Origin: Dehalococcoidia bacterium
GTDB taxonomy: Bacteria; Chloroflexota; Dehalococcoidia; SZUA-161; JAUWZY01
DNA length: 64,000 nucleotides
NCBI GenBank assembly: GCA_034414595.1
Contig: DAOULY010000017.1
Span: 75,068 to 139,067 of the forward strand
Direction: 5' to 3'
Under the pieces are notes generated by a model, which was not told the origin of the DNA, did no database searches, and saw only the letters and a program-made list of their open reading frames with translations. Shown piece after piece: positions 1-64,000 of this stretch. The position numbers and the translations under genes are program-made. Every line of letters begins with the position of its first letter. Within the stretch, counting starts at the first letter, position 1.

Positions 1-115
1 AATCTATCACTCTAAAGTAAGAAATCACCTCGGAGACATTGACGAGCTTAAACCAGGCGAACAGCAGTATCGCCCCGAGTATGATGCCAATAATGAGATT
101 TCGATACTTCTTCAT
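1..115 (-). CDS. Partial CDS (5' end only, continues left out of the window): membrane protein N-terminus, possibly flippase-like / UPF0104 (LPG-synthase-TM type)
   Basis: Too short for the ORF track. Reverse strand from ATG (115-113) reads MKKYRNLIIGIILGAILLFAWFKLVNVSEVISYFRVID: a basic N-terminus followed by a TM helix. Family guess is pattern recognition only. Confidence 0.35.
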   Translation of the reverse strand, partial: MKKYRNLIIGIILGAILLFAWFKLVNVSEVISYFRVID

Positions 116-182
116 CTAGACAAGCTTTGCGCTTTGAAAGAGAGTGAGTGCAATGAGCATAAGATATGTTAAGGCTCCAATT

Positions 183-230
183 TTCAAAGCCAAGAGAAAA
201 CAGACATCATCCTTTTCTCTTGGCTTTGAA
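183..230 (-). terminator. Perfect 18-bp stem / 12-nt loop hairpin just downstream of the DUF362 gene stop
   Basis: TTCAAAGCCAAGAGAAAA (183-200) pairs perfectly with TTTTCTCTTGGCTTTGAA (213-230). It lies 16 nt after the stop at 246. No clear U-tract follows on the minus strand, so it is not a canonical intrinsic terminator. Confidence 0.4.
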
Positions 231-245
231 GCAACGCCATTAGTT

Positions 246-1373
246 TTATAGCTTGGCAAAAGCCTCAAGAACATCCTCGGGCTGGGGGGGACAGCCTTTA
301 ATCCAAATCAGATTGTGCGTCTGCGCTAGCTCCTTAGTGCACTTGCCCAAGCAGATTATCTTGCCATGCCTCTCCGGCACCGTAGCGTGACGACCGGAAA
401 CGATGTCTAACCTGCCGATAAGAACATAGTAAGCAAGCTTGGGGCCGTACCTCAAAGCCTTTTGGGGAGAACTCATTATTTGCTTGACTGCCGCTTCGAG
501 TCCTTGTCCACACATGCTACAAGCATAAGGGTCCCTCCAGTTGGTAAACCTGAATCTGCGGTAGTATTGCTCGTTAGCCCTCTGGAAATTCAGTCTCACC
601 TCGTCAATTGGAGGGCCTTCGACCTCGGGATCGATGGTGCCGACATCTGCCTCAGCCGCCAGCCTGATATGCTCCACCTGTAATGGGTCTATACCCATCA
701 CTCTACAGGCCACCGCATCAGCAGCAACTATGTCCTCGCTGACGATTAATATGTCGGACTCGATCGAATGTCCTGAGTATAACGGTCCGTCACCTTCCAC
801 GCCACCGATGCCATCGATGATGGTCAAGTTGGGGGTAATTGCTTTGGCTATCTCAGCAATAGGCGCGTGCAAGCCCTCTTTGTGAATAAACTTCTTGTAG
901 CCTGCCTTAAGTAGCCCTTTTTGATTCTTCAAACCCAACGTCACTGTTGTGTTCATATGAGTCTTTAGTTTAGCCATATTAATGTAATAAGACTCGGTGA
1001 TTATCTCGGGAACCCGCAGTTTCCCATACTTCCACGGGTAAGCTATTGTCTTCTCCTGGTTCAAATCTAGCAGTGTGATGCTGTAGTCGCGGGCTAGTTT
1101 CCTGAATCCACTGACCTCAAATGCCTGCTCAGCATCCACCAACAGCCCGGGGGCTTCTCCGATGACAATGTCCGTGATGCCTCTGCGACTAAAATAGTCA
1201 ATCACCACCCGCGCTAGTGAGGGATTACTCACAATTGCTGTTTTCGGGTGGGCCGCAACAACTATATTGGGCTTAATGAAGACGCGCCTTGAATCCACAT
1301 GAGGACTTACCTCATTTAACAACCTGTATAGGTCGTCGTGGTTTCTAGTCTTTTGTAAATAAACCTTACTCAC
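246..1373 (-). CDS. DUF362 domain-containing protein (putative Fe-S binding)
   Basis: 375-aa ORF. N-terminal RVFIKPNIV and GEAPG motifs are typical of DUF362. The C-terminal part is Cys-rich (CSMCGQG, CLGKC, GCPP). Confidence 0.55.
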   Translation of the reverse strand: MSKVYLQKTRNHDDLYRLLNEVSPHVDSRRVFIKPNIVVAAHPKTAIVSNPSLARVVIDYFSRRGITDIVIGEAPGLLVDAEQAFEVSGFRKLARDYSITLLDLNQEKTIAYPWKYGKLRVPEIITESYYINMAKLKTHMNTTVTLGLKNQKGLLKAGYKKFIHKEGLHAPIAEIAKAITPNLTIIDGIGGVEGDGPLYSGHSIESDILIVSEDIVAADAVACRVMGIDPLQVEHIRLAAEADVGTIDPEVEGPPIDEVRLNFQRANEQYYRRFRFTNWRDPYACSMCGQGLEAAVKQIMSSPQKALRYGPKLAYYVLIGRLDIVSGRHATVPERHGKIICLGKCTKELAQTHNLIWIKGCPPQPEDVLEAFAKL

Positions 1374-1391
1374 TGTTGCCTATCTTTCGAG

Positions 1392-2237
1392 TTAAATTTC
1401 GGATAGAACATAAAGGTGATGCGCTTGGAATAGTCGAAACCATTGAGGTAAGGAGGCATCTAGGCCAATAGTGAAAGAAAGCATGCGTGATTGTTCGCTG
1501 CCTTCCCTCTCCTCGAGCCTCCATTCCCATTTTCTCCCAACGATTGAAAGAATCCTCTTCAGTTCTCCTCGTAGCGGCATGTCCCAGGTATCCATGCAGG
1601 GGGGAATATCAATAGCCCCTGCCTCTAACACTCCTAGACCATTTCTTCTCACTGAGGCCAGAATCCCTTTCATAGTCATCAGATTCAGACGCCCGTGATC
1701 CCATTTCAATCGGTGAAACTTATGGTAAAGCCTGTGAATCGGCGTGCCGGAATTGTAGCGGTTCTGTGTTATTAGCAATATATATTTGCCGGATACTCTC
1801 TTCATCTCAGCAACCAAGATGTCTGGGTCTGTGAATCTTTCAAAGATGCAATAATTCCAGACTAAATCGAAATGCCGATCGGGGAAAGGGAGCCTATCAA
1901 CCTCGCAATGGGCAAATCTCACTCGATCGATTAACCCTTTTTGTTCCCAAACCTCCTTAGCTTTGTCTAGCAGCCGCTGTGATGGACTTGTCAACCAGAC
2001 GTCAGCGCCATTGCGAGCAAATTCAAGGCTACCAATGCCGGGCACGCCGGTTACGCCATCAGCCGGTGTCTCCAAGACGGATTGTATGCCATATTTGCCT
2101 TGGATAGTCCGGAAATAGTCATTTATTACTATTCTCTCATAGACTGTGCCTATCCCTTCGTCAAAATCCGGGGGGGCATTGGCTGTGTTTCGTTCGATAA
2201 ACGTGAGAAATTCCTCTCTTTCCAGTTTGGTTATCAT
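1392..2237 (-). CDS. Class I SAM-dependent methyltransferase-like protein
   Basis: 281-aa ORF. Rossmann-like block VLETPADGVTGVPGIGSLEFARNGADV and FDLVWNYCIFERF...EMKRVSGKYILL resemble Methyltransf_11-type folds. Confidence 0.5.
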   Translation of the reverse strand: MITKLEREEFLTFIERNTANAPPDFDEGIGTVYERIVINDYFRTIQGKYGIQSVLETPADGVTGVPGIGSLEFARNGADVWLTSPSQRLLDKAKEVWEQKGLIDRVRFAHCEVDRLPFPDRHFDLVWNYCIFERFTDPDILVAEMKRVSGKYILLITQNRYNSGTPIHRLYHKFHRLKWDHGRLNLMTMKGILASVRRNGLGVLEAGAIDIPPCMDTWDMPLRGELKRILSIVGRKWEWRLEEREGSEQSRMLSFTIGLDASLPQWFRLFQAHHLYVLSEI

Positions 2238-2339
2238 TTCTCATTCCTCCGAGTGAGAAGAGTCTTTATAAAAACAGCAAATACGAACACCGTGCTCAAG
2301 ACATAAAGAAATAGCCAAATGGCCAATGATACAGTCTTC

Positions 2340-3521
2340 CTAAGAAGAACCACCAGCTCCTCCAAGCTCTGTAACCTTCGTACCTTGAGAGAAAAGTACC
2401 CAGCTTCCCACCCTAACCAACGTTCTGAAGTGCATTAACATGTTGGTGTACGAGGCATTAGCTAAAGGGCAATAGCACTCCCCAAGCTTAATCCTCGATC
2501 TCAGTTCCTGTGCCTTTGAGTTAAACCACACTTTCCCAAAGTCGTAGCCGACTTCTCGTAGGTTTCCCATCGGTTCTGCTTTTATGCAACAAGCCCAAAC
2601 ATCGCCATCCGGAGCTATGTGAGCTGAAGCAAAGCCGGCATAGCAGGGAATGATCTGGCGTTTCTTGACCAGCACTTCCTCAACCATGCGATAATAATGG
2701 ATACGAAATGCTTGAGTAATCTTGGATATACGCGTAGACTCATGACACCGTATTTTCGGTAGTAAATAATCAATTGCCTTGGTGTAGCTTTTGGGGGAAG
2801 GGGTTATATCGTCTTCTATAGTACACAATTCGACACGCTGTTCGGCAATCTCTGTGATATATGAATCGGGACTGAGCTCGGTCATCACATATTCAAATAT
2901 ATCAGGGATTAAGCTGATATTATACTTTGAAATCACAGTGTGGATGCCCAGTTGAAGATTGTTGTATCTTAACTCTCGCAGGGCATCATAGGTGGTCATT
3001 GCCTTTTCCCAGTTTCCTGGGACTCCCCTAATTTCATCGTGGTTCGAGCCAACGCCATCCAAAGAGAGATTTATGATGATGTTGGTTTTGGGGCAATACT
3101 CTGCAATCTGTCCAACTTGCTCCGGTATAGTATTGCAAAGTAGACCATTTGTCGGAATGTTTATGATACCCGGACAGCAGTTAGCGTAGATGCTGCGGCA
3201 GATATCGACGAGGTCTTTCCTGAGGAACGGCTCGCCCCCGCTGATGGTAAACCAATACGGTGCTTTGCCAAGCGATCTGAAGGTTAGCTCAAGTTCCGCA
3301 AGCGAGAGATCGTCTGCTTTTCTCTTCCACACATGGCATGTCTTACACCTTGAATTGCAAGCGTAAGTGACACTCAAGGTAACGTTGAGGGGCATTTTTC
3401 TCGGATAGCCTATTCCTCGAAATAGTCTATACTGCGGAATCTGTGTCAATAGACCTATCATCGTCGAAAGCCTTTGTTGATGATGCCACTTTCCAGACAT
3501 AGTGCTTCTTTTTCCCACCAT
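2340..3521 (-). CDS. Radical SAM protein with SPASM-like C-terminal Cys cluster
   Basis: CxxxCxxC motif CNSRCKTC near the N-terminus, GGEPFL glycine motif, and C-terminal cysteines (PCYAGF..., WACCIK, GECYCPLA). The annotated start overlaps the upstream GT2 by 95 nt. The true start is probably internal (Met at about 3500, 3461 or 3395). Confidence 0.75.
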   Translation of the reverse strand: MVGKRSTMSGKWHHQQRLSTMIGLLTQIPQYRLFRGIGYPRKMPLNVTLSVTYACNSRCKTCHVWKRKADDLSLAELELTFRSLGKAPYWFTISGGEPFLRKDLVDICRSIYANCCPGIINIPTNGLLCNTIPEQVGQIAEYCPKTNIIINLSLDGVGSNHDEIRGVPGNWEKAMTTYDALRELRYNNLQLGIHTVISKYNISLIPDIFEYVMTELSPDSYITEIAEQRVELCTIEDDITPSPKSYTKAIDYLLPKIRCHESTRISKITQAFRIHYYRMVEEVLVKKRQIIPCYAGFASAHIAPDGDVWACCIKAEPMGNLREVGYDFGKVWFNSKAQELRSRIKLGECYCPLANASYTNMLMHFRTLVRVGSWVLFSQGTKVTELGGAGGSS

Positions 3522-4347
3522 AGAAGTCCACCATGCCCAAAAATCTGGCCCAGAGTTCCAGCATGGCTACCACAGCAGTCCAAAAAACGGATCTGAGGTT
3601 TGGCTGAATACTCTGAATGGCCAACTTCGCAAGTCTCATTGAATTCATGGTCGAGACCTGATAGCGAGTTGTTCTCCGCACATAGAGGTGGCCGCAGTAA
3701 ATACGTCTCCGTTGTGACAGAAAATCGCTGAGGTTCTCCGGTCCTTTGTTGAGAACGCGGGCTTGAGGAACATACTTGATCTGATACCCTTTGTCCCGGA
3801 CGATCTGTTCAATAGAGGCCTCATCTACCGGCGTGTCGATTGGAATCTCGGCTACGATATTCCTAAAAGCAACAAGCTCACCTAGTTTGGGGTCGATGGA
3901 AGCTACTCTATGGTGCAGTTCCCATATAACGTTGGCAGTAAATCCCCAGAAGTGCCGCCGGTCATTCGTGGGAATTGGGCGACCGCCGGTCATTCCAACA
4001 TTGGGCTCAAGAAACGGCAAGCAAAGGTGCTCAATGGTATCTCTCTCGGGAACCGTATCAGCACTTTCTAAAACGCAAATCTCTCCGGTTGCATTTTGCA
4101 GAAATAAATTTATAGCTGAGGCTTTGCCTCTCCTCTCGGGCTCTTCAATCAGTGTAACGCGCGGGTCGGTTTGCTGCTGAGATCTGACAATTTCCGCTGT
4201 TCGGTCGGTGCACCCTGAAGCGACTACTATTATCTGGCTAATCTCAATTTGCTCTGTTTGCTGTGATTGCAGTCCTTGCAATAGCCTGCCGATGTTGGCC
4301 TCTTCATTATATGCACAGATGCCTATGCTCACCCGTAGTTCAGCCAT
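3427..4347 (-). CDS. Glycosyltransferase family 2
   Basis: 306-aa ORF. VSIGICAYNEEANIGRLL, VVASGCTDRT and ESADTVP (DxD-like) are classic GT-A/GT2 features. Confidence 0.8.
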   Translation of the reverse strand: MAELRVSIGICAYNEEANIGRLLQGLQSQQTEQIEISQIIVVASGCTDRTAEIVRSQQQTDPRVTLIEEPERRGKASAINLFLQNATGEICVLESADTVPERDTIEHLCLPFLEPNVGMTGGRPIPTNDRRHFWGFTANVIWELHHRVASIDPKLGELVAFRNIVAEIPIDTPVDEASIEQIVRDKGYQIKYVPQARVLNKGPENLSDFLSQRRRIYCGHLYVRRTTRYQVSTMNSMRLAKLAIQSIQPNLRSVFWTAVVAMLELWARFLGMVDFYGGKKKHYVWKVASSTKAFDDDRSIDTDSAV

Positions 4348-4656
4348 TCCTTACCTGCCTACCAGACTTGTCAAAACCCCGATCAGCAATTCTGCCCGCT
4401 GGAACAGCCGATCTTCTCATAGGCTTCCCGCTCACCAAAGGGCTTGCTTTAGCTCCTGATTCTTGTGCGACCTTGTTCTCGGCCTTATTTTCGGTCTTCT
4501 CTTTTTCCCTCACGATTATTCACACGCGACATCCCTTTGCGCTTTGAATGTATAGCTGAGAGCCACTTCATAGTCCGGTCGCTCTTCCAGCGCCGAAGCT
4601 CACTTTGGAACCTTTTGTGCTTAGCTGCCACCTGATTAAGGCTACTCTCACGAGCA

Positions 4657-4863
4657 CTACCTCTCTCTGGGGGTTCTCCTGCTAATTGCAGCTGCCACCG
4701 GTGCCACGATTAGCCAGAGCGCGATCGTAATCAACATGGCCAGAGGATAGCTTATGGTCTTTGCCTCGAAATGGGGAGCAACGATGCCCCAGAAGATCAT
4801 GGTCAGCCAGGAGCTGAAGAAGAAACCCATCACAGCCGTGGGAATAGCAAAGTAGTAACCCAT
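4657..4863 (-). CDS. Small hydrophobic membrane protein (2 predicted TM helices), hypothetical
   Basis: 68-aa ORF MGYYFAIPTAVMGFFFSSWLTMIFWGIV..., preceded by AAGGGAG about 8 nt upstream of the ATG. An alternative-frame ORF (4682-4885) looks non-protein-like. Confidence 0.4.
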   Translation of the reverse strand: MGYYFAIPTAVMGFFFSSWLTMIFWGIVAPHFEAKTISYPLAMLITIALWLIVAPVAAAISRRTPRER

Positions 4864-5102
4864 TCTCAGTCTCCCTTATACTCATATTTCAGGTGTCCTG
4901 CGCACTTCCTGTCGATGCCGACCGCTGGGTATCGGTTGTGTCACGTGGAGGTATAGCTGCCTTAGCAATGAAATAAGAGACGGCTGAGTGATCAGTGATT
5001 CCTTACTCTTGTGATCATCATTGCCCATATCAAGTACCTGTCGCTATACTAAATCTCTACAGGCTGATTGTCAATGCGGGAACTTGCCCGGAGTTGGCTC
5101 TA

Positions 5103-5270
5103 TCAACCAGTCCGACCTTTGAGCCATGCCTCAAAGAAAGCGGCCACCTTGAGATACCTCTCTATGGTGGAAGGCTGGATGTCCCGGCGCAGTAGCTCCT
5201 GGCGGTACTTCTCGAAGGCGCCCACGCCCTGAACATAACTCCACCTGCCCGCTTTGGCACGGACAGAATG
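5103..5270 (-). pseudogene. Possible remnant of a tyrosine recombinase/integrase N-terminal (SAM-like) domain, abutting the 3' end of rnpB
   Basis: The minus-strand frame reads ...SYVQGVGAFEKYRQELLRRDIQPSTIERYLKVAAFFEAWLKGRTG* (stop 5105-5103). There is no ATG, and the frame runs into rnpB. The xxSxxTIxxYLxxxxxFxxWL pattern resembles phage-integrase N-terminal domains. No catalytic domain follows. Confidence 0.3.
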
Positions 5271-5271
5271 G

Positions 5272-5655
5272 AGACCAAGCAAACCTATAAGCCGAGTCCT
5301 GTGCCCATCCTGAGATGGGTGGTGACCATTTATCTGGGATGATGGTTGCCCATCACCTCAAGCGGCCAACCCGAGGGCATAAACCGAGTCCGGGCGTCCT
5401 CCTGCCCTCCTATTTGGCCTTGCTCCGGATGGGGTTTGCCCGCCACCGATGTCGCCACCGGAGCGGTGAGCTCTTACCTCACCTTTTCACCCTTACCCTT
5501 CTTGCCCGTTCATAGGGCGAAAAAGGCGGTTTGGTTTCTGTGGCACTTTCCGAGGGTCACCCCTCCTGGACGTTATCCAGCATCCTGCCCGGCGGAGCTC
5601 GGACTTTCCTCGAGCAGGGCATCCTGCCCGCGGCCACCCGGTTTACTTGGTCAAC
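5272..5655 (-). ncRNA. rnpB: RNase P RNA, bacterial type A
   Basis: The reverse complement contains the conserved blocks GAGGAAAGTCCGAGCTCC (P4), GGTAAGGGTGAAAAGGTGAGGTAAGAGCTCACC, CATCCGGAGCAAGGCCAAATAGG and ACAGGACTCGGCTTATAGG. These closely match E. coli M1 RNA. Terminal P1 pairing is ACCAAGTAAACC / GGTTTGCTTGGT. Ends are approximate (+-10 nt). Confidence 0.93.
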
Positions 5656-5683
5656 AGTAGTTTACCATAAAAATTGTGTACCA

Positions 5684-6103
5684 TCAACGCTCGGATGCGT
5701 CCAGGCAATGTTTCGCCAGTTTGTGAGCTTCCCTATTTTGGCTCCGGGAGACAGGAGTGAGATAGAAGGAGTCAAATCCGTCGAGGAGCAGCCTGGCCTG
5801 CCGAAACAACGGCTTCAGGTGAGCCTTCTTCACTTGGTACTCGCCTTCGAGCTGCTTTGCCACTAATTCCGAATCCAAATTGATAACAACTCGTTCTGCA
5901 CCCAATTTCGAAGCCAACTCCAGGCCAGCGATAACAGCGCGATACTCCGCTTCATTGTTTGTGGCCACTCCGATGTGCTTGGAGAACTTGGCTGCCACCT
6001 TACCTGCCCCATCACGTATCAGCACACCTATAGCTGCTGGCCCTGGGTTCCCCAGGCATGAGCCGTCGACATAGAGGACTAAGTATTTTCCCGCGGCGTT
6101 CAT
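5684..6103 (-). CDS. Ribonuclease HI family protein (RNase H type 1 fold)
   Basis: 139-aa ORF. YVDGSCLGNPGPAA, NNEAEYRAVIAGLELA, VINLDSELV and NREAHKLA give a DEDD-type RNase H signature. Confidence 0.8.
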   Translation of the reverse strand: MNAAGKYLVLYVDGSCLGNPGPAAIGVLIRDGAGKVAAKFSKHIGVATNNEAEYRAVIAGLELASKLGAERVVINLDSELVAKQLEGEYQVKKAHLKPLFRQARLLLDGFDSFYLTPVSRSQNREAHKLAKHCLDASER

Positions 6104-6106
6104 AGT

Positions 6107-6808
6107 TCACTCCAGATATAAGATGCGGCCGCAATTGCTGCACCGCGCAAGCTCCTGCCCTGTTCTGGGCCGCTGCAGCGTTGACATGGGAAGGACCACC
6201 CGACACCCCAGGCACCTTCCTTGCCTGACCTTTGCGACTGCTATTCCTTGTTTCTCCTGGCGCAAAGCGCGGTAGAGTTCTAAGTGTTTCGGATGGATTT
6301 GAGCTGATACCAGAGCCTGCTTCTGATCTAACGCGGCCAGTTCTGTTTTTAACTGCTGCTGCTCTTGCTCCAATTGCTCTTGGTTCCGATGCCAATCTTG
6401 CTCTAACTCCTGCAGTTCACCTCTTTTCTCCTGGAGACTCTGCATGGTTGACTCCAAACCTTCCATAATATCAAGCAGACGGTCCTCACGCTCTCTTAGT
6501 TGTGCTTTGAGGTATTCTGCCTCCTGTTGCATGCTCAGCAGCTCCTTGGGGTTCCGCACCGAGCCCCCATAAAGCTTCTGCTCCAAAGGGGTGATCTTGG
6601 CCTTGAGGTCATCTATTTCCCATTCCATTGCTTTCTGCTTGTGCTCCAGCTCCGCTGCTTCACTTTGTTTCTCCGCTAAAGCATTACGGGCTTGGGCTAA
6701 GGCCTCATCTTGGCCTAATTGCTCTTCCACCTGCTTTAACGCCTCTCTTCTGCGCTCCTGCTCTAATTCGATCTCTTGCAGTTCATATAGCCACTGAATC
6801 ATGCTCAA
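6107..6808 (-). CDS. C4-type zinc-ribbon / coiled-coil protein (COG1579, DUF164-like)
   Basis: 233-aa ORF with a long heptad-rich E/Q/L coiled coil. C-terminal ...GRCLGCRVVLP...CSNCGRILY forms a CxxC...CxxC ribbon. Confidence 0.75.
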   Translation of the reverse strand: MSMIQWLYELQEIELEQERRREALKQVEEQLGQDEALAQARNALAEKQSEAAELEHKQKAMEWEIDDLKAKITPLEQKLYGGSVRNPKELLSMQQEAEYLKAQLREREDRLLDIMEGLESTMQSLQEKRGELQELEQDWHRNQEQLEQEQQQLKTELAALDQKQALVSAQIHPKHLELYRALRQEKQGIAVAKVRQGRCLGCRVVLPMSTLQRPRTGQELARCSNCGRILYLE

Positions 6809-6905
6809 TGTTGTCCATTTGGAGATAACAAAGCCCCATCAGCTTACGTTTGGCAATTATGATGCTACCACAACCGAGGGAGGGAGTAAATCTTTTGGAA
6901 AGTAT

Positions 6906-8135
6906 CTATTTCATTTTGTAGCTTTGGAACATCTCATCAAAGGCGGTAGCAACAGCAAAGCCGAACTCGGGATCGTTAGCCGTAGTATCTATCTCCCTTA
7001 CCTCAATCTCTGGCTTCAGCTTTTGCTTCAACCGCTCTGTAAATACTTTGTCGCACTCGGGGTCGTAAATTGAGCCTCCTTTACCACTGTACGGAGACCA
7101 TCCCCCTTGCAGTGGGATGAGAAATTTGACCGGCCCTTTCGCTTTGTTGAGCTTCTCAGCTATTCTGTCGGCTACCAGGGCTATCTCTTCAGGGCTGGTC
7201 CTTAACCCTGTTCTGACATCATCTTCTATTCTTTTCCTCTTTTCGTACCCAGGAATAGATTCGAGCCTGAGTGGGATTATGACTTCCACCCCGCAAGGCC
7301 CGATGATCTGAGGAAGGCCTCTTCTGCCAGCTACCTCTAACCTGTCAGGGCTCGCCTTTCTATCGCCGCCGCCAATCACCTCGTCGCTTATGGCACCGGT
7401 CGCTAAATCTATCACTCCCTGGAAAAAGCCCTGTTCTATTAGCTCTTCCATGGCCATATCGCCCTCGCCTACTCCGTGGAAGGCGATTACTTGATAGCCC
7501 CTTTGCTCCAGATATTCCTTGATAACTCTTGTCGCCCCTTCGGTAGCGAGCTCGCTGAGCGCAATTAGGGGCTGTTCTGTATTGAGGATGGGCAGCGGTG
7601 AGGCAGCGTCCAACATGCCGCAGATAGCGCCAGCAGCTCGGGAGAGAACATCCTTTATCATGAGATTAAGCCCTTCACCGAAATCTGCCACTGAGGGGAA
7701 GATAACTATATCCTTTGTGCCAATACATTCCGCAGCAAAGTCGCGCCACGTTGCCAAAGAGGTTACTATCAGCTTGGGCAAGCCAAAGGGTAATGTCTTC
7801 ATGACAGTTGAACCCATAAAGGCATTGCTGGCCCCGCCAACAGAGATCAATCCATCCAGTCTATCTGCGGAGAATAGCTCATTGGCCTTCTTTATAGCTC
7901 CGGCTGCCATTACAGGGAGCCCCCTCTTTATTGAAGCTCGGAGCTCCTCGATATTACTACCGCCAGCCTCGGCCACCTCTTCACAGCTGATATCGCCTTT
8001 TGTTGACGGCTGTTCTTTCAGGCTTAAGTCGATAACAATGACTTCACAGCCTCTATTCTCTATCTGTTGTTTTAGAAATGTTATTTCGTCTCCCTTACTG
8101 TCTAATGTACCAAGAATTACTATTGTCTTGGGCAA
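6906..8135 (-). CDS. UPF0261 / Tm-1-like ATP-binding domain protein
   Basis: 409-aa ORF. The N-terminus MPKTIVILGTLDSKGDEITFLKQQIENRGCEVIVIDLS is the typical UPF0261 start. Confidence 0.65.
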   Translation of the reverse strand: MPKTIVILGTLDSKGDEITFLKQQIENRGCEVIVIDLSLKEQPSTKGDISCEEVAEAGGSNIEELRASIKRGLPVMAAGAIKKANELFSADRLDGLISVGGASNAFMGSTVMKTLPFGLPKLIVTSLATWRDFAAECIGTKDIVIFPSVADFGEGLNLMIKDVLSRAAGAICGMLDAASPLPILNTEQPLIALSELATEGATRVIKEYLEQRGYQVIAFHGVGEGDMAMEELIEQGFFQGVIDLATGAISDEVIGGGDRKASPDRLEVAGRRGLPQIIGPCGVEVIIPLRLESIPGYEKRKRIEDDVRTGLRTSPEEIALVADRIAEKLNKAKGPVKFLIPLQGGWSPYSGKGGSIYDPECDKVFTERLKQKLKPEIEVREIDTTANDPEFGFAVATAFDEMFQSYKMK

Positions 8136-8168
8136 TTCACCTCCTGTGTGCCGGGTAAGAGCAGGAGC

Positions 8169-9245
8169 CTACCCTAATTGACTCTTTTGCCAAGCCTCCA
8201 TCAATACCTCCATTGAGGCTTGGGGACTCTTGCCTGCCCTTTCTTTGATCATATCGTGCAACGAAATGATATCCTTAAGCCAAGAGATAAGCGGTTTCAG
8301 CTCCTCCAAATAGATTTCGCCAGCTGGCCGGCCTGTCTTGGTTGCCTTAATGACAGAGGTTGTCGCTGACATCCCGCTCATCATAGCAGCGCCGATGCCG
8401 TCATTGAGACCTGTGCAAAAGCCAGCGGCATCGCCGATCAGCATCACATTTCCCTTCGCTGGGATAAATGAGCCAGAGGCCAGGTCAGTATAGAACGCTG
8501 AGATGCGACAGCCGTCTTTCCAGGCGGGCTTTCGCTTGGCGTCGAAGCCATATTCCGCCAACATCCGTAATATGTCGTCCCGAAACTCCTTTTTCCCCGT
8601 GGCCCCAAGCACGAAGAAATCACCCTTGTGATCGATCTGAAATCTGGGCCGGAGGGTTAGTCTGGGATGGAACCAATGAAAATAGTCCGTCTCGATGGCC
8701 AATGCCCCTGGATAGCACTCCCGATAGGATGGATGAATGTTAAGGCTGAGCCCTGGGAATATGGACTTTCTGACCACAGAGGTAGCACCATCGGCCCCGA
8801 TGACGAACTTGGCTTGCAGCTCCTGTCGCTCTCCTTGCCTCACAAGTTTAACTGTGTATCCGTCTTTGCTTTGGCTGACGCCGGTGACCTTGGCTTCGTC
8901 CCAGATCTCCACACCTTTGTCTGCCGCCTTTCGGTTCATCCAATGATCGAGGTCGCTTCTCCAGGCGAGGGGTGTAAGCACGTCCATTTTTTGTGGTGCC
9001 ACCCCCGGCATGTGCACCATATGGCCAGTCAGATAATAGGGGGCGACCAGCACTTCCTTGGGAATTTCCCCGTACTCCTCGCGGATGGCGTCATAGGCCC
9101 ATGGCCTCATCACCATCCCTGAGCACACCTTTTCGCGGGGCAGCTTCAGTCTCTCCAGCAGTAGCGTCTTGAAACCATGCTCAACGCTTTTCTTGGCCGC
9201 AATCGAGCCTCCAGGGCCACCCCCGACCACAATTACGTCCAACAT
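8169..9245 (-). CDS. FAD-dependent oxidoreductase, geranylgeranyl-reductase-like family
   Basis: 358-aa ORF. It has the dinucleotide-binding motif DVIVVGGGPGGSIAA, KVCSGMV, and the C-terminal GDAAGF motif. Confidence 0.65.
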   Translation of the reverse strand: MLDVIVVGGGPGGSIAAKKSVEHGFKTLLLERLKLPREKVCSGMVMRPWAYDAIREEYGEIPKEVLVAPYYLTGHMVHMPGVAPQKMDVLTPLAWRSDLDHWMNRKAADKGVEIWDEAKVTGVSQSKDGYTVKLVRQGERQELQAKFVIGADGATSVVRKSIFPGLSLNIHPSYRECYPGALAIETDYFHWFHPRLTLRPRFQIDHKGDFFVLGATGKKEFRDDILRMLAEYGFDAKRKPAWKDGCRISAFYTDLASGSFIPAKGNVMLIGDAAGFCTGLNDGIGAAMMSGMSATTSVIKATKTGRPAGEIYLEELKPLISWLKDIISLHDMIKERAGKSPQASMEVLMEAWQKSQLG

Positions 9246-9531
9246 GTCTCCACCTCCCTAAGTTTATTTAGCTGTGAAGCCCTTCCCTTAATCCAAAATA
9301 TATTACAACTATGCTGTGTAGGCAAGTATCAGCGTTAGCAATAATGCCGCAGCATGTGTAGATAATGGCCAACACAGCCTGGCAGATCACATCAACGGGC
9401 TGCTATCCCAGTCAGAGTGGGCACGGTATTGGTGAGCTATTTCTTAGCCCGACAATGGAGCCCACTGCCAAGCAAGCGCCTGGTGCCTTTTTTCAGAGAG
9501 CTATTTTGCTCAGAATTTTAAGAGGCCAGGA

Positions 9532-12501
9532 TCATCTGAATAAGCCCTTCCCCTTTTCCCCTGGGGGCCCCTGAGGTCCTGGGGGTCCTTGTGGTCCAGG
9601 CTCGCCCTTGTCGCCCTTGGGACCTGCGGGTCCTTGTGGCCCTTGGTCTCCCTTCTCGCCCTGTGGCCCTGGAGGCCCTGCGGGTCCAGGTTCCCCCTTG
9701 TCGCCCTTAGGTCCTGGGAACCCTTGTGGCCCCTGGTCTCCCTTTTCGCCCTGTGGCGCTGGAGGCCCTGCGGGTCCAGGTTCTCCCTTGTCGCCCTTTG
9801 GTCCTGGAGGTCCCTGTAGCCCCTGGTCTCCCTTCTCGCCTTTAGCTCCTGTAGTCCCCTGAGTATTGATCATGGTGAAGGTGGCCGATACCTTGTCGCC
9901 TTGACTTTGGGCTGAGATTGCATAGTTACCCGGTGTGCTTGAGGGAAGTGTAATTATGGCTGTGAAACTGCCATCAGGATCGGTAGCAGCATGGAGTGGA
10001 ATGGTAGGCAGCTCTGTACCATCTGCAGCAATTGCCACCTTTGAATTTCCTGAAAGACCCGTACCGCTTACAGTAGTAACTCCAATTCCTTTCTCGGGAG
10101 AGAGCACTATCTTGGGGACTATAGTGAAGACGTCCTCAGTTGAGGTCGGCTTTGTAGTTATATAGTGCTCGCCGATAGTGCTGGGAGGGACAGCAAAGGT
10201 GGTCTGGAGACTGCCCTTATTATCGGTAATGACTGTAGCTACTTCCTTGTCATCATACCATATGGCAACTCCTCCCGGAGGAATTCCGGTGGCAGTGACA
10301 GTGACTATAGTTCCCACGGGGCCAGTGGCAGGAGATGCAGACAGTTTGGGAGATACCACAAATGTCTCCATGCTCGGCTCTGAGCCAGTGGTTATTTGGT
10401 GCTCTCCGGAAGCACTATCCGGAATGGTAAAGGCAGCTTTGAAACTGCCTTGTTCATCGGCAACTACGGCAGCCATTTGCTCTGCATCATATTTGATAGA
10501 GACCTTCCCCGGAGAGAAACCTGTCCCTATAACTGTCACCTCCATACCCACAGTTCCATTGGGGGGCTCTATGACGAGCTTGGGTGCTACAGTGAAGGTC
10601 TGCTCAGTTGATGGGGGCTCAGTGGTCACCTTATGCTCGCCGACAGTGCTGGGAGGGACAGCAAAGGTGGCCTGGAAGCCACCCTTATTATCGGCAGTAG
10701 CGGTTGTTACCTCTTTATCATCGTATCTCAGGGAAATCCTTCTTCCCGGGGCGAAGCCAGTGCCAACAGCCTTCACCTCCATTGCCACAGTTCCTTGTTG
10801 AGGCTCTATGCCGAGGTTGGGTGGTACAGTGAAAGTCTGCTTGGTTGATGGGGGCTCGGTAGTAACCTCATGCTCCCCAACGCTGCTGGGAGGTACAGCA
10901 AAGGTGGTCTGGAAGCTACCCTTATTGTTGGCAGTAGCCATGGTTACCTCCTTATCGTCATACCTGATGGAGAATCTTTTCCCCGGGGCGAAGCCAGTGC
11001 CGTTGGCCTGGACCTTCATAGCCACGGGTCCGCTGACAGGTTCTATAACGAGCTTAGGGGTTACGCTGAAGGTCTGCTCAGTTGATGGGGGCTCAGTGGT
11101 CACCTTATGCTCCCCAGCAATAGCCGTAGGTACAGCGAAGGTGGCTTGGAAGCCTCCCTCATCATCGGCGGTAGCGGTCGTTACCTCCTTGTCATCGTAT
11201 CTGATGGAAAACCTTTTGCCTGCAGGGAAGCCAGTGCCAACGGTCTTAACATCCATAGCTACAGGTCCGCTAAGGGGTTCTATGGCAATCTCGGGTGTTA
11301 CAGTGAAGGTCTGCTCAGTTGATGGGGGCTCAGTAGTAACCTTATGCTCACCGGCGGTGCTGGGAGGTACAGCGAAGACGGACTGGAAGTCTCCTTTATT
11401 ATCGGCGGTAGCGGTTGTTACCTCCTTATCATCGTACCTCAGCGACACCTCGTCCGGGGCGAAGCCAGTGCCAACAGTCTTAATCTCCATGGCCACAGGT
11501 CCGGTGACTGGTTCTATGACAATATTGGGTGCTACAGTGAAGGTCTGTTCAGTTGATGGGGGCTCAGTGGTCACCTTATGCTTACCAGCGGTGCTGGGAG
11601 GTACAACGAAGACGTCCTGGAAGCGCCCCTCATTATCAGCAGTAGCAGTTGCTACCTCCTTGTCATTATATCTCAGGGAAACCTTGCCTGGGGCGAAGTT
11701 CTCCCCGATGGTGGTGACCTCGGTACCCACAATCCCCGCAGCAGGCTCAATTTGGGCAATTCTGGGTATTAAAACAAAAGTCTCCACGGTAGATTTGGGG
11801 CTGGTAGTTATCTTATGTGCTCCGGCAATAGTTGGAGGAGCTTTGAAAGCTGCTTGAAGATCTCCCCGGTTATTGGCTTTAGCTGTGGCTACTTCCTTGT
11901 CATCGTATCTGATGGATACTTGTTGTAGAGGGAAACCTGATCCGGTAACTTTGATCTCTGTCTCCGCGATACCAGAAGTGCAATCGATGGCAATCTTAGG
12001 GACCACTTCAAAGGTTGCTGTAGTGGACACGGGGGTTGTAGTTATCTGGTGCCCTCCGGCAACACTCGGGGGAATCTCAAAAGTAGCCCGGAAAGCTCTC
12101 ATATCATCAGCATTGGCTACTAATATCTCCTTGCCATCATATTTGATGGAGACTGCTTTCGGAGGGAAATTAGTCCCACTAACTGTGACCTTCGTCTCTA
12201 CCGGGCCGGTGGAGGTGTCTATGTTGATTTGGGGGACCACAGTAAACTTTGTGCCACTGATCTCATTTGTGGCCAAGTCCTCCAGAATCACGCGGTAGTT
12301 GCCACCTACTGTAGGTGGCACAATGAAAGTATCCCTGACCTTATCCCCGGTGGCTTTTCCCACTTTCAAAGGCTCTGTACCGACGCTATTCCAGTAAATG
12401 TTGTATTCCCCGTCGGATGTGCTGAGCGTTCCTGACAGCACTATTGAAGCTCCGACTGGGCCAACTTTGGGATCGACGGAAGCGATGAGTGTCTCATCCA
12501 T
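9532..12501 (-). CDS. Repeat protein: 11 tandem IPT/TIG-like (Ig-fold) repeats plus a C-terminal collagen-like GXY region; putative surface or fibre protein
   Basis: 989-aa ORF with a GAGGTG RBS 5 nt upstream of the ATG. Eleven units of about 79 aa each contain G.GF.PG..S.RYDDKEV....A...G.F...F.VPPS..GEHKVTT.P. About 35 GXY triplets form the extreme C-terminus. No recognisable signal peptide, TM helix or sorting motif. Confidence 0.85.
9535..9860 (-). repeat. Collagen-like triplet-repeat coding region (about three 90-bp units)
   Basis: Translation: [105 protein letters not shown]. The repeated 30-aa unit is visible at DNA level. Confidence 0.85.
10160..11820 (-). repeat. Tandem in-frame repeats of about 237 bp (central IPT-like units) inside the repeat-protein CDS
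   Basis: Antisense shadow ORFs restart at 10165, 10396, 10633, 10870, 11107, 11344 and 11578, a period of 231-237 nt. The protein motif [17 protein letters not shown] recurs in consecutive units. Confidence 0.8.
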
Positions 12502-12527
12502 GAGTCACCTCTGGTATTATTTATGTT

Positions 12528-12557
12528 AGTATACTTATATTGTTATCAATTTGTCAA
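12528..12557 (-). promoter_or_regulatory. Candidate sigma70-type promoter of the collagen-like repeat-protein gene
   Basis: The minus strand reads TTGACA (12557-12552), an 18-nt spacer, then TATACT (12533-12528), about 27 nt upstream of the ATG at 12501. Confidence 0.45.
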
Positions 12558-12591
12558 TTTGCAAGGAAACGGAGGCCAACACTCCCTGAAT

Positions 12592-13095
12592 TTAGTCGAT
12601 GCGCTTGAACATTCTCGATTGTGCTCCACAAACTGGGCATTTTTCTGGAGCTTCGCCCTCCACTGTATAGCCACAGTACTGGCAAACATAAAACGGTTTC
12701 TCATCCAGGGCCTGACCCTTTTCAAGCATACTCAGGGCAGTCTGATATAAGCCGTAGTGAATCTGCTCAACCTTATTTGCCAGGTCGAAGCTATTTCTGG
12801 CTTTGTCCTTGCCTTCACTCTCAGCCTGCTTGATAAAGTCAGGATACATTGAGGTGAACTCGTGATGCTCACCACCTATAGCGGCCAATAGGTTCTCCTT
12901 TGTCGGCTTGATTCCCTCCATAGCCTTTAAGTGATTGCGAGCATGGACCGTCTCAGCGTCTGCTCCCGCACGAAACAGCCGGGCTATTTGTTTATGGCCT
13001 TCCTCTTCGGCCTTCTCTGCGAAGAACAAATACTTGCGATTGGCTTGGCTCTCTCCAGCAAAGGCAAATTCAAGATTCTCTGCTGTTGTGCCCAT
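12592..13095 (-). CDS. rbr: Rubrerythrin
   Basis: 167-aa ORF. The ferritin-like di-iron domain begins NLEFAFAGESQANRKYLFFAEKAEEEG. A C-terminal rubredoxin-like CQYCGY...CPVCGA follows. Confidence 0.9.
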   Translation of the reverse strand: MGTTAENLEFAFAGESQANRKYLFFAEKAEEEGHKQIARLFRAGADAETVHARNHLKAMEGIKPTKENLLAAIGGEHHEFTSMYPDFIKQAESEGKDKARNSFDLANKVEQIHYGLYQTALSMLEKGQALDEKPFYVCQYCGYTVEGEAPEKCPVCGAQSRMFKRID

Positions 13096-13360
13096 AATCT
13101 ACCTCCAGCTGAGCTATAATATGCCCTTTTTATAACACAGTTATGCTCGGTGCACAAGATCATCGTTGGGCACTTGAGAGATTTAGGGTGCGACCTCGAA
13201 GCCGCATTTGCATCAACTTGACCGACAAAGAGCCAAATTGGTGCCTTGGCTGACGAGGCTGCTATTGGAAATCTTAAGTAGCTCGAGCAGCCTCATTGAA
13301 TTATAATGTTTGCTATAGATAGACCATGAAGTCGATAAGCCGAATAGGCGATCTTGATCT

Positions 13361-14290
13361 TTGAAGGGAAGGACATCTCGCTTGCCATACGCAAAGGTAA
13401 TTGTCAATCCGAATGCCGGTGCTGGAGCAACTGCCCGGAGGTGGCCACAGATTATGGAGTTGATGAAAAACTTCGGCCTGCGATTCGAGTATGATCTTAC
13501 TGAGGGACCGGGCCATGCTACCGAACTTGCGGAATCAGCAGTAAGGAATGGCTATGGGCTGGTGGTCTCTGTGGGCGGCGATGGCACAGTGAACGAGATT
13601 GTGAATGGCCTGTATCACTCCGGCGACATTAGCAACGTGATGCTGGGCGTCATAAACACAGGGACTGGTGGCGACTACGTCCGCAGCATCGGAATGCCCC
13701 GCCGTTACGAGGAGGCTTGCCAACGCCTGACCAACCCGAGAAGACTCATCGTAGACCTTGGCACTATGGAATACATGAGCGATGGGCAAGTGATGAAGCG
13801 ACTTTTCGTCAACTTTGCTGGCCTGGGCTTCGATGCTGAGATAGTTAGAGCCACCATCCAGAAGTTCAAGGCCCTGGGTGGCATACCTGCCTATCTTATG
13901 GGCTTAATTAGCGCTCTACTATTCTACCGTAATAAGGATATATCCATTACTCTTGATGGGGAGGTGGAGGAACAACGAGTCTGCGCTGTGGTGGTGAGCA
14001 ATGGCAAGTATGGTGGGGGAGGCATGCTTCCTGCCCCCAATGCGGATCCTACGGATGGTCTGCTCGACGTATTGATAGTGGGCGATGTGAGCAAACCGGA
14101 CCTGCTGGTGTCGCTACCTCGAATTTACAGAGGAACCCACCTCAGCCACGGCAAGGTCACTCTGAAAACAGCGAGAGAGATCGAGATAAAGTCTTCGCAG
14201 CAGATGCTCCTCCAGGCCGATGGCGAACTCGTGGGAGAAGCTCCAGCCCGATTCCGTGTTATGCCTGCTGCGCTGACCGTTGCCATATAG
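13361..14290 (+). CDS. Diacylglycerol/lipid kinase family protein (YegS/DagK-like)
   Basis: 309-aa ORF (TTG start in the track). VIVNPNAGAG, VSVGGDGTVNEIVNGL and C-terminal QADGE motifs are present. Confidence 0.8.
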   Translation: MKGRTSRLPYAKVIVNPNAGAGATARRWPQIMELMKNFGLRFEYDLTEGPGHATELAESAVRNGYGLVVSVGGDGTVNEIVNGLYHSGDISNVMLGVINTGTGGDYVRSIGMPRRYEEACQRLTNPRRLIVDLGTMEYMSDGQVMKRLFVNFAGLGFDAEIVRATIQKFKALGGIPAYLMGLISALLFYRNKDISITLDGEVEEQRVCAVVVSNGKYGGGGMLPAPNADPTDGLLDVLIVGDVSKPDLLVSLPRIYRGTHLSHGKVTLKTAREIEIKSSQQMLLQADGELVGEAPARFRVMPAALTVAI

Positions 14291-14352
14291 ATGCTCTTCG
14301 CCTCTGCCTTGCACACTTCGCCCATGCCGTTATCATCTTGTGTGGCTCGCCT

Positions 14353-15102
14353 CTATTTGGCAGAGGCTTTGAGTATTGATTGGCCTAATTTTTGCAAATC
14401 GTGCTCTGAGAGGGAGACCAATGGTTGAGCATTTTGGATGAATCTGGTCAGCTCGTGCAGGCGCAGTGTAGGTACAGTCGGATTCGTCAGCTCCAGTTGT
14501 ACCGATGGATTTACAAATACACAAACCGGGCTTACCGGCAGGTTGAGTCGAGCTGTACGTTGCACGAAATAGCTGAGGTCTGAGGCATTGCGCTTTACTT
14601 GGGCGCTGATGCTATCCATGGGCATAGTCTTCTTAGCCCCTCGCCTCCTCCTATACCATTCGTCTCCTTTGCAAACGATCGTGCCAGAGTAGTTCTTGGC
14701 TTCAATGACGAATACCCCTTTTGGTCCCAAGATGATATGGTCGATGTCACCTCTTCCGCCAGGTAATACAATCCCATTAAGCAGATAATAGGAGTCATCC
14801 AACCTTTGCAGTGCTCTTGACACCACCTTTTCACCTCTGACTCCTGCGTTCCAGATGTGGTACCGCCGGAGGAATGCAGTGCTGAGCGCCAAAGGAGCCC
14901 AGCCGATAAGGAGCAGCCACCATGTGAGCCAGACTCCCAGCACAAACAAGCTGATGCTGAACGCTACCAATATGGCAAATATACTCAGATTACGCCTCTT
15001 GTTGGCTTCTATATATGGATTCTTGACTTCTCTAAGCACCCTCATTCTCGGAATTACCTCTGCTTTATGTCTACGATTCCTTGTGCTCTCGGGATTCCTC
15101 AA
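14353..15102 (-). CDS. NERD (nuclease-related) domain protein with N-terminal TM helices
   Basis: 249-aa ORF. Two hydrophobic helices (ILVAFSISLFVLGVWLTWWLLLIGWAPLAL) are followed by GDIDHIILGPKGVFVIEAKNYSG. The track start overlaps the upstream gene by 32 nt. Met at about 15045 is a likelier start. Confidence 0.6.
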   Translation of the reverse strand: MRNPESTRNRRHKAEVIPRMRVLREVKNPYIEANKRRNLSIFAILVAFSISLFVLGVWLTWWLLLIGWAPLALSTAFLRRYHIWNAGVRGEKVVSRALQRLDDSYYLLNGIVLPGGRGDIDHIILGPKGVFVIEAKNYSGTIVCKGDEWYRRRRGAKKTMPMDSISAQVKRNASDLSYFVQRTARLNLPVSPVCVFVNPSVQLELTNPTVPTLRLHELTRFIQNAQPLVSLSEHDLQKLGQSILKASAK

Positions 15103-16213
15103 GGGCTGGCTGCTCTTCCCTTAACAGCCGGCGTGCCGTGACCAAGAGCACCGCCAGGATACAGGGGATGGGCGAAAACAGATAGTGATAGACCCCTCCC
15201 ACAATGGCTGGCATGCCGAATGGGGCGCTCTCAATAAACCCCAACGCCAGTGTAACAACACAAGCCAGCACCACTCCTGCTCCGAAGCCATACCAGGGGT
15301 GTTTTCTGTCTGAATATAGGATATCGGCACAGACCTTGGCTCCCGCCGCCAGGGCGCAGACGAAGGCAACCATGCCAGGGACACCCAGGTTCGCATAGAT
15401 TTCTAGGTACAGGCTATGTACGTGGAGGCCTTCGCCTCCGAAGTTGATAGTTCCTGACTCGAGCGGCCAGCAGCCCAAGCCCAGTCCTGTCCAGGTGTGG
15501 GAGCCTGTCATCAGTTCGAGTGTGGGAAACCAGCGCACAATCATCCTGACCTTGATGCTTGACAGGAGGAATAGCCTCCCCAGGGAGCCTTGGCTGTGTG
15601 TGAAAACAAGGACCACAGCTATCAGGGCCGAGGCAAAAAGCCCGGAGATGACGCGCAACACCAGCCTTTGTCTGAAAACGACAACACCGATGGCGATGGC
15701 TGCTACTATGAATGCCCCTATGCCCAACCCGCTGGGGAAGTCGGCTGCTCTATTGGCTTGTATTGGGGCGATTATGAAGAATGCAATCAGCCCTGCTATA
15801 GCGAAGGGGAATCCTATCTTCAGCATACGGACAGGAGCGGGATAATTCACCAGGGAATAGTAAGCTGCTGTCAGTACCAGGAAGCTCTGGAGAGCACCCA
15901 CGCCGACTCGGCGGTCCGGCGACACCACGATGCCCAGGATTACGCTTATCAGGAAAAGCACTATGGGGATGTCGAACGGGGTGCGCTGTGTCAAGCGGCC
16001 GCTCCTGGCGAGCCGCACCGGGAAATAGGCCAGGGCTAAGGCCAATATCAGCCAGGGGAGAAAGGTGGGCCAGTTGAGGAAGATGGCAGCATGCACCAAG
16101 CAAGCAGCAAATATCAGCCAGATGAACTCTGTTGCCAGAAAGAAATTGCCTACCTTAGCTAGGTTCGCTGAAAACCCAGTATTCCTCTGATCGGGAATCC
16201 CTTCATCGGCCAT
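15071..16213 (-). CDS. O-antigen ligase / Wzy_C-domain polytopic membrane protein (WaaL / PglL / polymerase-like)
   Basis: 380-aa ORF with about 10 hydrophobic segments. The loop motif GEGLHVHSLYLEIYANLGVPGMVAF resembles the Wzy_C signature (H..yL....E.G..G). Confidence 0.6.
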   Translation of the reverse strand: MADEGIPDQRNTGFSANLAKVGNFFLATEFIWLIFAACLVHAAIFLNWPTFLPWLILALALAYFPVRLARSGRLTQRTPFDIPIVLFLISVILGIVVSPDRRVGVGALQSFLVLTAAYYSLVNYPAPVRMLKIGFPFAIAGLIAFFIIAPIQANRAADFPSGLGIGAFIVAAIAIGVVVFRQRLVLRVISGLFASALIAVVLVFTHSQGSLGRLFLLSSIKVRMIVRWFPTLELMTGSHTWTGLGLGCWPLESGTINFGGEGLHVHSLYLEIYANLGVPGMVAFVCALAAGAKVCADILYSDRKHPWYGFGAGVVLACVVTLALGFIESAPFGMPAIVGGVYHYLFSPIPCILAVLLVTARRLLREEQPALEESREHKES

Positions 16214-16286
16214 CTCAAACTCAAAATGCGAATTCGTCGTTATCTTACCAGCCCAAGTAGAGTGAGCGCAAGTGCTGCTTCTTGCC

Positions 16287-16325
16287 TTGCTCTATTGAGT
16301 CTAACTGGACTATAATAGTCCTGTT
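16287..16325 (+). promoter_or_regulatory. Candidate promoter (TTGCTC-18-TATAAT) with a 23-bp near-palindrome centred on the -10 box
   Basis: TTGCTC at 16287-16292 and TATAAT at 16311-16316. AACTGGACTATAATAGTCCTGTT (16303-16325) is self-complementary at 10 of 11 arm positions. It lies about 50 nt upstream of the first plus-strand gene of the glycan locus. Confidence 0.4.
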
Positions 16326-16369
16326 ATGGACTTGGTATCCCACCGCACGCTGCGAGGCATCTGGATAGA

Positions 16370-17311
16370 GTGCAAATGCGACGGAACTGGATTGAAAGAG
16401 ACCTCATCATCATCGTTGTCCTGACGCTCGTTCTCATTCTGATCATAGCAGCATTTCCTGTGACGGCGCTACGTCTTATCTTAGGACTGCCCTTCCTTCT
16501 TTTTTCCCCAGGGTATGTCTTGATTGCGGCTCTATTTCCCAGGAAGGGAAGCCTAGGTGGCCTGGAACGGATCGCTCTTAGCTTCGGACTGTCCATCGCT
16601 GTAACTCCGCTTATCGGGCTTATCCTCAACTATATGCCGTGGGGCATAAGGCTTTACCCCATCCTTATAGCGCAGGCTCTCTTCATCGTCGCTATTGCTG
16701 GCATCACTTGGTATCGGCGCAAGAGACTTCCCCAGGAGGAGCGCTTTTCAGTCCCCTTTCTGTATCGGCTGCCGAGCCTGAGTTGGCACGGTGAGAGCCG
16801 CTGGGATAAGTTGCTCATAATTTTCTTGGCCGTTTCCATAGCAGGGGCTACAGGGACATTCATCTATACTGTTGCTGTGCCCAAGGATGGAGAGAAGTTC
16901 ACCGAGTTCTACATCTTAGGCAGCAATGGCGAGTTTGACGGCTATCCCACGGAGTTTACACTGGATGGCACTGGGCAGGTAATCCGTGTCAAATATGACT
17001 ACCAGGACGGTGCAACTGAGGAGGACGAAGACACGGGCGAGGTAGTCTTATCCGTGGTCAACAGGGAGCAGGGGAGAACGGACTACCGGATCGAGCTTGT
17101 GATTGGTGGCGAGCCGAGCCAGATAGAGTTGGATGGCTGGCACGATGAACTTTCATTCTCGCTTGATGATGGAGATAAATGGGAGCATGTCATCGGTTTT
17201 GCTCCTCAAACGGTGGGGGATGACCAGAAGGCGGAATTTCTGCTGCTTAAGGCTGACGAGAGCGAGGCTGCACCTTCCATTCACCTTTGGATCGATGTTA
17301 AACAGGGATAA
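16370..17311 (+). CDS. DUF1616-like membrane protein
   Basis: 313-aa ORF. N-terminal TM helices with LILGLPFLLFSPGYVLIAALFP and LSFGLSIAVTPLIGLILNY, then an acidic soluble C-terminal domain. This layout is typical of DUF1616. Confidence 0.5.
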   Translation: MQMRRNWIERDLIIIVVLTLVLILIIAAFPVTALRLILGLPFLLFSPGYVLIAALFPRKGSLGGLERIALSFGLSIAVTPLIGLILNYMPWGIRLYPILIAQALFIVAIAGITWYRRKRLPQEERFSVPFLYRLPSLSWHGESRWDKLLIIFLAVSIAGATGTFIYTVAVPKDGEKFTEFYILGSNGEFDGYPTEFTLDGTGQVIRVKYDYQDGATEEDEDTGEVVLSVVNREQGRTDYRIELVIGGEPSQIELDGWHDELSFSLDDGDKWEHVIGFAPQTVGDDQKAEFLLLKADESEAAPSIHLWIDVKQG

Positions 17312-17411
17312 TCCCCCATTAGTAGCTTGACTGGAATGGTACTGTGGGCTACACTTTTTGGTGTTATACGCGGAGATGACTTCTGAAGAGGAATACGGGA
17401 GCTGGTAGACT

Positions 17412-18170
17412 ATGTATCGTGAGCAGAAAGTTGGCGTGGTGGTACTAGCTTATAGGGTAGAAAAACAAATCAAGGACGTCATTGAGAAGTTGCCCGATTT
17501 CGTGGATCAGGTCTATGTCATTGATGATGGCAGCCCGGACAGGACGTCAGAGATAGTCAGGATGCTCGATCATCGCCATGTCAACTTGATACAGCATGAA
17601 GCCAATTTAGGTCCTGGGGGTGCTTTATCGGCAGGCTACCGGGCTGCTTTGGTCGATGGCATGGATGTTGTGGTCAAAGTCGATGGTGATGGCCAGATGC
17701 CGATGGAGCAGATGGAGAACCTCCTCATCCCGATAATAGAGAGCCGGGTGGACTACACTAAAGGTGACCGGCTGTCCATCCCCGAAAACCGCCGGGGTAT
17801 GCCCCGCTTCAGACTGTTTGGCAATCTGATACTGACTTGGCTAACCCGTGTCGCCAGCGGCTACTGGCGACTCAATGATTCCCAGAACGGCTTCACCGCG
17901 ATCTCAAAGAAGGCGCTCCAGTCCCTCAACCTGAATTTGTATTATTATTACGGATATCTGAATGATATTCTGGTTCAGCTTAACGCTAACCACTTCAAGA
18001 CCATAGATGTGCCCATGCCGGCCCGGTATAGGGATGAGAGATCATCCATACGCCTCTATCCCTACGTTCCTAAGATGTCCTTCTTGTTGCTGAGAAGGTT
18101 CATGTGGCGGCAGAAGATGAAGTGCCTGTCTTACATAGGGAAACATCATGAAATGCAAGATTCCAGTTGA
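17412..18170 (+). CDS. Glycosyltransferase family 2 (polyprenyl-phosphate sugar synthase-like)
   Basis: 252-aa ORF. VGVVVLAYRVEKQI, VIDDGSPDRT and VKVDGDGQMP (DxD) are present. Confidence 0.8.
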   Translation: MYREQKVGVVVLAYRVEKQIKDVIEKLPDFVDQVYVIDDGSPDRTSEIVRMLDHRHVNLIQHEANLGPGGALSAGYRAALVDGMDVVVKVDGDGQMPMEQMENLLIPIIESRVDYTKGDRLSIPENRRGMPRFRLFGNLILTWLTRVASGYWRLNDSQNGFTAISKKALQSLNLNLYYYYGYLNDILVQLNANHFKTIDVPMPARYRDERSSIRLYPYVPKMSFLLLRRFMWRQKMKCLSYIGKHHEMQDSS

Positions 18171-18723
18171 AAAACAGAGTTTGGTATGTTTTTCACAGGC
18201 CTCTATTCTGACAACAATGCGGCGGTCAGCCGAGCAACATGGCTATAATACAGTCTGGGGAGCACTATGGTTCACATTATGGGCGGTAGTAGATCACATG
18301 TTGCAGACAGGTGCTCAGTTTAGCCCGATACCAGGCATAAGGATTTGGCTGCAGAAGAGGAGGGGGGTCAAGATAGGGAAAAACGTTCAGATTGGCCCCT
18401 TGGTAGCTTTGGACTACGTGTTCCCAAATTTTGTGTTCGTTGGTGATGGTGTATCAATCGCAGGATGGAATTATATATTAACACATGTCACCCCGCTTGA
18501 ATATCATCGGGATGATTTTGATAGCTATGTTGCACCTGTCAGGATAGAGAAAAATGCTTGGATAGCAATTGGAGCCATAATCCTGCCGGGGGTCACAGTG
18601 GGGGAGGGTGCCGTTGTAGCTGCTGGTTCTCTTGTTACTGAGGATGTCCCCCCTCACACGATGGTTGCAGGGGTTCCTGCTCGGGTGATAAAGCACTTGA
18701 ATAGATATCAAGACAAAGGCTAA
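18148..18723 (+). CDS. Hexapeptide-repeat (left-handed beta-helix) acyl/acetyltransferase
   Basis: 191-aa ORF. C-terminal IEKNAWIAIGAIILPGVTVGEGAVVAAGSLVTEDVPPHTMVAGVPARVIK is present. The start is uncertain (23-nt overlap with the upstream gene). Confidence 0.7.
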   Translation: MKCKIPVEKQSLVCFSQASILTTMRRSAEQHGYNTVWGALWFTLWAVVDHMLQTGAQFSPIPGIRIWLQKRRGVKIGKNVQIGPLVALDYVFPNFVFVGDGVSIAGWNYILTHVTPLEYHRDDFDSYVAPVRIEKNAWIAIGAIILPGVTVGEGAVVAAGSLVTEDVPPHTMVAGVPARVIKHLNRYQDKG

Positions 18724-18743
18724 AGAGGCGGTGCAATTACGAC

Positions 18744-19487
18744 ATGGTTCTACAGGAAAAGGTTGCTCTGATAACGGGTAGTTCCAGAGGGATAGGAGGA
18801 GCTACGGCCTTAGCTTTTGCTCGGGAAGGTGCAGACATCGTCATCAACTATTTGAGCTCTAAGCAACTGGCAGAGGAAAATGTGGATTCAATTCGTTCCC
18901 TAGGCCGCAGAGCCTTCGCTTTGCAAGCAGATGTCACTGAATATAACCAGGTGAGGAGGATGGTGGATTCTGCTTTGGACAAATTCCAGAGGATAGATAT
19001 CCTGGTCAACTGCGCCGGTGTTAACAAGGATAGCACTCTGGGCAAGATGTCTGTTGAGATGTGGGACGAGGTGCTCAGTGTCAACCTCACGGGCACTTTT
19101 AATTGTACCAAGGCAGTAATCGATCATATGAAGCAACGAGGAAGCGGCAGGGTGATTAACATCTCCTCTGTAGTTGGGCAGATTGGGGTGATTGGCACCT
19201 CAAACTACGCTGCTGCTAAAGCAGGCGTATTCGGCTTCACTAAAGCGGTAGCTAAAGAAGTTGCACTCAAAAATATAACGGTCAACGCCTTAGCGTTAGG
19301 CTATTTCGATGTCGGGATGCTTCGGAGACTTTCACAAAGTGTTCAACAAGATATTCTGCAGCGAATCCCTATGAATCGGTTTGGCAGAGTGGAAGAGGTG
19401 ACGCAGGTGGTGGTGTTTTTGGCATCAGATGCCTCCAGTTATATTACCGGGCAAGTTATCCATTTAGACGGTGGTTACTATATGTGA
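18744..19487 (+). CDS. Short-chain dehydrogenase/reductase, FabG-like (3-oxoacyl reductase family)
   Basis: 247-aa ORF. TGSSRGIG, NCAG, and NISSVVG...YAAAK (catalytic S-Y-K) are present. Confidence 0.8.
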   Translation: MVLQEKVALITGSSRGIGGATALAFAREGADIVINYLSSKQLAEENVDSIRSLGRRAFALQADVTEYNQVRRMVDSALDKFQRIDILVNCAGVNKDSTLGKMSVEMWDEVLSVNLTGTFNCTKAVIDHMKQRGSGRVINISSVVGQIGVIGTSNYAAAKAGVFGFTKAVAKEVALKNITVNALALGYFDVGMLRRLSQSVQQDILQRIPMNRFGRVEEVTQVVVFLASDASSYITGQVIHLDGGYYM

Positions 19488-20304
19488 CCACGCTTGTTTA
19501 GTTCGGAGGGGCGCGAGTCAATTGTCCGTGAGTGAAAAAATAGCCTGTCTAACCCTCGATCTTGAGCAAGATTATGGACGTACTACCACATATGACTGTT
19601 TTGCTCATGTCGAGAAGCTTTGCGAAGTCCTGCTAAAGCATGAGGCAAAACTCACCAGCTTCGTTGCTGGTAAGATATTAGATGAGAAACATGACATCAT
19701 CGATAAACTATCAAAGATTGATACCGAGTTCGCATTGCACTCGTACACTCATAACATATTGGAGACCCAAGATACAGAAATGGAGATCAAGAGGGCAAAA
19801 GCTGCTTATAGGAATTACTTTGGCAGAAATCCCATCGGGTATCGTGCACCCCAGGGCAGAATCTCAGAGATTCACTTTAAGGCATTGAGAGCAGAGGGGT
19901 TTGTTTTTGATTCGAGCATGATCCCGACTTTGCGTCCCGGGGTATACAACAACTTAACTTCTCCGACGCAGCCTTACTATGTCGAAGGCGTATTAGAGAT
20001 TCCCTTCTCAGTAATTCCACTAATTCGCCTTCCTTTGATAATGAGCTATATGAAACTTCTCGGTAGAGCATATAACCTGTTGCTCAGAATTTTCGGGCTC
20101 CCAAGCATTGTGGTCTTTGATTTTCACCTTCACGACCTTTTCAAAGCAGAGTCCCTCAACGAGCTTCCCGTGAAATATCGGATTGTCCACAATAGGAATG
20201 CTTCGGAAGCACTGGGAATTTTCAACTCGTTTGTTGCCTTACTGAGAAGCAAAGGATATGATTTCTTAACGATGGGACAACTGGCAGACAAATTATCAAA
20301 ATGA
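19471..20304 (+). CDS. Polysaccharide deacetylase (NodB-like) family protein
   Basis: 277-aa ORF. LTLDLEQDYG, FALHSYTHN and GYRAPQG motifs are present. The start is uncertain. Confidence 0.6.
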   Translation: MVTICDHACLVRRGASQLSVSEKIACLTLDLEQDYGRTTTYDCFAHVEKLCEVLLKHEAKLTSFVAGKILDEKHDIIDKLSKIDTEFALHSYTHNILETQDTEMEIKRAKAAYRNYFGRNPIGYRAPQGRISEIHFKALRAEGFVFDSSMIPTLRPGVYNNLTSPTQPYYVEGVLEIPFSVIPLIRLPLIMSYMKLLGRAYNLLLRIFGLPSIVVFDFHLHDLFKAESLNELPVKYRIVHNRNASEALGIFNSFVALLRSKGYDFLTMGQLADKLSK

Positions 20305-21509
20305 GAATTCTCATAATTCAGGAGACAGACTGGCTCAAGAGAGGACCTCACGATCACCATCACCTGGCAGAAAAATTATCGATCAGAGGTCATCAGATTC
20401 ACGTTATTGACCATGAGCTTCTCTGGAGAGCAGAAGGCAAAAGGGAATTGTATTCCCGGCGGCAAGTCTTTGGCGAGGTCTCCAAGATATACCAAGGCGG
20501 GCGAGTGACGTTGATTCGCCCCGGCATTATGAAAATAAGGATCCCTGGGCTGGATTACCTCTCCCTGATATTTTCTCATCGGCGCGAAATCGAACGCCAA
20601 ATAAGGGAATTTGCCCCAGATGCAATTATCTCACTTGGCATCCTCAATAGCTACTTAGCTATGAGGGCAGCAAACAAAAACAGCATTCCCTTTGTCTATT
20701 ATTGGGGGGATGTGCCGCATCTGTTGATACCTTTCAAGTGTTTTCGACCTCTGGGGAAGTTTGTTGAAGGGAAAACATTGAGACACACAGGTGTGGCGCT
20801 GGCGACCAACAAGCGCCTCAGAGCCCGGCTGGTTGAGATAGGGGCCCATCCTGGGCGGGCCTATGTCTTGAGCCACGGCATTGATTTTGAAAGGTTCAAT
20901 CCAGAGCTTGTCTCTGGCAGTAAGGTGAGGGAGCAATATGGAATCGGGCAAGATGATGTCGTGATTACCTACATTGGCAGGCTTTCTCGGATCACAGGTG
21001 TCAGGGAGGTTGCCTTTGATCTCTCCAAAGTTGACAACTCTCAACTCAAATTCCTTGTGGTGGGTACAGGATCACGAGAGGGGGAACTTCGACAAATGCA
21101 ACAGGGGCTTGAGTTGCAGGAAAAGATGATCATAACCGGTCGCAGACCCTACGAAGAAATCCCTGGCCTGGTAGCTGCTTCCGATATTTGCCTGCTTCCC
21201 TTCCATAATGTGGAACTGATGAGAGACATCGTCCCCATAAAAATTCTGGACTACATGGCTATGGGAAAACCCGTAATCTCGACCAGGCTTCCCGGGGTGG
21301 TGGAGGAATTCGGCGAGAACAATGGCATTATCTATGTAGATAAGCCCGAGGATGTGGTCAACAAGGCAATAGAACTGGCGGCCCAACGGGATTTAGCGGA
21401 GCTTGGAGCAAAGGCGAGGGAATTTGTCGCGGGAAGTAGTTGGGACAGCACCACGGATGAACTCGAGAGGATTCTGACTGAGGCTGTGAGGAAGAAGCAA
21501 ATGTCCTGA
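20301..21509 (+). CDS. Glycosyltransferase family 4 (GT-B, GT1-type)
   Basis: 402-aa ORF. The C-terminal domain has the typical E..G....EAMA-like region (KILDYMAMGKPVIST). ATGA-type overlap with the upstream gene. Confidence 0.8.
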   Translation: MRILIIQETDWLKRGPHDHHHLAEKLSIRGHQIHVIDHELLWRAEGKRELYSRRQVFGEVSKIYQGGRVTLIRPGIMKIRIPGLDYLSLIFSHRREIERQIREFAPDAIISLGILNSYLAMRAANKNSIPFVYYWGDVPHLLIPFKCFRPLGKFVEGKTLRHTGVALATNKRLRARLVEIGAHPGRAYVLSHGIDFERFNPELVSGSKVREQYGIGQDDVVITYIGRLSRITGVREVAFDLSKVDNSQLKFLVVGTGSREGELRQMQQGLELQEKMIITGRRPYEEIPGLVAASDICLLPFHNVELMRDIVPIKILDYMAMGKPVISTRLPGVVEEFGENNGIIYVDKPEDVVNKAIELAAQRDLAELGAKAREFVAGSSWDSTTDELERILTEAVRKKQMS

Positions 21510-21528
21510 TCCTGGAAGAAAATGACCG

Positions 21529-21636
21529 ATGAAGGTATTGATCTTTGGTGTCGTAGGGATGCCGGGGCATAAGCTATATCAATTGCTATCGCCAACATTT
21601 GATGTCACCGGCACCATCGGAGGGGACTACAGCTAA
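21529..21636 (+). pseudogene. Truncated 5' remnant (35 codons) of an RmlD-like reductase gene, paralogous to the start of 24623-25504
   Basis: Reads MKVLIFGVVGMPGHKLYQLLSPTFDVTGTIGGDYS*, compared with MKVLILGVAGMLGHKLYQVLSPAFDVAGTIRGDYG... at 24623. About 83% nucleotide identity by eye over 102 nt. Ends in TAA immediately before the next gene. Confidence 0.7.
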
Positions 21637-21639
21637 GCT

Positions 21640-23517
21640 ATGGGTAAACTCACTTCTCTGTGGTCACAAGAGAAGATTGATGTAATCGCCGCCATAGCAG
21701 GACTTCTACTCGGTATTGTGATTTCCTGCCTTAATTTCATCTACTCCAATGCCTATTTGATCACAATAGGGCCGCTGCTGGCAGCTGCTTGCCTGCTCTA
21801 TTTAGTATTCCATCGGAAGTGGCTCCTTGCGCGGCAGTATCCCGAGGCAAATAGGAGGCTCTTTCTTGTAGCAGGCATCATCTTCTTTATTTCGTTTGCC
21901 GTGGCCACGTACAGTCTACACACCGGGTTCCTTCACCGCCCCGTGGTTTATTTCATTCTGACCGCAGTAGCTGCCTCAATGATAGCGGTTCAAATCCTCT
22001 GCTACCGTAATAAAAGCGCTGTCTACCTGATCTTGTTTGAGATACTCCTTCTTTCCCTGAGCGTAACGGCCAGTGCCTACTGGGTATTCCCCTCCCTCCC
22101 CGGCGTCGACACCTGGTTTCATAGGGAATATATAAGAACCTTTGTGGAGCATGGTGGTATCCCCGATAGCAGCGCTCTGCCTCAGGTTATAGGGGAATAC
22201 TATCTTCATTTTCCCATAATGCACTTGAGTGCAGCGGCCATCAAGCTGGTGGGCGGGATTAGCTATAAGGCGGCAATGTTTCTCGGCGTTAGCTTACCCA
22301 CAATGCTGAGCAGTCTATTTGTGTTCTTGATTGCTCGCAGTCTGGCGAACACCCGGGTGGGGTTACTGGCAATCCTGCTGTTCAGCCTCAATAGCTATTT
22401 CCTCAACTATTGCATTGCCCCAATACCCAACAGCTTTGGAGTTGCTCTGTTCGCCATGGTGCTCTATCTACTCATCAGAAATACTGTTCCCAGGGTAGTG
22501 TTCGTCTTTTTAACTATCCTGCTGCTCATGGTATTGATTATAACCCATACTTTGTCCTCCTTTGTCATGCTCTCTTTTCTCCTGGCTCTCTTGGTCGGGA
22601 TCTATGGGTACAGGCTCATACGCAAAGAGCGAGCTGCTGCTGAGATGAACATAGTCACTCCCGCATTGGTGGGCTTATTTGGGGCGGCGATGCTGAGCTA
22701 CTGGATATATGAGGCTTATTTGGGAGGCGGTTCATTCTTCAATACGATGGCCTCAGCCCTTTTCCGTGAAACGACCGTAGAGGCAGGCTTTGGGCAATAC
22801 GAGTTGACAATGAGTGGAGGAGGCCAAATCTTGAACATCTTAGGTTTCTTAGTCCTGCTGTTTTTCGGCGTTTTGGGATGTTTGTTATGGCTCTCCCGGG
22901 AATACCTGAGCAAGACGAAGACAGGGCTAATTGCTACGCTTATCGTGTTGCTGGGTATGCCTCTTGGTCTTGCTGCCTTCGGAATAGAAGCCCTTGTGCC
23001 TGACAGGTGGTTTGCCTTTAGCTACGTTGTTCTAACTATGGTGGCGGCAGTAGCCATGCTCACGGTGACCTCCCACTTAGGCTATCGCTGGCTGGGCAAC
23101 ATATCGTTGATAGGTATCGTGTTCGTCGGCTCCTTCTTCATGATTAGCAACAAGATTTCCAATGCGGATAGCCCAATTTACACTCCTGAGTTGATCCGGA
23201 GACTGGCATACACCAATGCTGAGCAGGCGATGGCAGAAAAGATTGTAGCAGTCTATGATGATATAATTGTTACTGATCTGGACTATGAGATAACTGTTAT
23301 TAAGGCGTACTTAGGAAGGATTCATGATTTGGATTATAGAATGTTGGATGGAGAATACTTGAGCAGTGGGTTGGTTCTTTGGAGGAACGTGATGGCGGAG
23401 CGTCCGGTTAGGGTTCCTTCCTCCATTGTGCTGGGAGAGGGCTTCCAACAAGAATTGGATAGCTCGTGCCATCTGGTTTACACCAATAACGATGGTAAGG
23501 CATATTTAGCCAGGTGA
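21640..23517 (+). CDS. Large polytopic membrane protein, GT-C-fold-like (putative glycan polymerase or lipid-linked-sugar glycosyltransferase)
   Basis: 625-aa ORF with at least 12 hydrophobic segments. An early loop has an acidic/aromatic motif (PGVDTWFHREY), as in GT-C enzymes. The soluble C-terminal domain is about 130 aa. No WWDYG motif was seen. Confidence 0.45.
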   Translation: MGKLTSLWSQEKIDVIAAIAGLLLGIVISCLNFIYSNAYLITIGPLLAAACLLYLVFHRKWLLARQYPEANRRLFLVAGIIFFISFAVATYSLHTGFLHRPVVYFILTAVAASMIAVQILCYRNKSAVYLILFEILLLSLSVTASAYWVFPSLPGVDTWFHREYIRTFVEHGGIPDSSALPQVIGEYYLHFPIMHLSAAAIKLVGGISYKAAMFLGVSLPTMLSSLFVFLIARSLANTRVGLLAILLFSLNSYFLNYCIAPIPNSFGVALFAMVLYLLIRNTVPRVVFVFLTILLLMVLIITHTLSSFVMLSFLLALLVGIYGYRLIRKERAAAEMNIVTPALVGLFGAAMLSYWIYEAYLGGGSFFNTMASALFRETTVEAGFGQYELTMSGGGQILNILGFLVLLFFGVLGCLLWLSREYLSKTKTGLIATLIVLLGMPLGLAAFGIEALVPDRWFAFSYVVLTMVAAVAMLTVTSHLGYRWLGNISLIGIVFVGSFFMISNKISNADSPIYTPELIRRLAYTNAEQAMAEKIVAVYDDIIVTDLDYEITVIKAYLGRIHDLDYRMLDGEYLSSGLVLWRNVMAERPVRVPSSIVLGEGFQQELDSSCHLVYTNNDGKAYLAR

Positions 23518-23539
23518 GGACATGTGTAGCCAGAGATGA

Positions 23540-24364
23540 GTGACGCAGAATAGCGGAGAGAGGAACTCGGTGCTACTTAGTAGAGTGTTTACACGTTACT
23601 ATTTTCCGCCGCCATTGGTTAGCCAGGAAGGCTATCGTTATGCGGAGAAGTACGCCTCATATTCGGAGCACAATTATCTCGCGGGAGGAGTCGCCTCTTT
23701 CCTTAGAAGCAGGCATTTTGAGCATGCACTCAGGCTAACGAGGGAATGCTTTCATAAGGCAAATGTGATCGACTTTGGTTGTGGCGATGGTCCTTTTCTA
23801 CCGTCATTATCTAGATACTTTAATCATGTGCTGGCAATTGATAGAGCCCAACTGCGTCTAAACTTTGCTTCTGAAGTAGTTAAGGCAGCACACCTTAGCA
23901 ACGTAGAGATAATGTGCAATGATAATTTATCCTTTGACTATATAAGGTCAGAGATAGCAACTCGCCAATATCAGGTCTTGTATCTGATGGAGACGCTAGA
24001 GCACATAGGTGATAAGTCTGATCCGTGGATATCGAGGGTTAATTTTGTTAAAGAGTTGTCCGGCCTGGTTGATCCAGACGGGGTTATCGTTCTCTCAGTC
24101 CCCAATATGATCGGCATATCCTTCCTGCTGCAGCGCCTGGGATTTTTCTTGTTGAATCAAAGAAGAGAGCCAATATCCAAGACCGATCTGCTGAAAGTGT
24201 CGCTATTTAATGATACCAGTAACTTAGAAAAGCAGTGGAAAGGGACGCACCTCGGGTTTAATCATAAGAAACTGGAAAATGAGCTGAAAAGGCATATCCC
24301 CGTTTTGAAAAAAAGAAACATCGGCTTCCATGTTATATATGTTTTGAAAGCATGCCCTATTTGA
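23540..24364 (+). CDS. Class I SAM-dependent methyltransferase
   Basis: 274-aa ORF (GTG start). VIDFGCGDGPFL (motif I) and VLYLMETLEHI are present. Confidence 0.65.
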   Translation: MTQNSGERNSVLLSRVFTRYYFPPPLVSQEGYRYAEKYASYSEHNYLAGGVASFLRSRHFEHALRLTRECFHKANVIDFGCGDGPFLPSLSRYFNHVLAIDRAQLRLNFASEVVKAAHLSNVEIMCNDNLSFDYIRSEIATRQYQVLYLMETLEHIGDKSDPWISRVNFVKELSGLVDPDGVIVLSVPNMIGISFLLQRLGFFLLNQRREPISKTDLLKVSLFNDTSNLEKQWKGTHLGFNHKKLENELKRHIPVLKKRNIGFHVIYVLKACPI

Positions 24365-24462
24365 TAAAGCGGTAGGTGGATAAGATGCTTGGCAAGGTAA
24401 GGCGAGTTAGAGGGGATAGAATTGACTAGGTTCCTACCCGTTCCGTAAAATCGGAGTAGAAT

Positions 24463-24603
24463 ATGTATATACGGCAAATAAACCCAAATGCTGGGGGCAA
24501 AGGCGCGAAAGTTTTTGTCCAAGAAAATAGTTGGGATCGGGTCACGGATGAATCCGAGAGAATTCTGACCGATGCCGTGAGAAAGAGGCAAAGGCCATGT
24601 TGA
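24463..24603 (+). pseudogene. Remnant of a GT4 glycosyltransferase 3' end (paralogous to the end of 20301-21509)
   Basis: Reads ...NAGGKGAKVFVQENSWDRVTDESERILTDAVRKRQRPC*, compared with ...ELGAKAREFVAGSSWDSTTDELERILTEAVRKKQMS* at 21401-21509. No intact N-terminal part is present. Confidence 0.65.
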
Positions 24604-24622
24604 TCCTCGAAGAAAGTGGCTT

Positions 24623-25504
24623 ATGAAGGTACTGATCTTGGGTGTTGCTGGGATGCTGGGGCACAAGCTATATCAGGTGCTATCGCCAGCATTTGATGTG
24701 GCTGGTACCATCAGGGGTGACTACGGTGATATCGGCAGATACGGTATCTTTCGCCAAGCTGAGATAATTCCCCAGGTCAATGCTTTCGAAATATCCCGAC
24801 TGGAGGAGGTGGTCGAACGAGTCGGCCCTGAGGTGGCGATCAACTGCATCGGGATCGTGAAACAGCTACAGGACGCGCAAGATAGACTGGTCAGCATCTG
24901 GGTGAATTCGCTATTTCCTCATCAACTGTATCAGATCTGCCGAGCAAGAGGAGTTAGGCTGATTCACATCAGCACCGATTGTGTCTTCTCAGGTGAGAAA
25001 GGTAACTACCGCGAGGACGATCCATCAGACGCTGAGGATATCTATGGGAAGACCAAGTATCTTGGTGAGCTCAGTGGAGAAGGGACGCTGACGATAAGGA
25101 CCTCGCTTATCGGCAGGGAACTCTCAACCGCAAACGGCCTGGTGGAATGGTTTTTGTCCAACCGGGGCAACAGGGTTAAAGGGTTTGCCAATGCCATCTT
25201 CAGTGGGTTCCCCACTATTCACTTCGCCAAGATTATTGGTAATATAATTGCAGACCATCGCGACTTGAGTGGCGTTTATCACATCTCATCTGAGCCCATC
25301 AGCAAGTTCCAGCTTCTCCTCATGATGCGAGAAGGAATGAGGCTTGATATTGATATCGAGGAAGACGGCAGCTTTCGCTGTGATAGGAGTCTGGACTCAA
25401 CTCTTTACCGAGCAAAGACCGACTTCAGACCACCCTCCTGGGAGGACATGATCGCTGAGCTGGTTCAAGACGCCCGGCAGTATGAACAATGGAGAGCAGG
25501 ATGA
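24623..25504 (+). CDS. RmlD-type (dTDP-4-dehydrorhamnose reductase family) nucleotide-sugar 4-reductase
   Basis: 293-aa ORF. MKVLILGVAGMLGHKL Rossmann start, ISTDCVFSG and YGKTK (YxxxK) are present. Position next to an FnlA/WbvB-like dehydratase. Confidence 0.7.
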   Translation: MKVLILGVAGMLGHKLYQVLSPAFDVAGTIRGDYGDIGRYGIFRQAEIIPQVNAFEISRLEEVVERVGPEVAINCIGIVKQLQDAQDRLVSIWVNSLFPHQLYQICRARGVRLIHISTDCVFSGEKGNYREDDPSDAEDIYGKTKYLGELSGEGTLTIRTSLIGRELSTANGLVEWFLSNRGNRVKGFANAIFSGFPTIHFAKIIGNIIADHRDLSGVYHISSEPISKFQLLLMMREGMRLDIDIEEDGSFRCDRSLDSTLYRAKTDFRPPSWEDMIAELVQDARQYEQWRAG

Positions 25505-26529
25505 TTTTTCAGGGTAAAAGGATATTGATCACAGGTGGTACAGGCTCACTGGGGAGGAACTTGGTGCGCAGGATAATGACTGGCGAGGCGGGCACGCCGG
25601 CAAAGGTCATCATCTTCTCCCGGGACGAGGACAAGCAGTATTCGATGAGGCTGGAATGGAGGAACATCAAGGCGGCCACCGATGATGTCGTCTATCGGGA
25701 TGCTGATCAGATATTGCATTTTTGCATTGGCGATGTTAGGGACTATGAAACAGTGGCCCGGAGTGTGAACGATGCTGATATCGTAATACATGCGGCTGCA
25801 CTCAAGCAATCTCCAGTATGCGAGTACTTTCCCCATGAGTCAGTGAAGACAAACGTCTTAGGAATCCAGAATATCATTCGTGCTGTTTCCGAGACCGAAA
25901 ATAGTGTGGAGGCGGTGCTATCAGTTTCCACTGATAAGGCTTGTAAGCCAATCAATGTCTATGGCATGTGCAAAGCGATACAGGAAAGGCTGACCATAGA
26001 GGCCAACGTGAGGTGTCCTACCACCAGATTCATCTGTGCTCGTTATGGCAATGTAGCAGCCTCCAGAGGATCGGTCATTCCCCTGTTCAGAGAACAGATC
26101 AGGAATGGGGGGGCGGTCACTGTTACCAAGAAGGAGATGACTAGGTTCCTGCTCACTTTGGATGCTGCTGCGGACATCATCTTTGATACGCTTCGCTCCG
26201 CCAAAGCAGGTGACACCTATGTGCCTGTTCTTCCTTCGGCTAACATAATGGATTTGGCTGAGGTTATGATCGGGGATAGGGGGATCAGTATTGAATTCAT
26301 TGGAATGCGCCCGGGCGAGAAAATTCATGAGATCTTGATCGCTGAAGACGAGATACCGAGAACGATCAAGAGGGGTGACTACTATGTGATTCGCCCCATT
26401 CTGCCGGAAATGCGGGGAGGCGAAATCGGCCAACCTCCCTTGACCGAGGAGCTTTCCTCTGCCGACTGGACGATGACCAAAAGCGAGTTGAAGGCCTTTC
26501 TAGAGAAGAATGGGCTGCTGGACTTCTGA
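25501..26529 (+). CDS. UDP-N-acetylglucosamine 4,6-dehydratase (FnlA/CapE/WbvB or PseB family, polysaccharide biosynthesis CapD-like)
   Basis: ILITGGTGSLG, IFSRDEDKQ, GDVRD, HAAALKQ, STDKA, ARYGNVAASRGSVIPLF, MTRF and GEKIHE blocks are present. ATG 25501 forms an ATGA overlap with the upstream stop. The track alternative is 25489. Confidence 0.8.
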   Translation: MIFQGKRILITGGTGSLGRNLVRRIMTGEAGTPAKVIIFSRDEDKQYSMRLEWRNIKAATDDVVYRDADQILHFCIGDVRDYETVARSVNDADIVIHAAALKQSPVCEYFPHESVKTNVLGIQNIIRAVSETENSVEAVLSVSTDKACKPINVYGMCKAIQERLTIEANVRCPTTRFICARYGNVAASRGSVIPLFREQIRNGGAVTVTKKEMTRFLLTLDAAADIIFDTLRSAKAGDTYVPVLPSANIMDLAEVMIGDRGISIEFIGMRPGEKIHEILIAEDEIPRTIKRGDYYVIRPILPEMRGGEIGQPPLTEELSSADWTMTKSELKAFLEKNGLLDF

Positions 26530-26530
26530 G

Positions 26531-27631
26531 ATGAAGATCAAAGTTATGACCATACTGGGCACCAGACCTGAGATCATCAGGCTCAGCCTGATGATCGAGA
26601 AGTTAGACCGGTATTGCGACCATATCTTAGTCCACACCGGCCAGAACTTCGACGAGAACCTGAGCTCGATCTTCTTTAGCGATTTGGGCTTGAGAGAGCC
26701 TAATTATTATTTGGGGATAAGGGGCGATGCCTTTGGCGAGCAGATAGGCAAGATAATCATCGAGTCGGAAAAGGTTATCTTGAAGGAAAGCCCTGATCGT
26801 CTCCTAGTCTTGGGCGATACCAACAGCGGTCTGGCCAGCATTGTCGCTAGGAGAATGGGGATACCTGTCTTCCATCTGGAGGCGGGGAATCGCTGCTTCG
26901 ACTTTCGAGTCCCGGAAGAGGTCAACAGAAGGATCATCGATCACTGCAGCACCATATTCTTTCCCTATAACTACAGAAGCAAGGAGAACCTGCTCAACGA
27001 GGGGATTGCCAATGAGGTCATTTACGTTGTGGGCAATCCCATATATGAGGTGATTGAGCATTATTCCCAGCAGGTCGAGAGCAGCGGCATACTGAATAGA
27101 CTGGGAGTGCTGCCGCAGAAGTATTTCTTGGCCACCATGCACCGTGCCGAGAATGTCGACCATGAGGAGAGACTCAATGGTATTATCTCTGGCTTGGAAA
27201 GGATTAGCGTAGAATATGGCTTGCCTGTTATCTGCAGTCTGCACCCAAGAACCAAAAGCAAAATAGAGCAGTTCCAGTTAGCCGCAAACAATGATAACCT
27301 CCGCTTCTCAATCCCTTTCGGCTTTTTTGATTTCATCGCCCTGGAGAAGAATGCATTATGTGTAATCACCGATAGCGGAACGGTGCAAGAGGAATGCAGT
27401 ATCCTGCGGGTGCCCAACATCACTATCAGGGATGTAACCGAGAGGCCGGAGACGATCGAATGTGGCAGTAATATGCTCACCGGTACCTCGCCGGAATTGA
27501 TGCTGAAAGCTATGGAGGTGGTGCTCAACGAGAGGCGGGAGTGGGAGCCTCCTCTGGGTTACCTCGATAGGAATGTTTCCTCTAAGGTGGTCAAGATCGT
27601 TCTTGGCTATCTCAGGGATGAAGTGAAATGA
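26531..27631 (+). CDS. UDP-N-acetylglucosamine 2-epimerase family (WecB/FnlC/NeuC-like)
   Basis: MKIKVMTILGTRPEIIRLS start, GDTNS, and HLEAGNR blocks are present. ATG 26531 lies directly after the upstream stop. The track alternative is 26510. Confidence 0.85.
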   Translation: MKIKVMTILGTRPEIIRLSLMIEKLDRYCDHILVHTGQNFDENLSSIFFSDLGLREPNYYLGIRGDAFGEQIGKIIIESEKVILKESPDRLLVLGDTNSGLASIVARRMGIPVFHLEAGNRCFDFRVPEEVNRRIIDHCSTIFFPYNYRSKENLLNEGIANEVIYVVGNPIYEVIEHYSQQVESSGILNRLGVLPQKYFLATMHRAENVDHEERLNGIISGLERISVEYGLPVICSLHPRTKSKIEQFQLAANNDNLRFSIPFGFFDFIALEKNALCVITDSGTVQEECSILRVPNITIRDVTERPETIECGSNMLTGTSPELMLKAMEVVLNERREWEPPLGYLDRNVSSKVVKIVLGYLRDEVK

Positions 27632-28806
27632 GAATCCTGCAGGTAGTCAGCTTCTTCTCACCGACTCGTGGTGGTGGGGTTATCGCTGTAGTGTATCAGT
27701 TGGCAAAAGCCTTGAGACAACGGGGGCATGATGTCACGATATACACCAGCGATTTCGAGCTCGACCGTGAATATATTGATTCGCTCGATGGGGTGAAAGT
27801 TCACCCTTTTCATCATTACCTGAGCCTCAATGGCAGACCACTGCTAACGCCTGGGGTGCTTAATGGAGCTAGGAGAGAGCTTAAGACCTTCGATATCATC
27901 CACATGCACGAAAGTAGAACCTTTGCCAACATAGCGCTACACCACTATGCCCGAAAACATGGCGTCCCTTATATCATCGATGCTCATGGCTCGGCCAGAA
28001 AATCAAAGAGCAAATTTAAGTGGCTGATCGATGTCTTCTTCGGCCGCCGCATATTACGAGATGCTACCAGAGTTATCGCTGAGACTGAGGTAGGGGCTGC
28101 AGAATATCGAGATGCAGGGGTAAGCGAGGATCGAATCGTCACCCTCTACCCTCCTTTTCCCATTGAGGATTATGCCTCCCTCCCGCCACCAGGACAGTTC
28201 AGGGCAAGATTCAACATCAAGGAGAAGCACATCATCCTGTTCCTGGGCAGGATAAACTGGATTAAAGGGCTTGATTTTTTGGTGGAGTCATTCTACGAGC
28301 TGAGCCGACAGAGGGATGATGTTGTTCTGGTGATCGTTGGCTCCGATGATGGCCACAAATCCGCTTTGGAGGCGATGATCGATGGATTGAATCTCTCTGA
28401 TAAGGTTTTGTTCGCTGGATATCTCGCGGGAGAGGAGAAGCAGTCGGCACTGGTGGATGCTGCTGTGATGGTCCAGCCCTCGGTATATGAACAAGGGTTG
28501 CCCTGGGCTTCCATTGAAGCAATATTGTGTGGTACTCCTACCATAGTGAGTAAGGGTACTGGGGCTGAGGAGGACGCGATGCGAATGGGTACTGGATACC
28601 TGGTGGAGTATGGGAATACGGCCGAGTTCAGGGACACGATGCAGCACATACTCGATAATCCTGCTGAGGCTGCCGGAGTTACACAAAAGGCTGAGGACTA
28701 TATAGTGGAAAACCTATCGATGCAGAAAAAGGTGCAGGAATACGAGGAAATTTATGCTTCTTGTCTCAAGCAAACGGAGCAAGCCAAATCAAATTCTGGA
28801 GCTTAG
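27628..28806 (+). CDS. Glycosyltransferase family 4
   Basis: 392-aa ORF. MRILQVVSFFSPTRGGG start and a C-terminal EQGLPWASIEAILCGTPTIVS (E..G....EA) motif. ATGA overlap with the upstream gene. Confidence 0.8.
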   Translation: MRILQVVSFFSPTRGGGVIAVVYQLAKALRQRGHDVTIYTSDFELDREYIDSLDGVKVHPFHHYLSLNGRPLLTPGVLNGARRELKTFDIIHMHESRTFANIALHHYARKHGVPYIIDAHGSARKSKSKFKWLIDVFFGRRILRDATRVIAETEVGAAEYRDAGVSEDRIVTLYPPFPIEDYASLPPPGQFRARFNIKEKHIILFLGRINWIKGLDFLVESFYELSRQRDDVVLVIVGSDDGHKSALEAMIDGLNLSDKVLFAGYLAGEEKQSALVDAAVMVQPSVYEQGLPWASIEAILCGTPTIVSKGTGAEEDAMRMGTGYLVEYGNTAEFRDTMQHILDNPAEAAGVTQKAEDYIVENLSMQKKVQEYEEIYASCLKQTEQAKSNSGA

Positions 28807-28809
28807 AAA

Positions 28810-29775
28810 ATGAAGCTACTGATAACCGGTGGTGCAGGCTTTATCGGAAGTCATCTCTGTGACAAATATGTCAAAGAAGGCCATACCGTGATCTGTTTGG
28901 ATAGTTTTATGAGTGGAAACCTGATGAATATCAGGCACCTGTTGGACTATCGCAATTTCAAGCTGTTGAGAGGCGACGTTAGAGATTTTGATCTATTGGA
29001 AAAGATCGTGAGGGACATCGATGTGGTGTTTCATCTGGCAGCGCAGATTCATGTCGATCGCTCCTACGTCGAGCCTCGACTCACCTACGACATAAATGTG
29101 ATGGGAACGCAAAACGTGCTGGAGGTGGCCAGGCTACATGATGCTACCAGGGTAATTCATGCTTCCACCAGCGAGGTATATGGCTCAGCGCAATATGTTC
29201 CCATAGATGAAAAACACCCTTTGAATGCTCCCCATCCTTATGGGGCCAGCAAAGTAGCTGCTGACAGGATGTGCTACGCTTACATCCAGACGTACGGCAT
29301 GGACATCTCCATATTAAGGCTGTTCAACGTTTTTGGTCCACGGCAGAGGGACATCGGGTATGGTGGGGTGATATCTATATTCACAAGGAGGGTTTTGAAT
29401 AATATGCCCCCAATCATATACGGGGATGGTCAGCAGACAAGGGACTATACCTATATAGAGGATGCGGTTCGAGCTTATGACTTGGTTTTGAATCACAATG
29501 AACCAGTGAGAGAACCGGTTAATTTCGGAAGCGGTAGGGAGGTATCTATATCGGATCTGGCTAATAAGCTCATCGACCTATGTGGCAAGAAAGGTGCTAT
29601 GGAGCCGGTCCATGTTGAGCCCAGAATCGGGGAGGTGAAAAGGTTGATTGCTGACGCAACCAAAGCCAAGGACATTCTGGGTTGGGAACCCGAGTGCAAC
29701 TTGGAAGAATCGTTAGGGCAATTCGTGCAATGGTATAAGAGCTATGGCTTGGAGGAGCGGATCAAACTTGAGTGA
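28810..29775 (+). CDS. NAD-dependent nucleotide-sugar epimerase/dehydratase (UXS / RmlB-like extended SDR)
   Basis: 321-aa ORF. ITGGAGFIGSHL, ASTSEVYG and YGASK are present. Confidence 0.8.
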   Translation: MKLLITGGAGFIGSHLCDKYVKEGHTVICLDSFMSGNLMNIRHLLDYRNFKLLRGDVRDFDLLEKIVRDIDVVFHLAAQIHVDRSYVEPRLTYDINVMGTQNVLEVARLHDATRVIHASTSEVYGSAQYVPIDEKHPLNAPHPYGASKVAADRMCYAYIQTYGMDISILRLFNVFGPRQRDIGYGGVISIFTRRVLNNMPPIIYGDGQQTRDYTYIEDAVRAYDLVLNHNEPVREPVNFGSGREVSISDLANKLIDLCGKKGAMEPVHVEPRIGEVKRLIADATKAKDILGWEPECNLEESLGQFVQWYKSYGLEERIKLE

Positions 29776-30595
29776 TAGCACAAAAGGAGTGGATGCTAAA
29801 GCTTTAGCCAGTCGAATACGGGCCCATGCCCTGAAGATGGTCCACCGCGCCCGCAGTTCCCATATCGGCGGCTCGCTCTCAATGGCCGACCTGCTGGCGG
29901 TATTGTATGCAAGTGTTCTACGAGTCGATCCTGCCCGTCCAAATTGGCCTGACCGAGACCGCTTCATCATAAGCAAAGGACATGCTGCTGCTGGTACCTA
30001 TGCCGCCCTCGCCGAACGGGGGTTCTTCCCAGTAGAGTGGCTGGATAGCTTCTATCAGGATGGCTCACATTTGGCAGGGCATGTTACCCGCGATGTGCCC
30101 GGTGTTGAGGTATCCACGGGCTCGCTGGGGCACGGGCTGTCCGTTGGCTGCGGGATGGCGCTGGCGGGCAAGCATGACAGTCGTGGCTATCGTGTCTTTG
30201 TGCTCCTCAGCGACGGTGAGTGCGATGAGGGCTCGACCTGGGAGGCGGTATTGTTCGCACCGCACCATGGGCTGGACAACCTGATTGCTATCGTGGATTA
30301 CAACAAGATTCAGAGCTTTGGCACAACCAAGGAGGTCCTCGATTTGGAGCCACTGGCGGGAAAATGGCAGGCTTTTGGTTGGGTGGCGAAGGAGATAGAT
30401 GGGCATGACTTTACTCAGATCGAGAATGTATTGCACAGTGTTCCCTTTGAACAAGGGCGACCAAGCTGCATAGTAGCCCATACGGTTAAAGGCAAAGGAG
30501 TGAGCTTCATGGAAAATCAGCTTGCTTACCACTACAATCCGCCCAATGATGAGCAACTGCGCCAAGCACTGGCTGAACTGGGGGTATTGGAGTGA
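29744..30595 (+). CDS. Transketolase, N-terminal (ThDP/PP-domain) subunit, copy 1
   Basis: 283-aa ORF. SHIGGSLSMADLLAVLY, DRFIISKGHAA, GSLGHGLSVG, LLSDGECDEG and VDYNKIQ are present. The start probably lies downstream of 29744 (32-nt overlap). Confidence 0.85.
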   Translation: MAWRSGSNLSDSTKGVDAKALASRIRAHALKMVHRARSSHIGGSLSMADLLAVLYASVLRVDPARPNWPDRDRFIISKGHAAAGTYAALAERGFFPVEWLDSFYQDGSHLAGHVTRDVPGVEVSTGSLGHGLSVGCGMALAGKHDSRGYRVFVLLSDGECDEGSTWEAVLFAPHHGLDNLIAIVDYNKIQSFGTTKEVLDLEPLAGKWQAFGWVAKEIDGHDFTQIENVLHSVPFEQGRPSCIVAHTVKGKGVSFMENQLAYHYNPPNDEQLRQALAELGVLE

Positions 30596-31524
30596 GAACC
30601 GCCTTCGTTCGCAGTCTGATAGATTCGGCGAGAACCAATGAGCGCATCTTCCTGCTGGTGGGGGACGTGGGCTATTCCTTGGTCGAGCCTTTTGCCCAGG
30701 AGTTCCCTGACCGCTTCATCAATATAGGCATCGCTGAGCAGAACATGATCGGCATTGCAGCAGGCCTGGCACTGTGCGGCAAGACCGTGTTTGCTTATTC
30801 CCTGGCTAACTTCCCCACGCTGCGCTGCGTGGAACAGATACGCAATGACGTTTGCTATCACAATGCCGACGTCAAGGTCGTGGCTTCAGGAGGTGGGCTC
30901 TCTTATGGGGCGCTGGGGGCGACGCACCACGTTACTGAGGACGTAGGCATCATGCGGGCACTGCCCAACATGACCATCATTGCCCCGGGCGATCCCGTGG
31001 AGGCAGCACTGGCCACACAGGCCCTCGCTGAGTGGCCTGGTCCAGGCTATTTGCGCTTGGTCAAGACTGGCGATCCTCTTATCCATCAAGAAGTTCCCCA
31101 GTTTCAAATTGGCAAGGCGATCACGATGCGGGATGGTGGCGATGTGACCCTGATCGCCAGCGGCGGAATATTGCTGAATGCTGTAGAGGCAGCAGAGCAA
31201 CTGGCTCAGCAGGGCATTCAATCTCGTGTGCTCAGCATGCATACTCTCAAACCATTGGATACCGATGCCGTGTTGAAGGCAGCGAGGGAAACCAGGGCTG
31301 TTGTTACCATTGAGGAGCATAACATCATTGGCGGATTGGGGAGTGCGGTCAGTGAGTTTCTTGCTGAGTGGGACGGGCCACAGATCCGTTTTAGACGAAT
31401 GGGGCTCAATGACACATTCTGTTCCCAGGTCGGCAGCCAGGCATGCTTGCAAAAAGCCTACTCCTTATCAGTTGAGAGCATTGTCCAGGTTGTGTCATCG
31501 CTGGTAGGAGTGCGGCAGAGGTGA
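30592..31524 (+). CDS. Transketolase, C-terminal (Pyr-domain) subunit, copy 1
   Basis: 310-aa ORF. FINIGIAEQNMIGIAAGLA, GATHHVTEDVGIMRALPNM and IEEH..IGGLGSAV are present. 4-nt overlap with the N-subunit gene. Confidence 0.85.
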   Translation: MRTAFVRSLIDSARTNERIFLLVGDVGYSLVEPFAQEFPDRFINIGIAEQNMIGIAAGLALCGKTVFAYSLANFPTLRCVEQIRNDVCYHNADVKVVASGGGLSYGALGATHHVTEDVGIMRALPNMTIIAPGDPVEAALATQALAEWPGPGYLRLVKTGDPLIHQEVPQFQIGKAITMRDGGDVTLIASGGILLNAVEAAEQLAQQGIQSRVLSMHTLKPLDTDAVLKAARETRAVVTIEEHNIIGGLGSAVSEFLAEWDGPQIRFRRMGLNDTFCSQVGSQACLQKAYSLSVESIVQVVSSLVGVRQR

Positions 31525-31552
31525 CGGTTCGCCATGTCAAGGGGAGAAGGCA

Positions 31553-32665
31553 ATGACTTATAAGGTTCCATTCGTTGACTTTCCCACCCAGTATCGCCGG
31601 TTGGAGGGCGAGATTCTGGTGGCTGTCAAAGAGGTACTGGGCAAAGGGGATTACATACTTCGTGACCAGGTGCAACAATTCGAGAGCGGCGTTGCTTCTT
31701 TCCTGGGTGTGGACTACGCTGTCGGGGTCAACAGTGGCACCGACGCTCTGTATCTCTCATTGCGCGTCGCTGGAGTGGGCCCGGGGGACGAGGTGATCAC
31801 AGTAGCCCATACTTATGTGGCCTCGATAGCGGTGATAGTCCACTGCGGGGCGACCCCGGTTCTGATCGATGTGGGAGAGGACTTCAACATGGATGTGGAC
31901 CAGCTGGAGCAGGCCATCTCTCCCAGGAGCAAAGCCATTTTGCCTGTGCACTTGAATGGCCGTCTCTGCAATATGGAAAGAGTGATGGGTATCGCATCGA
32001 GGTACAATCTGATGGTGATTGAGGATGCTGCCCAGGCTCTGGGGGCTACCTTCGATGGCAAGAAAGCTGGCTCGTTTGGTCTGGCTGGATGTTTCAGTTT
32101 TTACCCAGCGAAGCTCCTGGGTGCTGCCGGGGATGCCGGGCTGGTCGCTACCAATGATAAAGAACTGGATAAGAATGTACGCCTATTCCGCGACCATGGT
32201 CGAAGGACAAAGGACGAGTTTGACTGTTTTGGTTTCAACAGCCGTCTGGATAATCTTCAGGCGGCTATCCTCAATGTCAAGTTCCGCTATCTGCCCCAGT
32301 GGATTGAGAGGCGACGGGAATTGGCCGGCATGTATCATCACGGCCTATCGGACCTGCCCTATCTCAAGCTGCCACCGCTGCCACAGTCACAGGGGCGTTA
32401 CTTTGATGTCTGCCAGAACTACGTGATACGAGCCCAGCAGCGGGATGGATTGGTGGAATACCTGAGAGAATGTGGTGTTGAGATCTTAGTCTCAAACCCG
32501 ATACCGGTGCATCATCAGAAAGCTCTGGGCTTGAGCCACTTTCACCTGCCATTAACTGAGCAGTTGGCGGAAGAAGTTGTTTCCCTGCCGATGAATGCTG
32601 AGCTGAGCAATGAGCAGGTGCAGTTCGTGATAGACTCGGTGCGTAAGTTCTACAAGGGGTCTTGA
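31553..32665 (+). CDS. DegT/DnrJ/EryC1/StrS family PLP-dependent sugar aminotransferase
   Basis: 370-aa ORF. NSGTDALYLSL, IEDAAQALG and FSFYPAKLLGAAGDAG (active-site Lys region) are present. Confidence 0.85.
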   Translation: MTYKVPFVDFPTQYRRLEGEILVAVKEVLGKGDYILRDQVQQFESGVASFLGVDYAVGVNSGTDALYLSLRVAGVGPGDEVITVAHTYVASIAVIVHCGATPVLIDVGEDFNMDVDQLEQAISPRSKAILPVHLNGRLCNMERVMGIASRYNLMVIEDAAQALGATFDGKKAGSFGLAGCFSFYPAKLLGAAGDAGLVATNDKELDKNVRLFRDHGRRTKDEFDCFGFNSRLDNLQAAILNVKFRYLPQWIERRRELAGMYHHGLSDLPYLKLPPLPQSQGRYFDVCQNYVIRAQQRDGLVEYLRECGVEILVSNPIPVHHQKALGLSHFHLPLTEQLAEEVVSLPMNAELSNEQVQFVIDSVRKFYKGS

Positions 32666-32706
32666 ATTCACATAATGCTGAGAAGAGGCGATGATAACCT
32701 ACTAGC

Positions 32707-33519
32707 ATGAGGAGACGATTCAAGCACCTTTTACAGCGATGGCCGGCACTCTATCATTTGGTGGTGCATGCGGTTTATGTGTTGAAGTTCCGCTACTGGA
32801 TGGAGCTCCTATTCGGCACGAGAGTGAGAGAGAAAGGATGGGCTACCCGACATCTCCACAAGGGCAATGACTGGAACAGTAGGCGACATTCTGGCGAGAA
32901 TGACGAGTGGGTTCTGGGCTATTGGGATTCACGAGAGCATAGCCATCGCTCTTTTTTGCTGGAACGGATATCTGCCTTCTCACCAATCTCCGGCATCCTG
33001 GAAATTGGCTGTAACTGCGGGCCAAACTTATATTTAATCGCTAAGAAGTTTCCCGAGACAGAGGCTAGAGGGATCGATATCAACCCCAGGGCTGTTGAAA
33101 AGGGTAACGAAATTTTCGCTTCAGAAGGTATGTCAAACGTCACATTAGCACTGGGCAGGGCGGATGAGCTTGGACAGTTCGGTGATAGGAGCTTCGATAT
33201 CGTATTGACCGACGCCGTTTTGATGTACATTGGCCCAGATAAAATCAAGGAAGTCGTTCAGGGTATGATTCGTGTTGCCCGTAGGGCATTGATCTTGGTG
33301 GAGTGGCACTGCTTTGAGCCTCGAGGGAAAGATCCTGCTGGTCTGGGAGTTCGAAGCTGGGGCTCCTGGAAAAGGGACTATGTGGCTCTGTTGAAACAAT
33401 TCATCCCCGAAGCGCAGATACGTGTCACAAAGATCACGGAGGATATCTGGCCCGATGAGAGGTGGAGCGAATTTGGAGCGGTCATCGAAGCTGTACTGGA
33501 TGAGACGACTGAACCCTAA
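32707..33519 (+). CDS. Class I SAM-dependent methyltransferase
   Basis: 270-aa ORF. ILEIGCNCGPNL (motif I) and FDIVLTDAVLMYI are present. Confidence 0.65.
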   Translation: MRRRFKHLLQRWPALYHLVVHAVYVLKFRYWMELLFGTRVREKGWATRHLHKGNDWNSRRHSGENDEWVLGYWDSREHSHRSFLLERISAFSPISGILEIGCNCGPNLYLIAKKFPETEARGIDINPRAVEKGNEIFASEGMSNVTLALGRADELGQFGDRSFDIVLTDAVLMYIGPDKIKEVVQGMIRVARRALILVEWHCFEPRGKDPAGLGVRSWGSWKRDYVALLKQFIPEAQIRVTKITEDIWPDERWSEFGAVIEAVLDETTEP

Positions 33520-33545
33520 CACTGAAGAAAGGGTACAGAAGGAAG

Positions 33546-34253
33546 ATGCGTAGCCAGAGTAGCTTGATTGTCACTACAAGTTGGGATGATGGTAGTATTT
33601 TTGACCTAAAGATTGCCGAACTCCTAAGTAAATATGGAATCAAAGGGACCTTTTATGTACCAAAATCTCTGTTTGCTCACCCCCTTAGCGCGAGCGATAT
33701 CAGGGAAATAGACGAACATTTCGAGGTTGGGTCTCACACGCTAAATCACGTAAATCTAACCAAGGTTTCTACATCGGAGGCTAAGAAGGAAATCGAAGAG
33801 GGAAAAGCATACTTGGAGGATTTGCTGGGACATAATGTGTGCATGTTCGCTTACCCTGACGGGGGATATAATGAAAATATCAAGAAAATGGTGAGAGATT
33901 CTGGCTTCGTGGCTGCCAGAACCGCTAAGGCCGGAGATTTCAATCTACCCGTTGACCACTACGAATGGCAAATCACCTTGCTTACTTCTGACGGGTCTCC
34001 GCTTGGGAGTCTCAAAACCTGCCTAAGGAACCGTCTTTCACCCAAAGCACTACTGGAATGGGGGACACGGGCCAAATTGGTATTTGATAGAGCCTTAGCA
34101 CTCGGTGGTATCTACCACATCTACGGACATTCGCTGGAGCTTGAGATAAATCTGGAGTGGGATAAATTGGAGGGCGTTTTGGATTATATATCGGGTAGGG
34201 AAGGCGTGCAATATATGAGCAATGGAGAGATTTTTCAGCATTCATCTGGGTAG
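33546..34253 (+). CDS. Polysaccharide deacetylase (NodB homology domain)
   Basis: 235-aa ORF. TTSWDDGS, GTFYV, VGSHTLNH and FAYPDGGY are present. Confidence 0.7.
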   Translation: MRSQSSLIVTTSWDDGSIFDLKIAELLSKYGIKGTFYVPKSLFAHPLSASDIREIDEHFEVGSHTLNHVNLTKVSTSEAKKEIEEGKAYLEDLLGHNVCMFAYPDGGYNENIKKMVRDSGFVAARTAKAGDFNLPVDHYEWQITLLTSDGSPLGSLKTCLRNRLSPKALLEWGTRAKLVFDRALALGGIYHIYGHSLELEINLEWDKLEGVLDYISGREGVQYMSNGEIFQHSSG

Positions 34254-34276
34254 CGCACTCATGTGGAGATTGGCAT

Positions 34277-35356
34277 ATGGAGCGGGTATGGGCAGCAAGG
34301 GAATATAGAGAGGGGGATGAAGAAGGTGTATTTGAATTGGATAAAGCTGTACATCCATCATCAGCGCAGAATAAACAGCGGTGGATGGGGTGGTGGCAAT
34401 GGATGTATAAACAAAACCCCGCTGGTGCTGCCCGGATATGGCTTGCAGAGCATGAAGGCAGAGTAGTTGGGCAATCTGCCGTAATACCGGTAGCGATGAA
34501 AGTTGGCTCTGAAATTGTCACTGGTTTTCAAGCAATGCATACAATGACTCATCCTGAGTACAGGCGTCAAGGGATATATGAAACCATTGCCAAAAAGACA
34601 TATGCTGAAGCTGCGAAAAAAGGTATGCACATCGGTTATAGATTCCCGAACGAAAACTCACATCCGATAGCCATAAACAAGCTAAATTGGTTTGATGTTG
34701 CTACCATGCAAATCGTATTCAAGCCCCTTAATTGGGGAAATGCCTTAAAACTCCGCATCAACAATAGATTTCTATTGGGACTTTGCACAGTGGGCGGTAA
34801 TATGTTGGATAAAATGTTTTATCGAGCTAAAGAAGTGCCCTTTGTGGAGGGCTTGACAATTACTCGGGTTTCGTCCTTTGACGAGCGTATTAGTGAGTTT
34901 TGTTCCACAGTATCTAACCAGTACCCTATAATGGTGATGCGAAGTGTGGATTACCTTAACTGGAGGTATATTACTGTTCCGGATGTAGAATATTCTATAT
35001 ACATTGCCGAATTAGCGGGGGAAATTCACGGCTACTTGGTTCTGCGTTGCATACAAAAGGGGCAGGCGAGAGTGGGCGCCATATGTGATATCTTTGCTCA
35101 ATCGGAGCAGATAGCTCAATGCTTGATTTCAGAAGCTATTGGGCATTTTGAGCGGGAAGAAGTAGACCTCGTCTATTGTGAGATGATAAAGAATAAAATA
35201 TTGCATAATGCTTTTAAAAGAAGCGGGTTTGTATCTGTACCCTTCATAAGAGGTATGCGACTTTGTGCTTACTCAAGCTCGCCTGATATTCCGAAAGAGT
35301 TCCTGCAGGATTCCCAGAACTGGCTAATTCAGATAGGAGACTCAGATTCTGTCTAA
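34277..35356 (+). CDS. GNAT-family N-acetyltransferase (two-domain)
   Basis: 359-aa ORF. GRVVGQSAVIPV...HPEYRRQGIYE is the acetyl-CoA binding Q/RxxGxG/A-like motif. Confidence 0.6.
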   Translation: MERVWAAREYREGDEEGVFELDKAVHPSSAQNKQRWMGWWQWMYKQNPAGAARIWLAEHEGRVVGQSAVIPVAMKVGSEIVTGFQAMHTMTHPEYRRQGIYETIAKKTYAEAAKKGMHIGYRFPNENSHPIAINKLNWFDVATMQIVFKPLNWGNALKLRINNRFLLGLCTVGGNMLDKMFYRAKEVPFVEGLTITRVSSFDERISEFCSTVSNQYPIMVMRSVDYLNWRYITVPDVEYSIYIAELAGEIHGYLVLRCIQKGQARVGAICDIFAQSEQIAQCLISEAIGHFEREEVDLVYCEMIKNKILHNAFKRSGFVSVPFIRGMRLCAYSSSPDIPKEFLQDSQNWLIQIGDSDSV

Positions 35357-35450
35357 TGTGCCTTGTCCTGCTTGATAAAAGCAGGCTTGAAGTGTGGAAT
35401 CAGAAAATGTCCTCAAAGTGTTGCGATTCATCGTTGCTATTAGCTAAGCC

Positions 35451-35705
35451 ATGAGCAAACTCAGTTATCTAAGTCTGTGGTCACGAGATCACCCTGACGT
35501 CATTGCCGCCATAGTTGGGCTTCTGCTCGGTACCGTGATTTCCTTCTTGAATTTCATCTACTCCAATGCCTATTTGATTGCTATGGGGCCGCTGCTGGCA
35601 GGCGCCTGCCTTCTCTATCTGGTATTTCGTCGCAAGTGGCTCACTGTGCGGCGTGATACCGAGGTTAATAGAAGACTTTTTCTTGTATCACGCTATACAG
35701 ATTAG
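35451..35705 (+). pseudogene. Truncated 5' fragment (about 80 codons) paralogous to the N-terminus of the 625-aa GT-C-like membrane protein (21640)
   Basis: MSKLSYLSLWSRDHPDVIAAIVGLLLGTVISFLNFIYSNAYLIAMGPLLAGACLLYLVFRRKW...RRLFLV aligns with MGKLTSLWSQEKIDVIAAIAGLLLGIVISCLNFIYSNAYLITIGPLLAAACLLYLVFHRKW...RRLFLV. The two share an identical 29-nt run. Homology stops at about 35690, followed by a stop. Confidence 0.7.
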
Positions 35706-37000
35706 TGGAGAGACAATTGGCGAAAGTCCTGTTTGTGCCTGCTAATGGCCGGGAAGTTACCCAGTCTGCTCTGGTCAAACCTGAGTTGGAAAGGCTCGGT
35801 GCCGAAGTTATTGCCATCGCCCTGGATGGCAATATGGAGGCCCAGCTGGAGCGAGATGGCTTTCGCTTCAAGCGACTGGGAGACTACAAGACTATGAATA
35901 TGGTAGATGTCATTGATCAGGAAAACCCTGACCTGGTGCAAGCCAGCTTTGCTGGTGTCTTGCCCGATGTCTACGCACTGGCAGTAGCCGCCAGCTACAG
36001 AGGTATTCCCTATCTACAGATATTCGACGGCGTCGTATTTGACCCCCAGGAAAGGATGAAGAAGGTTTCCTTCTTTCGGGGGTCGTTGCTGATACTCATG
36101 AGGCGGATTTTTCATATCCTGACCCAAGGGGCAAGCCTGCGACGGGTGCTGTGCCTGCTGCGAACGCTTAAGGCCACCAACACTCCAATGCAATTCCTGA
36201 AGGAACTACCGGGAGAGATGTTGAGGTTCGCTTTACCCGCTTACCGCTCTCGGGCCTATAGAAACGGGATGCTCATGGGTGTCCCCGGTCAGTATGCCAA
36301 AGATGTTTTCATTGCCATGGGATATCCTCCCGAAAGTGTGTTCATGGTCGGTCAACCGAGGTTGGATCCAATATTAAACAGACGCTTTGACAACCAAAGC
36401 GTCTTGTCTGGACTGGGTGTGATAGGCGATAGAAGTGTAGCCGTTTTAGCAACTTCGCCGCTCTACCTTTTCTGGAACAGAGAAGATCGAAAAGCGTTTC
36501 TCAGGGCCGTAGTTCGCGCTATCGAGGATTTCCCAGAGGAGCAGCTGGTTATCAAACTGCACCCAGACGAGCGCATTGAGCATTACCAGCGTATGCTACG
36601 GGAGGGCGGTTTTGACAACGTTATCCTCACACGGGATGTCGACCTGTATGAACTTCTTCATGCCTGCAACCTTTTGATGACCACTCATTCCACAGTTGCC
36701 TTGGAGGCCATGCTCTTCGAGAAGCCAGTCATCTGTATCGATTTTACCGGTCGGGTCGCCATATCCCACTATACCAGGGACTGCGCCGCTATAGGCATCC
36801 AGCGGGAAGAAGACCTGGTTCCAGCTATACGTAAAGCCTTGTATGACCCTCAAACCAGGGGAGAGCTGGAGCAAGGCAGGAAGAGGTTCCTCAGCAAGCA
36901 CATCTACAAACCTGATGGGCAAACATCGAGAAGGGTCGCCGAGTTGATTCTGCAGCTGGCGCAGGATTACAAGACGGGAAGCACTCAATCTGAACGCTAA
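35705..37000 (+). CDS. GT-B-like transferase of uncertain family (TagF / Capsule_synth KpsS-KpsC-like)
   Basis: 431-aa ORF. The C-terminal half has VIKLHPDE...LLMTTHSTVALEAMLFEKPVICIDF, a pattern seen in CDP-glycerol glycerophosphotransferases and capsule beta-Kdo transferases. TTG at 35717 (after GGAGAG) is a possible alternative start. Confidence 0.4.
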   Translation: MERQLAKVLFVPANGREVTQSALVKPELERLGAEVIAIALDGNMEAQLERDGFRFKRLGDYKTMNMVDVIDQENPDLVQASFAGVLPDVYALAVAASYRGIPYLQIFDGVVFDPQERMKKVSFFRGSLLILMRRIFHILTQGASLRRVLCLLRTLKATNTPMQFLKELPGEMLRFALPAYRSRAYRNGMLMGVPGQYAKDVFIAMGYPPESVFMVGQPRLDPILNRRFDNQSVLSGLGVIGDRSVAVLATSPLYLFWNREDRKAFLRAVVRAIEDFPEEQLVIKLHPDERIEHYQRMLREGGFDNVILTRDVDLYELLHACNLLMTTHSTVALEAMLFEKPVICIDFTGRVAISHYTRDCAAIGIQREEDLVPAIRKALYDPQTRGELEQGRKRFLSKHIYKPDGQTSRRVAELILQLAQDYKTGSTQSER

Positions 37001-37355
37001 GGCGAGGATTGGAGATTGTATAAGTCTGTCTCTGTATCGGCGAATACTCTGGTAGCGGGGAGTATCGCCCATGATGCTCCCTTAGTAAGGTATGAATACA
37101 CCCCAAATACGAGCCAAACGTTCGATGTTGCCGAGTTCAATCTGAATTGAACGGCAGGTGGCCAACATAGTTCTGTTGAGGGATTGTGACAGTTGCGGTA
37201 AAGGCATAAAATGTTTAATATAGGTTTTATAGATAGGAGCTTCAATTAACATAGAGTGCATGATAAGAATGGATAGAGAATATACCAGTCCCGCCGGCGC
37301 TGTCAGTTGAGGGAAAGAGTTCCTATCCAGTAGACTATATGGAGGCGACAATCCA

Positions 37356-38825
37356 GTGAGTGCTGTGAGGGTTACGTTAGTCAGGCCACCTCATTCCGGT
37401 GTTTACGGGGTATATAAGCCGGTGACAAAAAGGGGTGATGTAGTTGGGATTCCCAAGGACCGGGAGATTAAACCACCTCTTGGGCTACTATATCTGGCAG
37501 GAGCACTGGAATCCATCGGCATCGACGTTACCATAGTCGATGCCGAGCCAGACGTGCTTACTAATGAACAGATTATGGAGAGGATAGTAGCCTCCGAGCC
37601 CCATTTTGTTGGCGTAACCTCCACTACTCCTGAGTTCCATTTAGCCACAGATATAATTAGACGGGTGAAGAGACACGATCCCGGCATAATCACCATGATG
37701 GGAGGTTCTCACGTCTCTGCGATTCCGGAGGAGACATTACAAGATTGCCCTGATATCGATTATGTGGTAGTAGGGGAAGGAGAGGAAAGCATTAAGAGGA
37801 TCGTTAGCGAAAAACCCGAAGAAAGGATTATAGTTTCGGATGTTATAGAAGACCTGGACAAGTTACCATTGCCGGCGCGACATCTGGTAGATTATGGGCG
37901 TTACCGCAGTCCCGAGCCTGGTAGGGGGCTGATCAAGACAGATGCCATAGAGACCTCTCGAGGTTGCCCGTTCCGTTGTGCCTTCTGCTACCATATGCAT
38001 GCCAAGGTTAGATTCAGGGATGTAATCAAAGTCGTTGACGAGATAGAGGAATCACACAAGAAGACGGGGGCGATACTGTTCAATTTCTTCGATGACACCT
38101 TTACCTTGAAAAAGGACAGGGCAATTGCCATTTGTGATGAGATCATAAAAAGGGATTTGGGGTTGACGTTTTATTGTTTTACCCGGGCTGATACCTTGAG
38201 CAAGGAACTCCTGGAGAAAATGACACAGGCCGGGTTTGTCAGAATAACCACTGGCATCGAGTCTGGCAATCAGAAAATGTTGGATAGATTTAACAAGGGA
38301 ACTAAGCTCGAGCAATATGAGCGCGTCTACCAGTGGATGGTGGAATTGGGCCTGGAGACCAGAGGCAGCTTTATCATAGGAGGCCCTCACGAAACGCCTG
38401 AGACTATAGGGGATTCCATAAGATTCGCCAAGAGCCTGCCACTATATAGGATTGGTGTAAATATCTTGACACCATATCCAGGTACCGAGATGTACCGGAT
38501 AGCGGTGGACGAAGGTAATGGTCTGCGCTTGGTCTGCAAAGATTGGAAAGACTTTCGCAGATGGGGGACGAGCGTTGTGGAAACAGATGCTCTATCAGCA
38601 GCAGACTTGGAGTACTATCAAAAGAAGTTCTTGAGAGAGTTCTACGCCAGTCGCAAGGTGCTCTTTTATCACCTTAAACAGTTCCTAAAGGGCAACCATT
38701 CCTATTTCTTCTTCAGGCCTGTTCTCTTTGCCATCAAGGATCGGGTTGTGTCCGTCTTCGTTGAGCGCTTCAAACCGCATAAGCTTACGCCTCCTTCCAA
38801 GGAGACGAAATCGCAGACCGCATGA
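37356..38825 (+). CDS. Cobalamin (B12)-binding-domain radical SAM protein (class B, putative methyltransferase)
   Basis: 489-aa ORF (GTG start). The N-terminal B12-binding-like Rossmann region has LLYLAGALESIGIDVTIVDA...HFVGVTSTT. The radical SAM motif is SRGCPFRCAFCY. Confidence 0.75.
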   Translation: MSAVRVTLVRPPHSGVYGVYKPVTKRGDVVGIPKDREIKPPLGLLYLAGALESIGIDVTIVDAEPDVLTNEQIMERIVASEPHFVGVTSTTPEFHLATDIIRRVKRHDPGIITMMGGSHVSAIPEETLQDCPDIDYVVVGEGEESIKRIVSEKPEERIIVSDVIEDLDKLPLPARHLVDYGRYRSPEPGRGLIKTDAIETSRGCPFRCAFCYHMHAKVRFRDVIKVVDEIEESHKKTGAILFNFFDDTFTLKKDRAIAICDEIIKRDLGLTFYCFTRADTLSKELLEKMTQAGFVRITTGIESGNQKMLDRFNKGTKLEQYERVYQWMVELGLETRGSFIIGGPHETPETIGDSIRFAKSLPLYRIGVNILTPYPGTEMYRIAVDEGNGLRLVCKDWKDFRRWGTSVVETDALSAADLEYYQKKFLREFYASRKVLFYHLKQFLKGNHSYFFFRPVLFAIKDRVVSVFVERFKPHKLTPPSKETKSQTA

Positions 38826-38865
38826 CCAGCACTGGCAAGAGTAGGGGGAGGTCAAACAGGGGTAG

Positions 38866-40470
38866 GTGGTTGATGTGATTATCGCTATAATTCCAGCCAA
38901 AGAGGAATCAACCAGATTACCTGGGAAGAATATGATCAAGATCAATGGCGAGACTTTGGTGGGTCACGCCATTAACTATGCTAGGACTTCCCATCGCATC
39001 GATCGAATTTATGTTTCCACTGATTCCGACACTATAGCTGCCTATGCACACAAAATGGGCGTTGATGTTATTCGTCGAGGTTCTGATCTCGGCGGTGATA
39101 CTCCTCTTTTAGATGTCTATAAGCATGCTTGGACGCAGATCGACGATGTGCGAATAACCCACATCGTAGGTATTCAACCCGATCATGTGGGCAGAAAAAC
39201 GGATCTGGATCAGGCTATCGAATATGCTCTCCAGAAAGGGGTGGATGAGCTTTTTACTGTAGATAGGCACGGCTGTCGTAACGGAGCTCTGCGCATTTTG
39301 GGTCTCAATGCCCTGGAGGCTCAGCCCCCAGTCTGGTCCGTTACCATTATGGACGATTGCACCAATGTACACACTCCTCTTGACTTCGAGATCGCTAAGA
39401 GGGGTCTCGGGCAAAGGTCTGGACCTATTATGGTCAGGGGCATCGGCATTGGCGAGCAGGAACCAGTTTTTATCGTGGCTGAGGCAGCGGGCAACCACAT
39501 GTGCCGGATGGACATGGCGGAGAAGATGATCGACTTGGCTGCTGAAGCGGGGGCTGATGCTATCAAATTCCAGACCTACAAAGCGGAACGACTGGCCACC
39601 AAAGGAGCTACCTCGTTTTGGGCCGGGAAAGAGATCTCGCAGGTAGAATATTACAGCAGGTTGGACAAGTTCGGCGAAGAGGAGTATGCTCACTTATTTC
39701 GATATGCAGAGAAGAAGGGCATCATTGCCTTTTCCACTGCCTTTGATCTGGATAGCGCTTCCATGCTGAATTCCCTGGGCATGCCTCTATTCAAGATCGC
39801 CTCCGCTGACTTGCCGGATAAAAGATTGCTCAGACATGTTGCTGGGTTTGGCAAGCCCATCATTTTGTCCACCGGTGCCTCAGAGCCAGGGGAGATCGAC
39901 GAGGCAGTCGCCACAATTTATGCCACGGGCAATTATCAGTTGGTCCTCATGGCCTGCACATTAAGCTATCCTACAGAGGTTAATAATGCCAACTTGAGGC
40001 GCATCCAAATCCTGCGAGAGAGATACCCCGGGGTGATCATCGGGCTTTCTGATCATACCGAGCCGGATGATAATATGGCCATCCCGGCTATCGCGGTTGC
40101 CCTGGGCGCCAAAGTTATTGAGAAGCACTATACCCTTGACCGCAACCTCACTGGTTCCAGCCATTCCTTTTCGGCCAATCCGCAAGACCTGAAAAAGATG
40201 GTGGCCAACATACGCCTTGCGGAGAAGGTTCTGGGTGAGGGGGGACTGGGCGTTTCCGCTGCGGAACAAGCAGCTTGGGCCAGCGCCAGGAGGAGCATTG
40301 TGGCTGAGAAGGAGATCAAAGCAGGTGATTTAATCAGCAGCGATATGGTGGCAACGAAACGTCCCGGAGGCGGATTGTCGCCTTCTATGATTGATGCTGT
40401 GCTGGGCAAAAAGGCTCGATGCAATATCAGTCCGGATGAGCAGATTTCACTGGACATGATTGAGGAATGA
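38866..40470 (+). CDS. Fusion protein: N-terminal acylneuraminate cytidylyltransferase-like domain plus C-terminal NeuB-family sugar-acid synthase with SAF domain
   Basis: 534-aa ORF. The N-terminal domain has IIAIIPAKEESTRLPGKNM...VSTDSD. The central part has FIVAEAAGNH...ADAIKFQTYK...FKIASADL...ILSTGAS...GLSDHT...IEKHYTLD. The C-terminal SAF domain has RRSIVAEKEIKAGDLIS...KRPGGGLSP. Confidence 0.8.
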   Translation: MVDVIIAIIPAKEESTRLPGKNMIKINGETLVGHAINYARTSHRIDRIYVSTDSDTIAAYAHKMGVDVIRRGSDLGGDTPLLDVYKHAWTQIDDVRITHIVGIQPDHVGRKTDLDQAIEYALQKGVDELFTVDRHGCRNGALRILGLNALEAQPPVWSVTIMDDCTNVHTPLDFEIAKRGLGQRSGPIMVRGIGIGEQEPVFIVAEAAGNHMCRMDMAEKMIDLAAEAGADAIKFQTYKAERLATKGATSFWAGKEISQVEYYSRLDKFGEEEYAHLFRYAEKKGIIAFSTAFDLDSASMLNSLGMPLFKIASADLPDKRLLRHVAGFGKPIILSTGASEPGEIDEAVATIYATGNYQLVLMACTLSYPTEVNNANLRRIQILRERYPGVIIGLSDHTEPDDNMAIPAIAVALGAKVIEKHYTLDRNLTGSSHSFSANPQDLKKMVANIRLAEKVLGEGGLGVSAAEQAAWASARRSIVAEKEIKAGDLISSDMVATKRPGGGLSPSMIDAVLGKKARCNISPDEQISLDMIEE

Positions 40471-40471
40471 A

Positions 40472-41821
40472 ATGCCCAAGGTAACTGTCATTATCCCATC
40501 CTATAACTATGGCCGCTACCTCAGGCAGGCGATTTTGAGTGTTCTGGCACAGAGCTTCTCCGATTACGAGGTGGTGATGGTCAATGATTGTTCCACCGAT
40601 AACACCGCTGAGGTACTTCGCGAGTTTGAAGGCCACTCTAAGATCGGAATAATCACTCATCGAGAAAATCAGGGATTTGTCCGAAGCTGCGACGAGGCCA
40701 TTGGGAGTTCCAGCGGCGATTATATCATCCGTCTCGATGCCGATGATTATCTCGATGAAAACGCCCTCCTCGTCTTGTCAAACGTCCTCGACTCCGCTCC
40801 GGAGATCGGTCTGGTCTACCCTGATTACTTCATTGTCTCTGAGGAGGGTAGGGTTCTGGAATTTGTCCGTCTGCCTAAAGTCAATGATGAAGTCAGGCTC
40901 CTTGATATTCCGGCCAACGGCGCAGCGATGATGTTCCGCAGAAAATGCTATCAAGCCGTGGGGGGCTATGACCTCTCGCTCAGTTGTCAGGATGGCTATG
41001 ACCTCTGGTTGAAGTTCCTGGGACGCTTTGGGGTTTACAACGTCAACCTGCCCCTTCTGTACTGTAGACGTCATGGCGCAAACTTCAGTGAGGATAGCGA
41101 GCGGCTCTTGAGTGCGCGCAGGCACGTCAAGCAGAGACACGTTGCTGATGCAGGAATTCCCAAGCCTTGTGCTCTGGGGGTTATACCGGCGAGTGGTAAT
41201 GACTCCTGCGACCGCCTGGCTCTGAGGAAGCTGGGGGATAAACCGTTGCTTGCCTATACCATCGAGGAAGCCTTACGCACTCCAGCTTTAGACCGGGTGG
41301 TCCTGACTACAGAAGATGAGAATGTTGCCTCCGTTGCTCGAAGCTACGGGGTAGAGGCCATCATGCGTCCTTTAGAACTCGCTGGAATGGCGATAGGACA
41401 CTCTGTACTTCATGTGTTGCAAGAGCTCAGGAAGGAAGCATTTCACCCCGATGTGGTAGCCGTGCTTCCCATAAACTCGCCTTTCCGCAAGAATGAACAT
41501 ATCACTGAGGCAATAAACACCCTTATGATCTTTGAAGTGGATAGTGTTGTCTCCATCTGTGAAGACCGAAGCCTTCATTATCGGCACGATGCTGAGGGTC
41601 TAACTCCGCTTTTCCAGAAGGGAGTTCTCCGCCGGCAGCAGGATGCTCTCTACCGTGATAACGGAGCTATCTATCTTTCCCGGTCTGGGGTGATAACCGA
41701 GGATGAGCTCCTTGGCAGCAGAATCGGTCACATAACCATGACACGCGAGCAGAGCCTTCACATCGATAGTGAATTTGATTTCTGGCTTGCCGAGCAGATG
41801 GTGAAAGATGAAATTGGCTAG
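40472..41821 (+). CDS. Fusion protein: N-terminal GT2 glycosyltransferase plus C-terminal acylneuraminate cytidylyltransferase-like domain
   Basis: The N-terminal part has VTVIIPSYNYGRYLRQAILSVLAQSFSDYEVVMVNDCSTDNT and RLDADDY. The C-terminal part has ALGVIPASGNDSCDRLALRKLGDKPLLAYTIEEA...VLTTEDE. ATG 40472 has a GAGGA RBS. The track alternative is TTG 40460. Confidence 0.75.
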   Translation: MPKVTVIIPSYNYGRYLRQAILSVLAQSFSDYEVVMVNDCSTDNTAEVLREFEGHSKIGIITHRENQGFVRSCDEAIGSSSGDYIIRLDADDYLDENALLVLSNVLDSAPEIGLVYPDYFIVSEEGRVLEFVRLPKVNDEVRLLDIPANGAAMMFRRKCYQAVGGYDLSLSCQDGYDLWLKFLGRFGVYNVNLPLLYCRRHGANFSEDSERLLSARRHVKQRHVADAGIPKPCALGVIPASGNDSCDRLALRKLGDKPLLAYTIEEALRTPALDRVVLTTEDENVASVARSYGVEAIMRPLELAGMAIGHSVLHVLQELRKEAFHPDVVAVLPINSPFRKNEHITEAINTLMIFEVDSVVSICEDRSLHYRHDAEGLTPLFQKGVLRRQQDALYRDNGAIYLSRSGVITEDELLGSRIGHITMTREQSLHIDSEFDFWLAEQMVKDEIG

Positions 41822-42476
41822 CTTGGTTCCCAATTTTCTCAAGCCATTGTTGCGGCCCATATACAGAAAGGTCACTCATCGTCCAAAAACCCGCGATGAG
41901 CTTCATCGCTATTGGAGGCGACCCTGGGATGGCTCAAATCTCCCTCAAGGCTATTTTGAGGGGGATGAGAAGAGCGAGCTCCTTCTTAGGTTGATAGAAA
42001 AGTATGCCGATCACCAATCAAGGATTCTGGAGATCGGCTGCAATGTAGGCAGGAACTTGAATTGCCTGTACACGGCCGGTTTCAGGAGGTTAGAAGGCAT
42101 AGAGATCAGTGAAGAGGCTGTGGAATTGCTTAAGCAATCCTATCCTGAGATGGGAGGTAACAGTGGAATTCACAACGCCCCTGTGGAAGACATAATCAAG
42201 GAGTTTGAAGATGGCGAATTCGATATTGTGTTTACCATGGCTGTCTTGGAGCATATCCATAGGGATAGCGAATGGATATTTGCTGAAATGGTGAGGACAA
42301 CGAGGGGCTTTCTTGTCACTGTTGAGGACGAGCGGGGTATATCGTGGAGACATTTTCCCCGTAATTACCGGAAAGTCTTTGAGCGCTTGGGCCTGAAGCA
42401 AATAGAAGAATTCAAATGCGATGAGGTGGATGGTTTGGGGCGTAACTTTTATGCCAGGGTTTTCCAGAAGGTGTAG
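41808..42476 (+). CDS. Class I SAM-dependent methyltransferase
   Basis: 222-aa ORF. ILEIGCNVGRNL (motif I) and FDIVFTMAVLEHI are present. Confidence 0.65.
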   Translation: MKLASLVPNFLKPLLRPIYRKVTHRPKTRDELHRYWRRPWDGSNLPQGYFEGDEKSELLLRLIEKYADHQSRILEIGCNVGRNLNCLYTAGFRRLEGIEISEEAVELLKQSYPEMGGNSGIHNAPVEDIIKEFEDGEFDIVFTMAVLEHIHRDSEWIFAEMVRTTRGFLVTVEDERGISWRHFPRNYRKVFERLGLKQIEEFKCDEVDGLGRNFYARVFQKV

Positions 42477-42591
42477 ACGTGCTCAATCTCGGTCGAATAG
42501 GTGGGCGACACATAGCAAGAGAGGTCGATATAATGAAAACTCACGATTCGGGCTTCGGGGCCGGTTAGCAGGCAAAGGGATAGGAGACGCC

Positions 42592-43185
42592 ATGAACAGA
42601 GCAACTTCTATGCGTCGTGAGATTGCCAAAAGTCTGGAGGAAAGCGCCCGGCTAAAGAGAGCTATCGCCGAAAGCAATCTCGATGAGATAGAGCGCATAG
42701 TTGAGTTTATCCTTACAGCATATCGGACAGGACACAAGGTGGTTCTATTTGGTAACGGAGGAAGCGCAGCCGACGCTCAGCACATCGCTTGTGAGTTGGT
42801 GGGACGATTTGCGCATAAGAGGCGAGCTTTCCCGGCTATAGCACTAACCACAGACACTTCCATATTGACCGCAGTAGCCAATGATTATGGATATGACACT
42901 GTCTTCAGTCGCCAAGTGGAAGCATTAGTGAATGAAAAGGATGTGGTCATCGCTATTAGCACTAGCGGGAATTCGCCGAATGTGATAGGGGCGGTAGAGA
43001 TGGCGAAAATGAAGGGAGCGACAACCATTGGCTTGACCGGAGGCGACGGGGGCAGGCTTGCTCAAGTAGCAGATTTGACTTTGAGCGTGCCGTCTCATGT
43101 TACCCCTCGAATTCAAGAAGCTCATATCACTATCGGACATATCGTCTGTGAACTGGTGGAAAAAGAGTTGGCGAGTGCTGCTTAG
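42592..43185 (+). CDS. gmhA: D-sedoheptulose-7-phosphate isomerase (SIS domain)
   Basis: VVLFGNGGSAADAQHIACELVGRF, ALTTDTSILTAVANDYGYD, ISTSGNSPNV and the C-terminal QEAHITIGH are present. ATG 42592 is preceded by GGAG. The track ORF start 42421 gives an implausible Arg-rich leader. Confidence 0.85.
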   Translation: MNRATSMRREIAKSLEESARLKRAIAESNLDEIERIVEFILTAYRTGHKVVLFGNGGSAADAQHIACELVGRFAHKRRAFPAIALTTDTSILTAVANDYGYDTVFSRQVEALVNEKDVVIAISTSGNSPNVIGAVEMAKMKGATTIGLTGGDGGRLAQVADLTLSVPSHVTPRIQEAHITIGHIVCELVEKELASAA

Positions 43186-43208
43186 TCTCGCTGGAGAGGA
43201 AACCGGGG

Positions 43209-43361
43209 ATGGAGAAAGCTGTATTCTTAGATCGGGATGTAGTTATTGTTGAGGACACTGGCTATCTTCATCAAATTAGTGAAGTTAGGTTCTTGCCCAA
43301 AGTAAGAGAAGCCATCAAACTCTTAAATAGCGCCAGATTATGTCGCTGCGGGTTTGTATGA
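43209..43361 (+). pseudogene. gmhB: Truncated/decayed D,D-heptose-1,7-bisphosphate phosphatase (HAD) gene
   Basis: The 50-codon ORF MEKAVFLDRDVVIVEDTGYLHQISEVRFLPKVREAIKLLNSARLCRCGFV* matches the first third of GmhB (FLDRDG.I....GY.......F.PG..EA...L). DRDG has become DRDV. The HAD motifs II-IV are missing before the next gene at 43478. Confidence 0.55.
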
Positions 43362-43477
43362 GGCGGTGGAGTGGGTAGTGAAGGCGGGCAGTTTGAGCAG
43401 CTCCTGTTTGTTGCTGCCAGGAAAGCTTTGTGATACGATGAAGTGTTATCCAAACGTGGCGGGATCGCTGGAGTAGC

Positions 43478-44419
43478 TTGATGGAAAAAGGGGACAGGAT
43501 TTTTATTGCCAATCACGAAGGCATGATAGGTTCAGCCATTTTACGTCGTCTGCAGAGTGATGGCTACACAAATCTGATTATAAGAACCTCCTCTGAGTTA
43601 GATTTAACCGACCAGAAAATGGTCTGGGACTTTTTTATGGCGGAGAAGCCAGAGTATGTTTTCCTGACCACAGCAAAAGTGGGTGGCATTATTGCAGCCA
43701 GCAGATATCCTGCCGAATTCACTTATACTAATATACAGGTCCAGTCTAACATAATTCACTCCGCCTGGGAGTCTGGAGTCAAGAAATTGCTTTTCTTGGG
43801 GAGTTCGTGCATCTATCCCAGGGAGTGTCCCCAGCCTATGAAAGAGGAGCATTTGCTTTCAGGGAAGCTTGAGCCGACCAGCGAATCCTATTCAATCGCC
43901 AAGATCGCTGGCATAAAGATGTGCCAATCTTACAACGTCCAATATGGAATGAACTACATATCTGTAGTGCCCGGGGATAATTATGGTCCCAATGATGACT
44001 TTGACCTGGAAACGGCTCATGTCCTTCCTGCTTTGATGAGGAAATTCCACGAAGCAAAGATGCACAATGAGAAGGAAGTGACGGTTCTGGGTACTGGCTC
44101 TCCCAGGCGCGAGTGTTTCCATGTCGATGACCTGGCGGATGCCTGCCTCTTTCTGATGAGCAACTATGATTCGCCCGAGATAATTAACATTGGCTCCGGG
44201 AAAGACATGTCAATTAAAGAATTAGCGTTATTGATAAGAGACATCGTTGGTTTTAATGGTGATGTAGCTTTTGATGAGTCAAAACCAGACGGCGCTCCGC
44301 GGAAATGCCTGGATATCAGCAAAATAACAAAGATGGGCTGGGAGCCAAAGGTCGGCCCTGAGCAGGGAATCAAACAGACCTATGAGTGGTATGAAGAGCA
44401 TTTGGGGATGGTGAGGTGA
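43478..44419 (+). CDS. GDP-L-fucose synthase family 3,5-epimerase/4-reductase (Fcl/WcaG-like; possibly a GDP-heptose-modifying enzyme)
   Basis: 313-aa ORF collinear with E. coli Fcl: AKVGGI, NIIH, KLLFLGSSCIYP, EPTSESYSIAKIAG, HVLPALMRKFHEA, GSPRRECFHVDD, and KPDGAPRK. Confidence 0.8.
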   Translation: MMEKGDRIFIANHEGMIGSAILRRLQSDGYTNLIIRTSSELDLTDQKMVWDFFMAEKPEYVFLTTAKVGGIIAASRYPAEFTYTNIQVQSNIIHSAWESGVKKLLFLGSSCIYPRECPQPMKEEHLLSGKLEPTSESYSIAKIAGIKMCQSYNVQYGMNYISVVPGDNYGPNDDFDLETAHVLPALMRKFHEAKMHNEKEVTVLGTGSPRRECFHVDDLADACLFLMSNYDSPEIINIGSGKDMSIKELALLIRDIVGFNGDVAFDESKPDGAPRKCLDISKITKMGWEPKVGPEQGIKQTYEWYEEHLGMVR

Positions 44420-45348
44420 AAATATTAGTTACCGGAGCGGCAGGCTATATCGGTTCTATATTAGTCCCGCAATTACTAAAGCATGGTCGTGAAGTAATTG
44501 CCATAGATAGTTTCATGTATAATCAAACATCGCTATTGGACTGCTGCTATGACAGGAACTTAGAAGTTATTCGTGGCGATGCTCGGGATAAGGAGTTGAT
44601 ATCCAAATGCCTTAGAAAGGTGGATGCAATCTTCCCTTTGGCTTGTCTCACTGGTGCGCCCCTTTGTGCCAAAGACCCGGTTGGAGCTCAAACCGTTAAC
44701 TTTGATGCGGTCAAGATGATATCGGACCTACGCAGCAAACAGCAGTTGATAATTTTCCCCACTACCAACAGTGGATATGGAGTAGGACAAGAAGGGGTTT
44801 ATTGCACGGAAGAGACCCCTTTGAACCCTATTTCGTTGTACGGTCGGTTGAAGGTGGAAGTGGAGAAGGTTCTTTTAGATGCTGGCAATTGCATAACCCT
44901 GCGGCTTGCCACAGCATTTGGCGTCAGCCCTCGCATGCGCCTGGACCTTCTGGTAAACGATTTCACCTATCGTGCAGTTACCGATCGCTATGTAGTGCTC
45001 TTTGAGGCCCATTTCAAGAGAAACTATATCCATGTTCGTGATGTAGCCAAGGCATTTATCCATTGCCTGAGTAATTCTGACGCCATGAAAGACGAGCCCT
45101 ACAATGTAGGGCTGAGCGACGCCAATCTCAGTAAATGGGAACTATGCGAAGAGATAAAGAAACAGGTCCCTGATTTCTATTTCGTAGAATCGACAATCGG
45201 GGAGGATCCGGATAAAAGGGACTACATCGTGAGTAATGCGAAGATCGAGAGAACGGGATTTGAGCCAGATGTCTCCCTTCAAGAGGGGATCGCTGAGCTC
45301 ATAAAAGGATATCAGATTATTAGAAGGAGTCAATTCTCCAACGTCTGA
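44416..45348 (+). CDS. NAD-dependent epimerase/dehydratase family SDR
   Basis: 310-aa ORF (GTGA overlap with the upstream gene). VTGAAGYIGS, TNSGYG and YGRLK (YxxxK) are present. Confidence 0.7.
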   Translation: MKILVTGAAGYIGSILVPQLLKHGREVIAIDSFMYNQTSLLDCCYDRNLEVIRGDARDKELISKCLRKVDAIFPLACLTGAPLCAKDPVGAQTVNFDAVKMISDLRSKQQLIIFPTTNSGYGVGQEGVYCTEETPLNPISLYGRLKVEVEKVLLDAGNCITLRLATAFGVSPRMRLDLLVNDFTYRAVTDRYVVLFEAHFKRNYIHVRDVAKAFIHCLSNSDAMKDEPYNVGLSDANLSKWELCEEIKKQVPDFYFVESTIGEDPDKRDYIVSNAKIERTGFEPDVSLQEGIAELIKGYQIIRRSQFSNV

Positions 45349-45356
45349 GGCCGGAG

Positions 45357-46358
45357 ATGATCATAAGCAGAGCTCCTTTTCGCATCTCATTTTTCGGTGG
45401 TGGGACGGACTATCCAGTCTGGTATAAGGAAAATGGCGGGGCCGTATTGGGCGCGACCATCAATAAATACTGCTATATTACCTGTCGCTATTTACCACCA
45501 TTCTTTGAGCATAAACATCGAATTATTTGGTCTCAAACGGAGCTCGTCCAGGATATCGATGAGATTCGGCATCCATCCGTGCGGGAAACCGTGAGATTCA
45601 TGGGGATTACTGAGGGGTTGGAGATTCATCATGATGGTGATTTACCAGCCAGGTCGGGATTGGGCTCAAGTTCCACGTTCACAGTTTGCCTCCTTCATGC
45701 CCTTTGCGCCCTCAAGGGGACTATGCCCAGCAAGATGCAGTTGGCGCTTGATGCCATACATATCGAGCAGGAGATGATCAAGGAAAACGTAGGCTCTCAG
45801 GACCAGACTCTTGCCGCCTTTGGCGGGTTCAACCGTATAGATTTCAGTGGGGAACAAGATATCCAAGTTCAGTCGGTCAAGCTAAACCCAGAGAGGCTTG
45901 AGCAGCTTCAGAATCATTTGATGTTGTTCTTCACCGGATTTTCTCGAACGGCTTCTCAGATCGCTGGCGAACAAATCAGCGAGACCCCCAATAAGAAACG
46001 AGAATTGACCGAAATGTACCAGATGGTGGATGAAGCCACACGTATTCTTAATGGAGATGACGATCTTATAGAATTCGGGAAACTGCTACATGAAAGCTGG
46101 CGGCTTAAGCGTAGTCTGACCGACAAAATATCCACACCCTACATTGATTACCTTTATGATGCTGCTATGAGTGCCGGCGCTACGGGGGGGAAAATCCTTG
46201 GCGCTGGCGGTGGTGGCTTTGTTCTTTTCTTTGTTAGGCCTGAGCTTCAAACTGAGGTACACGAAAAGCTACGCGGGCTGTTACATGTACCCTTCCGATT
46301 TGAGGATTCAGGGAGTCAGATCATCTTCTATGATCCCAATTCGCTTTACGGAAAATGA
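45357..46358 (+). CDS. GHMP-family sugar kinase, D-glycero-D-manno-heptose-7-phosphate kinase (HddA)-like
   Basis: 333-aa ORF. SRAPFRISFFGGGTDYP, GDLPARSGLGSSSTF (GHMP motif II) and KILGAGGGGF (motif III) are present. Confidence 0.75.
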   Translation: MIISRAPFRISFFGGGTDYPVWYKENGGAVLGATINKYCYITCRYLPPFFEHKHRIIWSQTELVQDIDEIRHPSVRETVRFMGITEGLEIHHDGDLPARSGLGSSSTFTVCLLHALCALKGTMPSKMQLALDAIHIEQEMIKENVGSQDQTLAAFGGFNRIDFSGEQDIQVQSVKLNPERLEQLQNHLMLFFTGFSRTASQIAGEQISETPNKKRELTEMYQMVDEATRILNGDDDLIEFGKLLHESWRLKRSLTDKISTPYIDYLYDAAMSAGATGGKILGAGGGGFVLFFVRPELQTEVHEKLRGLLHVPFRFEDSGSQIIFYDPNSLYGK

Positions 46359-47212
46359 AACGGAAGCTCTTGTTTGAAGAAAGAATAGCTCAGCTGGAGC
46401 AGAAAGCGAGCTGGGTGCGCAAGGAGGTTTTAGAAATGTGCTTCCGCACAGGATGCGGACACATTGTTTCATCATTTTCATGTACGGATATCCTGGTTGC
46501 TCTTTATTATGGGGGCACGTTTCGTTTTGACCCATCCAATCGACATTGGGAGGGACGTGACAGATTTATTATGAGCAAAGGTCATGGAGCTATAGCCTTG
46601 TATCCGATTTTGGCGGATTTGGGGTTTTTCTCATTGGATGAATTGTCGAAATTCTGCCAGTGCGGCGGCATACTGGGGGCGCATCCGGATCATGTGATTC
46701 CGGGGGTAGAGGTAGTCAGTGGGTCACTAGGACATGGTCTGGGTCTTGCCGCCGGGCTTGCTTTAGCTACCAAAATGGACAAGCAAGATCGTGCGACTGT
46801 TGTTTTGCTTGGAGATGGCGAGTGTTATGAAGGAGCGGTATGGGAAGCGGCTATGTTTGCCGGACACCATCAACTCAATAATCTGACTGGCATTGTTGAT
46901 CGTAATCGTCTTTCTGTAACCGATTTTACGGAAAACTCTTTGCGCTTGGACCCTTTTGATGAGAAATGGAGGTCCTTTGGTTGGGAGACCACCACTATTG
47001 ACGGACACTCTTTTGCAGAGATTCTTGCCGTTTTAGAAAATCTCCACTCCCGCAGTTCCTCGAAGCCTTTGATGATCATCGCCAATACGGTCAAAGGTAA
47101 GGGGGTGTCTTTCATGCAAAACGAGCCTCTTTGGCACGTCCTTGTTCCCAATGCTGAGCAAGTTGAACTGGCGAGGAGAGAGCTGAGTCGTGACGAAGAC
47201 AAATCCACTTAA
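46355..47212 (+). CDS. Transketolase, N-terminal subunit, copy 2
   Basis: 285-aa ORF. DRFIMSKGHGA, GSLGHGLGLA, LLGDGECYEG and VDRNRLS are present. Roughly 40-45% identical to copy 1 by eye. Confidence 0.85.
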   Translation: MKRKLLFEERIAQLEQKASWVRKEVLEMCFRTGCGHIVSSFSCTDILVALYYGGTFRFDPSNRHWEGRDRFIMSKGHGAIALYPILADLGFFSLDELSKFCQCGGILGAHPDHVIPGVEVVSGSLGHGLGLAAGLALATKMDKQDRATVVLLGDGECYEGAVWEAAMFAGHHQLNNLTGIVDRNRLSVTDFTENSLRLDPFDEKWRSFGWETTTIDGHSFAEILAVLENLHSRSSSKPLMIIANTVKGKGVSFMQNEPLWHVLVPNAEQVELARRELSRDEDKST

Positions 47213-48164
47213 AGGGACGGTTGCTAAAATAAGAAATCTCGATGTCGCTCCCAGAGATGCCTTTTTTGGGGAGCTATATCGCATTGCCGCGCAGGATCGG
47301 CGGGTTATATTAATAAGTGACGATTTTGGCGCTCCTGCCCTCGATAAGTTCAGGAGAGACCTCAGTGATCAATATATCAGTATTGGCATCGCAGAGCAGA
47401 ATATGATCAGTGTTGCTGCAGGATTGGCTTTAGGAGGCAAGATCGTCTTCACATATGCCATTGCGTCTTTTGCTACTATGCGCTGTTATGAACAGCTAAA
47501 GCTTGATTTGTGTTGTTTGAATCTTCCGGTGACCAGCATAGGAGTTGGTGCAGGGTATTCCTATGGCCATGCCGGTCTTACGCACCAGGCCACAGAAGAT
47601 ATCTCCATAATGCGTGCGCTTCCCGGAATGACAATCTTGAGTCCCTCTGATAATGTGATGACTGTAGCATTCGCGGAGATAGCCTATAGAGACCCTGGGC
47701 CCAAATATATCCGGCTTGACCGAGAAAAGCTTCCACTGATCTACGATGAACATCATGACTTCTCCGCGGGCTTGGCCAATCTTAAGACCGGCAGAGATTT
47801 GACTATCATTGCTACCGGCATAATGGTGCACCAGGCTTTTAAGGTGGCGGACGAGCTTGCTAAGCACGCTATAGATGTAGGGATTGTTGATCTGTATCGG
47901 ATAAAGCCCATCAATGAAGGGTTGCTGTTGAAAGTCATCGAACAATCGAAACGAATAGTGACCCTGGAGGAGCATTTAATCAACGGTGGGGTCGGCAGTA
48001 TTATTGCCGAATTCTTAATTGATAATGGTAAAACGTTGCCACTGAAGCGCCTCGCTATTCCAGGTCGATACTATTTTGAGTATGGTGGTAGGCATGAACT
48101 ACACGTTTCTTGTGGTCTGGATGTGGATACAGTCACCGAGATACTTTTGGCATGGCTCCGATGA
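47190..48164 (+). CDS. Transketolase, C-terminal subunit, copy 2
   Basis: 324-aa ORF. YISIGIAEQNMISVAAGLA, GLTHQATEDISIMRALPGM and LEEHLINGGVGS are present. Confidence 0.85.
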   Translation: MTKTNPLKGTVAKIRNLDVAPRDAFFGELYRIAAQDRRVILISDDFGAPALDKFRRDLSDQYISIGIAEQNMISVAAGLALGGKIVFTYAIASFATMRCYEQLKLDLCCLNLPVTSIGVGAGYSYGHAGLTHQATEDISIMRALPGMTILSPSDNVMTVAFAEIAYRDPGPKYIRLDREKLPLIYDEHHDFSAGLANLKTGRDLTIIATGIMVHQAFKVADELAKHAIDVGIVDLYRIKPINEGLLLKVIEQSKRIVTLEEHLINGGVGSIIAEFLIDNGKTLPLKRLAIPGRYYFEYGGRHELHVSCGLDVDTVTEILLAWLR

Positions 48165-48280
48165 ACAACTCTCAAATACCCCTTTTCATTCAAGCTAATG
48201 CCCTTCGGTAGCGAGGTTTGCTGCTGATCTGCATACCAGTGGCTGTATAACGAGGTGATAAGAGTTTTGGGGAGGACTAA

Positions 48281-49225
48281 ATGTACAGCAAAATCTGGGT
48301 GACCGGCGGGTCAGGGCTGGTGGGTGCAGCTTTACAGTCCATCAAAGATGACTATACCGAGAGAGAATTCACATTTACTGGCTCGAAAGACTGTGATTTG
48401 ACCAATTTGGATAATGTATTGAAATATGTGGAAACTCATAGACCTGATGCCATTATCCACCTGGCAGCGGTCAGTGGGGGTATTGGTCTTAGTATCAAGT
48501 ACCCCGCTACCTTGCTCAGAGATAATGTGTTGATGAACATTAACGTTCTGGAGGCAGCAAGAATCCTGGCGGTGAAGAAGGTGGTGATGACGCTTTCGAC
48601 GGGGATGTATCCAGCCGATGTCCCTAATCCAATCTTGGAAGAGTACATCCACGATGGCTCTCCCCATGAATCGAATTACAGTTATGCCTTTGCCAAAAGA
48701 CTGGTCGATCCAGAGATCAAGGCCTACAGGACTGAATATGGGTTGAACGTAATCGGGCTGGTGCCGAATGGTATTATTGGGGAGAATAGCAACTACAGCT
48801 ATGAGGCTTCTACTGTGGTGGCGGCCCTCATTAGGCGTTTCTACGAGAACAGGGAAGGGGATTCAAAGATAGTAATCTGGGGTGATGGGTCGCCCTTGAG
48901 AGAGTTTACCTATGCCAAGGATATTGCTCGGGCCTACATGTGGTGCCTTGACAATTATGACAATGAGCAGATTCTGCACATCGGGACGACTGAGGAGCAT
49001 AGCATAAAAGATATGGCCTATATGATTGCCGATATCTTAGGCATTGATACAAACCGCATACAATTTGATACCTCGAAGCCAAGCGGCCAGTTCAGAAAAA
49101 ATACCGACAATTCAAAATTCGTCCGGCTCTCTAATTTTCAATTTACCCCGTTCAAAGTCGGTTTGGAGAACACGATAAAGTGGTTCTGTGATCATTATGG
49201 CGACAAAACCAAACTTCGGCTATAG
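48281..49225 (+). CDS. Fcl-family NAD(P)-dependent epimerase/reductase, second diverged copy
   Basis: 314-aa ORF. VTGGSGLVGAAL, YSYAFAK and WGDGSPLREFTYAKD parallel the Fcl blocks. Confidence 0.65.
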   Translation: MYSKIWVTGGSGLVGAALQSIKDDYTEREFTFTGSKDCDLTNLDNVLKYVETHRPDAIIHLAAVSGGIGLSIKYPATLLRDNVLMNINVLEAARILAVKKVVMTLSTGMYPADVPNPILEEYIHDGSPHESNYSYAFAKRLVDPEIKAYRTEYGLNVIGLVPNGIIGENSNYSYEASTVVAALIRRFYENREGDSKIVIWGDGSPLREFTYAKDIARAYMWCLDNYDNEQILHIGTTEEHSIKDMAYMIADILGIDTNRIQFDTSKPSGQFRKNTDNSKFVRLSNFQFTPFKVGLENTIKWFCDHYGDKTKLRL

Positions 49226-49304
49226 GTGTTCATTGGTTGAAGAGTAGGGACTGGTCTACTGGCAGAGCTGTGCGAGTTTCAGGGATGATGAAGGAAATGC
49301 CAGC

Positions 49305-50279
49305 ATGAAATACAGAAAACTCGACAATACTGGGCTTGAGGTATCTGAGATAGGTTTTGGTGCCTGGGGCATCGGTGGTCTGACTCGTGGGGCAACTTCT
49401 TATGGGCCGACGAGTGATGAGGAGTCAAAACTTGCGCTTCGATTGGCCTTCGAGTCTGGTATCACCTTTTACGATACGTCTGATCTGTATGGGTACGGCC
49501 ACAGTGAGAGATTGATCGGAGAGACCCTGAAGGACGTTAGGGGAAAAACGGTGATAGCATCAAAGGTTGGGTTCCTGGAACATAATGGCCCTCAAGATTT
49601 TTCACCCAGACACATTAGAGAATCGATCGAGCGGAGCCTGAAGCGGCTGCAAACGGACTACCTTGACCTCTACCAGCTTCACAGCCCACCGATAGACCTG
49701 CTGGAAAAGGATGACAGCATTTTGCATACCTTGAGTTCTCTGCAAAAAGAGGGCAAGACACGTGCTATTGGGATCTCTGCCCGTTCTCCTGACGACGGAT
49801 TGATTGCTATAGAGAAATTGGGCTTTAAGTCAGTTCAGGTGAACTTCAATATGGTGGACCAGAGAGCCATTGAGAATGGTCTGTTTGATCTGGCGAAGAA
49901 AGAGAATGCGGGGATTATAGTCAGAACACCTCTATGTTTCGGTTTTCTCACCGGAGGGTATTCGGCTGATAGCGAGTTCGATTTCCGGGACCATCGAAGC
50001 ACGTGGCCTCGTGAGCAAATAGAGCGCTGGGCAACAGCCCAGCAATTATTCTCTTCTATTCTCGAGGAAAATGAGGGACAAACTGGTGCCCAAATAGCGC
50101 TAAGGTTCTGTCTGTCATTTCAAAGTGTTTCTTCTATCATCCCCGGAATGCTCACCGCAGGGGAAGTTAGAGAAAACGTCCTGGCAAGCGAGTTAGGCCC
50201 ATTTGCAGAGCGGGAACTGCTGAAGATCAATGAGATATATCGGGATAACACATTCTTCCTGGGTCTAAAACCAAGGTAA
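49305..50279 (+). CDS. Aldo/keto reductase
   Basis: 324-aa ORF. GFGAWGIGG, FYDTSDLYG, DYLDLYQLHSP and IPGM are present. Confidence 0.85.
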   Translation: MKYRKLDNTGLEVSEIGFGAWGIGGLTRGATSYGPTSDEESKLALRLAFESGITFYDTSDLYGYGHSERLIGETLKDVRGKTVIASKVGFLEHNGPQDFSPRHIRESIERSLKRLQTDYLDLYQLHSPPIDLLEKDDSILHTLSSLQKEGKTRAIGISARSPDDGLIAIEKLGFKSVQVNFNMVDQRAIENGLFDLAKKENAGIIVRTPLCFGFLTGGYSADSEFDFRDHRSTWPREQIERWATAQQLFSSILEENEGQTGAQIALRFCLSFQSVSSIIPGMLTAGEVRENVLASELGPFAERELLKINEIYRDNTFFLGLKPR

Positions 50280-50282
50280 ATC

Positions 50283-51386
50283 ATGGTGGGAACAGATTGG
50301 TACGTTGATTTTGCACAACTCTGGGTTGAGGAGCAGCAGCTACTTGCTGAACTTGCTGCACTGGTCCCCGCCGATGGAACGATTGTTGAGATAGGAACCG
50401 CTCAAGGCGGTTCGGCCTATATCTTCCATAGGACTACCGTTCACAAAGAGGTAAATATATACTCCTATGATATCGCACCATTGCCGGAGGCTTATGAACA
50501 TCTGAAGAACACAAGCGTTACCATTATTGCCAAGCCTTCGACAGAAGGCGCCCTCACCTGGATGCAGACAGTTGGCCAGCCTATCGACCTTCTGTTCATA
50601 GATGGGAGTCATACTCTCCAGCACCTGTTTGAAGATTTCAATTCATGGGTGTCATTTCTCAAGCCTGGGGGCAGGGTCGTATTCCATGATTATGACCCAG
50701 TGGAGCGGGGCGGACTGGCGCATCTGGGCGTCCGAGTTTGTCTGGATGCGATACTGCGGTGTCAGCTGCTCAACCAGCCGATTCATCAGTATAGAATGCT
50801 GCACGGGACAATCGAACACCCAGGGGAGATACAATTGGATGAAACAGCCTGCTACCAGTCCTTTGGTGACTTGGGTCGTCAGATTGTTCGTATTCGCGAT
50901 TCAGACTATACCGGTTGGGCCATCGTCGATAGCGGGTCTTTTGCCAAATTGCTGAGGTATTGCCTCAAGATAGACCACACGGCGGTGCCAATATTACCCG
51001 AGCAAGCAACTGACCCGAACAGGAAGTACCTTGTATCGGCACGACCTTTGGTAGCTGCCATCGACCTGCTGAGAGGGCGCGGCATACCGGAGGATTCAAT
51101 CGTGGCAATTGACAGTCTCCAGGCCTGCTATCTTCTTGCTCGTGCCATTGAGACAAACCGCGATCACCTCTTGACGTTGACATCTTCCTCAAGCGAGTTC
51201 ATGCGCTGGGAGGAGATACTATTCATGTTCGAACATGCCTTTGGCGCCTCGCAGTTTCCCGATAGAGTGCCTGACGCATGCGTTGAGTCAGACCTAACCC
51301 AACTATCACAGGTGGTGGCACGTGAGCAGGTGAGGCTGGCTATTCTCTCCAATATCCTGAAGACCTTTGTAGACTGGACGCCCTAA
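50283..51386 (+). CDS. Class I SAM methyltransferase (Methyltransf_24-like) with about 200-aa C-terminal extension of unknown function
   Basis: 367-aa ORF. IVEIGTAQGGSAYIF, LLFIDGSHTLQHL and LKPGGRVVFHDY are present. Confidence 0.5.
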   Translation: MVGTDWYVDFAQLWVEEQQLLAELAALVPADGTIVEIGTAQGGSAYIFHRTTVHKEVNIYSYDIAPLPEAYEHLKNTSVTIIAKPSTEGALTWMQTVGQPIDLLFIDGSHTLQHLFEDFNSWVSFLKPGGRVVFHDYDPVERGGLAHLGVRVCLDAILRCQLLNQPIHQYRMLHGTIEHPGEIQLDETACYQSFGDLGRQIVRIRDSDYTGWAIVDSGSFAKLLRYCLKIDHTAVPILPEQATDPNRKYLVSARPLVAAIDLLRGRGIPEDSIVAIDSLQACYLLARAIETNRDHLLTLTSSSSEFMRWEEILFMFEHAFGASQFPDRVPDACVESDLTQLSQVVAREQVRLAILSNILKTFVDWTP

Positions 51387-51415
51387 GTCATGCGCAGACG
51401 GAGGACAACAACAAA

Positions 51416-52393
51416 ATGCTAACTGTGTTCGCAATACCCAAACCCTTCCGGGGACACATAGGGATTATCCAGAACAACGCCATACGAAGCTGGACAAGAC
51501 TTCGTCCCGATTATGAGATCATTTTGTTTGGCAATGATGAGGGTACAGCAGAGATTGCTGCTGAGCTGGGAATAAAGCATGTTCCCGAGGTAGAGTATAA
51601 CGAATACGGCACCCCGTTAATCAATTCCATGCTCGACATAGCCCAAGACATAGCAAGTTATGAAATCCTGTGCTGGATTAATGCCGACATCATCCTGCTG
51701 AGCGACTTTCCCACCGCTGTCGAGCAGGCTATTACGCATGTGGGCAGAGATCCCTACCTGCTCATAGGTCGGCGCTGGAACATCGATCTGAAGGAGGAGT
51801 GGGATTTCAGCAATGCGGACTGGGAAGCACACCTGCGGGCTTATGCCGAAAGTGTGTGTCGGCAGCGTATCCCTGTAGGGATGGACTACTACATTTTCCC
51901 TCGTGGCCTGTTTCGCAACTTGCCTCCTTTTGCTGTGGGGCGATTATCAGCTAGCAACTGGATGGTCTACCAAGTGCTGTCCCAGGGTGTTCCGGTTATT
52001 GACGTCACTTATGTAGCCACTGCCATTCATCAGAGACATGATTATGCGCATCAGCAGAATGTGTTAGGAGAAGAAGCAGCGCAGGCGGATAATGTAGACC
52101 CTTTGAAAGCCTATAACATCATCTCCATGAGCCCAGAGGCAGAGCGGAATCGCCAGCTCGCTGGCGGAAAAAACCCGATTTTTTCGCCTCTGGACGTTAC
52201 CTGGATACTCACAAAAAGTGGCTCTTTGAGACAGCCGCCTCGGGTAAGACGTCTCTATCACCGTCTTTTCGCATACAGGGTGCCAGCCCCTTTCCCACGG
52301 GTACACCTCTTCAGGCCACCATTGAGAGCCTTTGCCGCACTTGTAAGAGCGCTCCGGGCAGTAAAGGGAAAGCCCAAAGCGCGTTTCCTCTAA
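51416..52393 (+). CDS. Hypothetical protein, possibly a GT-A-like glycosyltransferase with a basic amphipathic C-terminal tail
   Basis: 325-aa ORF. MLTVFAIPKPFRGHIGIIQNNAIRSW..., INADIILL (DxD-like) and the C-terminal RVRRLYHRLFAYRV...LRAVKGKPKARFL are present. Weak pattern-level call. Confidence 0.3.
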   Translation: MLTVFAIPKPFRGHIGIIQNNAIRSWTRLRPDYEIILFGNDEGTAEIAAELGIKHVPEVEYNEYGTPLINSMLDIAQDIASYEILCWINADIILLSDFPTAVEQAITHVGRDPYLLIGRRWNIDLKEEWDFSNADWEAHLRAYAESVCRQRIPVGMDYYIFPRGLFRNLPPFAVGRLSASNWMVYQVLSQGVPVIDVTYVATAIHQRHDYAHQQNVLGEEAAQADNVDPLKAYNIISMSPEAERNRQLAGGKNPIFSPLDVTWILTKSGSLRQPPRVRRLYHRLFAYRVPAPFPRVHLFRPPLRAFAALVRALRAVKGKPKARFL

Positions 52394-52396
52394 GCC

Positions 52397-53893
52397 TCAT
52401 CCCCGGCGGTTGATCAGCGGCAGGCTCTTCTTGACCACTCTGGAGAGGAACTTGGTCTCGTCTTTACTGAGACCTTTGAGCAGCAGTAGAGCCAGCCCGT
52501 ATACTATTACCCCCAGCACAATGGCCAGGAAAACCTCCCAAGTCCTTATCGGGTTCATGAGAAGAATTACCCCTGCCATTACCCCTGAGGCTGCCAGGCT
52601 TTTGAAAATGGCCATCCAGTAAACGGGGAAAGTCATCTCACGGGAGGAAAACCACAGAGTGATAGCTGTAGCAAGTAGGTAAGCCAGTAAGGTAGTGCCT
52701 GCTGCTGCCAGAATACCAAAGCGAGGAACAAAGACCAGGTTCAAGCCAAGGTTGACTAATGCTGCTATCCCCCAGATAATTGCCAAAGTGCTTGTCTTTT
52801 TGGCCAGCATCAGGATTTGCCATCCGGTAATTGCGTAGACCTGGACCATCAGCATGCTAAGTGCCACGAAAGGTATAACCAGGTAACCTTCAGAGGCTAT
52901 TTCCGCAGTACTGAAAATTAGCAGTAGCTCTTTCCCCAGCAGCGAAATTCCCACAATGGCTGGAATAGCCAACAGGAGGACGAATTTCAAGGAGCGCCCC
53001 AGGTATGTCTGTACTTCAGCGATCTTGCCCTCGTCAAAGGATTTGCTCACTGTGGGCTGGAGAACCCGGACCACCGGCTGGTGAAGCCAGCCAAGGGCGC
53101 TACATAGACCATAGCTTGCCGAATAGATGCCCACTGAGGCAATGTCCAGGAAATAGCCGATAACATATCGGTCACTTAACTGGGTTATCCAGGAAAACAG
53201 GAGCATCGGCACGACTGGCAGTCCAAACTTTAGATAGGGTTTTATGTATTTGAAATTGGGGAGTTTGACCCCGATCTGTGACACAATCATTATCAGGGCA
53301 GCCACGCTGGTAGCAAAGGCGGCAATCGATAGGGAGAGGACCGCGCCATTAACACCAAACCCGGACGCAACCAGCCCAGCAACCAGCCCAATTTCACCAA
53401 AGTATCTCAACAAATGCAGAATACTGTAGGTTCGCACCTGCCTGAAAGTCAGGAAATAGCGCGTGCAAACAATGAATAGAGCAGCAAATGGGATGACCAG
53501 CGCGGCCAATTTTATTGTTGTAACTCCCTGGCCATCAAATACCGCGTTTGATAGTGGTTGGGCGAGAAGGACTAACATCAAGGCAATAACCAAGCTGCAG
53601 GCTAACACGGTATAGAGAATGGAGTAGAAACCTTCCTGAATCTCCCCCTTATCCTTCTCTGCGGCGAGGAAGCGAGTGAGTGCGTTGGTCAAGCCCAGGT
53701 CATACAGAAGTTCTGCTATTCCGAGGGTGACCAGAACCTGCGCCCAGAGGCCGTATCCGGAGGCGCCCAAGAGCTTGCTGATTATCGGCAGGAGAACCAG
53801 CGCTCTTAAAGCCAGAGCTAGCTGAGTCAGCCCGACGATGCCAACGTCTTTGGTGAACTTCTCATAGCTGGACATATGCAGTCCGCCTATCAC
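52397..53893 (-). CDS. wzx: Wzx-type oligosaccharide flippase (MOP superfamily, polysaccharide biosynthesis protein)
   Basis: 498-aa ORF with about 14 hydrophobic segments, the typical length and topology. Its context is inside a glycan locus. Confidence 0.7.
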   Translation of the reverse strand: MIGGLHMSSYEKFTKDVGIVGLTQLALALRALVLLPIISKLLGASGYGLWAQVLVTLGIAELLYDLGLTNALTRFLAAEKDKGEIQEGFYSILYTVLACSLVIALMLVLLAQPLSNAVFDGQGVTTIKLAALVIPFAALFIVCTRYFLTFRQVRTYSILHLLRYFGEIGLVAGLVASGFGVNGAVLSLSIAAFATSVAALIMIVSQIGVKLPNFKYIKPYLKFGLPVVPMLLFSWITQLSDRYVIGYFLDIASVGIYSASYGLCSALGWLHQPVVRVLQPTVSKSFDEGKIAEVQTYLGRSLKFVLLLAIPAIVGISLLGKELLLIFSTAEIASEGYLVIPFVALSMLMVQVYAITGWQILMLAKKTSTLAIIWGIAALVNLGLNLVFVPRFGILAAAGTTLLAYLLATAITLWFSSREMTFPVYWMAIFKSLAASGVMAGVILLMNPIRTWEVFLAIVLGVIVYGLALLLLKGLSKDETKFLSRVVKKSLPLINRRG

Positions 53894-53993
53894 GCCATCG
53901 CGGCATTGGGTGTTTTTGCCACATAATCACAGCGGTAAGCGATTGGCCTTGGCGCTTTGCTCGGGGATGTTTATCTTGCAGGTTCGTTCTCTT

Positions 53994-55256
53994 TCACAGT
54001 CTATAGTAGTGGAATCCTACTCTATCAGCTTCTTCCCGGTCCAGCGTTCCGTGCACATCAATCAGAACTGGTCTCTCGCTCATCACAGCCCTCAACTCAT
54101 TGAGAGTCATTCTCTCGAAAGCCTTGTGGTTAACCGCTAGGATTAAAGCGTCTATTGGAGGAATTCTTTCGAGGTCTGGCACGGGCTCGATCCCAAATTC
54201 CCCTTGGATGTCGTCTAACAGCGGATCGTAGCCAAATATCTGGACTCCATATTCCTTAAGGCTTTTGATGATCTCCTTTGCAGGCGTTTCCCTGACATCA
54301 GCCACATCTTGTTTGTAGGTCAAGCCCATTATCAATACCCTGGAGCCTTTGACCACCTTGCCAACGTTGTTTAAGCCTTTGATGGCCATCTCAGCGATAT
54401 GCCTGGGCATAGCGTCATTTATGGCTCTGCCTGCCAGGATTACCTGTGGGTGGTAGCCGAGCTCCTTTGCCTTATGGACCAGATAGTAGGGGTCCACCGG
54501 GATACAGTGTCCACCGACTAAGCCTGGGGAGAACTTATGGAAATTCCACTTGGTCGCAGCAGCCTCGAGAATGTCTTTTGTGCTTAAGCCCATTTTGGCG
54601 AAGATAAGCGATAGCTCATTCATCAGGGCGATATTCAAATCCCTTTGAATGTTCTCGATCACTTTGGCTGCTTCGGCGGTCTTGATATCCTTGGCCTTGA
54701 AAACGCGGGGTGCGACCTTTGAATAAAGCTCGATTAGCAGCTCGGAGGTCTCCTCATCCATGCCGGCAACCACTTTGGTCACCTTATCGATGCTGTGTTC
54801 CTCGTCGCCGGGGTTTATCCTCTCTGGGGAGTATCCAATCTTGAACTGCTCGCCAGAGCGAAGACCGGATTCCCTCTCTAAGATTGGCTTTACCAGCTCT
54901 TCTGTGACGCCGGGATAGACGGTAGATTCCAGAATGACCACACTTCCTTTTTTCATATTTCGTCCAGCGATCGCGGCAGCGCTTCTGACATGTGACAGAT
55001 CTGGTTCCTTCCCTTCAGTAACCGGTGTCGGAACGCAGATGAGTATGAAATCAGCCTCGCCAATCGCCTCTGGCTTGTCAGTTACGATGAGATTTGGGTT
55101 GTTATTGATTTGACCTAGTGTGTCCACTTTGCTGCTGTCGATGTCAAAGCCGATAACTTTGAAGGTCTTGGAGAACGCCTCTGCCAGAGGCAGTCCAACG
55201 TAGCCCAAACCTATGACCGATAGAACAGCTACGTTTGTCTGTACCTTAGCTATCAT
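53994..55256 (-). CDS. UDP-N-acetyl-hexosamine 6-dehydrogenase (TviB/WbpO/WecC family nucleotide-sugar dehydrogenase)
   Basis: 420-aa ORF. VIGLGYVGLPLA, GYSPERINPG and GGHCIPVDPYY (catalytic Cys) are present. Confidence 0.85.
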   Translation of the reverse strand: MIAKVQTNVAVLSVIGLGYVGLPLAEAFSKTFKVIGFDIDSSKVDTLGQINNNPNLIVTDKPEAIGEADFILICVPTPVTEGKEPDLSHVRSAAAIAGRNMKKGSVVILESTVYPGVTEELVKPILERESGLRSGEQFKIGYSPERINPGDEEHSIDKVTKVVAGMDEETSELLIELYSKVAPRVFKAKDIKTAEAAKVIENIQRDLNIALMNELSLIFAKMGLSTKDILEAAATKWNFHKFSPGLVGGHCIPVDPYYLVHKAKELGYHPQVILAGRAINDAMPRHIAEMAIKGLNNVGKVVKGSRVLIMGLTYKQDVADVRETPAKEIIKSLKEYGVQIFGYDPLLDDIQGEFGIEPVPDLERIPPIDALILAVNHKAFERMTLNELRAVMSERPVLIDVHGTLDREEADRVGFHYYRL

Positions 55257-56178
55257 GCACGTGCCACCTTATTGTCTCGGTTAATCCAACTTCCAAACTA
55301 TGTGTTGGCTCATAGCCGAAAGCCTTGGCTTTGGAGATATCCGCCAGGCTGTGCCTTATATCCCCCGGTCTCGGTTCTTGGTAAATCGGCTTGAGGTCAT
55401 TTCCTATGAGCCTGATGATAGAACGGGCCAGCTCATTTATGGTAATGCGTTCCTGCCTGCCGATGTTGAAGATGCCACAGACATCGCTTTGCGCCGCCAG
55501 AATATTTGCCTGCACCACGTCTTTAACGAAGGTGAAGCCTCTCGTTTGCTCACCATCGCCAAAGATGATCGGCGGTTTGCTCTCCGAGACACGTCTGATA
55601 AATGAGGGGATGACGGCAGCGTACTGTGACTTTGGGTCTTGTCTTGGGCCATAGACATTAAAATACCTAAGGCTCACCGTATGGAGTCCGTAGACCCGTT
55701 GGAAGACCTGACAGTAGTATTCGCCAGCGAGCTTGCTGACGGCATAGGGAGACTGGGGATTGGGTGGCATATCCTCATGTTTGGGTAGTGTGGGAGTATC
55801 GCCATAGACTGACGAGGATGAGGCGTAGACTACCCGCTTGATACCGTTGTCCCTTGATGCTATGAGCACGTTCAAAGTCCCGGTGGCATTGGCTTGGTGG
55901 GTGCCGTGTGGATTCTCTATGCTCCGAGGAACGCTGCCGAGGGCTGCCTGGTGAAAAATGCAAACAGCCCCCTGAAAGAGCTTCTGAAGCAAAGCGAGGT
56001 CGACAATGCTGCCCTGGATGAATTCCACATTCTCTTTTTTGAGCAACGGCTCTATGTTTTCCATCTTCCCGGTGGAGAGGTCGTCGAGTATGATGACGTA
56101 ATAGTCATGCCCCGCGAGCTCCTCGGCAAGGTGAGAGCCGATGAAGCCAGCCCCGCCGGTCACAATTACCTTTTTCAT
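55246..56178 (-). CDS. NAD-dependent nucleotide-sugar 4-epimerase (TviC/WbpP/VipB-like)
   Basis: 310-aa ORF. VTGGAGFIGSHL, LDDLSTGK, ASSSSVYG and YAVSK are present. It overlaps the downstream dehydrogenase gene by 11 nt. Confidence 0.8.
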   Translation of the reverse strand: MKKVIVTGGAGFIGSHLAEELAGHDYYVIILDDLSTGKMENIEPLLKKENVEFIQGSIVDLALLQKLFQGAVCIFHQAALGSVPRSIENPHGTHQANATGTLNVLIASRDNGIKRVVYASSSSVYGDTPTLPKHEDMPPNPQSPYAVSKLAGEYYCQVFQRVYGLHTVSLRYFNVYGPRQDPKSQYAAVIPSFIRRVSESKPPIIFGDGEQTRGFTFVKDVVQANILAAQSDVCGIFNIGRQERITINELARSIIRLIGNDLKPIYQEPRPGDIRHSLADISKAKAFGYEPTHSLEVGLTETIRWHVHDS

Positions 56179-56373
56179 TGGTCTTGCTTCTGCTCTGGGG
56201 CTTAGCTAGCTCCAAGATTAGCTTATTTAACTGCCTGTGATTATAACCCAGCAACCTACGATAGGCAAGGCATGTCTCTCGGCGTGAGGAGAATGAAGCA
56301 TATTACTCAGGGTCTTGGGAGTAGAAGCTTTGCATCCCCTCAAGGCTGCGATAGCGGATTCTTAGCCCCGGAG

Positions 56374-56940
56374 CTATCCCTTGAGCCTTTTCAGCACCCG
56401 GGCCACATTCTTGCCAAAGTTCCAAGCGGTTTGCATGCCCTCTTCGTCCTGTGGCACTTCGCCCTTATCTTTGCCAAAGGCCGTGCTCCAGTAGGTTGAC
56501 CCGGGTACCACCAGCCCGAGGACTTGGAACCAGAAAGTGAGCTGTGCCAGGGTGAAGTTCTGGCCGGCCCGCCGCCCCACCACAAGCGGCCCTCCTACCT
56601 TCCCGCTAAACAGGTCGCCGTTCTGGCGGGCGATGTAGCCAGCGCGTTCCATCAGCGCCTTGATCAGAGCTGTGGCCGAGCCATAGTATACCGGCGAGGC
56701 TAAGATTATGCCGTCGGCCTCTTTCATCTTGAGGTAAATAGGGAACACATCATCCTCAATAGGACAGCGCTCCTCCTCGCGGCAGACCCTACAGGCATTG
56801 CAGGGCCTTATGTCCAGGTCGGCAAGTTGGATGAGTTCGGTATCCAACCCTTCTTCGGCGATAGCCCTGAGGACGTGAGCGGTCAACATCTCGGTGTTGC
56901 CGTTCTTGCGAGGGCTGCCAACGATGCCTATGACTTTCAT
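56374..56940 (-). CDS. Iron-sulfur flavoprotein / NADPH-dependent FMN reductase family
   Basis: 188-aa ORF. IVGSPRKNGNT and the compact Cys cluster CNACRVCREEERC are typical of Isf-like flavoproteins. Confidence 0.7.
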   Translation of the reverse strand: MKVIGIVGSPRKNGNTEMLTAHVLRAIAEEGLDTELIQLADLDIRPCNACRVCREEERCPIEDDVFPIYLKMKEADGIILASPVYYGSATALIKALMERAGYIARQNGDLFSGKVGGPLVVGRRAGQNFTLAQLTFWFQVLGLVVPGSTYWSTAFGKDKGEVPQDEEGMQTAWNFGKNVARVLKRLKG

Positions 56941-58883
56941 TTCGACTCCTTCCCGCCAGCAATCGGGAGCTTGACTGTGAAAGTAGTGCCCTTCCCGACC
57001 TGGCTCTCGACCGCGATAGAGCCGCCCTGTCTTTCCACCAGCCTCTTGGCCAATGACAAGCCCAGACCTACACCCTTGGCCTTGGTGGTGAATAGCGGCT
57101 CAAAGACCTTGTCCAAATTATCCTCAGGTATGCCTATCCCCTCATCAGCCACTCTTATTTCGATGAAGCTGTCCGTGTGGTCTGTGCTGAGGGACAGCCT
57201 GCCTCCACTGGGCATAGCCTGTATGGCATTGGCGATTAAGTTGGAGAGGACTTGCTCTATTTGACCCGCATCAGCAACTGCCGGAGGCAAGCTTCCCGCA
57301 AGGCTGGTAGAGCTCTCTACATTTTGAGGCGGCTTGGCGGCCTGCGCCATCCTCTGGACTAACTGGTTGATGTCGACCTCCTCAAGTTCGGCTTTGTACG
57401 GCCGTGAGAAGTCCAAGAGGTCGGAGATGATCTTGTCGCAAGCGTCGACCTGCTTTTCCAGCATGTCCAGGTGCTTGGTCACTTTTTCATCGGCGGTGTC
57501 CCCGAGCTTCATCTTGAGGAAATAGGCCGAGTTCCTGATGGTCGTCAGGGGCGTGCGCAGCTCGTGCCCCCCCCCTCCGGCCAGTTCACCTATGGTCGAT
57601 AGCTTCTCGTTGCGGACCAGCTTCTCGTGGGCATCCTTCAATTCCTGGGTTCTCTCCTCCACGATCTGCTCCAGGTTCTCCGAGTACTCCTGGAGCTGTT
57701 GCCTCATCTGCACGCGCTCAGTGATGTCTTTTATGATGGCGGCAAGACCTATTGGTTCGCCATCAGACCCTTTCACAACAAAAACGGTTAACAGAATAGG
57801 GACACGGGAGCCGTCTTTTATTATACACGCCTTCTCATACTCTGCAGGTTCTCCTGTTCTCAGAACTTCTCCTATTATTTCAGCTTCCCATTCCTGGTAC
57901 TCTGCTGGAGTTATATCCTGATATTTCTTCCCAGTCAATAGTTCCTCTCTTGAATAGCCCGTCAGCGTGGTAAAGGCCTCGTTGACATCCAGTATCGTCC
58001 CATCTAGAGCAGCCCACCCAATAGCATCTTTGGAAGAGTTGTACAAGCCACTGAAACGCTCTTGAGCTTCTCTAAGCGCCTCTTCCGCCCGTCTGCGCTC
58101 GGTGAGATCCCTGGAGATACCCAATACAGCCCCTACCTGACCCGTCTTATTCCTGATAGGAATTAGCTGGGTATTCAGCCACAATTTCCCATCAGGAAAC
58201 TGAGTCGTCTGCTCAAAGGAGGTGGGTTTGCCTGATTTAAAAACGGCTTGGAGATTGCTCTTATGGCGCTGTGCTATGTCTGGAGGAAAAAGCTCTTCTA
58301 GGTGCTTCCCTACAATTACTTCCAGGCGACGTCCGAGGGTTCTCGCGCCAGATTCATTTACGTATCGCAAGCACCCATCGCTACCGATAACGAAGATGAA
58401 ATCCTGTGCTGCCTCGGCCAGCGTCCGATAGCGTTCCTCGCTCTCCCTCAGCGCCTCCTCGGCCTGCTTGCGCTCGGTGATGTCACGGAAGATGCCACGG
58501 GTGGCCACCGGCTTTCCTTCCTCAAACCGACAGTTAGCATTTCCTTGGACTGGGATTAGTCTCCCATCCTTGGCTACAAATACGGCCTCAACATTGGATA
58601 CTATTTGGCCTGTCAGAACCTTCTGGAGAACTTCCTTGCAGTGAGGTACAGAATCGGGATGGAGTATGTCCCATAGCGTGAGGTTGGCAACCTCTTCTTG
58701 ACTGTATCCAAGCACCTGCCGCCAAGTTCTGTTCACGTAGTAAAAACGGCCATCGGGCGCAACGCTCTGTATAAGGTCGTTAGCGTTTTCAACTAGGTCG
58801 TAGTACGCCTCCTCCTCACGTCTGCGCTCGGCGCTTTCAATAAGCTCCCTCTTGCCTTTTTCCCCCATATAGGTTGCCTCCAA
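56937..58883 (-). CDS. Cytoplasmic multi-PAS sensor histidine kinase
   Basis: 648-aa ORF with about four PAS-like repeats (YRTLAEAAQDFIF..., LYNSSKDAIGW...). HisKA H-box HELRTPLT and HATPase N/G boxes (NLIANAIQA, DEGIGI, GVGLGLSL) are present. No TM helices. Confidence 0.85.
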   Translation of the reverse strand: MEATYMGEKGKRELIESAERRREEEAYYDLVENANDLIQSVAPDGRFYYVNRTWRQVLGYSQEEVANLTLWDILHPDSVPHCKEVLQKVLTGQIVSNVEAVFVAKDGRLIPVQGNANCRFEEGKPVATRGIFRDITERKQAEEALRESEERYRTLAEAAQDFIFVIGSDGCLRYVNESGARTLGRRLEVIVGKHLEELFPPDIAQRHKSNLQAVFKSGKPTSFEQTTQFPDGKLWLNTQLIPIRNKTGQVGAVLGISRDLTERRRAEEALREAQERFSGLYNSSKDAIGWAALDGTILDVNEAFTTLTGYSREELLTGKKYQDITPAEYQEWEAEIIGEVLRTGEPAEYEKACIIKDGSRVPILLTVFVVKGSDGEPIGLAAIIKDITERVQMRQQLQEYSENLEQIVEERTQELKDAHEKLVRNEKLSTIGELAGGGGHELRTPLTTIRNSAYFLKMKLGDTADEKVTKHLDMLEKQVDACDKIISDLLDFSRPYKAELEEVDINQLVQRMAQAAKPPQNVESSTSLAGSLPPAVADAGQIEQVLSNLIANAIQAMPSGGRLSLSTDHTDSFIEIRVADEGIGIPEDNLDKVFEPLFTTKAKGVGLGLSLAKRLVERQGGSIAVESQVGKGTTFTVKLPIAGGKESK

Positions 58884-59264
58884 TCCTCAGTTGCCGAGAG
58901 ATGCAAAGACACGCTTTCCCGCAGTGGATGTATGGCAAAAGCACGTTCAAGGCAACCAAATCGCTTCGGCAACCCGGCCATCATAGCTCCATGAGAAGCC
59001 TTAGACCCGCGGCTTTGCGTCCCCACCTCTCGGTAGGTTTGCCCTTTCGGCATTGTATTCAGTTTTAGAAACCTGTCTTACTTCGGCATTTGTTCAGGCT
59101 GTGGCAGTTTCCCATGTGCCATATCGCACTGGCAGGGGCTTTCTTGCATTATGAGGCAGCAATCTTGCCACTGTCAAGGCACTTTGGTACTGAGAAGGGA
59201 CAGTACTTTGGTAATGGGGAGTTGGGAATTCTGTAATATGGCTCCATGTAGCCAGGTAGCTCGA

Positions 59265-59294
59265 TTGACAAAGCTATTCCCTATCAGGTATCTT
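59265..59294 (+). promoter_or_regulatory. Candidate promoter TTGACA-18-TATCTT upstream of the small zinc-ribbon gene
   Basis: TTGACA at 59265-59270 and TATCTT at 59289-59294, 40 nt upstream of ATG 59334. Confidence 0.3.
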
Positions 59295-59333
59295 CTGAAT
59301 CGGACTAGACCATAAGGAGAGTGGAGCGAAAAA

Positions 59334-59474
59334 ATGGATGCCTACTGCGTCAAATGCCGCGCAAAAAGAGAGATTAAGAACCCTAAGAGAGTAACCTTTA
59401 AGAATGGAAAACCAGCTACACAGGGGATATGCCCTGTTTGTGGGACCAAAGTATTTCGTATAGGCAAGAGCTAG
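59334..59474 (+). CDS. Small zinc-ribbon protein, DUF5679-like (46 aa)
   Basis: Below the ORF-track size cutoff. MDAYCVKCRAKREIKNPKRVTFKNGKPATQGICPVCGTKVFRIGKS* has CxxC...CxxC. An AAGGAG RBS lies about 14 nt upstream. Confidence 0.6.
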   Translation: MDAYCVKCRAKREIKNPKRVTFKNGKPATQGICPVCGTKVFRIGKS

Positions 59475-59583
59475 CCTACCCGACAGCTTGTTGAGCCTGC
59501 AGCTGTGTACTGCGGCCTTAAGTGCTGATCAAACCCAGCGTTTGACTCCCTATTGCACGCTGTCCCGCCAAGCTGATTGAATC

Positions 59584-61854
59584 ATGTTCTCGCGAATATC
59601 GCAAAGAATATTTGCCAAACTGGGCCACTTCGTAGAGCGTCGGCCAGCCCTTATCTTAGGGTTGGCATGCCTATTGATTATCGGCGCTGTGTTCGGCGCG
59701 CAACGCCTCGTTTTCGCCAGTGGCATCGAGACCTTTATCTCAACTGATTCCGAGCTCTACCATAGCTTCCAGCGCTATGCCCGCGATTTTGGTAGCGACC
59801 CCATCATGGTAGTCCTCAGAGGCGACACGATGGATGACCTCATCCAAACACCCAATCTGGAAGCTATGGGACAACTGGCAGATGGATTACAAGACAACGA
59901 GGCTATCCTATCCGTTCTTAGCCCATTGACAGTCTTTCAGGAAACCATGGCAACGGACGCTGTTCCTACACCAGATGAGCTTAAAGACTTGGTTTTGGAT
60001 CCAACAACTGGAGGGGTAAGACCCGAGTTCAAGTCTATCTTCCCTGACGAGGAGCATACCCTGATCCTCATCAGCCTCCAAAGCGATATATCCCTGGATG
60101 AGATGAGTGCCATTACTGACGAGGTGAGTGGGCTGATGGCAAACATCACTTTCTCTGGAGTTACGGCTCATCTCACCGGTACCCCCGTCCTCTCCAGCCA
60201 GATAGATGACATGCTGTATTCCAATCTCCGCAACACCTTGATCCTGTCTGTTGGGCTGATGCTCTTGGTGCTGGCAACGCTCTTCAGTGTCAGGGGTATC
60301 TTCCTGTGGCGCTGGTTAGCTCTGGGAGGCATGGTCATATCGCTTATCTACGCCTTTGGCGCCATGGGCTGGCTGAACATTCCTCTAACTATGGCCACCA
60401 TGGCTATATTTCCCATCTTGGTGGGTCTTGGCATCGACTACGGTATACAGTTGCACAACCGTTTCGATGAGGAGGCTGGGAAAGGCCTGAGTCGCTCGCA
60501 GGCTGCGGCGGCCTCGGTCACATTCATGGGCCCTGCTATAGGAGTAGCCCTGCTTGCGGCTATCTGTGGCATCGCGGCCCTGTTCTTCTCACCCCTGCCA
60601 CTGATCAAAGATTTCACCAAGATGTTAATAGTGGGGCTTGCCATTGCCTATGTGGCAGCTCTCTTTCTGATCCCCACCTTTCTCCGTTTGGGGAGGACGA
60701 AGAAGGCTGTGGCAGAGGAACCTCTATCGAGGGGAGATAGCCGCCTAGAGACGAGATTGCGTAAGGTTAGCAGCTGGGTAGTCACCAGGCCCTGGCTCAT
60801 TGTGCCGCTGGCTCTGGTCCCGGCCGTCGCCGGTTTGGTGGTAGATTCCAGAATCGGGATAGAGACCGACCAGTCCAAGTGGCTGCGGGAGGACCTGCCT
60901 GTGGTGCAGGGCTTCAAGGAGCTCGAGGAGCTTACCGGTGGCATCTCCTCCATAAATATCCTGGTGGAAGGAGACATCACCAACCCTGAAGTGATGCAAT
61001 GGATGATAGATACAGGTGCTGCCATCCAGAGTGCCCACCCAGATACCGTGAGCAAGTTGGACAGCCCAGCTCACCTCATTGAGCAGCAACTGGGCACTAT
61101 ACCACTTTCGTCAGAAGAGGTGAACGCTGTTATTGAGCAGGTGCCACTATCAATGAGACAGAATCTGATCAACTCTGACTTGGACGCTGCCAACTTTGCC
61201 ATAACCGTAAGATTTATGCCCCTGGAAGACCTGAAAGTCTTGCAGGACGAGGTCGATGGCATTATTGCCAGTCCCCCAGCAGGAGCCAGTGCGATCCAAA
61301 CGGGATGGGTGGTGATTGAAACACACACTTGGCTGGCTTTGGGCGAGGGTCGGCAGCAGATGACCCTGTGGAGTATAGGATTTGTTTTCCTGGCGTTGCT
61401 CGTCCTGTTCCGGGGTCGGCTGTTGTACGCCATTATAGCTACTTTCCCTATGGTGTTAGTCGTGGGTTGGGCAGCCTTGGCGATGTATTTGGCTGGCATC
61501 AAATTCAACCCTCTCACCGCTACCATGGGTGCCCTTGTTCTGGGTATAGGCGCTGAGTACAGCATCCTCGTGCTGTGGCGTTACAACGACGAACGCAGCA
61601 GGGGCAAGCTACCGTTGCCGGCCATGGTGGAAGCCGTCTCCCGCCTCGGTCGTGCTATTTTGGCTTCAGGAACGACCACTATTGCTGGGTTCGGTGCTCT
61701 GCTCTATGCTCGGGACTTCCTCATCATGCGTGATTTCAGCATTGTCATCATGTTGGACGTTTTCCTCGCCTTGATTGGCTCGCTCATAGTAATGCCCGCC
61801 ATAATGGTATGGGTAGACAACCGAAGACTAGCCCGCGCCCGAAGGCAGGAATAG
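59584..61854 (+). CDS. MMPL/RND-superfamily transporter
   Basis: 756-aa ORF with two 6-TM bundles, each preceded by a large soluble loop. GLGIDYGIQL and GIGAEYSILV are duplicated RND/MMPL-type motifs. Confidence 0.75.
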   Translation: MFSRISQRIFAKLGHFVERRPALILGLACLLIIGAVFGAQRLVFASGIETFISTDSELYHSFQRYARDFGSDPIMVVLRGDTMDDLIQTPNLEAMGQLADGLQDNEAILSVLSPLTVFQETMATDAVPTPDELKDLVLDPTTGGVRPEFKSIFPDEEHTLILISLQSDISLDEMSAITDEVSGLMANITFSGVTAHLTGTPVLSSQIDDMLYSNLRNTLILSVGLMLLVLATLFSVRGIFLWRWLALGGMVISLIYAFGAMGWLNIPLTMATMAIFPILVGLGIDYGIQLHNRFDEEAGKGLSRSQAAAASVTFMGPAIGVALLAAICGIAALFFSPLPLIKDFTKMLIVGLAIAYVAALFLIPTFLRLGRTKKAVAEEPLSRGDSRLETRLRKVSSWVVTRPWLIVPLALVPAVAGLVVDSRIGIETDQSKWLREDLPVVQGFKELEELTGGISSINILVEGDITNPEVMQWMIDTGAAIQSAHPDTVSKLDSPAHLIEQQLGTIPLSSEEVNAVIEQVPLSMRQNLINSDLDAANFAITVRFMPLEDLKVLQDEVDGIIASPPAGASAIQTGWVVIETHTWLALGEGRQQMTLWSIGFVFLALLVLFRGRLLYAIIATFPMVLVVGWAALAMYLAGIKFNPLTATMGALVLGIGAEYSILVLWRYNDERSRGKLPLPAMVEAVSRLGRAILASGTTTIAGFGALLYARDFLIMRDFSIVIMLDVFLALIGSLIVMPAIMVWVDNRRLARARRQE

Positions 61855-62043
61855 AATGGCGAGCGATTCAGTGGCCGTTAGAACTTGACCTATGCGAAGA
61901 AGGACTACGACGTCACCTGCACTACTTAGGTAGCAGAGAAATTACGTCGTCCTCCGATATCCAACTGATTGTTGATCTTTGGAAGCAATCACCACCATAC
62001 CTATGGGGGCCTATCTGGTCTCCGAAGGAATATCTAGCCGCTA

Positions 62044-64000
62044 CTAAGCTGCTTGCTCCTTTGCCATTCTTGCCAGATCGAGACGGTTAATGTAGCGAAT
62101 CCCTGGAACCTGAGAGACCAGCATGATCAATATGACCAGCCCAATGGTCAGTAGGTAGGTTCGGGGATAGATGGACAGATCGAAGCTCATCATGTCGCTC
62201 TGGAAGAGACTGAAGAAGTACAGTGATAGGGCATAGCCCAGAAGAATTCCCGGGACAAGCCCTGCTAATCCCAGCAACAGGTTCTCAATGGTGAGCATAG
62301 CACCAATCCTGCCTTTGCCTTCCCCCAGGGTGCGCATAGTGGCGCTCTCGCGGCGGCGCTCCAGAATATTCACGGTGACGGTGGTAAAGACAATGGCCAG
62401 GGACAGCGCAGCACCGAATCCGAGCATTACCCACATCATGCCACGAAACAATCCCATCAGATCGTTGACCATTTCTTGGCTTTCCGTGGTAAGCTCGACA
62501 GAGGCAACGTCTGGAATCTGGTAGGCTTTTTCCCTGATAGAATCCAGACGCCCTGGCTCGACACCCAACATGAGGCCACTGATCACGGACTGGCCTCCGG
62601 CGAGTTCCTGCGCCTGCTCTAGAGTTACATAGCCAAAGCTGCCCATGGGCTGCTTTACGAATCCAGCTACGTCAAGCTGCTGGAGAGCAGAGGAGGAGCT
62701 TAGGGTGATAATATCGCCAGTATCTATGTCCAGCTCACTGCGCAAACCTTCGCTTAGCAGGATTTCTCCATCATTAATATCTACGCGATCCCCAGCGGTG
62801 GAGTACAAACCATAAAGTTCAGAGTCTGGGGGAAGCCCTACCGCCAGCGTGGAATAGGTCTTATCTTGGTGCTCCAGTCTGGTCGGGATCTGAAGAACAG
62901 GTTCAAGTTTCTCTACCTCGTCCCAGCTCTTTACTTGCTCACTCAAGGTTGCTGGCTGGAGTTGGGCGAAATCGATCTTCGCATCGTACCTTTGAATCTG
63001 GTTGAATTGTAGGTTCATTAGAGAGTCAATGGAATCAATGAAGACGGCCGAAACCAAGATTAAGCTGATGCCGAAGGCAACGCCGATGACGGTGTAGAGG
63101 CTGCGGCGACGGCTGCGAAAGATGTTGCGCAGTGGTATTTTCCACAGGAGAGACAGCCTGGCAAAGAAGGGTAATATACGTTCTAGCATAAGCTTTCTGC
63201 CGGCAGCTGGGGGTGGTGTACGCATGGCCTCGGCGGGGTTGAGGCGGGAGGCGACGTAGGCAGGGATAATCCCACCGATGACGCAGGGGAAAATCCCTGC
63301 AAATAGGCCTTCTTCTATCGCTAGCCACTCTATCCAGCCCATTTTTGTGATGGTGTAAGGAAGCCCTAGCATCCCAACGTAGAGCTTGGTCACAAGCGCT
63401 GAGAGCAGATAGCCAGCTACAGTCCCGGCGATAGCCCCCACGATTCCGATGGTGAGGGCAAAGCTCAGGTAATGAACGAGGAGCTGGCGACGGGAATAGC
63501 CAACTGCCCGCATCAGGCCGATCTGTGACCTCTGATTGTGGACGATTCTAGTGAGTAGAATATACGTGGCCAGTGCCCCCACGATGAGGAAGAGAGCGGG
63601 AAAGGCCTCGGCAATTTCCCCGAATCCTTGCAAGTCCATGCTGAGGGCAGCATTGCTCGGTTGGTCTTCACGGGTGACTACGTCGGTTACCCCGTAGGGC
63701 TCCAGTGTCTCTTCAACGGCGGTAATTATTGTGTTCCTGTCCGCTCCAGCATCAATGAGAAAGCAAAACTGGTTTACAATCTGTTTCCCGAGGAGCCCGG
63801 TCGCCGTGTCATGAGTGACGAAGACAACTCCAAAAGTTTCAGGAGAGGCCAGTAGTTCCTGACGACTCTTGGCAGGCCATATGTACTCCGGGCTGGTGGC
63901 GATTCCGGCAACGCTGAGGTTCGTTTTCTGGTTATTCACTGTGAGCGATACGGCATCCCCAAGATTCAATCCATGATGTTCGGCGAAGCTCTTTTCCACC
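62044..64000 (-). CDS. ABC transporter permease with two FtsX-type domains (MacB-like), 5' end probably outside the window
   Basis: The ORF of more than 651 aa runs to the window edge. Two 4-TM FtsX modules (GLMRAVGYSRRQL..., TMRTLGEGKGRI...) are separated by a large extracytoplasmic domain. Confidence 0.75.
   Translation of the reverse strand, partial: VEKSFAEHHGLNLGDAVSLTVNNQKTNLSVAGIATSPEYIWPAKSRQELLASPETFGVVFVTHDTATGLLGKQIVNQFCFLIDAGADRNTIITAVEETLEPYGVTDVVTREDQPSNAALSMDLQGFGEIAEAFPALFLIVGALATYILLTRIVHNQRSQIGLMRAVGYSRRQLLVHYLSFALTIGIVGAIAGTVAGYLLSALVTKLYVGMLGLPYTITKMGWIEWLAIEEGLFAGIFPCVIGGIIPAYVASRLNPAEAMRTPPPAAGRKLMLERILPFFARLSLLWKIPLRNIFRSRRRSLYTVIGVAFGISLILVSAVFIDSIDSLMNLQFNQIQRYDAKIDFAQLQPATLSEQVKSWDEVEKLEPVLQIPTRLEHQDKTYSTLAVGLPPDSELYGLYSTAGDRVDINDGEILLSEGLRSELDIDTGDIITLSSSSALQQLDVAGFVKQPMGSFGYVTLEQAQELAGGQSVISGLMLGVEPGRLDSIREKAYQIPDVASVELTTESQEMVNDLMGLFRGMMWVMLGFGAALSLAIVFTTVTVNILERRRESATMRTLGEGKGRIGAMLTIENLLLGLAGLVPGILLGYALSLYFFSLFQSDMMSFDLSIYPRTYLLTIGLVILIMLVSQVPGIRYINRLDLARMAKEQAA

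Follow-up and report, generated by a model that had tools for sequence, protein, structure and literature searches.

The open reading frame at 9532..12501 of the window (by which we mean the whole 64-kb stretch of DNA analyzed) encodes a 989-amino acid protein in which tandem Ig-like domains lead into a C-terminal collagen-like region, without an export signal or a membrane anchor. The gene is real, and it is a conserved but rare gene of sediment Chloroflexota. In the explanation that we favor, to which we assign a probability of about 0.4, the protein, lacking a leader, would assemble in the cytoplasm as a homotrimer: three Ig arms on a collagen stalk that ends in a basic-hydrophobic foot. 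The architecture, its conservation, the leaderlessness and the lack of phage context are established here, as is the homology of the module comprising unit 11 and collagen to proteins anchored in the membrane at their C-terminus. The features of the gene, all on the minus strand, are as follows.

12528..12557, minus strand: sigma-70-type promoter, TTGACA-18 nt-TATACT, 11 of 12 consensus matches
12505..12512, minus strand: Shine-Dalgarno sequence AGAGGTG, read from the sequence, 4 nt 5' of the ATG
9532..12501, minus strand: coding sequence with ATG start, leaderless Ig-repeat and collagen protein of 989 aa
12232..12480, minus strand: unit 1, aa 8-90, divergent N-terminal cap Ig domain, presumed distal tip
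11764..12225, minus strand: units 2-3, aa 93-246, Ig domains kept position by position in orthologs
10582..11754, minus strand: units 4-8, aa 250-640, expandable central array, each with TTEPPST
10114..10575, minus strand: units 9-10, aa 643-796, conserved proximal Ig domains
9868..10107, minus strand: unit 11, aa 799-878, divergent Ig domain, always directly before the collagen
9544..9858, minus strand: collagen-like region, aa 882-986, 35 Gly-X-Y triplets with one Gly>Ala (APQ)
9535..9552, minus strand: C-terminal foot GKGLFR, family motif [KR]x[KR]G[LI][FL] at or near the C-terminus

Reading frame and Ig-like units

The near-consensus promoter and strong ribosome binding site of the original prediction are both present, and the promoter (12557..12528) is by far the best of three promoter-like sites in the 3.6 kb scanned. 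An in-frame TGA (12507-12505) overlaps the Shine-Dalgarno sequence and lies two codons before the ATG, so that no cryptic upstream start is possible. At seven orthologous loci there is likewise a strong Shine-Dalgarno sequence, with an in-frame stop 1-32 codons upstream of the start, and a hidden start with a signal peptide is thus ruled out. An artefact of assembly is also ruled out for the fiber gene, as the independent assembly Logan SRR14802572 matches window positions 5582-10171 at 100% identity, with the APQ triplet and the stop codon included.

A self-HMM divides the protein into exactly 11 units, the number that had been predicted, and each is 76-83 aa long (i-Evalue 1e-18 to 6e-42). 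Units 1-5 correspond to aa 8-90, 93-168, 171-246, 250-325 and 328-403, and units 6-11 to aa 406-482, 485-561, 564-640, 643-718, 721-796 and 799-878. Unit 1 is only 20-29% identical to the other units, and T28, G31, Y33, W37, G48 and A50 are invariant or nearly so in unit 1 of the orthologs. Units 4-8 are mutually 61-82% identical (74-83% at the DNA level), and account for all five copies of TTEPPST in the protein. Unit 11 has many invariant columns among the orthologs, extending from G805 to A873, and is a candidate trimerization or registration domain.

In the AlphaFold2 models every unit is a beta-sandwich of seven strands, for which pLDDT is mostly 80-93 and, in unit 11, somewhat lower at 67-88; a two-domain model that includes unit 1 has a pLDDT of 93.6. 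Foldseek searches with full-length and two-domain models returned generic tandem-Ig neighbors only (TM 0.3-0.49), these being tandem Ig receptors, intimin, Bap, SiiE and viral IPT/TIG or Big-1 proteins, and gave no functional clue. No match to the Ig part was found in the PDB by sequence search. According to the models the fold is a generic seven-strand Ig-like sandwich. The repeats had been described as IPT/TIG-like. The Ig-like fold is supported by the models, but the TIG assignment is not: Pfam TIG (PF01833) has no match to the protein even at E<=1, and the homologs have only 'faint' precomputed TIG matches. The significant domain model is instead NCBIfam NF058592, 'PGS family Ig-like domain', at 95.3 bits against a cut-off of 45 and over seven stretches; Big_6 scores 27.2 bits, slightly below its cut-off of 27.6.

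The collagen-like region and the C-terminal foot

The predicted run of about 35 Gly-X-Y triplets is confirmed by count. Eleven triplets (aa 882-914) and 23 triplets (aa 918-986) are linked by the single APQ triplet, and Pfam Collagen (PF01391) matches at 57.5 bits against a cut-off of 27.2. There are four KGE, six KGD and five GPP triplets, and the C-terminal end is GPP-rich. Salt bridges of KGE and KGD, and nucleation at the C-terminus, have been described in collagen (PMC11923368). Taken together, the Pfam score, the ten KGE/KGD triplets and the GPP-rich end make the segment look genuine, and its composition appears favorable to a triple helix. The collagen part has a pLDDT of about 30 in the monomer model, as expected for a single chain. 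From its sequence, then, the protein is probably a homotrimer formed through this segment, in agreement with the trimer originally suggested.

The chain ends GEKGKGLFR. Three to six residues follow the collagen at the extreme C-terminus, and the foot of the window protein is only about six residues long. That nothing follows the collagen holds for the window protein, but the short tail is a conserved motif of the family; in some relatives it is prolonged as an amphipathic helix, and in two small ones a TM anchor replaces it. All the family tails keep [KR]x[KR]G[LI][FL], or else continue as an amphipathic helix with a polybasic terminus. The C-terminal segments of P0010 and P0121 are strongly amphipathic, and P0007 has a longer non-collagen tail than the window protein. 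Net charge of the tails is +2 to +4, with the exception of P0007 at -1, and their hydrophobic moments are 0.45-0.95, with P0141 at 0.22. These moments may be compared with values of 0.38-0.40 for MinD tails. A MinD/FtsA-type C-terminal membrane-targeting sequence is a short, amphipathic and basic peptide that binds anionic membranes, and the family tails may be of comparable type. Among the ORFs of about 300 kb of DNA (the window plus the other loci) no other ends in this motif, and a general sorting signal thus seems improbable.

Relatives and the absence of targeting signals

Our search for homologs with the same C-terminal placement of collagen found about 15 relatives, all from metagenomes or Chloroflexi MAGs (those of Guaymas Basin included), and all leaderless and without a TM anchor. 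The orthologs are single ORFs of 499-1598 aa that differ in length through the number of units, and identity within the family is 48-69% over the full length. The GC content of the family gene follows that of each host contig, from 50 to 61%, and we conclude that the gene has long been resident. The nearest relatives of the Ig repeats are found in cellular surface proteins of Chloroflexota. Some 230 more distant relatives of the repeats were also found; nearly all the full-length ones have a signal peptide and many have a C-terminal TM anchor.

A domain like unit 11 lies beside collagen in P0359, P0360 and P0361. P0360 and P0361 are small metagenomic relatives comprising a signal peptide, one unit-11-like domain (to which unit 11 is 44% and 42% identical, respectively) that leads straight into collagen as in the window protein, and, at the C-terminus, a TM helix that bears a basic tail. 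They differ from the window protein in the signal peptide, in the single Ig domain, and in that the TM helix and its basic tail stand where the window protein has the KGKGLFR foot. Their collagen runs directly into the TM helix, and this marks the C-terminus of the collagen as the attachment end. The genomic context of P0360 gave no clue.

Prediction of signal peptides and TM helices rests on hydropathy. The highest 19-residue Kyte-Doolittle mean in the window protein is 1.38, so there is no TM helix, and the protein contains no LPXTG, Tat motif or lipobox. The 15 family members have neither an N-terminal hydrophobic region nor a C-terminal TM helix by hydropathy; the top 12-residue value in the first 70 aa is at most 1.84 in the family, against at least 2.1 in nearly all the full-length relatives. 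The absence of signal peptide, TM helix and sorting motif that had been claimed is thus upheld by hydropathy and motif scans alike, and is kept throughout the family. Charged residues make up 17.8-20.4% of the family proteins, compared with a median of 10.1% in 147 signal-bearing relatives, although the family fraction nonetheless lies within the upper quartile of the exported relatives. We propose that the family derived from signal-bearing, TM-anchored Ig-repeat surface proteins of Chloroflexota and lost both signals. In the best explanation the protein is predicted not to be a Sec substrate, since both targeting signals have been lost.

The loss of both signals relative to the wider family might be taken to indicate a decaying, functionless relic of a surface-protein gene. 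That reading is effectively refuted by conservation. The ORFs are intact in about 15 divergent sequences, in which the N-terminal cap, unit 11, the collagen and the tail are all conserved, at the identities given above, and the gene has a strong Shine-Dalgarno sequence and a near-consensus promoter.

In a sister clade the protein is divided. The divergent loci L010 and L021 encode it in three ORFs, all leaderless; the division falls at the F|G strand boundary of unit 9, and both downstream ORFs start with the missing G-strand motif. The arm ORF of this clade reaches 1907 aa, and ORF1 and ORF2 lack collagen and tail. A split placed exactly at a beta-strand boundary suggests strand complementation between the ORFs, with assembly in the cytoplasm; the downstream ORFs carry the missing G strand, so that the parts must meet where they are made. 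The leaderless three-ORF split and the shift to charged residues together argue for cytoplasmic assembly, and not for a surface location or non-classical export.

Export, phage particles and the genomic neighborhood

The neighbors of the gene in the window encode rubrerythrin, an FAD oxidoreductase, DAG kinase and glycan functions. A UPF0261 protein is another neighbor, with close relatives at 78-85% identity on metagenomic contigs, and the window also has a MacB/FtsX gene 50 kb from the fiber gene. At other loci the gene lies among the housekeeping genes RuvABC, RNase III, HypA and PlsY, and also type IV pilus genes. All-against-all BLAST of the flanking ORFs of eight loci revealed no conserved neighbor, and matched nothing beyond generic PAS kinases, giant surface proteins and a pair of unrelated TM-anchored proteins with signal peptides. 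None of about eight other family loci shares a neighbor with the window.

The protein had been proposed to reach the surface by a non-classical route. In this account unfolded chains would leave the cell by virtue of a C-terminal signal, using a T1SS-like system or a novel Chloroflexota one, to give a cell-surface fiber; the slow-folding collagen would trimerize only outside, the basic foot would hold the fiber on the envelope, and the fiber may be O-glycosylated. We consider it doubtful, though several observations favor it. The repeat family otherwise comprises exported surface proteins, and the module of unit 11 and collagen occurs in exported, TM-anchored form. The protein resembles the T1SS adhesins (SiiE, LapA-type) in being a leaderless, acidic (pI 4.9), Cys-poor (one Cys) rod of tandem Ig repeats in which Gly-rich repeats lie toward the C-terminal end. 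SiiE, Bap and intimin are among its structural neighbors. The conserved motif at the extreme C-terminus could be a signal, and surface fibrils typically vary in their number of repeats. It differs from those adhesins in lacking RTX repeats (no GGxGxD motif was found in the protein) and an adjacent ABC/MFP system, in having collagen in the place of the secretion signal, and in its Chloroflexota host. At none of roughly eight loci is there a gene for an exporter, ABC/MFP or other, within about 10 kb of the family gene. The C-terminal motif is unlike a general sorting signal, and a signal placed there could not carry ORF1 and ORF2 of the split loci.

Glycosylation fares similarly. The glycan locus that had been noted is present, with a Wzy_C gene at 15071-16213 and a nonulosonic-acid locus nearby, and this would be in keeping with a glycosylated surface fiber. 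Its link to the gene is not supported, however, as about eight other loci of the family share no neighbor with the window, and none has the glycan locus beside the gene; its proximity is probably a coincidence. The recurring 14-residue motif that had been thought suited to O-glycosylation forms the F-G beta-hairpin of the Ig fold in the model, and not a flexible Ser/Thr linker. With both targeting signals lost, glycosylation by the neighboring glycan locus is unlikely.

The remaining account retains assembly in the cytoplasm but makes the protein the fiber or spike of a particle encoded elsewhere (a virus, tailocin or GTA-like element), in which the foot would be the point of docking to the particle, or to the particle's membrane, and target cells would be bound through the Ig arms. 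Leaderless collagen-like proteins that are known are mostly phage fibers or spore appendages, and elements of the GTA type keep fiber genes at separate loci. The gene stands alone, in a different context in every genome, and the modular arm and base ORFs with alternative bases at L010 and L021 recall the logic of phage fibers. Most families among the 25 PHROG matches listed are tail or tail-fiber families, but all the matches lie in or next to the collagen (aa ~805-987) except for one that is marginal (E 3e-4, aa 612-644) and to a family of unknown function. The Ig part has no match by tblastn in 50,697 phage genomes (INPHARED), and IMG/VR gave a match to the collagen only and none to the Ig part. 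Pfam searches with the larger ORFs of the window revealed no gene for a capsid, tail, terminase or integrase, and the precomputed annotation of the other loci shows none. Moreover, the GC content is fully host-adapted and the nearest Ig repeats are cellular. We therefore regard a particle encoded elsewhere as improbable. A prophage, or a tail fiber within one, is rejected for lack of phage context in the window and at about eight loci and of phage homology beyond the collagen, save for the marginal match.

A proposed three-armed trimer and its relation to known fibers

We return to the cytoplasmic homotrimer. The chains would be made and assembled there, with folding nucleated at the GPP-rich C-terminal end of the collagen, at the conserved unit 11, or at both. 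The 35 triplets would form a triple-helical stalk of roughly 30 nm, at the end of which the three short basic-hydrophobic tails (KGKGLFR) would act as a foot, by which the stalk is predicted to be held on an anionic surface, a membrane being the most plausible. From the stalk there would extend three arms, each of 11 Ig-like domains and roughly 40 nm long. The central units 4-8 would be a length-setting array that grows and shrinks between lineages, and the distinct N-terminal cap domain at the tips of the arms would make distal contacts. The finished fiber would lie on the cytoplasmic face of the membrane, or be exposed only after release from the cell. Some considerations count against this model. 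We know of no bacterial Ig-repeat or collagen fiber with an intracellular role outside spores and phages, and all the characterized contexts of NF058592-type repeats and bacterial collagens of which we are aware are extracellular.

A broader and rather unlikely extension would be a cell-encoded Chloroflexota fiber system, neither viral nor of spores, built in the cytoplasm from parts that are all leaderless. An Ig-rod 'arm' and a trimeric 'base' (unit 10, unit 11, collagen and foot) would be fused, as in the window, or joined by donor-strand complementation of a split Ig domain, as at L010 and L021. Such a system might be a membrane-tethered intracellular scaffold, or might leave by an export or release route new to the phylum.

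It is instructive to compare the protein with characterized fibers. Scl1 and Scl2 similarly have an N-terminal non-collagenous head, a Gly-X-Y stalk with charged KGE/KGD-type triplets and no hydroxyproline, and a C-terminal attachment end (PMC8968730). They have their own signal peptide, an LPXTG anchor and a helical V-domain head, whereas the window protein has neither leader nor anchor, and 11 Ig-like domains per chain. The NCBIfam models for Scl1/Scl2 and Lcl (NF038330, NF038329 and NF046116) align with the collagen part only, at 64.7, 64.4 and 90.1 bits, where cut-offs of 400, 325 and 500 apply and none is reached. Collagens of the exosporium and spore appendages of the BclA type are leaderless, being assembled in the cytoplasm of the mother cell and then displayed at the surface (PMC8968730), and spore collagen-like fibrils of Bacillus and Clostridioides are treated in PMC12357932 and bioRxiv 10.1101/2023.10.23.563578. 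BclA is of the reverse polarity, with an N-terminal anchor and a C-terminal globular (C1q/TNF-like) head, in an endospore former; the window protein has nothing globular after the collagen and an Ig domain at the N-terminus, and its relatives are in Chloroflexi MAGs. Phage tail fibers and capsid binders with collagen are also leaderless trimeric fibers, but similarity to them is confined to the collagen save for the marginal match. PRD1 P5 and SPP1 gp12 are examples of phage proteins with collagen-like segments. The Chloroflexota and archaeal surface proteins with NF058592, annotated as IPT/TIG domain-containing, share the same repeat (1063 representative clusters at E<1e-30). Unlike the window protein they have a signal peptide, many with an FN3-like module and a C-terminal TM anchor, and no collagen.

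Known bacterial collagens are classically signaled adhesins, spore appendages or phage fibers, and none of these classes accommodates the present family, which is cellular, leaderless and of opposite polarity to BclA, and which combines a collagen stalk with long Ig rods borrowed from Chloroflexota surface proteins. In the literature library that was searched, no paper links collagen-like proteins, Chloroflexi and signal peptides. The collagen segment, short and charged, without hydroxyproline and with a minimal C-terminal cap, would be of interest for recombinant collagen design. The split-gene relatives provide a natural test of assembly by strand complementation outside chaperone-usher pili. 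If the protein is exported, it would point to a so far unrecognized route of secretion in a major phylum of sediments that is poorly represented in culture. If it is intracellular, it would to our knowledge be the first bacterial intracellular scaffold of collagen and Ig domains.

The gene and its product

The fibre gene begins with an ATG that is preceded by an AGAGGTG Shine-Dalgarno sequence, and an in-frame TGA lies two codons upstream of it, so there can be no longer N-terminus. A cryptic upstream start with a signal peptide is thereby excluded. The near-consensus promoter and the strong ribosome binding site of the original prediction are confirmed.

9532-12501, minus strand: open reading frame, fibre coding sequence of 989 aa
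12557-12528, minus strand: TTGACA-18-TATACT promoter (promoter scan, 11/12 matches)

A strong Shine-Dalgarno sequence and an in-frame stop 1-32 codons upstream of the start are also found at seven orthologous loci. Antisense ORFs of 207, 349 and 141 aa lie within the fibre gene (10178-12298, plus strand) and recur antisense to its orthologues; most simply, they are a by-product of repetitive, conserved sense-strand codons, and not genes.

A self-profile made from one unit picks out 11 units, no more and no fewer, each 76-83 aa long (i-Evalues 1e-18 to 6e-42). NCBIfam NF058592 ('PGS family Ig-like domain') recognizes the domain with 95.3 bits (cut-off 45), and Pfam TIG has no match to the protein. 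Thus the repeats, first described as IPT/TIG-like, are Ig-like, and the TIG assignment falls away. Given a 10-sequence alignment, AlphaFold2 models all eleven as seven-strand β-sandwiches with pLDDT mostly 80-93, lower in unit 11; units 1-2 modelled separately reach 93.6. The divergent caps, units 1 and 11, share 20-37% identity with the other units. An intermediate group, units 2, 3, 9 and 10, shows position-by-position conservation across orthologues. Units 4-8, which are 61-82% identical in protein and 74-83% in DNA, make up a young array. Each of these five contains TTEPPST, which in the model runs from the last part of strand F through a short loop into the first part of strand G. This motif, originally proposed as suited to O-glycosylation, is therefore predicted to belong to the Ig fold, as an F-G β-hairpin, and not to a flexible linker.

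The collagen part comprises Gly-X-Y runs of 11 and 23 triplets with one APQ triplet between them, making 35 triplets with a single Gly to Ala change, and only LFR follows. It scores 57.5 bits with Pfam Collagen (cut-off 27.2), and is unstructured as a single chain in the AlphaFold2 model. It contains 4 KGE, 6 KGD and 5 GPP triplets, of which KGE and KGD make stabilizing inter-chain salt bridges (PMC11923368).

The maximum 19-residue hydropathy is 1.38, and a motif scan is negative for LPXTG, Tat, lipobox and RTX motifs. Over window positions 5582-10171, collagen tail included, an independent Logan assembly gives the identical sequence. Together with the self-profile, the Pfam score and the hydropathy and motif scans, it confirms a protein of eleven repeats and a collagen tail with no classical export signal.

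A collagen-tailed family and its relatives

A word-indexed search yielded ten proteins of the same plan, 45-64% identical. An exhaustive HMMER search added P0094, P0095, P0121 and P0141, a search with units 10-11 added P0359, and further copies lie at loci L009 and L018. Every member comes from a metagenome. Only two of 185,579 species-representative genomes contain relatives, the Chloroflexi MAGs B9_G15 (Guaymas Basin; two paralogues) and B1Sed10_194, and no more than 8 loci were confirmed when 241 million metagenome records were scanned. Nowhere are the proteins annotated beyond 'hypothetical protein', and our literature search found no paper linking collagen-like proteins to Chloroflexota. 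A UPF0261 (Tm-1-like ATP-binding) protein in the window (6906-8135) has relatives of 78-85% identity only on metagenomic contigs, and the next tier lies at 47-52%; this gap places the organism in a poorly sampled lineage.

The single-ORF members have 499 to 1598 aa and 7-37 triplets. In all of them the first residues, M-x-[ED]-T, already lie in strand A of unit 1, and the collagen is followed at the C-terminus by [KR]x[KR]G[LI][FL] or a longer variant; in P0010 and P0121 this terminal segment, the foot, has helical extensions. Conservation excludes a decaying relic of a surface-protein gene.

C-terminal tails of family members (examples)
RRGIFSIFSRRG
RRRGLLAGLSAILFR
KKKGLFNIMSLFE
KRKGLFESVVAEAQ...
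EALIERVVRRVVEEIIGEFIERQYKVKKRKK

The repeat itself is highly abundant: a search at E<1e-30 gives 1063 representative clusters. Outside the collagen-tailed clade, sequences and hydropathy reveal an N-terminal hydrophobic leader in nearly every full-length member, and many leader-bearing relatives also have a C-terminal TM helix followed by a basic tail; the leaderless exceptions are mostly fragment-like. Leader and TM anchor are therefore missing from the same proteins that have gained the collagen tail. Charged residues (D+E+K+R) make up 17.8-20.4% of the leaderless proteins, compared with 10.1% (median; interquartile range 7-16) for the 147 relatives that bear a signal, whereas Ser+Thr+Asn are fewer, at 21.5% against 29.3%. 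This composition hints at a cytoplasmic environment, without proving one.

Two small relatives, P0360 (L022:3431-3955; 174 aa) and P0361 (213 aa), run from a signal peptide through one unit-11-like Ig domain and 15-20 Gly-X-Y triplets to a C-terminal TM helix with a basic tail. The module of unit 11 plus collagen thus also occurs as a stalk that is exported and tethered to the membrane at its C-terminus, so that the collagen C-terminus is the attachment end and the Ig side is distal. The two are minimal membrane-anchored collagen stalks, kin to the C-terminal part of the window protein.

In a sister clade (L010:3951-10971 and L021:2964-10114) the fibre protein is divided among three adjacent leaderless ORFs.

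ORF1, 1907 / 1896 aa: arm; stops directly after strand F of the unit-9 equivalent (GEHRITT...)
ORF2, about 200 aa: short extension, G-strand motif xFxVxP, unit 10', unit 11', no collagen
ORF3, 274 aa: extension, G-strand motif, unit 10, unit 11, collagen, KKKGLF tail

The two arm ORFs sit in separate 50%-identity clusters, and the same split point in two such divergent loci makes an assembly error unlikely. The arrangement suggests that the arm may be joined to its base by donor-strand complementation, and that ORF2 and ORF3 may be alternative bases. As none of the three has a leader, the parts would have to meet in the cytoplasm. The original prediction was of non-classical export; a version of it in which unfolded chains would leave by an unrecognized route reading a C-terminal signal and assemble outside is a rival reading, somewhat less probable than cytoplasmic assembly.

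Genomic surroundings

The window gene lies between a rubrerythrin gene upstream and an FAD oxidoreductase gene downstream, with DAG kinase, NERD nuclease, Wzy_C and DUF1616 genes nearby. At the other loci the neighbours are unrelated housekeeping genes (RuvABC, RNase III, HypA, NifU, PlsY) and, once, type IV pilus genes. No neighbours are shared between the window and the other loci, or among the latter, and the GC content of the fibre gene tracks that of the host contig, from 50 to 61%. It is thus a long-resident, free-standing gene with its own promoter.

The pilus genes accompany the gene for P0007 (arrangement at L005:4115-9379; also L006 and L007). There the fibre gene and a cluster of type IV pilus or T2SS-like genes (T2SSE ATPase, T2SSF, N_methyl pilin) are divergently transcribed, and a 2234-aa PKD-repeat protein comes after the fibre gene. 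None of the other fibre loci shows this arrangement.

The possibility of a prophage tail fibre was examined. PHROG matches fall within aa ~805-987, the single exception being a marginal one to a family of unknown function; tblastn of the Ig part against 50,697 phage genomes gave no match, and IMG/VR gave nothing but one collagen-only match. With housekeeping neighbours at other loci, a phage fibre is rejected. That the protein is the fibre of some particle encoded elsewhere in the genome we consider improbable.

A large glycan locus occupies 15071-55256.

15071-16213, minus strand: Wzy_C-type protein
16370-17311: DUF1616 protein
25489-26529: PseB-like dehydratase
31553-32665: DegT aminotransferase
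37356-38825: B12-radical SAM enzyme
38866-40470: NeuB-cytidylyltransferase fusion
40460-41821: GT2-cytidylyltransferase fusion
52397-53893: Wzx-type flippase
53994-55256: UDP-glucose dehydrogenase

With several GT2/GT4 genes, it looks like a nonulosonic-acid glycan pathway; a 625-aa ORF inside it (21640-23517) has no Pfam match at E<=1e-5. A functional tie to the fibre gene had been suggested, but no such genes flank its counterparts at the other loci, and the adjacency looks coincidental. Separately, the ORFs of a radical SAM/SPASM enzyme (2340-3521) and a GT2 glycosyltransferase (3427-4347), both on the minus strand, overlap; these may be a peptide- or glycan-modification pair unrelated to the fibre gene.

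Proposed assembly and likeness to known systems

The reading we favor, with a probability of about 40%, is a leaderless homotrimer. The protein would trimerize in the cytoplasm through its collagen stalk, its basic-hydrophobic C-terminal foot would attach to an anionic surface, for which a membrane is the most plausible candidate, and each of three Ig arms would carry the specialized N-terminal cap, unit 1. A collagen residue spans 0.286 nm and an Ig domain about 3.5-4 nm, and on these values the stalk would be about 30 nm long and each of the three arms about 40 nm. As a lead, the charge and hydrophobic moment of the foot may be like those of short membrane-targeting peptides, among them the MinD peptide. 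Equally, the foot or the helical extensions of P0010 and P0121 could nucleate C-to-N folding of the triple helix; the C-terminus is the nucleation site of collagen folding (PMC11923368).

Of the known systems, the window protein comes nearest to Scl-type adhesins, with which it shares the order of head, collagen stalk and C-terminal attachment (PMC8968730). However, it lacks both leader and LPXTG and falls far short of the equivalog cut-offs, so it is not classed with them. Leaderless assembly is common to it and to BclA and spore-appendage fibrils, but its polarity is opposite and its host does not form endospores. By HMM score it belongs in the PGS Ig-like domain family, without the targeting signals usual there. 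We rate it among the bacterial collagen-like proteins, where it may represent a new cytoplasm-assembled modular fibre system.
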